Shown: piece after piece, positions 1 through 24,000 of the stretch
How positions within the stretch are numbered: position 1 is the first letter of the stretch
Layout of the letters: each line of letters opens with the position of its first letter
Assembly: GCA_920888515.1 (NCBI GenBank)
Contig: CAKKTM010000260.1
Location: 3,837-27,836 of the forward strand
Length of the DNA stretch: 24,000 nucleotides
Source of the DNA: Frankia sp. CiP1_Cm_nod1
Lineage (GTDB): Bacteria > Actinomycetota > Actinomycetes > Frankiales > Frankiaceae
Direction: 5' to 3'
Position numbers and translations under genes: made by a program
The notes under the pieces: generated by a model
Told to the model about the DNA's origin: nothing
Seen by the model: the letters and a program-made list of their open reading frames with translations, nothing else
Databases searched by the model: none

Positions 1-572
1 CGTTCTCGCTGGGGAATACGTCCGCGACGGCCCGGCTGCGCGGCCGGGCCGGTGGGCAGCGATTCCTCTCCATTCTGGCCGCCACCCCTGGATCGCCCGC
101 CCTCCTTAAGCGGCAGGAACGAAACAGCCTGCACATCTTGATCTTTTTGCAGGCCCGCGACCTGTGAAGACGCTCCCGTGAATGCTTTTGTTAGTTCATC
201 ACGACCCCTAAGATCACCGACGCCGACATGCTGCTGACTGTCCAGATAGGTTGCGACGAGCCGCTGGAACACAGCGTTACCCGGATAGCGTCGGATGGCC
301 GCGCGCAGCAGCCTCCGGTAGGGCGCCTCGATGATCCCGGCATCGAATTCGAAGAAGATCTGGCCCCACCACTGTTCCGAGGTGCTGCCCTCCCGGCCCG
401 GGAGGCGTACCCGTGGAAATCCGATCTCATCCAGGACGATCGCCGCGGCGCCCCCTGTCGAGAAAACCGTGGCAATCTCGGTCAGGAAATCGTACCGATC
501 ACGCTGGCTCAGACGGATGTCGGGGCCGTCGGCCGGTGCTCTGGGTGCGTCACCGTACGCAGTCGGTGCCAC
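1..572 (-). CDS. Partial CDS (3' end off the left edge): protein with an N-terminal EAD1-like (effector-associated domain) helical adaptor module
   Basis: Not in the supplied ORF track because it has no in-window stop. My own minus-strand translation is open from 572 to position 1: VAPTAYGDAPRAPADGPDIRLSQRDRYDFLTEIATVFSTGGAAAIVLDEIGFPRVRLPGREGSTSEQWWGQIFFEFDAGIIEAPYRRLLRAAIRRYPGNAVFQRLVATYLDSQQHVGVGDLRGRDELTKAF... The pattern (GFP..lP, WW, helical LL.aa..YPGN near the end) resembles EAD1-type N-terminal adaptor modules as I remember them. The first plausible start is GTG at 572, which overlaps the ThiF 3' end by 64 nt; the start is uncertain. Third codon positions are mostly G/C. Confidence 0.45.
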   Translation of the reverse strand, partial: MAPTAYGDAPRAPADGPDIRLSQRDRYDFLTEIATVFSTGGAAAIVLDEIGFPRVRLPGREGSTSEQWWGQIFFEFDAGIIEAPYRRLLRAAIRRYPGNAVFQRLVATYLDSQQHVGVGDLRGRDELTKAFTGASSQVAGLQKDQDVQAVSFLPLKEGGRSRGGGQNGEESLPTGPAAQPGRRGRIPQRE

Positions 573-1681
573 TGGAAGCGCTCCCCCTCGGTGGTTGTCT
601 GAACGGTCAGGATCTCCCCGGGGGCGATTCCGAGGTCGTGCAGGCGCAGGGCGGGATCGGCGTCGCGGAGCCGTTCGCTGCGCCGGAGCCGTACGGCCCG
701 TCCGCAGCGCCGGCACCGCGGCGGCTGTCCTGGTTGTGCCGGTTGGTGTGGTTGTGCCGGTTGGTGTGGTTGTGCCGTGAGGTGAGCGTGGTTCTCGCCA
801 CAGTGATGGCAGCGTCCCGGGAGGGGGAAGGCCGCCCAGGCCAGTGGTTCCGCGCCGGCGGGCAGGGCTTCGAGCAGGTCGCCGACGGTGGCATGGTGGT
901 CGAGCGGCAGGGGGTGGACGGGTCCGTCCAACGGCCGGTGGTGCGGGCAGTCGGCGTCGCGGGTCAGGGTGACCGGGGCGGTGTCGCCGGTGGCGCCGTC
1001 GATCCGCAGCAGCCGGTACCGCGGCGGGCTGCCGAACAGGACGCGCAGCGCGACCAGTGTTATCCACCCGGCGACGATCGACGTGGACACGATCGACGCC
1101 GGCTGCGGGCCGTCCGGCCGGATCTCGGCGCAGCTCCACGGCAGGTCGGACTCGCCGCGCTGATGCGCGGTGAGCGAGCAGCCGTAGCAGGCCTCGGCCG
1201 GGTCCAGCCGCAGCCGGACCTCCCCGCCCCACGGGTGGGTGCCGCCGTCCACGAGCGCCGCGCCGACCAGCGTGGCCCGCCCGAGCAGGCGTAGCCGGGC
1301 GCGGCGGCTGTCCAGGCAGCCCAGGACGACCCCGGCGTCGGACAGCTCCCCGAGCCCGACCCCGGCGACCAGCTCGGCCGGCCGGGTCTCGACGGTGACG
1401 TCCGGGGCGATCCGGGACAGGGCGCCGGCCGCGGCGGTGGCCTTCGGGCGTCCGACGTCGTCCGGCCCGAGCAGCACGGTGCGGCTGAGGTTGCTCGCCG
1501 CGACCGTGTCCGGGTCGCAGAGGATCAGCCGTCCGACGCCGGCGAGCGCCAGGTTCTTGGCCACCTCGTTGCCGAGCGCGCCGACCCCGACGACCACCGC
1601 GGTGCTGGTGGCGAGCCGCTCCTGGTCCCAGTCGGGGATCAGCCGCTGCCGGGCGTAACGGTCCGCTGACGGTGAGCTCAC
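509..1681 (-). CDS. ThiF/MoeB/E1-like adenylyltransferase with a ~150-aa Cys/His-rich C-terminal extension
   Basis: 390-aa ORF with GTG start at 1681. Superfamily hallmarks: RYARQRLIPDWDQERL, Rossmann GVGALGNEVAKNLALAGVG, DPDTVAASNLSR, GCLDSRRARL, ACYGCSL. The C-terminal part (about 512-964) has CPHH...CHHCG...CRRCG zinc-ribbon-like cysteines, a PHQPAQ x3 repeat (18-bp repeat at 731-777) and a terminal LRLHDLGIAPGEILTVQT segment. Confidence 0.85.
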   Translation of the reverse strand: MSSPSADRYARQRLIPDWDQERLATSTAVVVGVGALGNEVAKNLALAGVGRLILCDPDTVAASNLSRTVLLGPDDVGRPKATAAAGALSRIAPDVTVETRPAELVAGVGLGELSDAGVVLGCLDSRRARLRLLGRATLVGAALVDGGTHPWGGEVRLRLDPAEACYGCSLTAHQRGESDLPWSCAEIRPDGPQPASIVSTSIVAGWITLVALRVLFGSPPRYRLLRIDGATGDTAPVTLTRDADCPHHRPLDGPVHPLPLDHHATVGDLLEALPAGAEPLAWAAFPLPGRCHHCGENHAHLTAQPHQPAQPHQPAQPGQPPRCRRCGRAVRLRRSERLRDADPALRLHDLGIAPGEILTVQTTTEGERFQWHRLRTVTHPEHRPTAPTSV

Positions 1682-1947
1682 CGATCCGCCCCGGCCGGGG
1701 CGTCCGCCAGGTCGGGCGTGGCGCGCACACGCTCATGCCACCGATCCGCCCCGGGCGGGCCGTCCGCACCTGGTTCACCGGCACGCGGGGCGCCCGCGTA
1801 CACGACATCCGTGTGTGGGCCGCCCTCGGGTGGCTGGCCGGCGGGTGGGCCGCCCGTCCGCGCTCCCTGGGCCGTGCTCACCGGGGGCGGTGGATGTACG
1901 CCGCCCTGGGGGACCACGTCCGCCCGCGTTCCGTGGGCCGTGGTCAC
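1678..1947 (-). CDS. Hypothetical small Pro/Gly/Ala-rich protein (89 aa), possibly only a spacer
   Basis: Sub-ORF of track ORF 1678..2082. GTG at 1947-1945 shares GTGA with the stop (1946-1944) of the upstream CDS. Its own stop (1680-1678) shares GTGA with the ThiF GTG start (1681-1679). Product VTTAHGTRADVVPQGGVHPPPPVSTAQGARTGGPPAGQPPEGGPHTDVVYAGAPRAGEPGADGPPGADRWHERVRATPDLADAPAGADR is low-complexity with no recognisable family. Confidence 0.3.
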   Translation of the reverse strand: MTTAHGTRADVVPQGGVHPPPPVSTAQGARTGGPPAGQPPEGGPHTDVVYAGAPRAGEPGADGPPGADRWHERVRATPDLADAPAGADR

Positions 1948-2942
1948 CGGTCCGCCACCCGGTTGAGGGTTACCGGGCAGTGGGTGAGCCCGCCGTCGGG
2001 CCGCCAGTCGTCCCAGCAGGTCAGGCCAGCGACCGGGTCCCGGTGCACGGCCGCCACGCAGACCTCGCGGTACATGCCGCACGGGCAGACCACCACCTGC
2101 TCGCCCGGCCGGAAGGTGTGCCCGCAGACCAGGCAGCCCGCGGCGTCCAGCCCCGGACCGGGCCGGGCGACCTGGGGCGCGTGCGCGGCGAGCCGGACGA
2201 CCGGTACGTCACCGGCCGGCGGCCAGGCGACGAGCAGGCCGGCGGCGAACGCGGCCAGCTCCTCAGCGTCCCCAGACGCGCCGTTCGCGCTGCTCCCGTT
2301 CGCGGTGCTCCCGTTCGCGGTGTCCTTCCCGGCGTTCCCGGTGCCCTCCCTCGCCCCCTTCGCCGCGTCCCTCGAGGTGTCCCGCGCGCTGGCTCCGCCG
2401 GACGCCGGGTGCCGGGCGTCCGGTGTCCCGTCGGCGCAGCGCAGCGCCGGGTCGAGGTGGACGACCGCGGTGGCGTCGCCGATGGCGGCGTCCGCCCGCA
2501 GACGGACCCGGTCCCCGCGGCGGAAGGTGTGCCTGCACCGGGCGCACCGCAGGTGCGTCCACCATGACTCCGAGTGGGTGACAGCGGCCCGGCTCCCGTC
2601 GCGGCCAGGCGGGCCGTCGTCCGCACGGCCCATCGCGGCGCCGGACGGTTGCGGGTCGAGCCCCGCTTCGACCCCGGCGTCGAGCTCAGCCGCCTCGTCG
2701 ACGCCACCCACACCGGCCCCGCCGCCCTCACCCACACCGGCCCCACCGGCCTCACCCACGCCGGCCCCACCGGCCTCACCCACGCCGGCCCCGCCGGCCT
2801 CACCCACGGTGGCCCCGCCGGCCTCACCCACGGCGGTATCGGCAGCGGCGGGCTCACCGGCGGCATCGCCGGCGCGGCCGGCGCGGCCGGCGCCATCGAC
2901 ATCGTCCGCGTCGGTGTCCGCGGGGCCGGAGCTCAGCCGCAC
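1944..2942 (-). CDS. Hypothetical Cys/His-rich protein with an internally duplicated zinc-ribbon / RING-like (treble-clef) module
   Basis: 332-aa ORF with GTG start at 2942. Module A (about 2436-2546): CARCRHTFRRGDRV...AVVHLDPALRC. Module B (about 1977-2135): CLVCGHTFRPGEQVVVCPCGMYREVCVAAVHRDPVAGLTCWDDWRPDGGLTHC. The two share CxxCxHTFRxGxxV and A-V-H-x-D-P...C. The N-terminal 100 aa are VGEAGGAG repeats (24-bp repeat), and the middle has ANGS repeats (15-bp repeat). Confidence 0.6.
   Translation of the reverse strand: MRLSSGPADTDADDVDGAGRAGRAGDAAGEPAAADTAVGEAGGATVGEAGGAGVGEAGGAGVGEAGGAGVGEGGGAGVGGVDEAAELDAGVEAGLDPQPSGAAMGRADDGPPGRDGSRAAVTHSESWWTHLRCARCRHTFRRGDRVRLRADAAIGDATAVVHLDPALRCADGTPDARHPASGGASARDTSRDAAKGAREGTGNAGKDTANGSTANGSSANGASGDAEELAAFAAGLLVAWPPAGDVPVVRLAAHAPQVARPGPGLDAAGCLVCGHTFRPGEQVVVCPCGMYREVCVAAVHRDPVAGLTCWDDWRPDGGLTHCPVTLNRVADR
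2707..2836. repeat. 24-bp tandem repeat, about 5.4 copies, in-frame (VGEAGGAG)
   Basis: cccac(a/g)ccggcccc(g/a)ccg(c/g)cctca repeated head to tail from 2707, inside CDS 1944..2942. Confidence 0.9.
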
Positions 2943-3319
2943 AGCATCTGCTCCGTGGCGCCACCGCCGAGGTCGGCCAGCAGCGCCTCCAGGACGGCCG
3001 GGCGGAACGCGTCACCGAGGATCTCCACCCCGGACCCGGTCACGGTGATCCGCACCCGGACCAGCCGGCCATCCGGATGATCGTCGTATTCGGACGCGTC
3101 GATGAGGTCCGGCAGGGACTCGACGAACGACGGCCCCTCATCACCGGCGGACGCCACCCGCAGGCCGCCGGCCGGCCCCTCGACACCTACGGGCTGCGCG
3201 GGCGCGGCCTCAACCGCGGCCTCGGCCCTGGCCTCGGTCTCAACCGCGCTCCCGGCCTCGGCCCGCAGAGGACCCCTGGTCGTGACGGGCCCGGCGGCCG
3301 GCCCCTCGAGGCCCGGCAC
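2933..3319 (-). CDS. Hypothetical small acidic protein (start uncertain, about 74-128 aa) ending ...ADLGGGATEQMLCG
   Basis: Track ORF 2933..3511 overlaps the radical SAM 3' end, so a later start is likelier. GTG at 3319 lies 5 nt after the radical SAM stop (3326-3324); another in-frame GTG gives VASAGDEG.... The better-looking C-terminal part is PSFVESLPDLIDASEYDDHPDGRLVRVRITVTGSGVEILGDAFRPAVLEALLADLGGGATEQMLCG. The stop (2935-2933) overlaps the next start (2942) by 10 nt. No family recognised. Confidence 0.4.
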   Translation of the reverse strand: MPGLEGPAAGPVTTRGPLRAEAGSAVETEARAEAAVEAAPAQPVGVEGPAGGLRVASAGDEGPSFVESLPDLIDASEYDDHPDGRLVRVRITVTGSGVEILGDAFRPAVLEALLADLGGGATEQMLCG

Positions 3320-3323
3320 GGCC

Positions 3324-4604
3324 TCAGCCGTCAGGGGGCTCCCGCTCCCGTGGCCCGGCGGGGCCGTCGGCCTCTGCGCCGGCTGTCTGGGCTCCTGCAC
3401 CGATCGTCCCCCATCGTCCCGGGACCGGCTGCCCGCAGTGCGGGCAGCGGCCGTGCGTGACCGCGGATTCCAGCGTCTCCCAGATGCCGCGTCGCACCAG
3501 CACGGTGTCACATGTCGGGCAGCGGGTCTGCCGGCCGGCGTCGCCGAGGGCCCGTTCGACGTAGACGAACCGCAGGCCGGCGTCCCGCCCGGCCGCCCGC
3601 GCCGCCGCCAGCGCCCGCGGGCTGGTCGGCGGCGGCCGGCGCATCCGGAAGTCCGGGGTGAAGCGCAGCAGGTGCCAGGGGATGCCCGGGTCGATCCCGG
3701 CGAGGTGGCGGGCGATGGCGCGCAGCGCCTCCGGCTCGGCGGACACCCCCGGGATCAGCGGTGTGGAGACCTCCACCCACACGCCGGCGGCGCGCAGCCG
3801 CTCGACCGCGTCCAGCACGGGACGCAGCGGCGCCCCGGTCAGCCGCCGGTGCGCGGCCTCGTCCGCGGCCTTGACGTCGATGTTCACCGCGTCCAGCGCG
3901 CCCGCGACCAGGTCGATCGCGGACGCGGTGAGGAAGCCGTTCGTCTTCCACACGATCGGCACGCCCGCCGGGGCGGCGAGGGCCGCGAGGTCGAGGGTCA
4001 GCTCCGGGGCGAGCCCGGGCTCGGCGTAGGACATGCCGAGGGACGCGCCGGCCGCCGCCGCCCGCTCGACCAGTTCGGCGGGCCGCGCGGGCCGGCCCGT
4101 CCAGGTGACGCCGTCGACCTGGCCGTACTGGGACAGCCGGTGGTTGACACAGTAGTTGCAGCGGAACGAGCATCCCGGCCCGGCGATCGTGAGCACCCTG
4201 CTGCCCGGCCGGACGTGGTACAGCGGCTTGCGCTCGATCGCGTCGAGGTGCTGGACGGCGAGGGCGTAGGTGGCGGTCTCCAGCACCCCGGCGTGGTTGC
4301 GCCGCACGGCGCACACACCGGTCTCCCCCGGCCCCAGCTCGCACCCGTGCGGGCACAGCAGGCAGCGAATCCGCCGGTCACCCGCGCCGCCGGCCCCGGC
4401 CGCGCCTCCGGCGGACACGTTCTCCCCGGACGGGCCTCCCGCGGACGGGCCTCCCGCGGGCGGGCCTCCGACGGGTTCGCCGAGGACAGCCGCCCGCCAC
4501 ACCGGCCCGCGCGAGCCGTCAGACACGACGCGTCCCAGACGTGTACGGCTGGTGACGATCCAGGTTGCCGGCCTGGTTGTGGGGGTGAGGACGGCGTAGG
4601 GCAT
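3324..4604 (-). CDS. Radical SAM enzyme, AmmeMemoRadiSam-system radical SAM (AmrS) / PflA-like subgroup
   Basis: 426-aa ORF with ATG at 4604. N-terminal CLLCPHGCELGPGETGVCAVRRNHAGVL. IERKPLYHVRPGS is followed by the CxxxCxxC radical SAM motif GCSFRCNYCVNHRLSQ. Further matches: WVEVSTPLIPGVS, IPWHLLRFTPDF, and a C-terminal zinc ribbon CPTCDTVLVRRG...GRCPHCGQPVPGRW. All are typical of AmrS-like proteins. The N-terminal GGPPAGGPSAGGPSG comes from a 15-bp x3 repeat (4428-4472). Confidence 0.85.
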   Translation of the reverse strand: MPYAVLTPTTRPATWIVTSRTRLGRVVSDGSRGPVWRAAVLGEPVGGPPAGGPSAGGPSGENVSAGGAAGAGGAGDRRIRCLLCPHGCELGPGETGVCAVRRNHAGVLETATYALAVQHLDAIERKPLYHVRPGSRVLTIAGPGCSFRCNYCVNHRLSQYGQVDGVTWTGRPARPAELVERAAAAGASLGMSYAEPGLAPELTLDLAALAAPAGVPIVWKTNGFLTASAIDLVAGALDAVNIDVKAADEAAHRRLTGAPLRPVLDAVERLRAAGVWVEVSTPLIPGVSAEPEALRAIARHLAGIDPGIPWHLLRFTPDFRMRRPPPTSPRALAAARAAGRDAGLRFVYVERALGDAGRQTRCPTCDTVLVRRGIWETLESAVTHGRCPHCGQPVPGRWGTIGAGAQTAGAEADGPAGPREREPPDG

Positions 4605-4752
4605 GTCGTCGGTGGCAGGGCCGCGCGGGGTGGGGCACCGCGGTGGGACAGCTGTCGGTGGCGGTTCTCGTCAGTGGCCGGGGAGGGTCGAAAGCGGCGT
4701 GGTCAGCCCTGCCATGCGTTTCCGGAGGAAACATTCCGGTGGATACCTCCAG

Positions 4753-4849
4753 CCGTAGGTGAAAAACGTCATGGCAACAGCGTTTTCCACCTACGGGTTC
4801 CGCGGCCGTAGGTGGAAAACGTCGGATCGGTAGCGGTTTTCACCTACGG
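4753..4849. repeat. Two tandem copies of a ~44-bp palindromic hairpin-forming element (53-bp period)
   Basis: Copy 1 (4753-4796): CCGTAGGTGAAAAACG-12 nt-CGTTTTCCACCTACGG. Copy 2 (4806-4849): CCGTAGGTGGAAAACG-12 nt-CGGTTTTCACCTACGG. Both are locally AT-richer than their surroundings. They straddle the stop codon (4793-4791) of the WD40 gene, so copy 2 encodes its last residues (GENRYRSDVFHLRP). Confidence 0.8.
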
Positions 4850-7739
4850 CTTCCTGCGTTGTGGGGGTGAGGAGGGCGTGGATGGCGGCGGCGAGGGCGG
4901 CCGGGTCGGGATGGGGTGGGAGGTGACGGTGGTAGCGGTTGTCGGGGCTGTGGCTGTGGCCGTGGCCGTGGGTTCGGGTGGGGCCGCTGGTCTGGTTGTG
5001 GCCGGTTTGGTGGGTGTTGCTGGTTCGGTTGTTGGTCCGGTGGGGGCGGGTGGGGGGCTCGTCGCCGGGGGTGTGGGTGGTCAACAGGCGCAGGTGGGGG
5101 CCGAGCGGGAGGGGGTGGTCGTCGGGGAGGTGGTGGTGGGTGAGCAGGACGGTGGTGGGCTGCGGGGTGTGTTCCGCGGTGCGCAGGGCGGTGGCCAGGT
5201 CGGGGGGATCCAGGGTGCGGCTGGTCCAGATGGCGGCGAGGTCGGCCGGGCCGGTCAGCGGGAGCGCCAGGGCGGGCTGGTCGAAAGTGATCAGGGTGGG
5301 GTGGGTGCCGGCGTGCCAGAGGGTGGTGGTCAGCAGGTGCGCGGTCAGGCGCAGGAGGGTTTCGACGGGGCCGTAGGTGGGTGGGCTGGTGTCGAGGATG
5401 ATCGTCACAGGGTGGGGTGGGAGTGTGGGGGTGGTGGTGTGGTGGCGGTAGAGCAGGTCGCCGCGGGCGAGGCGGAGGGTGAACAGGTCGTCGGGGAGAG
5501 CGTGGTGGGTGGGTAGCAGTGCGCGAGGGGTGCCGTGATGGGTGATGCCGGTGCTGCCGGGAGTGTGCGTGCTGGTGATGGCCTGCCCCGTTCCGGCGGT
5601 GGTGAGGGCGGTGACGGTGAGCAGCAGGGTGTGCTGGTAGGTGGGCAGCGGCGGCATGGCCGGGGCGCGGCCGCGCAGGCGGAGCGGGAGGGTGGGGTCG
5701 GTGGCGACGGCGTCGGGGCCGACAAGGCCGAGCAGGCTGGCGAGCTGGGGGGTGATGCCGGCGGCGGCGGTGAGCCGGTCGAGCTGACGGGACGTGAGAG
5801 GTGCCGCTGCCGGGCCGGGCGGGCTGCGCAGGGCGACGGTCAGGGCGTGATGCTGATCGATCGGGGTGCTGCCGGCCGGGGGGATGGCCCGGGGGCCGGC
5901 GGGCAGGTCGGCGGCGAGCAGGGCCGCCAGCCCGACACGGGCGGCCGGCGGCCAGCCCAGCGCCCGCAGCCGGCCGACCCCGGGGTGGGCGGCCAGGGCG
6001 CGCAGCCGCGGGTCGTACAGCGCAGGACCGTCCCCGCCGGGTGGACGCCCGGGGGTGCCACCGTCCGCCGGACGTCCCGGGGCGCCGCCCAGCGGATACG
6101 CCGGCCGGGCTGGCGTGGATGCGGCGCCGGTTGGGCGAGAGGCGACGCCGGTTGAGTGAGAGGCGACGCCGGTTGGGCGAGAGGCGACGCCGGTTGGGCG
6201 AGAGAAGGCGTGAGCCCCTGTATCGGTGGCGATGGCCGCCTCGGTGGTTTCCCCGTCGCCGGTGTCGGCGGTGCCGCTACCGGCGCCGCTTACGCCGTTA
6301 CGGCCGCTGCCGATTATACGGCCGCCAGCAGGGCCACCACCGACAGTGGTGGGATCGGTGCCGACGGGGGCGGCGATGGGCTTGCCGGTGAGGGTGACCA
6401 GGTCCGCGAGCAGGGACAGTGGGGGCCACAGCCCACCGGCTCCCAGCAGGACCAGCCCGGCCGCCGCGGTCCGCAGCGCCGCCGCGGCCGTGCCCACAGC
6501 CGCGGGCACCGAAGATATGACCATGCTGGACGATGTGCCCGTGGACGATGTGGCCATGGTGGACGCCGACAGGCGCGGCACCTCCACCGCCCGCACCGTG
6601 GCGTCGCCGCCGCCGGTGGCGAGCAGGAGCCGGCCCTCCCCGCCGACGGCCCACGCCACCGACCAGACCGGGCCGGGATAGCCGGTGAGGGTGCGCAGGC
6701 AGGTGCCGCCGACCGGGTCCCACACCCGCACCGTGCCGTCGAAGCTGCTGGAGGCGAGTAGCGGAGCCCGGCCGTCACCACCGGCGGCCCACGCAACCGA
6801 ACCGACTCCGTCGGTGTGGCCGGTGAGGGTGTGCAGGCAGGCACCGCTGGCCGGATCCCACACCCGCACCGTGCGGTCGCCGCCGCCGCTGGCGAGCAGG
6901 AGCCGGCCGTCCCGGCCGGTCACCCACGCCACCGTGTCGACCCCGCCGGTGTGGCCGGTGAGAGTGTGCAGGCAGGTGCCGGTCAGGGGGTCCCACACCC
7001 GTACCGTGCGGTCGTAGCCGCCGCCGCTGGCGAGCAGGTGCTGGCCGTCCCGGCCGGTCGCCCACGCCACCGAGTTGACCCCGTCGGTGTGGCCGGTGAG
7101 GTTGCGCAGGCAGCTGCCGGCGAGGGTGTCCCACACCTGCACCGTGGCGTCGCGGCTGCCCGCGGCGAGCAACGGCCGACTGTCACCGCCGGTCGCCCAC
7201 GCCACCGACATGACGCTACGGGTGGGACGGCGGGTCATGGTGTGCAGGCAGGCGCCGGTGAACGGATCCCACACCCGCACCGTCGTATCCTCACTGCCGG
7301 TAGCAAGCAGCAGCCGTCCGTCGCTGTCGGTCACCCACGCTACCGACCAGACTCCGTTGGCATGGCCGGTGAGGGTGTGCAGGCAGGTGCCGGTGAACGG
7401 ATCCCACACCCGCGCCGTGGCATCCTCACCACCGGTGGCAAGCAGCAGCCGCCCGTCCCGCTCGGCCGCCCACGCCACCGACATGACCGGGCCGGTATGG
7501 CCACCGGTCAGGGTGGTCGACGATTCGGCGACAGCGACATCACCTGGCGCCCACGGCTCGTCCCGCCGGGGAGCTGGTTCGGCCGGCCGCGCGTCGTCGG
7601 ACAGGGGTGAGACCCTCGCGGGATCACCCGTGCGGCCCACGGTGCGGGCATGTGTGACCGCCCAGGCGCGTAGGGCGGCGTCCACGGGCGGGGTGGTGCT
7701 CGCCTGACCCGTCGGACCATTCTCCCGCTGCTCGTCCAC
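4791..7739 (-). CDS. Multidomain protein: N-terminal 7-bladed WD40 beta-propeller, low-complexity/hydrophobic linker, degenerate vWA-like domain, His-rich tail
   Basis: 982-aa uninterrupted ORF with GTG start at 7739. It has seven GH..GV.SVAW...DGRLLLA.G..D.TVRVWD blades (6579-7502) and a hydrophobic stretch AAAGLVLLGAGGLWPPLSLLADLV (about 6393-6470). SRPTGVA x4 comes from a 21-bp repeat (6121-6204). The C-terminal VTIILDTSPPTYGPVETLLRLTAHLL...HPTLITFDQP...DPPDLATALRTAEH...TTVLLTHHH (about 5064-5408) follows the vWA strand/helix order. Its MIDAS-like positions are degenerate: DTSPP instead of DxSxS, DPP instead of GGT, THHH instead of TDG. The tail THGHGHSHSPDNRYHRH lies at about 4905-5051. 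Confidence 0.8.
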   Translation of the reverse strand: MDEQRENGPTGQASTTPPVDAALRAWAVTHARTVGRTGDPARVSPLSDDARPAEPAPRRDEPWAPGDVAVAESSTTLTGGHTGPVMSVAWAAERDGRLLLATGGEDATARVWDPFTGTCLHTLTGHANGVWSVAWVTDSDGRLLLATGSEDTTVRVWDPFTGACLHTMTRRPTRSVMSVAWATGGDSRPLLAAGSRDATVQVWDTLAGSCLRNLTGHTDGVNSVAWATGRDGQHLLASGGGYDRTVRVWDPLTGTCLHTLTGHTGGVDTVAWVTGRDGRLLLASGGGDRTVRVWDPASGACLHTLTGHTDGVGSVAWAAGGDGRAPLLASSSFDGTVRVWDPVGGTCLRTLTGYPGPVWSVAWAVGGEGRLLLATGGGDATVRAVEVPRLSASTMATSSTGTSSSMVISSVPAAVGTAAAALRTAAAGLVLLGAGGLWPPLSLLADLVTLTGKPIAAPVGTDPTTVGGGPAGGRIIGSGRNGVSGAGSGTADTGDGETTEAAIATDTGAHAFSRPTGVASRPTGVASHSTGVASRPTGAASTPARPAYPLGGAPGRPADGGTPGRPPGGDGPALYDPRLRALAAHPGVGRLRALGWPPAARVGLAALLAADLPAGPRAIPPAGSTPIDQHHALTVALRSPPGPAAAPLTSRQLDRLTAAAGITPQLASLLGLVGPDAVATDPTLPLRLRGRAPAMPPLPTYQHTLLLTVTALTTAGTGQAITSTHTPGSTGITHHGTPRALLPTHHALPDDLFTLRLARGDLLYRHHTTTPTLPPHPVTIILDTSPPTYGPVETLLRLTAHLLTTTLWHAGTHPTLITFDQPALALPLTGPADLAAIWTSRTLDPPDLATALRTAEHTPQPTTVLLTHHHLPDDHPLPLGPHLRLLTTHTPGDEPPTRPHRTNNRTSNTHQTGHNQTSGPTRTHGHGHSHSPDNRYHRHLPPHPDPAALAAAIHALLTPTTQEAVGENRYRSDVFHLRPRNP
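6579..7502 (-). repeat. Array of 7 WD40 blades (45-46 aa, about 135-138 bp period) with high blade-to-blade identity
   Basis: Blades align almost residue for residue (SVAW, DGRLLLATGG, TVRVWDP, G.CLHTLTGH). Differences concentrate just after GH, at V-x-S, and in the AW-xxxx-DG loop. Confidence 0.85.
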
Positions 7740-7903
7740 GCCGCCTCGCCGCCCCGCCAGTGCTGTCGCCCGCCGACACCTGCCGACGTCGCCCCGCGGC
7801 GATCAGCGTAACCCCGGCGCATGCGGATCAGTTCGGTCAGCCGGCCGCCGGCGGCTGACCGCGACCGGCCAGCGGCCCGTGACAGCCTGGTGACGGTGCA
7901 CTG

Positions 7904-8497
7904 TCAGCGGTCCCGGACGGTGATGCCTGCCAGGATCAGGTGGAGGAAGCGAGTGCTGCCGTCCCTGTCGGGCAGTGCGTTCTCCCGTACCCATGCCGCG
8001 CCGCCGAGCAGGTCGAACAGTTCCTCGGGGGTGAGGTCCGCGCGGACCCGGCCGGCGTCCTGAGCCGCCCGCAGCAGCTCCGCCCCGCAGCGGTGCATAG
8101 CCATGCACACGGCATGTGACGGTGTGCCCTCGTCGTACATGCTCTGCGTCAGGATCTCGACCAGCCCCCGGAAGGTGCTGAAGTGCTCGATGGCGTTGGC
8201 CATCCAGTCCGTCAGCGCGTGGAGCGGGTCGACGCCGTCGGCCCGCATGCCCTCGGCGCGCGCGACAAGCGCCTGCAGACCGTCCCTGGTCGTGGCCTCG
8301 ACCAGACAGGCCCGGGTCGGGAAGTGCCGGTAGAGGGTGCCGATGGCGACCCCCGCCTGGCTGGCGATCTCCTCCAGTGACGCGTCGGAACCGGCGGCGT
8401 CGAACGCCTTGCGCGCGGCGCTGAGGATCGCGTCGTAGTTGCGTCTTCCGTCAGCCCGCTTGGGACGGTGGGCGATGTACGGTACGGCGCCTCCCAT
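7904..8497 (-). CDS. TetR/AcrR family transcriptional regulator
   Basis: HTH region RRNYDAILSAARKAFDAAGSDASLEEIASQAGVAIGTLYRHFPTR is followed by a helical ligand-binding domain. I place the start at the internal ATG 8497 (MGGAVPYIAHRP...) because GAGAGGAGGG (Shine-Dalgarno-like) sits just upstream. The track ORF extends to 8641. Confidence 0.85.
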   Translation of the reverse strand: MGGAVPYIAHRPKRADGRRNYDAILSAARKAFDAAGSDASLEEIASQAGVAIGTLYRHFPTRACLVEATTRDGLQALVARAEGMRADGVDPLHALTDWMANAIEHFSTFRGLVEILTQSMYDEGTPSHAVCMAMHRCGAELLRAAQDAGRVRADLTPEELFDLLGGAAWVRENALPDRDGSTRFLHLILAGITVRDR

Positions 8498-8677
8498 CGG
8501 CCCTCCTCTCGCGTCTCCCCGCTGGCAGCCTGAGCATTTCTCATGTTGGGAGCGCCCGGCAACAGGGATCCGATCATCAGTCGAGACAAACAGGGCGATC
8601 CACGACGTCGGGATGGCAGGGCCACCGGTCCACACGGCCACGCAGCCGGGCGGCCACGCAGCCGGGCGGGAAAGAAG

Positions 8678-9469
8678 TCAGACCTGTCCCGTCACGGCAT
8701 AGTCGAGACTGTCGTTCAGGATGGCGTTCTGGAGTCGGCGCATCGTCTCACCGGGCTCGAGCCCGAGCTCGTCCCGTAGTACCCGCCGGGTGTGCTGGAA
8801 CACCCTGAGCGCTTCGGCGCGGCGGCCCGACCGGTGCAGCGCGAGCATCAGCTGTTCCCGGAAGGCCTCGTGCAGCGGGTGCTCCTCGACCCAGTTCGTC
8901 AGGTCGCCCACCAGCTCACGGTGGCGTCCCGTCCGCAGCAGGCAGTACGCGATCGACTCCAGGCATTCCAGCCGTATCTCCTCCGCCCACCGTACGAAAG
9001 TGGTTGTGGTCGCGCCTCTGCCGATCCCGGCCAGCACGGGCCCGCGGAAAAGCCGCGACGCCGCGGTGAAGCTGACGAGCGCCCGCTCCGGATCAGGCAT
9101 GCGGTTCTCCCGCCCGCGGGCATGCGACACCCGTAGTTCGCAGGTGTCCAGCAAAGCCTCGTCGACCGCGAGCAGATAGCCCTGCGGGTGCGTTACGATC
9201 ACCGCGTTGCGCACCCTGAAATGGGCGAACATCTTACGTAGATGAGAAACGTAGACGTGCAGTCCGGCGCGCGCCCGGCGGGGCCGTTCCTCACCCCAGA
9301 TCTCGCTGATCAGCTCCTCGGAGAAGACCGGGCGGTTCGCGCGGATGAGAAGCACGGCGAGCAGGGTCTCGATTTTGGCCGCGCTGATCGTCCTCGGACC
9401 GTCCCGGTCGCTCACCAGTTGGAGAGGGCCCAGCAACTCGAATCTCACGGCTTCTCTCACGACTTCCAC
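8678..9469 (-). CDS. SARP (AfsR/DnrI/RedD-type) transcriptional regulator: OmpR-like winged helix plus BTAD domain
   Basis: VRFELLGPLQL...ISAAKIETLLAVLLIRANRPVFSEELISEIWGEERP...LHVYVSHLRK is the DNA-binding domain. LECLESIAYCLLRTGRHRELVGDLTNWVEEHPLHEAFREQLMLALHRSGRRAEALRVFQHTRRVLRDELGLEP is the BTAD domain. The start is uncertain. GTG at 9469 has GAGGA upstream; alternatives are GTG 9460, GTG 9448, ATG 9595 and the track start 9661. Confidence 0.8.
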   Translation of the reverse strand: MEVVREAVRFELLGPLQLVSDRDGPRTISAAKIETLLAVLLIRANRPVFSEELISEIWGEERPRRARAGLHVYVSHLRKMFAHFRVRNAVIVTHPQGYLLAVDEALLDTCELRVSHARGRENRMPDPERALVSFTAASRLFRGPVLAGIGRGATTTTFVRWAEEIRLECLESIAYCLLRTGRHRELVGDLTNWVEEHPLHEAFREQLMLALHRSGRRAEALRVFQHTRRVLRDELGLEPGETMRRLQNAILNDSLDYAVTGQV

Positions 9470-9611
9470 AGCCCTGTCCTCTGCCGGATGAAGCCCCGTC
9501 CCGCGCGCAGGACGGGACGGATGTGGATGACGACGGTGCGGCGGGCCGGAGCCCGCTTCGCCTGACGCGGCACCAGCGGCGTGGTCGGGATACATGTGGG
9601 CGGGGTATCCG

Positions 9612-11071
9612 TCAGGCTCTCTCGCCGGCGAGCTCGGGCCGCGTGACCGGCTTCCTGGCACCGGTCAGCCCGAACACGGCCAGCGCGAGCGCTGTCGCGG
9701 TGTAGCCGACGCCGACGTAGAACGCGATCCGGTAGCCGTGGACGACGTCGGTGGCGGTGCCGGCCGTGCCGGCGGTCGCGGCGCCGAACACCGCCACCAG
9801 GATGGCCAGCCCGATCGAGCCGCCCAGCCGCTGCGAGACGTTGAGCACCCCGGCGGCGGCGCCGGCGATGCCGGGTTCCACGTCGGCCAGCGCGATCCGG
9901 GTGACCAGGGCGAACTGCAGCCCGATGCCGGCGCCGAAGAGCGTCATCGGCCCGAGCACGGCCGCGAGGTAGGAGCTGTGCTCGGTGATCCGGGTGAGCC
10001 AGACGGTTGCCGTCAGAGTGGCGGTCGCACCGACGATCAGGACGGGTTTGGCGCCGAACCGTTCGGACAGCCCGGACACCAGTGGGAGAACGCGAAGATC
10101 CCGATGCCCCACGGCACGAACGCCAGCCCGGCCTGGAACGGGGTCAGCCGCAGGATGTTCTGCAGGAACTGGGTGACGAAGAAGAAGATGGCGAAGATCG
10201 ACCCGCCGAGCAGCAGCAGCAGGTTCGCGCTGACCCGGTTGCGGTTGCGGAACAGCGCGAGCGGGGTCAGCGGCGCCTCGGTCCGCCGCTCGACCGCCAC
10301 GAAGGCGACCAGCAGCAGCACACCCACCACGGTCAGCGTCAGCAGTTCGGGCCAGCTGCCGGACGAGCTGCGGATCAGGACGTAGGTCAGCGCGGTGACC
10401 CCGAGGGTGGACAGCAGTGCCCCGGTGACGTCGAAGCGTCCGCCGGCCCGGTCCGACTCACGGATATGGACGGTCGCGAGCGCCGCGACGAACACTCCGA
10501 TCGGCACGTTGACGAACATGGTCCAGCACCAGGAGGCCCATTCTGTGAGCACGCCACCAAGGATCATCCCGACCACGCCGCCGGCCCCGGACACCGCGCC
10601 GTAGACGCCGATGGCCCTGGCCCGGGCCGGCCCGGCGAAGTTGGTGGCGATCAGAGCGAGCGCGGTCGGTGACGCGACCGCGGCACCGACGCCCTGCAGG
10701 GCCCGCGCGGCCACCAGCGCTCCCGCGTTCGGCGCGAGCCCGGCCAGCAGCGAGGCCAGGGTGAACAGCCAGACCCCGGCGAGGAAGACGCGTCTGCGTC
10801 CGAGGATGTCCCCGGCCCGCCCGCCGAGCAGGAGCAGCCCGCCGAAGGTCAGCGTGTAGGCGTTGAGCACCCAGGACAGCCCGGTCGGTGAGAACCCGAG
10901 GTCGAAGCGGATGTCGGGCAGCGCGATGTTGACCACGCTGGCGTCGAGCACCACCATCAGCTGGCTCACCGCGATCGCGGTGAGGAGCAGCGCCGGCCGG
11001 CCGCGCGGAGCCGAGCCGGTGGCCTCGGCGGCAGCGATGGTGGTGGGCGCGCCACTGGGCGAGGCAGCCAT
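9612..11071 (-). pseudogene. DHA2 (EmrB/QacA-type, 14-TMS) MFS drug exporter, interrupted by a 1-nt frameshift
   Basis: ATG at 11071 is preceded by GGAGGG. N-terminal motifs: LLLTAIAVSQLMVVLDASVVNIALP and GRAGDILGRRRVF. Similarity continues to ...AFVPWGIGIFAFS in one frame (track ORF 10037..11683), then resumes as PLVSGLSERFGAKPVLIVG... in the frame of ORF 9612..10112. The switch is at a G/C run at 10084-10086, where one extra C on the coding strand would restore a ~486-aa protein. It could be a real frameshift or a homopolymer sequencing error. Confidence 0.75.
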
Positions 11072-11243
11072 CAGCCCTCCGTTGGCAGTGAGACGTCGGC
11101 AGCGGGAAAGGACGGGAGAGGTTACGGAAGATCGGAGGAGACCCGAGGCCGGTGGGGACTGCCGGGCGCTGGCCGACGAACGCGTGTTCGTGCCCGCCCA
11201 CCGGGTGCTGCTCGGCGTTCTGGGCCGCGCGGCCGGGCGGGGC

Positions 11244-11420
11244 GAGATCAGGGCCGAGCTGGTCACCGACCTGATCGCGCTCGGCCTCGGCGGCCTGGCC
11301 GGCCCAGTAGCGCAGCCGGTAGAACTCGCGCGCGGGCACCGGCGCGAAACGCCACGCGGCCGGGTGCCAGCCGGCACCCTCCAGCGCGACGGCGAGATGA
11401 AGCGGAGCGTGACCTGCCAC
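11244..11420 (-). pseudogene. Possible N-terminal remnant of an NtaA/DszA-type luciferase-like (LLM) monooxygenase
   Basis: The start of track ORF 10458..11420 reads (V)AGHAPLHLAVALEGAGWHPAAWRFAPVPAREFYRLRYWAGQAAEAERDQVGDQ. This resembles the HLg.f..G.G.H.aaWR....y..lA..AER..fD N-terminus of that family. Similarity is then lost, and the ORF runs into the MFS gene. Confidence 0.3.
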
Positions 11421-11853
11421 GGCTCACCACACTTTCCGGGTGTCTCTGGCACCACCACCGGTACGGCCACCGGAAAAAGATCTCCTGATACCGGCACGTC
11501 GATACGGTCGTGGCGGCTGGTAAAGGCGTGCGCGGCACTCGGGAAAAGCCGACACGGCAGTGCCCCCACCAGACAACACGGCCTCCACGAAAGCTGACAC
11601 GAATAACGCGGCCGACACCGGATCCGGTCTTTTACGCGGCCTGCGACTGGGCGGATCTTACAGTCGGCCGAAGAGCCGGACAAGAGGCCTGGCGGGCGAC
11701 GTGGCCATCATTTTGGTACGGCTTTAGAACTGTTCTGGAACACGTAATACAAAAGACAACGGAACAGCGGTACGGTGCTGGGCGGGGCCGCCCCTGAAAA
11801 GGCCGCCCGGCCCAGCAGCCCACCAGCCCACCAGAGCCAGTCGAGGAGCTCGA

Positions 11854-12440
11854 TTGACCGCGCTGTCCGTGCTCGACCAGGGGCCGGTAGGCCGCGACAC
11901 CGGCCCACGGCAGGCCATCCACGACTCCGTCGCGGTGGCGAGGGAACTCGACACGGCCGGCTACTCCAGGTACTGGGTCGCGGAACATCACGGCACCGCC
12001 AGCCGGGCGGTCTCCGCGCCGGAGGTCCTCGTCGGGGCCGCCGGACGACGTGCCGCTGCCCCCGGTGTACCTGCTCGGCTCCAGCGCGTCCGCCGCGCGG
12101 ACGGCCGCCGCTGTCGGCCTCCCGTACGCGATGACCGCCGGCTTCCGCGACCCGGCCCTGGCCGTCGAAGGGCTGCGGCTCTACCGGCAGCGGTTCACCC
12201 CGACCCGCGACGGCGATCGCCCGTACGCGATCGTGGTGCTCCGGGCATGGGTCGGTGACGACCGGGAGCACGCCGAGGCGCTCGCCGCGCCGGAGCGGCT
12301 GGCCAACGTGTGGCAGCTCGCCGGTGCCGCGGCGGCGCTGGTACCGGTGCGCGAGGCGCTCGCGTACCGGTTCAGCGAACCGGAACGCGCCGTGCGGGAC
12401 CGTCTTGACCTGCGCTCGGACCTGGTCGGCGCGCCTCACG
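11854..12440 (+). pseudogene. Luciferase-family (LLM class, group 1-like) flavin oxidoreductase with an internal deletion, frame change and truncated 3' end
   Basis: TTG start at 11854 with GAGGAG 5 nt upstream. The N-terminus LSVLDQGPV...AGYSRYWVAEHHGTASRAVSAPEVLVGAAG fits the family. About 110 expected residues (the IRvGSGG...PGRIDLGlGRA core) are missing. Similarity resumes in another frame from about 12044 (DDVPLPPVYLLGSSASAARTAAAVGLPYAMTAGF...LYRQRFTP...PYAIVVL). The C-terminal end is lost where the convergent gene 12518..13993 begins to overlap. Confidence 0.6.
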
Positions 12441-12517
12441 GCGCCGCAGCGGTCGAACGTCCCGGCGTGCCGGCCCCGGCCCCGCGAAGCCGCACGCCCA
12501 TGGACGAGAAACAGCCC

Positions 12518-13993
12518 TCACGATGCCGGCTGGGGCGCGGCTTCCGCCTCGGCCGTCCGCGGCCGGGGTGGCTCCCCCACCGACCAGCCCGGCCGTTCGG
12601 ACGGCGCCCAGCCGTCGTAACGGAATCCGCCGAACCGGGTTTCCCAGCGAATGGCGAGCTCCGTCGGGATCTCGCCCGCGACCTCCCGCAGGATGCCGCG
12701 GCGGTCCGCACCGGGGGCGGCCAGCGCCCGGACCAGGCCACGCACCATCCTTGACGGCCCGATCACGTGCTCGACCTTCCGCGTCCGGTTGAAGGTGTCG
12801 CTGAAGTCCGGCCGGCCCTCGCCCCTGTCCCCGAACGTCCGCAGAACCTCGCGGATCAGCGCGGAGGGAGCATCCGGACGGGACTCCCGGTTACCCCAGT
12901 GATAGCTGCTGCGTGTGTCGTCGTCCCGGTTCTTCTCCCACGCACGGAGAGCTCTGTCGAGCGCAGCCTGATCGTCGAGGACGGCGTTGGCCGCCTCGCC
13001 GAGAAGCCGCCCGTGACGCAGGGCGTCACGCTGTCCCTGACCTGCGACAGGATCCTTGAAATGCCCGGAGTCACCCGCCAGCGCCCACCCGGGTCCGCTT
13101 GACCGCCGGTAGTAGGAGGCCAGTTTTCTGGTCGACCGGAGCTGGCTTACGTTCTGGGCGCCGCTGATCCGCTCCGCGACCTCGGGCTCCTCGGCGACGG
13201 CCTCCTGCCAGAACCGTTCACCGCCCTGCTGGAAACGGGGAATGTCGTCCGCCGGGGCCATGAACACCACGAGCAGGCGTCCGCGTGGGCTTGACGGCAG
13301 AGTCAGAACAATGCGCGGGCCACTGCGGTATATGCCGTAGATCTCGTGGTGGATCGTGTCCACCGCGGGGTCGTCCATGTAGCGGAAGGCGAATCCCCGC
13401 CCGTTCTTCGACCCCCGATAAGGTGTCCAGGCGCCGACGGCCGCCGCGGTCCTGGACTGCCTGCCGTCCGCACCGACCACGAGCCTGGCCCGGATTTCGT
13501 ACTTCCGCCCGTCGTGCCGGTAGCGCACACCGACGGCTCGACCGTTCTCCCAGAGCACGTCCTCGAACACGGATTTCTCACGTACGTCGGCACCGGCCTC
13601 GCGGCAGGCGGTGACCAGGCACACGTCCTGGTCGTACCGCGGAACGCAGACCCCGTAGTCGATCCCGTCCACCGTGGCGAAACGCTCACGTAAACGAATA
13701 TCGCCGACCGTGACACCCAGATAACGGGCCTGCGCGGGGCCGAGCTTCAGAATGTGCGGCAGCGCGCCCATGCGTTGCAGTTCCGACACCCCGCTGGGTA
13801 CCAGGACGTGCGTCGACAGCTGATCCGACGGGAAACTCGTCCTGTCCAGCAGGATCACTTTTCGCCCGGCCCGCGCAAGCGGCACCGCCGTGGCCGTACC
13901 GGCAAGTCGCGCGCCAACAATGACGACATCGGCATCTTCAGCACCCGTCAGGGTCACAACGCCTCCCAAGGCATGCGCTACGCGTCCGACCAT
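12518..13993 (-). CDS. FAD-dependent oxidoreductase/monooxygenase (NAD(P)/FAD-binding, GG-reductase/aromatic hydroxylase-like)
   Basis: ATG at 13993. Dinucleotide-binding DADVVIVGARLAGTATAVPLARAGRKVILLDR, then LVVGADGRQSRTA, then GDSGHFKDPVAGQGQRDALRHG (GD..x.DP..G.G motif). 491 aa with a C-terminal extension. Confidence 0.85.
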   Translation of the reverse strand: MVGRVAHALGGVVTLTGAEDADVVIVGARLAGTATAVPLARAGRKVILLDRTSFPSDQLSTHVLVPSGVSELQRMGALPHILKLGPAQARYLGVTVGDIRLRERFATVDGIDYGVCVPRYDQDVCLVTACREAGADVREKSVFEDVLWENGRAVGVRYRHDGRKYEIRARLVVGADGRQSRTAAAVGAWTPYRGSKNGRGFAFRYMDDPAVDTIHHEIYGIYRSGPRIVLTLPSSPRGRLLVVFMAPADDIPRFQQGGERFWQEAVAEEPEVAERISGAQNVSQLRSTRKLASYYRRSSGPGWALAGDSGHFKDPVAGQGQRDALRHGRLLGEAANAVLDDQAALDRALRAWEKNRDDDTRSSYHWGNRESRPDAPSALIREVLRTFGDRGEGRPDFSDTFNRTRKVEHVIGPSRMVRGLVRALAAPGADRRGILREVAGEIPTELAIRWETRFGGFRYDGWAPSERPGWSVGEPPRPRTAEAEAAPQPAS

Positions 13994-14110
13994 AATCTTC
14001 CGTGCTCTGGCACGCTCCCCTCATAAGGGTCAACCTGGTGCCTCCATCGGGATAAAATCCCTCCGGAGAGGCCCGTTCACCCGCCCCGGGTGAATCTCGG
14101 TCGGTCACGC

Positions 14111-14201
14111 CCGGTCGACTGGCCGAGTCGACTCGCCCTGTCAACTCGGCCAGTCGATTCGGCCAGTCGATTCGGCTAGTCGATTCGGCTAGTCGATTCG
14201 G
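14111..14201. repeat. Non-coding 13-bp tandem array: 4 near-perfect copies plus about 3 degenerate copies
   Basis: CGGCCAGTCGATT (14147-14159, 14160-14172) and CGGCTAGTCGATT (14173-14185, 14186-14198) are preceded by degenerate units ggccgagtcgact and cgccctgtcaact. The unit length is not a multiple of 3. The last unit contains the stop codon (14191-14189) of the DUF3237-like gene. Confidence 0.9.
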
Positions 14202-14680
14202 AAGACACCGAACTCGATCGCGCCGTTGACAAGACGCCCACGGCCGACGAACACACGGCGCTGCAGCCAGGCGTATCGCTCGTCACCGGTCTCGAACCGA
14301 AGGGTGATACTCAGATACTGGTCGGTGTGGCTGGTCGTGCCACCGGTCTGTAACGCGGTCCCGACGGCCTCGTTCATCTCGACGAGGCCGGTGTACTGGA
14401 CGTAGATGGTCGCGTCGTCGTCGGTACGCCACAGGCCCCGCACGTCGATACGCCCGAAACCGTCCAGGCCGATGAGGACCCAGTCGCCGCCGCTGTCCGC
14501 CAGCACATCGGCGTTGATCCGCCTGCCTGTCACACGGCCGCCGGCGAAGCCGAAGAACAGCCGGGTTCCGAAGGGACCGGTTCCGACCGCCAGCGGCGGA
14601 CTGAGCTCGGCCCGATAGACGAACTCCTCGGCGACGGTCAGAGCAGCGTCCAGACCAGCATCGGTGGCGGTCTCGCTCAT
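14189..14680 (-). CDS. DUF3237-like (UPF0311) family protein
   Basis: 163 aa; ATG at 14680 with GAGGAG 5 nt upstream. GTGPFGTRLFFGFAGGRVTGRRINADVLADSGGDWVLIGLDGFGRIDVRGLWRTDDDATIYVQYTG fits the G.P.G.R....GG...G..l.G.vl.gG.Dw....DG....dvR....TdDGa.I pattern I associate with DUF3237 (family name from memory). Confidence 0.75.
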   Translation of the reverse strand: MSETATDAGLDAALTVAEEFVYRAELSPPLAVGTGPFGTRLFFGFAGGRVTGRRINADVLADSGGDWVLIGLDGFGRIDVRGLWRTDDDATIYVQYTGLVEMNEAVGTALQTGGTTSHTDQYLSITLRFETGDERYAWLQRRVFVGRGRLVNGAIEFGVFRID

Positions 14681-14904
14681 CGTTCTCCTCAGGGTTGTGA
14701 GTACTCGTGCGCGGACAGCGGACGTGGATGGTGTCTGCTGGCCTGGCCCACCGCTCGCGGGAGACGTTCCCGAGTTCGCTCGAGCGATCGCTCCCCAGGC
14801 CGGCGTCGACCCCCGCGACGGGAACCCCGTGGACGAGCGCCGTGCTCACGCGACACGGATGACCAGCGGATGACCATCCGATCGGATGGATCTCAGGTGG
14901 CGCC

Positions 14905-14975
14905 AGGCAACGCTTTGATCTATGTCACATTTTGTTGACAGAACGGTATGATGGTTGGACCAATCATGTCAACCG
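14905..14975 (-). promoter_or_regulatory. AT-rich putative promoter/operator upstream of the DUF3237-like gene
   Basis: This is the locally AT-richest stretch of the window. The minus strand reads GGTTGACATGATTGGTCCAACCATCATACCGTTCTGTCAAC: TTGACA, an 18-nt spacer, then TACCGT (TAnnnT type). TTGACA...TGTCAA inverted ends flank an imperfect palindrome TGATGGTTGGACCAATCA. Confidence 0.25.
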
Positions 14976-15098
14976 ATCCGCACAGCCCATGTCAGCCCAC
15001 CGCCAGCGGTGGGCAGCGGCGATCAGCGGGCAGCAACAGCAGGCCAGAAGCCGGAGGCCGGAGGCCGGACGTCATGGGCAGCGCCGCCGCGCCACCCG

Positions 15099-15965
15099 TC
15101 AGGCGTCGTCCCGCACCTGTCGGGTGGGCGCTTCCCCGGCCGGGCCGGCCTCCCGGGTGCGGGCCAGCCGGCGGTTGGTGAGCTCAAGCTGGGTCACTGT
15201 GTCGCGGCGCAGCGTCGTGGCCTGCCCGTCGGTGAGCCGGCCGCTGACCCGGTCCCAGTGCAGGGCGACCCACTCCCCCGGTCGCACGTCGGGGGCGAAG
15301 CTGACACCGCCGGTGACGAGCGCGGCCCGCAGCGGCCGGGGCCCGGACAGCCCGAGCCCGCCGTTCTCCCAGGTCAGGCCCGCGGAGCGCACCACGACAT
15401 GATCGCCGTCGCGTTCCGTCACCTGCCCCCAGCGAATCCGGCAGCTGTCCAGCACGTGCAGTGGCCAGGTGGGGTCCGGCGAGTCCAGCAGCCGGGACCA
15501 AGGGTAGACCCCGAAGACGTGGAAGCAGTGGTTCGGCGCGACCTCGTCAAGGATCTGCGGGGTGAGGTGCCGCCAGTACCACCCGGCCTGCGGACCGATC
15601 ACAGCCAGCAGCGCCGCGCCGAACTCGCGGGGGTCGACCGCCTCCGACACGCCGCCGCCGAGCCAGTACGCCTCGACCACCCGGCGGTCGAGCGGGTCGT
15701 CGATACCGGTGAGCCGGGCCAGGATCCGCAGGTACGGCCATGCTCCGTGGAAGCGGCGGGCCAACGCCCGCAGATCACCCCCTGTGGCACCAGCTCCGCC
15801 AGCTCCGGCGGAGTCGGTCGCACTCGCGGCACCCGTCGCACCGGCGGCACCGGCGGTCAGCAGGGCCCGCGGCGCGTCGGCCGGGCCGCAGTAGCCGAGC
15901 TCGTTCGGCGCGTAGGCGTAACGGGCGAACATCCGCGCGCCGTCCTCGTCACGGGGCGCGCTCAC
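15099..15965 (-). CDS. Conserved hydrogenase-cluster-associated protein (DUF6390-like; family name from memory)
   Basis: Only the C-terminal part of track ORF 15099..17162 is credible: MFARYAYAPNELGYCGPAD...FHGAWPYLRILARLTGIDDPLDRRVVEAYWLGG...NHCFHVFGVYPWSRLL...LDSCRIRWGQV...GEWVALHWDRVSGRLT. The start is either GTG 15965 (GTGA overlap with the hypD stop 15964-15962) or ATG 15932. Confidence 0.7.
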   Translation of the reverse strand: MSAPRDEDGARMFARYAYAPNELGYCGPADAPRALLTAGAAGATGAASATDSAGAGGAGATGGDLRALARRFHGAWPYLRILARLTGIDDPLDRRVVEAYWLGGGVSEAVDPREFGAALLAVIGPQAGWYWRHLTPQILDEVAPNHCFHVFGVYPWSRLLDSPDPTWPLHVLDSCRIRWGQVTERDGDHVVVRSAGLTWENGGLGLSGPRPLRAALVTGGVSFAPDVRPGEWVALHWDRVSGRLTDGQATTLRRDTVTQLELTNRRLARTREAGPAGEAPTRQVRDDA

Positions 15966-17062
15966 CGCAGGGCCATCCGTCCGAAGGTGTAGTAGGCCGC
16001 GCAGGCGCCCTCCGAGGAGACCATGCAGGTGCCGATCGGGGTCTGCGGCGTGCAGGCGGTGCCGAACACCTTGCACTCCCACGGCTTGAGGACGCCCTTG
16101 AGGACCTCCCCGCACTGGCACGCCTTCGGGTCGGCGACGCGGACGCCGGGCATGTCGAACCGCCGCTCGGCGTCGAACCGCGCGAAGCCGTCGGTCAGCC
16201 GCAGCGCGCTCTGCGCGATGAAGCCCAGCCCACGCCACTCGAAATGGGGCCGCAGCTCGAACACCCGCGCCATCAGCGCCAGCGCCTGGGGGTTGCCCTC
16301 CTCGCGCACCACCCGGCCGTACTGGTTCTCGACCTCGCAGCGCCCCTGCCGGATCTGCCGGAGCAGCATCGCGACCGCGGCGAGGATGTCCAGCGGCTCG
16401 AAGCCGGCCACCACGACCGGCCTGCCGTACGTCTCGGGGACGAAGCGGTACGGCCGGCTGCCCACCACGGTCGAGACGTGCCCCGGCCCGATGAAGCCCG
16501 ACAGCCGCAGGCCGGGCGAGCGCAGGATCGCCCGCAGCGGCGGAATGATCGTGACGTGGTTGCAGAACACGCTGAAGTTGGTCAGCCCCAGCTCCCGGGC
16601 CCGCAGCAGCGTCACCGCGGTGGACGGGGCGGTGGTCTCGAACCCGACCGCGAAGAACACGACGTGCCGGTCCGGGTTGTCCACGGCCACCCCGAGCGCG
16701 TCCAGCGGCGAGTACACGAAGCGGACGTCCGCCCCGCGCGCCCTGGCCTCCAGCAGGCTGCCGCGGCCACCGGGCACCCGCATCATGTCGCCGAACGAGG
16801 TGAGGATGACCCCCGGCTGCTCGGCCAGCCAGATGGCGTCGTCGACCCGTCCCATCGGGATGACGCACACCGGGCAGCCCGGCCCGTGCACCAGCTCCAC
16901 CGACTCGGGCAGCAGGTGCTGGATGCCGTGCCGGTAGATGGTGTGGGTGTGGCCGCCGCACACCTCCATGAACGCGTAGCTGTCCGTCCCGGCCAGCTCC
17001 GTGATGGCGGCCACCAGCGCACGCGCGGCCGCCGGATCGCGGAACTCGTCGACGAAACGCAT
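15962..17062 (-). CDS. hypD: [NiFe]-hydrogenase maturation protein HypD
   Basis: 366 aa. MRFVDEFRD, MEVCGGHTH, GPGCPVCV, FFAVGFETTAP, GPGHVS, and C-terminal CQCGEVLKG...PIGTCMVSSEGACAAYY. ATG at 17062 with GAGGAG upstream. Confidence 0.95.
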   Translation of the reverse strand: MRFVDEFRDPAAARALVAAITELAGTDSYAFMEVCGGHTHTIYRHGIQHLLPESVELVHGPGCPVCVIPMGRVDDAIWLAEQPGVILTSFGDMMRVPGGRGSLLEARARGADVRFVYSPLDALGVAVDNPDRHVVFFAVGFETTAPSTAVTLLRARELGLTNFSVFCNHVTIIPPLRAILRSPGLRLSGFIGPGHVSTVVGSRPYRFVPETYGRPVVVAGFEPLDILAAVAMLLRQIRQGRCEVENQYGRVVREEGNPQALALMARVFELRPHFEWRGLGFIAQSALRLTDGFARFDAERRFDMPGVRVADPKACQCGEVLKGVLKPWECKVFGTACTPQTPIGTCMVSSEGACAAYYTFGRMALR

Positions 17063-17179
17063 CGGATTCTCCTCGCGGTGACGGCTGACGGCTACGGCCG
17101 GCGAGCCGGAACGATCTGTACGGCAGCGGTGGAACCGGCCGCGGCAGGCGTGGCAGACGCAACGATCCCGGCAGATACG

Positions 17180-17310
17180 GCGGCCCAGGCGGACACGACG
17201 GCCCAGGCGGACACGGCGAGCAGGGCAGGCACGGCCGACACGACGGGCACAGCCGACGCGAGGAGCGTGGCCGACACGGCGAGCGCGGCCGACACGGTGA
17301 GCGCGGCGAG
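17180..17310. repeat. Degenerate 18-bp repeats in the 256-bp hypC-hypD spacer
   Basis: cggcccaggcggacacga (17180-17197) and cggcccaggcggacacgg (17198-17215) are followed by variants ggccgacacg(a/g)cg.gc.c.... Confidence 0.75.
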
Positions 17311-17318
17311 CGCGGCGG

Positions 17319-17591
17319 TCAGGGGATCGCGGACGAGCCGAACGCCTCGATCTCGTCCTGGTAGGCCGCGCCCAGCTTCTCCATCGCCTCGAGCGTGCGC
17401 GTCGCCTCGGCCTCGTCGATCACCGCCAGGGCGAACCCGACGTGCACCAGCACCCAGTCCCCGACCCGTGGGCCGTCCGCCGCGACCAGCCGGATGCTGA
17501 TCGTCCGCCGCACCCCGCTGACGTCGACCGTCGCGAGATGCCGCTCCGCGTCGACGATCTCGACAAGCCGCCCGGGAATCCCCAGACACAT
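17319..17591 (-). CDS. hypC: Hydrogenase assembly chaperone HypC/HybG/HupF family
   Basis: MCLGIPGRLVEIVDAERHLATVDVSGVRRTISIRLV...GDWVLVHVGFALAVIDEAEA. ATG at 17591 is preceded by GGAGG. The track ORF 17319..17741 over-extends the N-terminus. Confidence 0.9.
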   Translation of the reverse strand: MCLGIPGRLVEIVDAERHLATVDVSGVRRTISIRLVAADGPRVGDWVLVHVGFALAVIDEAEATRTLEAMEKLGAAYQDEIEAFGSSAIP

Positions 17592-17871
17592 CAACAGCCT
17601 CCTCACGCTACGACGCAGTGCCACCACCTGGCGACACCCCTCTGCCCACCCGCCCACACCTCTCATCACCCGGCGCGGCGGGTCGCGCCACGGCCTGGCG
17701 ACCACCTGCCCCACCCGCACACACCTCTCACCACACGTCACGTCTCACCCACACCGCCACAAGGCCCGACAAGCCACCACGAACATCGCCCGCGCTCCCC
17801 GCCCCCGGAACACAACCGCACCGCGCATCCGTCCCACCCCAACCAGCGATCTCACGGATCGGCACGCCCCA

Positions 17872-17921
17872 GGAATGAGTGTGGAAGTGGTCGCTACAAC
17901 AGCCACTTCCACACTCATTCC
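17872..17921 (-). terminator. Perfect 19-bp-stem hairpin (12-nt loop) about 100 nt downstream of hypE; candidate intrinsic terminator or RNA element
   Basis: GGAATGAGTGTGGAAGTGG (17872-17890) and CCACTTCCACACTCATTCC (17903-17921) are exact reverse complements. There is no U-tract on the minus-strand transcript, so terminator function is uncertain. Confidence 0.35.
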
Positions 17922-18017
17922 CATCATCGAAAAAGGACGGACCGACCGACAGGACACAGACGGCAACGGGCGGGCGGGACGGCGGGACGGCAGGACGGCA
18001 GGACGGCGGGGGCATGG

Positions 18018-19136
18018 TCAGCAGATGCGGGGCAGTGGGTCGCCGACCAGCATGTCCACGATCCGGGTGCCGCCCAGGGCGGTGCGCATCGCGACGATCC
18101 CGGCCGGCCCATCGGTGATCTCCCCGATGACCGCGGCCGACCGGCCCAGCGGATGCTCCCGCAGCGCGGCCAGCGCCGCCGGGGCCTGCTCGGGCGGCAC
18201 CACCGCGAGGAACCTGCCCTCGTTGGCGACGTGGAGCGGGTCGATGCCGAGCAGCTCGCAGGCGCCGCGCACGTCGGGGCGCACCGGCACGGAGCACTCG
18301 TCGAGCAGGACGCCGAGGCCGGTGTCCCGGGCCAGCTCGTTGCAGGCCGTCCCCACCCCGCCGCGGGTGGGGTCACGCAGCCAGCGTGCCGACGGCGCCG
18401 CCGCCAGCAGCTCCTCCACCAGCGCGTCGACCGCCGCCGTGTCGGAGCGGATGGCGGCGTCGATCGCCAGGTTGCCGCGGGCGAGCATGACCGCCATCCC
18501 GTGCTCGCCGATCGTGCCGGACACCAGCACCCGGTCCCCCGGCCGCACCCGCCGCGCGGACAGCTGCCGGCCGGGCGGGACGAGCCCCACCCCGGCGGTC
18601 GTGATGATCAGTCCGGCGGACGCGCCGGCGTCGACGACCTTGGTGTCCCCGGTCACCACCTCCACGCCCGCGGCCCGCGCCGCCTCGGCCATGTCCTCGG
18701 CGACGCGGCGCAGCTCGTCGACGGGGAAGCCCTCCTCGATCACGAATGCCGCGGACAGCCACAGCGGCCGTGCCCCCGTCATCGCCAGGTCGTTGACGGT
18801 GCCGTGCACCGCCAGGTCACCGATGGAGCCGCCGGGGAAGCGCAGCGGCCGGACCACGAAGGAGTCGGTGCTGAAGGCCAGCGACTCCCCCGACGGCAGC
18901 GGCAGGACCGCGCCGTCCCCAAGGACGTCGAGCGCGGGACTGCGGAAGACGTCGACGAAGACCGTCTCGATCAGCTCCGCCGACGCGCTCCCGCCGGCCC
19001 CGTGCGCCGAGGTCACCACCTCGCCGAGCGTCCGCGGCCGGCGCCGCCGGAACGTCCCGGCCCGCGCCGGCACCGCCTCCCCACGGTCCGTCTTCTCCAC
19101 CCGGCCCGTCCGCTCCGTCCGGTCCGCCACGCTCAT
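18018..19136 (-). CDS. hypE: [NiFe]-hydrogenase maturation protein HypE (carbamoyl dehydratase)
   Basis: PurM-like: LAFSTDSFVV.P..FPGGSIGDLAVHGTVNDLAMTGARP, VVTGDTKVV, GEHGMAVM, and the diagnostic C-terminus GDPLPRIC. I place the start at ATG 19136 (MSVADRTE...), which forms an ATGA overlap with the upstream stop (19135-19133). The track start 19259 reads through a 9-bp repeat. Confidence 0.93.
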   Translation of the reverse strand: MSVADRTERTGRVEKTDRGEAVPARAGTFRRRRPRTLGEVVTSAHGAGGSASAELIETVFVDVFRSPALDVLGDGAVLPLPSGESLAFSTDSFVVRPLRFPGGSIGDLAVHGTVNDLAMTGARPLWLSAAFVIEEGFPVDELRRVAEDMAEAARAAGVEVVTGDTKVVDAGASAGLIITTAGVGLVPPGRQLSARRVRPGDRVLVSGTIGEHGMAVMLARGNLAIDAAIRSDTAAVDALVEELLAAAPSARWLRDPTRGGVGTACNELARDTGLGVLLDECSVPVRPDVRGACELLGIDPLHVANEGRFLAVVPPEQAPAALAALREHPLGRSAAVIGEITDGPAGIVAMRTALGGTRIVDMLVGDPLPRIC

Positions 19137-20212
19137 CGGGTGCGCTCCCCCGCCGTCGGGTACGTCGGGTACGTCGGGTACGTCGGGTACCTCGGGTACG
19201 CCGGATACGTCGGGTACGCGGCCGGATGGTCCGTCATCCGTTGCTGTGTCGCGGCCCACAGGTGGTGGCCGAGCAGGGCGTGTGACTCCTGGATGCGGTG
19301 CACGCTCTGTGAGCGGACGACGAAGCAGCGGTCGACCACCCCGTCGGCGGCGAACCGTCCGCCGTCGTATCCGGCGAAGCCGACGGTGAGCGCTCCCCGA
19401 CGGCCGGCCTCGGCCAGCCCGGCCAGCAGGTTGGCCGAGCCGCCGCTGGTCGACAGCGCCACCGCGATGTCGTCCGGGCCGGCGTGCGCGATGAGCTGCC
19501 GGGCGAACACCCGCTCGAACCCGACGTCGTTGCCGAGCGCGGTGACCACCGCCTGGTCCGCGGCCAGCGACCAGGCCGGCAGCGGACGCCCGTGCGGCGG
19601 CCGGGAGAACAGCTCGGCCAGGGTCGCGGCGTCGGTCGCGCTACCGCCGTTACCGAAGGTGTACATACGTCCACCCCGGGCGAAACGCCGTGCCATCTCC
19701 GCCGCGGTGGCCGCGATCGACTCGGCGCATTCCCGCAGCGTCGTGCGCTGCAGCCGCACGCTCTCCCGGGCCTTCGCCCGCGCCGAACCGGCGAGTTCGG
19801 CCAGCAACGCACCCAGCGCGTCCCCCGGGCCACCGGCATGCCGCCCACCGGTATTCCGGCCGTCGTCCCTCCAGCTGTCGGCCTCTCGACTGCTGGCATC
19901 CCGGCCGTCGGCATCCCGGCCGTCGGCATCCCGGCCGTCGGCATCCCGGCCGTCGTCCCTCTCGCTGTCGGCCTCTCGACTGCTCGCACCTCGGCCGTCG
20001 GCGTCCCGACCGCGGGCGTCCCGGCCGCCAGCGTCCCGGTCGTCCTCCCGCTGGCCGCTCCCCTGGTGGTCGCCGTCTTCCTGGCCACCGTCGTGCCGGT
20101 CGTGGCCGGCCCGGTCAGCGCCGGCCCGGGGGCTGCTGTCCCGGTCGTCGCCGCTGTCCGCCTGGGGGTGGAGGAACGGGTACAGGAACGCGGTGTGCTC
20201 GGTGGCCATCAC
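19133..20212 (-). CDS. SIS-domain (GmhA/DiaA-like) hydrogenase-cluster accessory protein with a ~110-aa Asp/Arg/Gly-rich insertion and a C-terminal YPT repeat
   Basis: EHTAFLYPFL precedes the low-complexity region. The SIS core follows: RESVRLQRTTL...ARRFARGGRMYTFGNGGSATDAATLAELF...IAVALSTSGGSANLLAGLAEAGRRGALTVGFAGYDGG...VRSQSVHRIQESHALLGHHLW. The start is GTG 20212 or ATG 20209, both overlapping the upstream stop (20211-20209). Confidence 0.8.
   Translation of the reverse strand: MMATEHTAFLYPFLHPQADSGDDRDSSPRAGADRAGHDRHDGGQEDGDHQGSGQREDDRDAGGRDARGRDADGRGASSREADSERDDGRDADGRDADGRDADGRDASSREADSWRDDGRNTGGRHAGGPGDALGALLAELAGSARAKARESVRLQRTTLRECAESIAATAAEMARRFARGGRMYTFGNGGSATDAATLAELFSRPPHGRPLPAWSLAADQAVVTALGNDVGFERVFARQLIAHAGPDDIAVALSTSGGSANLLAGLAEAGRRGALTVGFAGYDGGRFAADGVVDRCFVVRSQSVHRIQESHALLGHHLWAATQQRMTDHPAAYPTYPAYPRYPTYPTYPTYPTAGERTR
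19155..19217. repeat. 9-bp tandem repeat x7 (gtcgggtac), in-frame (YPT/YPA repeats)
   Basis: Seven head-to-tail units at 19155-19217, four of them identical, at the 3' end of the SIS gene. Confidence 0.9.
19856..20040. repeat. 15-bp tandem repeat x4 (ggcatcccggccgtc, 19895-19954) nested in a ~90-bp duplication; encodes GRDAD repeats
   Basis: The flanks ccggccgtcgtccct..ctgtcggcctctcgactgct occur at 19856-19894 and again at 19946-19984. Further degenerate units run to about 20040. Confidence 0.9.
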
Positions 20213-21129
20213 GCACCGTCCTGGTCGAGACGGGTGATCGCCGTCGCGGCATGGATGAGAACAAGATCGCCAATGGTCACCGGATCGACCGGCAGGATGC
20301 TGACAAGCTCCACCCCGGTGGCGGTACGCACCAGCGCCAGGCCGTCGGCCGGCCCCTGTTGCGCGATCACCTCGCCGAGCCGGCCTTCGTCACCGCAGGT
20401 GACGCACGTCCCGCCGTCCTGCTCACGCCCGTCCTGCTCACGCCCGTCCTGCTCACGCCCGGACGGGTGGAGCACGGCGGTGTGCTCGAGGCAGGTGTGC
20501 TCGAGGCAGAGGTGGGCCAGCTCCCACAGCAGGTGGTAGAGGAGCACGAACCGGCCGGTGGCCGGCAGCGGCGGATCCGGGTCGTCCAGCCACAGCACAT
20601 GGTCAGCCGCGCCGGCGGGCGGACGCGGGCCGCTACCGATCCATATCGTGCCCGTCCCCCAGGCCGGCGCCCGGCGCAGCACGGAACGCGTCACCGGATC
20701 ATCGGCGGCGGCCACGGCGAGGACGACGTCACCGGGCCGGGCCGCCAGCCGGATCATGGCGACGGGATCCGGGCCGGTCACGGCCACCGCGGGCAGCGCC
20801 GGTTTGCCGACGACGGCCGGATGGACGAACTCGACCGCGATGTGGTGCGCGTGCGGCCCCCACGCCGGGGACAGGCACCACAGCGTGGCGCCACCGGCGA
20901 AACGCCGGGCCAGCGCGAGCGAGGCGGCCGCGAGATCAGCGGCAAGATCCTCGGTCAGCCCACCGTCGTCGGCACTGTCCACGCCACCGGTGGCGCCGAC
21001 CTCCGCGCTCTCGGTGGCGCCGCCGACAGCACCGGCCGTCACCTCCGGGGCGCCCGCCAGCTCCCGCCGCGCCTCCCGGGAACATCCTGTCACAGCGCCA
21101 TCACCACTGGCGACCGCCAGGGCACTCAT
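20209..21129 (-). CDS. Fusion protein: degenerate SIS-like N-terminal domain plus HypC/HupF-like C-terminal domain
   Basis: ATG at 21129 (MSALAVASG...) forms an ATGA overlap with the upstream hypC stop (21128-21126). N-terminal part: LALARRFAGGATLWCLSPAWGPHAHHIAVEFVHP...GDVVLAVAAADD...LLYHLLWELAH. C-terminal part: CVTCGDEGRLGEVIAQQG...VDPVTIGDLVLIHAATAITRLD (HupF/HypC-like OB fold). The linker carries GREQD x3 (15-bp x3, 20416-20460) and CLEHT x2 (15-bp x2, 20479-20508). Confidence 0.75.
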   Translation of the reverse strand: MSALAVASGDGAVTGCSREARRELAGAPEVTAGAVGGATESAEVGATGGVDSADDGGLTEDLAADLAAASLALARRFAGGATLWCLSPAWGPHAHHIAVEFVHPAVVGKPALPAVAVTGPDPVAMIRLAARPGDVVLAVAAADDPVTRSVLRRAPAWGTGTIWIGSGPRPPAGAADHVLWLDDPDPPLPATGRFVLLYHLLWELAHLCLEHTCLEHTAVLHPSGREQDGREQDGREQDGGTCVTCGDEGRLGEVIAQQGPADGLALVRTATGVELVSILPVDPVTIGDLVLIHAATAITRLDQDGA

Positions 21130-21434
21130 CGCATTCCCCCGATTTTCCCGGCTCCCCTGGCTCCCCTGATTTCCTCGGCTTCTGTGGGATGACCGGCCGC
21201 GGTGTCGTCGATCAGCTCGTATTCGCGCATCATGTCCAGGGTGCGCAGCGCCGACCGCCGGTCGAGCCGGGTCAGGGCGAAACCGGCGTGCACCATGGTG
21301 TAGTCGCCGGCCGCGAGATCCGGCAGATAGGCCAGGCACACCTTCCGCGTCTCACCGGGGAAGGCGACGTGGGCCATCCTGGTCCCGCTCTCGTCCCAGA
21401 CCTCGACGATCCGGCCCGGAATCCCCAGGCACAT
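21126..21434 (-). CDS. hypC: Hydrogenase assembly chaperone HypC/HupF family (second paralog)
   Basis: MCLGIPGRIVEVWDESGTRMAHVAFPGETRKVCLAYLPDLAAGDYTMVHAGFALTRLD. ATG at 21434 is 2 nt after the hypF stop (21439-21437). Confidence 0.9.
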   Translation of the reverse strand: MCLGIPGRIVEVWDESGTRMAHVAFPGETRKVCLAYLPDLAAGDYTMVHAGFALTRLDRRSALRTLDMMREYELIDDTAAGHPTEAEEIRGARGAGKIGGMR

Positions 21435-21436
21435 GG

Positions 21437-24000
21437 TCACCTCTCCTCTTCGTCCCCGGCGCGCAGGCGCAGCACCGCGACCGCCGCCTGCCCGAGCGCG
21501 AGCCCGCCGTCGTTGGGCGGCACCAGGTGGTGGACGAGCGTGTCGAATCCGGCGGCGCGCAGCCTGTCCCGGCAGGCGCGCAGCAACAGCACGTTCTGGA
21601 ACACCCCGCCGGTCAGGCCGGCCAGCCGCACGCCCCGCTGCCGGCCGACTCGGGTCACCACCTCGGCGACCGCGTCGGCCACCGCCTCGTGGAACGCCGC
21701 GGCCAGCACCGCCACCGGTGTGCCGCCGCGCAGCCCGGCCACCAGCGCGCGCAGCAGTGGCGCCGGGTCGAGCACGCCGTCCGCCCCGACCGCCAGCCGT
21801 GGCACCGCCGCCAGCCCCGACGCCCCGGGCACCTCCGATGTCCCTGTTGACGTCCCCATCACCGCCGCCACCGCCGCCGCGCCCGCCGCCGATGCCCCCG
21901 CTACCGGCCGCCCCGATCCCGGCCGAGCCCCCGGTGACGCCGGGACTTCCGCGGACGCCCCGGCCGCCGCTTCGAGCGCGGCCGCTTCGAGCGCGATCGC
22001 GGCCTGGCCCTCGTACTCGACGCGGTGGCAGACGCCCAGCAGGGAGGAGACCGCGTCGAAGAGGCGTCCCATGCTGGTGCAGGGGACGCAGCCGATGCCG
22101 CTGTCGAGCTGGGAGCGCACCGCGGCCAGCTCGGCGGGCCGGCAGGCGGTGACCGCTGGCAGGTCCGGCGCCCACGGGATGCCGGCGGCGGCCAGGTGGG
22201 ACAGCGCCATCCGGCACGGGTTGCGCACGGCCGCGTCCCCACCGGGCAGCGGCACCGCGCGCAGATGGCCGACGCGGGTGAAGCGATGGCTGTCCGTCCC
22301 GAGCAGCAGCACCTCACCGCCCCAGACCTCACCGCCCCAGACTTCACCGCCCTGAGCCGCCCCGCCCTGGCCCGCCCCGCCCCAGGACGCACCGTCCCGA
22401 ACCGCACCGCCCCGGCCCGCGCCGTCCCGAACCGCACTGCCCCGAACTGCACCGCCAGCGCTACCGACACCACCGATGCCAGCCCCGCCAGTACCCCCGA
22501 TGCCGTAGCCGGTGCCGTCGAAGGCCACTCCGATGATCGGCTCGCCCAGCCTGCCGTGCTCGGCGAGCAGGGAGACCACGTGCGCATGATGATGTTGGAC
22601 GAGCAGCGGCGGCTGGTCCCCGGCGTGGCGCTCGGCCCAGCGGCGGGTCGAGTACCCCGGGTGGGCGTCGGCGGCCAGCCGCGCCGGGCGCACGGCGTAT
22701 ACGGCGGTGAGCCGCCCGACCGACCGCTCGAAGGCACGCAGCGTCGCCAGGGATCCCATGTCACCGACATGCGCCGAGCAGAACGCACGCTCACCGTCGG
22801 TGACGCAGAAGGTGTTCTTCAGCTCCCCGCCGACGGCCAGGACCCCCTCGGCCGGCCAACGTGAACCATCCTGATCCGCCTCCCGCTCACGGTCGCCCGT
22901 GGACGCCGTCCGGCCGGGACCGCCCGTGGACGCCGTCCGGCCGAGGTCGATCGGCAACGGTGCGTAGCCGCGGGAGCGGCGGATCGGCAGCTCACGGCCG
23001 TCGACGACGCGGACCACCGAGTCATCGCAGGGCAGCAGGATCGGACGGTCGTGGGTGAGTATCGCGTCGGCCAGCGCCGGCAGCCGGCCGCAGACGTCAG
23101 CGGTGCCGGTGCCGGCGGTGTCGGCGGTGTCGGCGGTGTCGGTGCCGGCGGTGTCGGTGTCGGCGTCCTCGAAGCAGATCGGCTCGCCGGCCAGGTTGGC
23201 GCTGGTCAGCACGACGCACGCCGGGGGCGCGACGTCCGCGCCGGGCACCTGGGCGAACAGCAGGTGATGCAGGGGCGAGTAGGGCAGCAGCAGGCCGATC
23301 AGCGGGTTGCCGGGCGCCACGTCCGCTGTGACGGGGGCGTCCGGCCGGCGCCGCAGCAGCACGACCGGCCGGGCCGGGCCGCGCAGCACCGCGGCCTCGG
23401 CCGGGCTGATCTCGGCGAGCTGCCGGGCCACGTCGAGATCCCGGGCCATCACCGCGAACGCCTTGCCCGCCCGCGCCTTGCGCGCGCGCAGCAGCCGCAC
23501 CGCCGCCGGGCTGTCGGCCCGGCAGGCCAGGTGGTAGCCGCCGATCCCCTTCACCGCGACGACGCGGCCGTCGGCCAGCGCCCGCTGGGCCGCGGCCAGC
23601 GCCTCGTCCGGCCCGGTGCCCTGCGCCCCCGGCACCTCGGCGGCGCAGGGGACGAAGGACAGCCGCGGCCCGCAGTCCGGGCAGCACACGGGCTGGGCGT
23701 GGAAGCGGCGGTCGGCCGGGTCGTGATATTCGGCCGCGCAGGCCGGGCACATCGGGAAGCCCGCCATGGTGGTGGCCGCCCGGTCGTAGGGCAGCGACCG
23801 GATGATGGTGAACCGGGGGCCGCAGGCGGCGCAGGTGACGAACGGATGGCGGTAGCGCCGGTCGGCCGGGTCGAACAGCTCCCGTACGCAGTCGTCACAC
23901 ACCGCCATGTCCGGGGGGACGACAGCGCCAGCGCTGCCAGCGGTGCCACCTGTGCCACCTGTGCCACCTGTGCCACCAGTGCCGCCTGCGCCAGCGACGC
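21437..24000 (-). CDS. hypF: [NiFe]-hydrogenase maturation carbamoyltransferase HypF (5' end / acylphosphatase domain off the right edge)
   Basis: Double zinc-finger region [72 protein letters not shown]. YrdC-like [17 protein letters not shown]. Kae1-like C-terminus [10 protein letters not shown]...[17 protein letters not shown]. The frame stays open upstream of the first Met to 24000 (...[29 protein letters not shown]). There are several low-complexity insertions from tandem repeats: 22312-22455, 22894-22947, 23098-23167, 23943-23987. Confidence 0.95.

What the first reader, a model, noticed from the sequence alone, without database searches (positions are those of the whole stretch)
1..7739. 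Co-directional cluster of an E1-like adenylyltransferase, duplicated RING-like Zn module, orphan AmrS-type radical SAM, WD40/vWA-like protein and EAD1-like adaptor: candidate undescribed conflict or signalling system
Seven consecutive minus-strand ORFs combine several component types.
- A ThiF/E1-like enzyme with an extra Cys-rich C-terminal domain.
- A protein carrying two copies of a CxxC...C/H module.
- Two small proteins of no recognisable family.
- A radical SAM of the AmrS type, whose family function is unknown.
- A 7-blade WD40 propeller fused to a MIDAS-degenerate vWA-like domain.
- A protein opening with an EAD1-like module.
From memory of comparative-genomics work on prokaryotic conflict systems, EAD adaptors, WD40 sensor repeats and vWA domains are recurrent parts of NTP-dependent immunity/apoptosis-like systems of multicellular bacteria. 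Also from memory, E1-like plus RING-like pairs have been predicted as prokaryotic ubiquitin-type systems. I see no E2, JAB/MPN peptidase, MoxR or STAND NTPase in the window, and I do not know this combination (particularly with an AmrS-like radical SAM) as a described system. An alternative reading is a RiPP-like pathway in which the E1-like enzyme activates a peptide C-terminus (as MccB or ThiF do) and the radical SAM modifies it.
Basis: partly seen in the sequence, partly recalled or inferred. Interest (0 to 1): 0.85.

Follow-up and report, generated by a model that had tools for sequence, protein, structure and literature searches.

The report
Known FtsH–vWA–MoxR conflict system, cut

Summary
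The window is Frankia DNA, about 73% G+C. Positions 1-7739 carry six real co-directional minus-strand genes, not seven:
- a WD40(x7)-vWA protein
- an AmrS-like radical SAM enzyme
- a 74-aa peptide
- a double-Zn RING-like protein
- a ThiF/E1 with a C-terminal Zn ribbon
- an EAD1-domain ORF cut by the window edge

The peptide is a strong match to Pfam PF20007, "FtsH ternary system-associated peptide". NCBI names the near-identical Frankia protein [quoted passage not shown].

In 37 species-representative genomes the RING-E1 pair is followed by EAD1-Ubl-E2, JAB, fvmX1, an FtsH-type AAA+, bpMoxR, fvmX2 and fvmX3. Twenty of those loci also carry the radical SAM and peptide genes. This is the "complex" FtsH-vWA-MoxR ternary system of Kaur, Burroughs, Iyer and Aravind (eLife 2020).

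The missing E2, JAB and MoxR are a window-edge artefact. One "small protein" (1678-2082) is an alternate-frame artefact. The other is an over-extended call of the 74-aa peptide gene.

The mechanism remains untested anywhere. Small additions from this work: every complete family member ends in Cys-Gly-COOH, the WD40-vWA/rSAM/peptide module can occur without the ligase genes, and this copy carries several small insertions.

The parts
4791..7739 (-). WD40(x7) beta-propeller fused to a divergent, MIDAS-degenerate vWA domain: the vWA component of the FtsH ternary system (982 aa).
   Evidence: - Pfam WD40: 7 stretches, E=3e-56.
- The C-terminal ~330 aa are conserved at 32-65% identity in 18 orthologous loci, including Polyangium. 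The motif is PVTxxLDT[ST]PPT[FY]GPxE with an invariant Asp. The strand-4 Asp is replaced by His here (VLLTHHH).
- AF2 model: core pLDDT 75-90, alpha/beta fold.
- Foldseek top hits are almost all vWA domains, with weak E-values of 3e-3 to 0.3: integrin I-domain, CLCA1, vWF-A3, and the NorD VWA that pairs with the MoxR-type NorQ.
- No sequence-profile hit in the PDB.
4598..4861 (.). Insertion of about 264 nt carrying a nested palindrome (4751-4851). It splits the WD40-vWA/rSAM junction and supplies the last ~20 codons and the stop of the WD40-vWA ORF.
   Evidence: - Absent from Protofrankia BMG5.30, where the two genes overlap.
- Arms of 46 nt.
- RNA fold of -58.5 kcal/mol, z=-6.0.
- No copy in the 86 fetched loci and no Rfam family.
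3324..4526 (-). AmrS-like (PFL-activase-related) radical SAM enzyme, about 400 aa from the GTG at 4526. The longest ORF starts at the ATG at 4604.
   Evidence: - TIGR04337: 220.1 bits against a cut-off of 220, E=4e-65. PF04055: E=4e-20.
- CSFRCNYC cluster motif and a C-terminal Zn-ribbon CxxC...CxxC, read from the translation.
- The start is inferred from the alignment with BMG5.30.
- Positional orthologue in 20 of 37 full loci.
2933..3157 (-). 74-aa 'radical SAM-modified peptide, FtsH ternary system-associated' (fvmRadSAM-pep), ending ...EQMLCG-COOH.
   Evidence: - PF20007: E=3.6e-31, 107.6 bits against a cut-off of 27.
- P0126 is 99% identical, 74 aa, and carries the NCBI name.
- The C-terminal Cys-Gly is invariant in 33 loci.
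- It is also invariant in all 64 cluster representatives whose match reaches the end of the profile.
- AF2 pLDDT 82, a small alpha+beta domain with no PDB fold match.
1944..2942 (-). Prokaryotic RING-type E3 candidate (332 aa) with an N-terminal 4-ligand Zn module and a C-terminal 8-ligand RING-like module. It is inflated by tandem repeats. Its start overlaps the peptide's stop codon.
   Evidence: - Invariant C13, C16, H42 with nearly invariant H18, C49; and C150, C153, C166, C168, C175, H180, C189, C202 in 20 orthologues.
- Pfam Prok-RING_1: E=0.005, below threshold.
- RNF24 RING-H2 in the PDB: E=0.45, not significant.
- Positional orthologue immediately upstream of E1 in 37 full loci.
- The GEAGGAGV repeats fall at 2650-2841.
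1682..1943 (.). Unusual 262-nt RING-E1 spacer containing a 44-nt direct repeat of the E1 5' leader. It is the source of the spurious ORF 1678-2082.
   Evidence: - The spacer is 30 nt or less in most orthologues.
- Repeat D16 lies at 1664-1707 and 1724-1767, 80% identical.
- The ORF has a non-coding codon-position G+C pattern.
509..1681 (-). E1-like adenylyltransferase (390 aa): ThiF fold plus a C-terminal Zn ribbon and a conserved tail domain.
   Evidence: - PF00899: E=4e-41. It scores far below the ThiF and MoeB equivalog cut-offs (96.7 bits against 275).
- Invariant GxGxxGN, D56, K80, D124, C165/C168 + C245/H248, candidate catalytic C184, and C291/C294/C323/C326.
- 477 homologues with E of 1e-10 or better; the 120 listed are 53-99% identical.
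1..572 (-). 5' part of an EAD1-domain gene (GTG at 572, overlapping the E1 3' end by 64 nt). It is either the EAD1-Ubl-E2 protein or an EAD1-effector; the rest lies outside the window.
   Evidence: - PF19955 EAD1: E=3e-11.
- 55% identical to the N-terminus of the Frankia CiP3 EAD1-Ubl-E2 protein over 100 aa.
- Homology to all relatives ends at about nt 212-243, and G+C falls to 50-58% at 101-250.
- In Frankia Dg1 the gene in this position is EAD1-TIR.

Best explanation
Window positions 1-7739 are the promoter-proximal half of a Frankia copy of the FtsH-vWA-MoxR ('fvm') ternary conflict system. It is the complex variant, with three modules:
- a beta-propeller-vWA protein
- a ubiquitin-like tri-ligase module (E1, RING E3, EAD1-Ubl-E2, JAB)
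- an AmrS-like radical SAM enzyme with its 74-aa substrate protein

The rest of the system is expected left of the window: the remainder of the EAD1 gene, then JAB, fvmX1, an FtsH-type AAA+, MoxR and fvmX2/3/7.

**How it most likely works.** This is the published hypothesis and is inferred, not shown.
1. The WD40-vWA protein captures a peptide or protein cue.
2. MoxR and the FtsH-type ATPase remodel the complex using ATP.
3. JAB releases EAD1-Ubl from the E2 fusion at a conserved ...AG site.
4. E1, E2 and RING conjugate it to a target.
5. EAD1-EAD1 contacts then recruit an EAD1-tagged effector, which is TIR in Frankia Dg1 and in Cryptosporangium.
6. In parallel, the radical SAM enzyme modifies the invariant C-terminal ...LCG tail of the 74-aa protein, producing a secondary effector or signal.

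**What is shown here:** gene identities, family membership of the peptide, conserved synteny, conserved catalytic and ligand residues, and the terminal Cys-Gly invariance.

**What is inferred:** every biochemical step and the biological role.
For: - The peptide matches PF20007 at E=3.6e-31, and NCBI gives the 99%-identical Frankia protein the same family name.
- Published description of this architecture: PMC7159879, sections 21, 24 and 36.
- Annotated contexts in Frankia CiP3, Cryptosporangium and Streptomyces all show the order WD40 > rSAM > fvmRadSAM-pep > ~210-aa protein > ThiF > EAD1(+YukD-like Ubl+UQ_con) > fvmJAB_N > fvmX1 > AAA > bpMoxR > fvmX2 > fvmX3 > fvmX7.
- Census of one genome per species: 37 loci carry RING+E1+EAD1-Ubl-E2+JAB+FtsH+MoxR. 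Twenty of them also have rSAM and peptide, and 12 are strictly collinear as in the window.
- The E2 in orthologues has the HPN motif and a VCLG Cys, and the Ubl ends in a conserved AG.
- vWA fold of the C-terminal domain.
- EAD1 at the left edge, and an EAD1-TIR effector in Dg1.
- The rest of the window (7.9-24 kb) is unrelated: TetR, SARP, MFS and hyp genes.
Against: - MoxR, FtsH, JAB and the E2 are not in the window, and the window's own contig could not be retrieved. Their presence in this genome is an extrapolation.
- The closest relative with a retrievable contig (Protofrankia BMG5.30) has the same chromosomal spot but ends after the peptide gene, with no RING or E1 in the 10 kb that follow.
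- Homology of the left-edge ORF to EAD1-Ubl-E2 genes stops right after EAD1, followed by low-GC DNA.
- The RING and vWA assignments rest on weak scores.
- No experimental study of this system was found.
Confidence: 0.85

Rival explanations
1. RiPP-like or new-tag pathway. The E1 adenylates the C-terminal Gly of the 74-aa protein, as MccB, ThiF or E1 enzymes do. The radical SAM enzyme modifies it, and the product is a natural product or a conjugatable non-ubiquitin tag.
For: - The peptide gene sits between the radical SAM and RING/E1 genes in 12 collinear loci.
- Every complete family member ends in Cys-Gly-COOH.
- SARP, TetR and MFS genes lie just upstream here and in BMG5.30.
Against: - 17 of 37 core loci keep the E1 without rSAM or peptide, and in most of them the tblastn match runs to about residue 360-383 of 390, so the C-terminal domain is retained.
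- BMG5.30 keeps WD40-vWA/rSAM/peptide with no RING or E1 in the 10 kb that follow.
- In Polyangium this trio is divergently transcribed from RING/E1.
- The E1 has no N-terminal peptide clamp.
- The system has its own Ubl with a conserved AG end, an E2 and a JAB.
- The upstream SARP/TetR/MFS genes are not conserved outside Frankia.
Confidence: 0.07
2. The copy in this strain is an eroding remnant that is no longer a working system. This is compatible with the main explanation as to origin.
For: - A 264-nt palindromic insertion uncouples WD40-vWA from the radical SAM gene and replaces the protein's C-terminus.
- The RING-E1 spacer is 262 nt and carries a duplicated leader.
- Homology breaks and G+C drops right after EAD1.
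- Low-complexity repeat expansions occur in RING, vWA and E1.
- A sister lineage shows none of the ligase half beside the peptide gene.
- Other Frankia carry toxin-antitoxin or TIR insertions after E1.
Against: - All six ORFs are open, with codon-position G+C typical of expressed Frankia genes.
- All invariant catalytic and ligand residues are retained in E1, RING, the radical SAM enzyme and the peptide.
Confidence: 0.2
3. Housekeeping sulfur-carrier activation (ThiF or MoeB) together with an ordinary AmmeMemoRadiSam enzyme.
For: Generic ThiF/MoeB and AmrS profile matches.
Against: - The E1 scores 96.7 bits against a cut-off of 275 for ThiF, and 95 against 266 for MoeB.
- No ThiS or MoaD, and no AMMECR1 or Memo gene, among the window ORFs that were scanned.
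- Synteny is with conflict-system genes in 37 genomes.
Confidence: 0.01

Closest known systems
FtsH ternary system, complex variant (vWA-MoxR subsystem 3) of Kaur, Burroughs, Iyer and Aravind, eLife 2020;9:e52696
   Same: - Beta-propeller-vWA protein, E1, prokaryotic RING, an EAD1-fused protein, a Memo/AMMECR1-type radical SAM enzyme and the 'FtsH-associated type' peptide.
- The same gene order as in 12 collinear genomes.
- Found in a filamentous actinobacterium, as the paper reports for this system.
   Different: - Only the 5' half is inside the window.
- This copy has small insertions: a palindrome, a long RING-E1 spacer and repeat expansions.
- Its EAD1 gene diverges right after EAD1.
- No zincin-like metallopeptidase or caspase effector was seen in the window or in the 10-kb flanks examined.
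AmmeMemoRadiSam system radical SAM enzyme (AmrS, TIGR04337)
   Same: The radical SAM enzyme reaches the family cut-off (220.1 against 220 bits) and shares the N-terminal Cys cluster and the C-terminal Zn ribbon.
   Different: There are no AMMECR1 (AmrA) or Memo (AmrB) partners. It is paired instead with a dedicated 74-aa protein that ends in Cys-Gly.
Experimentally studied bacterial ubiquitin-like conjugation systems: CBASS Cap2/Cap3 and Bil/Bub operons (PMC10097602, PMC10557695, PMC11601596)
   Same: An E1-type adenylating enzyme, an E2, a JAB-type peptidase and a Ubl, in a defence-type context. PADLOC E1-E2 and BilD profiles hit the E1 domain.
   Different: - E1 and E2 are separate proteins here.
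- A RING-type E3 is present.
- The Ubl is embedded between EAD1 and the E2.
- The module is coupled to MoxR, vWA, FtsH-type ATPases and a radical SAM/peptide pair.
- No PADLOC model matches the RING, peptide or vWA proteins.
MccB / PaaA-type E1-like enzymes of RiPP pathways
   Same: A ThiF-fold enzyme encoded next to a small gene product that ends in a residue that could be adenylated.
   Different: There is no N-terminal peptide-clamp domain. The peptide is a folded 74-aa domain. The E1 persists in loci that lack the peptide.

Membership tests
FtsH-vWA-MoxR ternary system, complex variant (Kaur et al. 2020) | vWA-domain protein with an N-terminal beta-propeller | tested here: met
   - 7 WD40 repeats.
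- Conserved C-terminal domain with LDT[ST]PP and an invariant Asp.
- AF2 core pLDDT 75-90, with Foldseek hits almost exclusively to vWA domains, though the E-values are weak (3e-3 and worse).
FtsH-vWA-MoxR ternary system, complex variant (Kaur et al. 2020) | MoxR-type AAA+ ATPase (bpMoxR, PF20030) | not testable with these tools
   It would lie left of the window, and the window's contig was not retrievable. It is present downstream of E1 in all 37 full orthologous loci.
FtsH-vWA-MoxR ternary system, complex variant (Kaur et al. 2020) | FtsH-type double AAA+ protein | not testable with these tools
   Same reason. It is present in the 37 full loci and in the Frankia relatives L001, L005, L006 and L010.
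FtsH-vWA-MoxR ternary system, complex variant (Kaur et al. 2020) | E1 of the tri-ligase module | tested here: met
   PF00899 at E=4e-41. Full-length orthologues (about 40-83% identity) sit in the same position in all the core loci.
FtsH-vWA-MoxR ternary system, complex variant (Kaur et al. 2020) | Prokaryotic RING-type E3 encoded next to E1 | tested here: inconclusive
   Positional orthology and 8 invariant Cys/His ligands in the C-terminal module are met. The RING fold itself has only sub-threshold support: Prok-RING_1 at E=0.005 and 17.3 bits against 29.1, and RNF24 at E=0.45.
FtsH-vWA-MoxR ternary system, complex variant (Kaur et al. 2020) | EAD1-Ubl-E2 fusion protein and JAB peptidase | tested here: inconclusive
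   - EAD1 is present at the left edge.
- The Ubl/E2 part and JAB are outside the window.
- After EAD1 the ORF loses homology.
- In Frankia Dg1 the gene in this position is EAD1-TIR.
FtsH-vWA-MoxR ternary system, complex variant (Kaur et al. 2020) | Memo/AMMECR1-type radical SAM enzyme plus the 'FtsH-associated' peptide (PF20007) | tested here: met
   TIGR04337 at 220.1 bits against 220. PF20007 at 107.6 bits against 27. The two genes are adjacent.
FtsH-vWA-MoxR ternary system, complex variant (Kaur et al. 2020) | EAD1-fused effector (caspase, TIR and the like) in the operon | tested here: inconclusive
   There is none among the ORFs scanned in 7.7-24 kb of the window. The truncated left-edge EAD1 ORF could be one.
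AmmeMemoRadiSam system | AmrS radical SAM enzyme co-encoded with AMMECR1 (AmrA) and Memo (AmrB) | tested here: not met
   The radical SAM profile is matched at the cut-off, but no AMMECR1 or Memo domain occurs in any window ORF that was scanned.
ThiF/MoeB sulfur-carrier adenylyltransferases | Score above the equivalog cut-off, with a ThiS or MoaD partner | tested here: not met
   96.7 bits against 275 (ThiF) and 95 against 266 (MoeB). No ThiS or MoaD gene among the scanned window ORFs.
MccB-type RiPP E1-like enzymes | N-terminal peptide-clamp domain on the E1, and a short leader-core precursor | tested here: not met
   The ThiF domain starts at residue 10. The peptide is predicted to be a folded alpha+beta domain at pLDDT 82.
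CBASS type II / Bil / Bub ubiquitin-like defence operons (PADLOC) | Matches to system-specific models beyond the generic E1 domain | tested here: not met
   Only the E1 core (aa ~5-176) hits the E1-E2 and BilD models. The RING, peptide and WD40-vWA proteins give none, and the radical SAM enzyme gives only a weak pVip hit at E=2e-4.

The most novel reading that the evidence does not exclude
The 74-aa fvmRadSAM-pep may not be a mere 'peptide effector'. It could be a new kind of small protein tag or cofactor carrier whose universally conserved C-terminal Cys-Gly-COOH is the chemical business end. One version: a radical-SAM-installed modification or glycyl/thiyl chemistry on the tail, followed by E1-type activation of the terminal Gly. 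That would make it a non-beta-grasp ubiquitin analogue. A second version: the WD40-vWA/rSAM/peptide trio is an autonomous sensor-signal module that can work without the ligase half, as its genomic separation in Protofrankia BMG5.30 and Polyangium suggests.
Probability: 0.1. Interest if true: 0.75.

Novelty: already known. Interest (0 to 1): 0.3.

Why it matters
As a discovery claim it does not stand. The architecture was described in 2020 and is built into Pfam and NCBI annotation.

It still matters in a modest way. The FtsH ternary system is one of the most elaborate predicted prokaryotic conflict systems, combining a full E1/E2/RING/JAB ubiquitin-type cascade, two AAA+ machines and a radical-SAM-modified protein. 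No experimental work on it was found.

This analysis gives three concrete handles for experiments:
- a 74-aa folded substrate whose terminal Cys-Gly is invariant family-wide
- a conserved ...AG end on the Ubl, with a bona fide HPN/Cys E2
- natural variants in which the rSAM/peptide/vWA module and the ligase module are separated

Tried and rejected
- **Source contig.** Exact-sequence look-ups of the window's E1 and of the 99%-identical peptide P0126 both returned 'not on record'. What lies left of the window could therefore not be read.
- **vWA domain against PDB sequences.** The profile search gave no hits. The homologue search for this domain returned only 5 proteins, so the AF2 alignment was shallow and the model only moderate, at pLDDT 64.
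- **Fold search of the peptide model.** Nothing better than E=0.7, so a beta-grasp or ubiquitin-like fold is not supported, and no other fold is assigned either.
- **RING profile against the PDB.** Only non-significant zinc-finger and RING-H2 hits.
- **PADLOC.** Only generic E1 matches.
- **Rfam and promoter/terminator scans of the region.** Nothing found.
- **Searches for further copies.** Neither the low-GC left-edge segment nor the palindrome recurs in the fetched loci.
- **Literature searches** for experimental work on the system or on AmrS-type enzymes acting on peptides found nothing beyond the 2020 paper.
- **Rejected readings:** a housekeeping ThiF/MoeB role; ORF 1678-2082 as a gene; a frameshift in the RING gene, since its C-terminus aligns end-to-end with orthologues.

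Full report
**Observation.** The window is about 73% G+C. Third-codon-position G+C separates real genes from the many spurious ORFs. On the minus strand of 1-7739 there are six credible genes.

- **4791-7739, WD40 protein (982 aa).** Pfam finds seven WD40 repeats.
- **3324-4604 or 3324-4526, radical SAM enzyme.** It reaches the AmmeMemoRadiSam rSAM model exactly at its cut-off (TIGR04337, 220.1 bits against 220).
- **2933-3157, a 74-aa protein.**
- **1944-2942, a Cys-rich protein (332 aa).**
- **509-1681, a ThiF/E1.** PF00899 at E=4e-41 over residues 10-246. It has a C-terminal extension with four invariant cysteines.
- **1-572, an ORF that runs off the left edge.** It starts with an EAD1 domain (PF19955, E=3e-11).

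It overlaps the 3' end of the RING gene. Its only matches are alternate-frame readings of that overlap in close Frankia relatives. It is an artefact. Its last 65 residues match Pfam PF20007, 'fvmRadSAM-pep, FtsH ternary system-associated peptide', at E=3.6e-31.

**Identification.** PF20007 led to Kaur, Burroughs, Iyer and Aravind (eLife 2020, PMC7159879). Their 'vWA-MoxR subsystem 3, FtsH ternary systems' has a complex variant with these parts:
- a beta-propeller fused to a divergent vWA domain that may lack the MIDAS aspartates
- separate genes for E1, a prokaryotic RING-type E3 and a JAB peptidase
- a protein combining EAD1, a Ubl and an E2
- an EAD1-fused effector

NCBI names the 99%-identical 74-aa Frankia protein 'radical SAM-modified peptide, FtsH ternary system-associated'.

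**Synteny.** The E1 has hundreds of full-length orthologues in filamentous actinobacteria. The best match is 99% identical, from Frankia sp. CiP1_Cm_nod2. Annotated contexts in Frankia CiP3, Cryptosporangium phraense and Streptomyces all show the same order: WD40 > Radical_SAM > fvmRadSAM-pep > ~210-aa protein > ThiF > EAD1 (+YukD-like Ubl + UQ_con) > fvmJAB_N > fvmX1 > AAA > bpMoxR > fvmX2 > fvmX3 > fvmX7.

I scanned one genome per species, which gave 80 loci with 10-kb flanks, and searched them with all components by tblastn.
- 37 loci carry the full core: RING, E1, EAD1-Ubl-E2, JAB, FtsH-type AAA+ and MoxR.
- 20 of these also have the radical SAM and peptide genes.
- 12 are strictly collinear with the window.
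- Every other peptide-bearing locus from this scan also has RING and E1 beside it but is cut short by a contig end.

The rest of the window (7.9-24 kb) holds TetR, SARP, MFS, an FAD monooxygenase, DUF3237 and hydrogenase-maturation hyp genes. It is unrelated.

**Component checks.**
- **vWA.** The C-terminal ~330 residues of the WD40 protein are conserved in 18 other loci, including Polyangium. The motif PVTxxLDT[ST]PPT[FY]GPxE has an invariant Asp. The second MIDAS Asp is replaced here (VLLTHHH). A sequence profile finds nothing in the PDB. An AF2 model from a shallow alignment has overall pLDDT 64 and a core of 75-90. Its Foldseek hits are almost only vWA domains, at weak E-values. They include the NorD VWA bound to the MoxR-type NorQ. 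'MIDAS-degenerate vWA-like' is therefore supported.
- **RING.** The family has an N-terminal module with 4 conserved ligands and a C-terminal module with 8 invariant Cys/His, both opening with CxxCxHTFRxG[DE]. Matches to Prok-RING_1 (E=0.005) and RING-H2 RNF24 (E=0.45) are sub-threshold. The fold assignment stays inconclusive, although positional orthology is clear.
- **E1.** It retains the nucleotide-binding and Zn-site residues and a candidate catalytic Cys184. It scores far below the ThiF and MoeB equivalog cut-offs.
- **Ubl and E2 in orthologous loci.** The Ubl ends in a conserved ...AG. The E2 has the HPN motif and a VCLG cysteine.

**The peptide.** In 33 loci the product ends ...[E/Q]QMLCG-stop. 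An exhaustive HMMER search of 1.84 billion cluster representatives found only 78 matches. All 64 whose match reaches the end of the profile terminate in Cys-Gly. AF2 predicts a small alpha+beta domain at pLDDT 82, with the tail at the C-terminus. It has no PDB fold match and no detectable beta-grasp. The terminal Cys-Gly is the most likely target of the radical SAM enzyme. This is an inference.

**Modularity and state of this copy.**
- In Protofrankia BMG5.30 the same chromosomal spot (MFS-SARP-TetR-WD40-rSAM-peptide) aligns at 83-94% nucleotide identity. Homology ends exactly at the peptide's stop codon, and no RING, E1 or EAD1 gene follows.
- In Polyangium the WD40-vWA/rSAM/peptide trio is transcribed divergently from RING-E1.
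- 17 of 37 core loci lack rSAM and peptide yet keep the E1, mostly with its C-terminal domain.

Together these argue that the peptide belongs functionally with the vWA protein and the radical SAM enzyme rather than with the E1.

The window's copy also shows signs of wear:
- a ~264-nt insertion with a strong nested palindrome (-58.5 kcal/mol, z=-6) between the WD40-vWA and radical SAM genes, which overlap in BMG5.30
- a 262-nt RING-E1 spacer with a duplicated leader, where most orthologues have 30 nt or less
- several tandem-repeat expansions
- loss of homology and a drop to 50-58% G+C right after the EAD1 domain at the left edge

In Frankia Dg1 the gene directly after E1 is an EAD1-TIR effector (TIR_2, E=8e-30). 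In Frankia CiP3, HicA and PemK toxin modules are inserted at that point. The truncated left-edge ORF may therefore be either the EAD1-Ubl-E2 protein or an EAD1-effector.

**Mechanism.** I adopt the published model (PMC7159879, sections 8, 21, 24, 30 and 36), marking every step as inferred.
1. The WD40-vWA protein binds a cue.
2. MoxR and the FtsH-type ATPase remodel the complex.
3. JAB frees EAD1-Ubl.
4. E1, E2 and RING conjugate it.
5. EAD1-EAD1 pairing recruits the effector.
6. The radical-SAM-modified 74-aa protein acts as an additional effector or signal.

No experimental study was found.

**Verdict.** The interpretation as a conflict system agrees with the literature, but the novelty claim fails. 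The cluster is an ordinary, edge-truncated and slightly battered member of a described, already annotated system. Interest is low to moderate. What remains of value is that the system is biochemically unexplored, and that the invariant Cys-Gly tail and the natural module separations give clear experimental entry points.

Noticed in passing
window 4598-4861 (hairpin 4751-4851): A ~264-nt insertion with four copies of CCGTAGGTG(G/A)AAAACG in an IR-IR arrangement. It folds at -58.5 kcal/mol (z=-6). It is absent from Protofrankia BMG5.30 and splits the normally overlapping WD40-vWA/rSAM junction. It looks like a MITE or REP element. No copies occur in the 86 fetched loci and there is no Rfam hit.
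   Followed up: partly
window 1682-1943 (repeat 1664-1707 / 1724-1767): The RING-E1 intergenic spacer is 262 nt, where most orthologues have 30 nt or less. It contains an 80%-identical 44-nt direct repeat of the E1 leader and start region.
   Followed up: partly
window 1-250: Right after the EAD1 domain, homology to all Frankia EAD1 genes stops at about nt 212-243 and G+C falls to 50-58% at 101-250. The remaining 80 codons match nothing fetched. This could be a recombination or insertion breakpoint, or a swapped effector.
   Followed up: partly
L085/L086 (Protofrankia sp. BMG5.30) against window 2935-11105: The syntenic region MFS-SARP-TetR-WD40-rSAM-peptide is 83-94% identical, but homology ends exactly at the peptide's stop codon. 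No RING, E1 or EAD1 gene follows; an acetyltransferase, a DyP peroxidase and FTR1 genes do. This is a natural separation of the rSAM/peptide/vWA module from the ligase module.
   Followed up: partly
L005 3275-3860 (Frankia symbiont of Datisca glomerata Dg1); L001 3977-5580 (Frankia CiP3): The E1 / EAD1-gene junction is an insertion hot spot in Frankia. Dg1 has an EAD1-TIR_2 effector gene directly after E1, followed about 2.7 kb later by the EAD1-Ubl-E2 gene. CiP3 has HicA and PemK toxin modules there.
   Followed up: partly
window 2933-2950 (C-terminus of the 74-aa protein); P0155, P0200-P0276: All 64 complete members of the PF20007 family, found among 1.84 billion cluster representatives, end in Cys-Gly-COOH (mostly ...[QR]MLCG). 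The family is rare: 78 clusters in total.
   Followed up: yes
window 2650-2841, 6118-6201, about 4950-5070, about 690-740: Short in-frame tandem repeats and low-complexity inserts inflate several proteins of this copy: GEAGGAGV x5 in RING, RPTGVAS x4 and a Thr/His/Pro-rich insert in the vWA protein, and AQPHQP x3 between the two CxxC pairs of the E1 Zn ribbon.
   Followed up: no
L028, L030, L031, L033, L034 (Polyangium spp.): In these myxobacteria the WD40-vWA, radical SAM and peptide genes lie on the opposite strand, divergent from RING-E1. In L013, L026 and L027 the radical SAM gene is separated from the peptide gene by the vWA gene.
   Followed up: no
window 15962-23998: A hydrogenase-maturation cluster on the minus strand: hypD, hypC, a hypE-like AIRS protein, a SIS-domain protein and hypF. 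It has conspicuous 9- and 15-nt tandem repeats at 19147-19218 and 19825-20094. It is unrelated to the finding.
   Followed up: no

What the first reader, a model, noticed from the sequence alone, without database searches (positions are those of the whole stretch)
1944..2942. Internally duplicated Cys/His module next to the E1-like gene (RING-like, zinc ribbon, or E2-like loop?)
Residues 133-169 (CARCRHTFRRGDRV...AVVHLDPALRC) and 270-322 (CLVCGHTFRPGEQVVVCPCGMYREVCVAAVHRDPVAGLTCWDDW...THC) are clear paralogous repeats. Copy B has 7 Cys and 3 His spaced like a binuclear treble-clef. It resembles the CxxC-x10/11-CPxC...H..C..W layout I recall for prokaryotic RING-finger families, but with CPC instead of CPxC. 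Copy A has lost the middle Cys pair. The H-x-D-P-x4/5-C-W-D-D-W segment also superficially recalls the HPN...C active-site loop of E2 enzymes. Either reading would be functionally meaningful beside an E1-like enzyme. The rest of the protein is tandem-repeat low complexity.
Basis: partly seen in the sequence, partly recalled or inferred. Interest (0 to 1): 0.6.

Follow-up and report, generated by a model that had tools for sequence, protein, structure and literature searches.

The report
Tandem RING-type E3 beside bacterial E1
This gene encodes the RING-finger ubiquitin-ligase-like component, built from one intact and one half-decayed zinc module, of an already described bacterial ubiquitin-like conjugation and conflict system, so it is a correct but largely known call.

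Summary
The ORF at window 1944-2942 (minus strand, 332 aa) is an internal duplication: BLASTP E 7e-5, profile-profile 98%, E 1.8e-13 over 82 columns. The repeated unit is larger than reported, a helix plus linker plus zinc module.

Copy B keeps 7 Cys and 1 His invariant across 90 homologs. Its AlphaFold model matches only eukaryotic RING-H2 E3 domains at the top of a PDB fold search. Copy A keeps four ligands, enough for one zinc site. A divergent minority branch has a complete copy A that passes Pfam's Prok-RING_1 cut-off, so copy A here is probably a decayed RING.

The gene sits immediately upstream of the ThiF/E1 gene in 36 of 36 genome loci. An EAD1-Ubl-E2 gene and a JAB gene follow in 33 of 36. 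The locus is an FtsH-vWA-MoxR ternary conflict system with a Ubl tri-ligase. Kaur et al. 2020 (eLife, PMC7159879) already list a "prokaryotic RING-type E3 component" for it.

The E2-like-loop reading is rejected. The real E2 (HPN...C) is encoded two genes downstream, and the His and Cys in question are best read as zinc ligands (inferred).

Verdict: a new member of a known kind. The tandem and degenerate architecture is a modest new detail. E3 activity is untested.

The parts
1944..2942 (-). Whole ORF, 332 aa: tandem RING-like protein, the predicted E3 of the Ubl tri-ligase
2705..2893 (-). N-terminal low-complexity region made of DNA tandem repeats (24-nt period x5.5 at 2705-2836; 9-nt x2.9 at 2868-2893). 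Absent from most homologs. Copy number differs from a near-identical database protein.
2658..2702 (-). Unit A helix (residues ~81-95, F/L-x-x-G-x-x-x-G-x-D-P motif)
   Evidence: AF2 helix at 62-76 of P0006; conserved G and P columns; aligns with the unit B helix
2436..2561 (-). Module A (residues 128-169): degenerate RING-like module with four ligands (C133, C136, H162, C169), predicted to bind one zinc. It lacks the CPC pair and the C-W-x-x-W helix motif.
2286..2435 (-). Low-complexity inter-module linker (residues 170-219), including a 15-nt x2.8 tandem repeat at 2281-2322; pLDDT below 60
2226..2285 (-). Unit B helix (residues ~220-239, F-A-A-G-L-L-x-x-W-P-P)
   Evidence: AF2 helix at 201-220 of P0006; F and G conserved
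1974..2135 (-). Module B (residues 270-323): complete binuclear RING-like module. Ligands are C270, C273, C286, C288, C295, H300, C309 and C322. W313 lies four residues after C309. P323 follows C322.
509..1681 (-). ThiF/E1-like adenylyltransferase, the next gene downstream
   Evidence: Pfam ThiF 4.2e-41; adjacent in 36/36 loci
2933..3319 (-). fvmRadSAM-pep peptide gene (PF20007). Its stop overlaps the RING gene start by 10 nt.
   Evidence: Pfam 3.6e-31; directly upstream in 25/36 loci
3324..4604 (-). Radical SAM enzyme of the AmmeMemoRadiSam type
   Evidence: TIGR04337 220.1 bits
4791..7739 (-). WD40 beta-propeller protein with a divergent C-terminal half, the vWA component of the ternary system
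   Evidence: WD40 3.2e-56; ortholog position in L007; C-terminal half has no Pfam hit
1..494 (-). 5' part of the EAD1-EAD2 adaptor gene, which continues off the window (L006 3533-4330)
   Evidence: EAD1 1.6e-12, EAD2 2.9e-5

Best explanation
The protein is the RING-type E3-like subunit of the Ubl conjugation module (E1, EAD1-Ubl-E2, JAB) inside an FtsH-vWA-MoxR ternary conflict system.

It is a tandem duplication of a helix plus RING-like unit. Module B is a complete binuclear RING variant. I infer site 1 as C270, C273, H300 and C309, and site 2 as C286, C288, C295 and C322. C295 replaces the canonical eighth ligand.

Module B is predicted to dock the E2~Ubl thioester through its CPC loop and its C-W-D-D-W helix, and to stimulate transfer of the EAD1-tagged Ubl to a target lysine. 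There is no spare invariant Cys, so it should act as an adaptor-type E3 and not a thioester-forming one.

Module A keeps only site 1 and has lost the E2-binding helix motif. It is probably a structural pseudo-RING that packs against or orients module B, or that binds a partner.

Shown here: the duplication, ligand conservation, a RING-like predicted fold, and invariant linkage to E1, E2 and JAB. Inferred: the zinc-site assignment, E2 binding and ligase activity.
For: - Duplication.
- Ligand conservation: seven Cys and one His are invariant in module B, and C, C, H (plus C in at least 90%) in module A, across 90 homologs. They are also conserved in divergent members at 18% mean column identity.
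- Fold: the AF2 model has pLDDT 83-96 over the modules. The top 18 Foldseek PDB hits are all RING E3 domains (RMR1, RNF13, RNF38, RNF12, ZNRF1), with probability up to 1.00 and TM 0.54-0.63.
- Pfam: Prok-RING_1 is hit by 28 of 32 homologs and is above the cut-off in P0218, P0227 and P0231.
- Synteny: the RING-like gene is followed directly by ThiF in 36/36 loci, with Ubl-E2 and JAB in 33/36. The same holds in the divergent branch.
- Local context: EAD1-Ubl-E2 with HPN...C, fvmJAB_N/JAB, fvmX1 and bpMoxR are present.
- Literature: Kaur et al. 2020 describe the RING-type E3 in this system.
Against: - This protein itself scores below the Prok-RING_1 gathering threshold (17.3 against 29.1 bits). 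In a whole-genome scan E is only 0.07.
- No Foldseek match reaches E <= 0.001.
- Ligand spacing departs from both canonical RING and prokaryotic C4HC3: CPC instead of CPxC, H-x8-C instead of H-x2-C, and only one Cys after the helix.
- Model coordinates could not be inspected, so cross-brace geometry is unverified.
- No member of this family has been tested biochemically in the literature I could search.
- Adjacency is to the E1 gene, which would also fit an E1-accessory role.
Confidence: 0.72

Rival explanations
1. The protein is a non-catalytic zinc-finger scaffold or E1-accessory subunit. The two Zn modules would tether the ThiF/E1, or the rSAM-modified peptide, to the vWA/MoxR/FtsH machinery without stimulating Ubl transfer.
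For: - It is adjacent to the E1 in 36/36 loci and to the fvmRadSAM-pep peptide in 25/36.
- Module A lacks E2-binding features.
- The Pfam RING score is sub-threshold.
Against: - Module B keeps the canonical RING E2-contact features: a Pro-containing loop at ligands 3-4, a Trp four residues after ligand 6, and C-P at ligand 7.
- The top fold matches are all E2-binding RING-H2 domains.
- Eleven loci lack the peptide and rSAM genes but keep the gene.
Confidence: 0.17
2. The protein is a thioester-forming tandem-RING ligase of the RBR or RCR type. One module would bind E2~Ubl and the other would carry a catalytic Cys.
For: - Two RING-like modules lie in tandem, and both are complete in a divergent branch.
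- One homolog gave a weak IBR_1 hit (E 7.8e-4).
Against: - Every invariant Cys is needed to fill the predicted sites: eight ligands for two sites in module B and four for one site in module A. No spare invariant Cys is left.
- The N-terminal module is degenerate in 164 of 189 two-module proteins.
- The IBR hit is in a single sequence and is weak.
Confidence: 0.05
3. The protein is E2-like, with H300-x-D-P...C309 as an HPN...Cys active-site loop.
Against: - No UBC fold appears among the structure matches, and no UQ_con hit is found in this protein.
- H300 and C309 align with zinc ligands of RING modules.
- A genuine E2 with HPN...C is encoded in the same operon.
Confidence: 0.02

Closest known systems
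Prokaryotic RING-type E3 component of the FtsH-vWA-MoxR ternary systems with a Ubl tri-ligase (Kaur, Burroughs, Iyer, Aravind 2020, eLife, PMC7159879)
   Same: Same gene neighbourhood: beta-propeller-vWA, AmmeMemo-type radical SAM plus PF20007 peptide, E1, EAD1-Ubl-E2, fvmJAB_N JAB, fvmX1 and bpMoxR. Same taxa: filamentous Actinomycetota and Polyangium.
   Different: The accessible text names the component but does not describe the tandem duplication, the degenerate first module or the C5HC2 ligand pattern. Here an EAD1-EAD2 adaptor gene replaces the EAD1-caspase (CHAT) gene seen in Actinomadura. The FtsH-type AAA gene falls in an assembly gap.
Pfam PF14446 Prok-RING_1 (Burroughs, Iyer, Aravind 2011; C4HC3 prokaryotic RING)
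   Same: CxxC knuckle, a Pro-containing second ligand pair, the His...Cys-Trp third pair, and linkage to E1, E2, Ubl and JAB genes. Divergent family members pass the model's cut-off on their complete module A.
   Different: This protein scores 17.3 bits against a 29.1 cut-off, matching only model positions 6-27. Module B has CPC instead of CPxC, H-x8-C spacing and a relocated eighth ligand. Module A has lost a whole zinc site.
Eukaryotic RING-H2 E3 domains (RNF38, RNF13, RNF12, Arabidopsis RMR1)
   Same: They are the best structural matches: Foldseek probability up to 1.00 and TM 0.54-0.63 normalised to the target. Shared features are Trp at ligand 6 +4 and C-P at ligand 7.
   Different: 15-23% identity and E-values of only 8e-3 to 0.4. 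The ligand order is C5HC2 against C3H2C3. There is a six-residue insertion between ligands 5 and 6. The cognate E2 is made as a fusion with the Ubl.
RING heterodimers with one inactive partner (BRCA1-BARD1, RING1B-BMI1, MDM2-MDMX)
   Same: An E2-binding RING is paired with a RING-like module that does not bind E2. This is analogy only, from general knowledge.
   Different: Here the two modules lie in one polypeptide, and the inactive one has lost a zinc site. No structural evidence for module-module packing could be inspected.

Membership tests
Pfam Prok-RING_1 (PF14446) | Whole-protein score at or above the gathering cut-off of 29.1 bits | tested here: not met
   17.3 bits, E 0.0048, residues 269-289 only. 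Relatives P0218, P0227 and P0231 score 33.1, 29.7 and 41.2 bits on module A, so the link is transitive.
Pfam Prok-RING_1 (PF14446) | C4HC3 ligand pattern with a CPxC second pair | tested here: not met
   Module B is C-C-C-C-C-H-C-C with CPC. Module A has only C-C-H-C. The pattern is met by module A of the divergent branch. The C4HC3 pattern is as summarised in PMC11354881.
Pfam Prok-RING_1 (PF14446) | Gene-neighbourhood linkage to Ubl, E1, E2 and JAB genes | tested here: met
   ThiF adjacent in 36/36 loci, Ubl-E2 and JAB in 33/36. Also true in metagenome loci of the divergent branch.
RING superfamily (binuclear cross-brace treble clef) | Eight conserved zinc ligands | tested here: met
   Module B: C270, C273, C286, C288, C295, H300, C309 and C322 are invariant in 90 sequences. 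Seven of the eight are also invariant in the 20 divergent sequences, where the first Cys of the CPC pair is not fully conserved. Module A has only four.
RING superfamily (binuclear cross-brace treble clef) | Fold similarity to solved RING domains | tested here: inconclusive
   The top 18 Foldseek hits are all RING E3 domains, with probability up to 1.00 and TM 0.54-0.63, but the best E is 7.9e-3 and none reaches 1e-3. Module A alone: RING-H2 is still on top but E is 0.44.
RING superfamily (binuclear cross-brace treble clef) | Cross-brace coordination of two zinc ions | not testable with these tools
   Model coordinates are not returned. The site assignment is inferred from which ligands module A retains and from motif alignment to canonical RING.
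RING superfamily (binuclear cross-brace treble clef) | E2 binding and stimulation of Ub/Ubl transfer | not testable with these tools
   Only sequence features are available: W313 at ligand 6 +4 and P287 in the ligand 3-4 loop, conserved in at least 90%.
FtsH-vWA-MoxR ternary system, Ubl tri-ligase variant (Kaur et al. 2020) | Beta-propeller-vWA, E1, EAD1-Ubl-E2 and JAB, plus MoxR and FtsH-type AAA in one neighbourhood | tested here: met
   WD40-vWA, ThiF, EAD1-Ubl-E2 (UQ_con 6.7e-4, HPN...C), fvmJAB_N 1.5e-45, fvmX1 at the contig end, and bpMoxR 176 bits at the end of contig C294. The FtsH-type AAA gene was not found and is presumed to lie in the assembly gap. The full set is present in the Actinomadura ortholog locus.
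UBC/E2 fold | UBC fold with an HPN motif and a catalytic Cys | tested here: not met
   No UQ_con hit and no UBC structures among the fold matches.

The most novel reading that the evidence does not exclude
The family is an intramolecular RING/pseudo-RING pair. It would descend from a tandem of two complete RINGs, still seen in a minority branch. The decayed one-zinc module A would serve as the obligatory non-catalytic partner or substrate receptor of the active module B. That would make it a single-chain bacterial counterpart of eukaryotic heterodimeric RING E3s, and possibly the first endogenous bacterial RING E3 shown to work with a bacterial E1/E2/Ubl cascade.
Probability: 0.25. Interest if true: 0.55.

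Novelty: new member of a known kind. Interest (0 to 1): 0.33.

Why it matters
The bacterial Ubl pathways I know to have been studied experimentally (Bil, and Cap2 in CBASS; from general knowledge) work without an E3. My literature searches found no biochemical study of this RING family.

This family is small, with about 180 clusters at 50% identity among 1.84 billion proteins. It is tightly linked to an E1, an E2 and a JAB. That makes it a clean candidate for testing whether RING-type E3 catalysis exists in bacteria.

The tandem architecture, with a degenerate first module, gives concrete mutants to test. For genome annotation, current Pfam and NCBIfam models miss the family at their thresholds, and sources label its members as hypothetical proteins, rubrerythrin or DUF1610.

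Tried and rejected
- NCBIfam and PADLOC gave no hit for the protein.
- A PDB sequence search with the 90-sequence profile gave only insignificant zinc-finger hits, best E 0.24.
- PF26417 and PF27618 appeared in precomputed annotations. They are only 'faint' hits to DUF8112 and Zn_ribbon_GTF2H2, and PF26417 is not in the local library.
- Burroughs et al. 2011 (PMC5938088) is not held, so I could not check whether the tandem architecture was described there.
- The supplement of Kaur et al. that is held has no RING entries.
- A metagenome scan with a 13-sequence alignment failed for lack of conserved stretches. It worked with 6 sequences.
- Cluster look-up of divergent members returned no organism names.
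- The ORF 1678-2082 (minus strand) between the RING and E1 genes translates to Arg/Gly/Pro-rich sequence that looks out of frame, so I did not treat it as a gene.
- The E2-like loop reading was rejected and the RBR-like catalytic-Cys reading judged unlikely, for the reasons given under the rival explanations.

Full report
**The observation**

The window is high-GC (0.65-0.79). Codon-position GC shows a run of minus-strand genes from 7739 down to the window start.

Pairwise BLASTP of the two halves aligns residues 133-171 with 270-311 at 38% identity, E 7e-5. On a 90-sequence family alignment (A2), hhalign of the Zn modules gives 96.8% probability, E 2.6e-10. Extending the ranges gives 98%, E 1.8e-13 over 82 columns. 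So the duplicated unit is a conserved helix, a linker and a Zn module, not only the Cys/His segment.

The low-complexity stretches are real DNA tandem repeats: 24-nt x5.5 at 2705-2836, 9-nt x2.9 at 2868-2893 and 15-nt x2.8 at 2281-2322. Most homologs are about 200 aa long and lack them.

**Conservation**

A word-indexed search found 91 homologs. An exhaustive HMMER search of 1.84 billion cluster representatives found only 180 at E <= 0.001, and nearly all span both modules.

In 90 sequences at 27% mean column identity the invariant columns are as follows (window-protein numbering):
- Module A: W128, C133, C136, F140, R141, D144 and H162. C169 is conserved in at least 90%.
- Module B: C270, C273, F277, R278, C286, C288, C295, H300, C309 and C322.
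- Conserved in at least 90% in module B: P287, W310, W313 and P323.

Module B therefore has exactly eight invariant ligands, enough for two zinc sites. Module A has four, enough for one.

**Fold**

AlphaFold2 with the 90-sequence alignment gives pLDDT 83-96 over both modules and both helices, and below 60 in the repeats. Foldseek against the PDB returns RING E3 domains as the top 18 hits: Arabidopsis RMR1, RNF13, RNF38, RNF12, ZNRF1 and Ark2C. Probability reaches 1.00 and TM is mostly 0.54-0.63 normalised to the target, lower for ranks 16-18. The best E is 7.9e-3 and none reaches 1e-3.

A model of unit A alone (pLDDT 78.9) again puts RING-H2 domains on top, but not significantly (E 0.44, probability 0.77). 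No UBC or E2 structure appears in either list.

**Relation to Prok-RING_1**

The protein's only Pfam hit is Prok-RING_1, at 17.3 bits against a cut-off of 29.1, on residues 269-289. 28 of 32 homologs show the same sub-threshold hit.

Thirteen of the 189 two-module proteins form a divergent, lower-GC, metagenome-only group whose module A is complete: CxxC-x12-CPxC...H-x8-CW...C...C, a C4HC3 pattern. In three of these, module A passes the Prok-RING_1 cut-off at 33.1, 29.7 and 41.2 bits. Their module B gives weak zf-RING_2 hits. A review (PMC11354881) gives C4HC3, with a long insertion between the last ligands, as the prokaryotic RING pattern.

I infer that the family began as a tandem of two complete RINGs, and that the dominant branch lost one zinc site of module A. 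That branch holds 164 of the 189 two-module proteins, including this one and the Polyangium proteins. The direction of change is inferred from parsimony and from resemblance to the outgroup model, not from a rooted tree.

**Zinc-site assignment (inferred)**

Module A retains the equivalents of C270, C273, H300 and C309. It lacks the equivalents of C286, C288, C295 and C322.

Aligned to the canonical RING motif:
- C309-W-D-D-W313 matches ligand 6 followed by the E2-contacting Trp at +4.
- C322-P323 matches the canonical C7-P.
- The canonical C8 position (T325) is variable, and the extra invariant C295 is the likely substitute.

Hence site 1 = C270, C273, H300, C309 and site 2 = C286, C288, C295, C322. 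Model coordinates are not returned by the tool, so this geometry is untested.

**Genomic context**

Downstream of the gene lies a ThiF/E1 (Pfam 4.2e-41). The window lies at contig C260:3837-27836. The 3.8 kb beyond the window's left edge encode:
- an EAD1-EAD2 adaptor;
- an EAD1-Ubl-E2 protein with an HPN...C motif and a weak UQ_con hit (6.7e-4);
- an fvmJAB_N/JAB peptidase (1.5e-45);
- the start of fvmX1 at the contig end.

bpMoxR lies at the end of another contig (176 bits). The FtsH-type AAA gene was not found and presumably lies in the gap, since the genome is 87% complete.

Upstream lie the PF20007 'FtsH ternary system-associated peptide' (3.6e-31), an AmmeMemoRadiSam-type radical SAM (220 bits) and a WD40 protein with a divergent C-terminal half.

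The Actinomadura graeca ortholog locus shows the complete set in one piece. In 36 loci, the RING-like gene is followed directly by ThiF in 36, and by Ubl-E2 and JAB in 33. The three exceptions are truncated contigs. The peptide lies directly upstream in 25. These 36 are the 34 genome loci plus L007 and L015.

In the divergent branch, ThiF is adjacent in all 12 contigs that extend far enough. Ubl-E2 and JAB follow in all 4 long contigs.

The gene is single-copy here. It is patchily distributed, found in 7 of 56 genomes of the order, as expected for an accessory conflict system.

**Comparison with the literature**

Kaur et al. 2020 (PMC7159879, section 21) describe this system. [quoted passage not shown] Most such systems also carry the radical SAM peptide module.

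I found no experimental work on this E3. The accessible text does not mention the tandem or degenerate architecture. The 2011 RING survey could not be read.

**Mechanism (most likely)**

1. JAB releases EAD1-Ubl from the EAD1-Ubl-E2 polyprotein.
2. The ThiF-type E1 adenylates the Ubl and passes it to the E2 cysteine.
3. Module B of this protein binds E2~Ubl through the CPC loop and the CWxxW helix and promotes transfer to a target lysine.
4. The EAD1 on the conjugated Ubl then recruits EAD1-bearing partners. Here that is an EAD1-EAD2 adaptor. Relatives have EAD1-CHAT or TIR proteins.

Steps 1, 2 and 4 follow Kaur et al.'s model. Step 3 is inferred from RING biology.

All invariant Cys are accounted for as zinc ligands, so a thioester-forming (RBR or RCR-type) mechanism is unlikely. 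Module A lacks the Trp helix and one zinc site. It is probably structural or partner-binding, and its partner is unknown.

**Verdict**

The RING reading is supported and the E2-loop reading is rejected. The gene is a new member of a known, computationally described kind. The tandem RING plus pseudo-RING architecture and the C5HC2 ligand variant are modest additions.

Noticed in passing
window 2705-2893 (minus strand, N-terminal codons of the RING gene): A near-identical database protein (P0006, 313 aa) lacks two 8-residue repeat units and one 3-residue unit, and has one T/M substitution. Otherwise it is 100% identical from residue 100 onward. This looks like repeat-number polymorphism (VNTR) in the coding low-complexity region between close strains.
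   Followed up: partly
L046 10001-10886 (Frankia sp. QA3): The ortholog appears frameshifted inside a greatly expanded linker tandem repeat (a 7-residue unit, about 9 copies). Module B is readable only in another frame. This is either a pseudogene or an assembly error at the repeat.
   Followed up: no
window 1679-1767 (intergenic, between the RING gene stop and the E1 start): A ~29-nt direct repeat occurs twice, 60 nt apart, in the unusual 262-nt gap. The second copy ends in the E1 GTG start codon. In most relatives the two genes abut or overlap. Its function is unknown.
   Followed up: no
window 1-494 and L006 3533-4330 (minus strand): An EAD1-EAD2 adaptor gene is inserted between the E1 and EAD1-Ubl-E2 genes, in a region of lower GC (0.68 against ~0.77). 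Its EAD1 is 73% identical in DNA to the EAD1 of the Ubl-E2 gene. No EAD2-bearing effector was looked for.
   Followed up: partly
P0231 (metagenome protein, 414 aa): A fusion of a Ubl-like N-terminus (weak Rad60-SLD hit), a TIR domain (1.6e-27) and the tandem RING pair. A divergent locus, L015, also carries several TIR genes around the RING-E1-E2-JAB core.
   Followed up: no
window 2933-3511 (minus strand): The PF20007 peptide ORF overlaps the radical SAM gene's 3' end if read from its first GTG, so the real start is probably near 3319 or later. The Actinomadura ortholog is 74 aa. Its stop overlaps the RING gene start by 10 nt. It ends in GGG-x7-CG.
   Followed up: partly
G000 contigs C260:1-194 and C294:8851-9234: The conflict system is split by assembly gaps. 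fvmX1 runs off the start of C260 and bpMoxR runs off the end of C294. The FtsH-type AAA gene expected between them is not assembled.
   Followed up: yes
window 15962-23998 (minus strand): An unrelated hydrogenase maturation cluster is present (HypF, an AIR-synthase-like HypE, HypC, HypD), along with MFS, TetR and BTAD/SARP regulator genes at 7904-11683.
   Followed up: no
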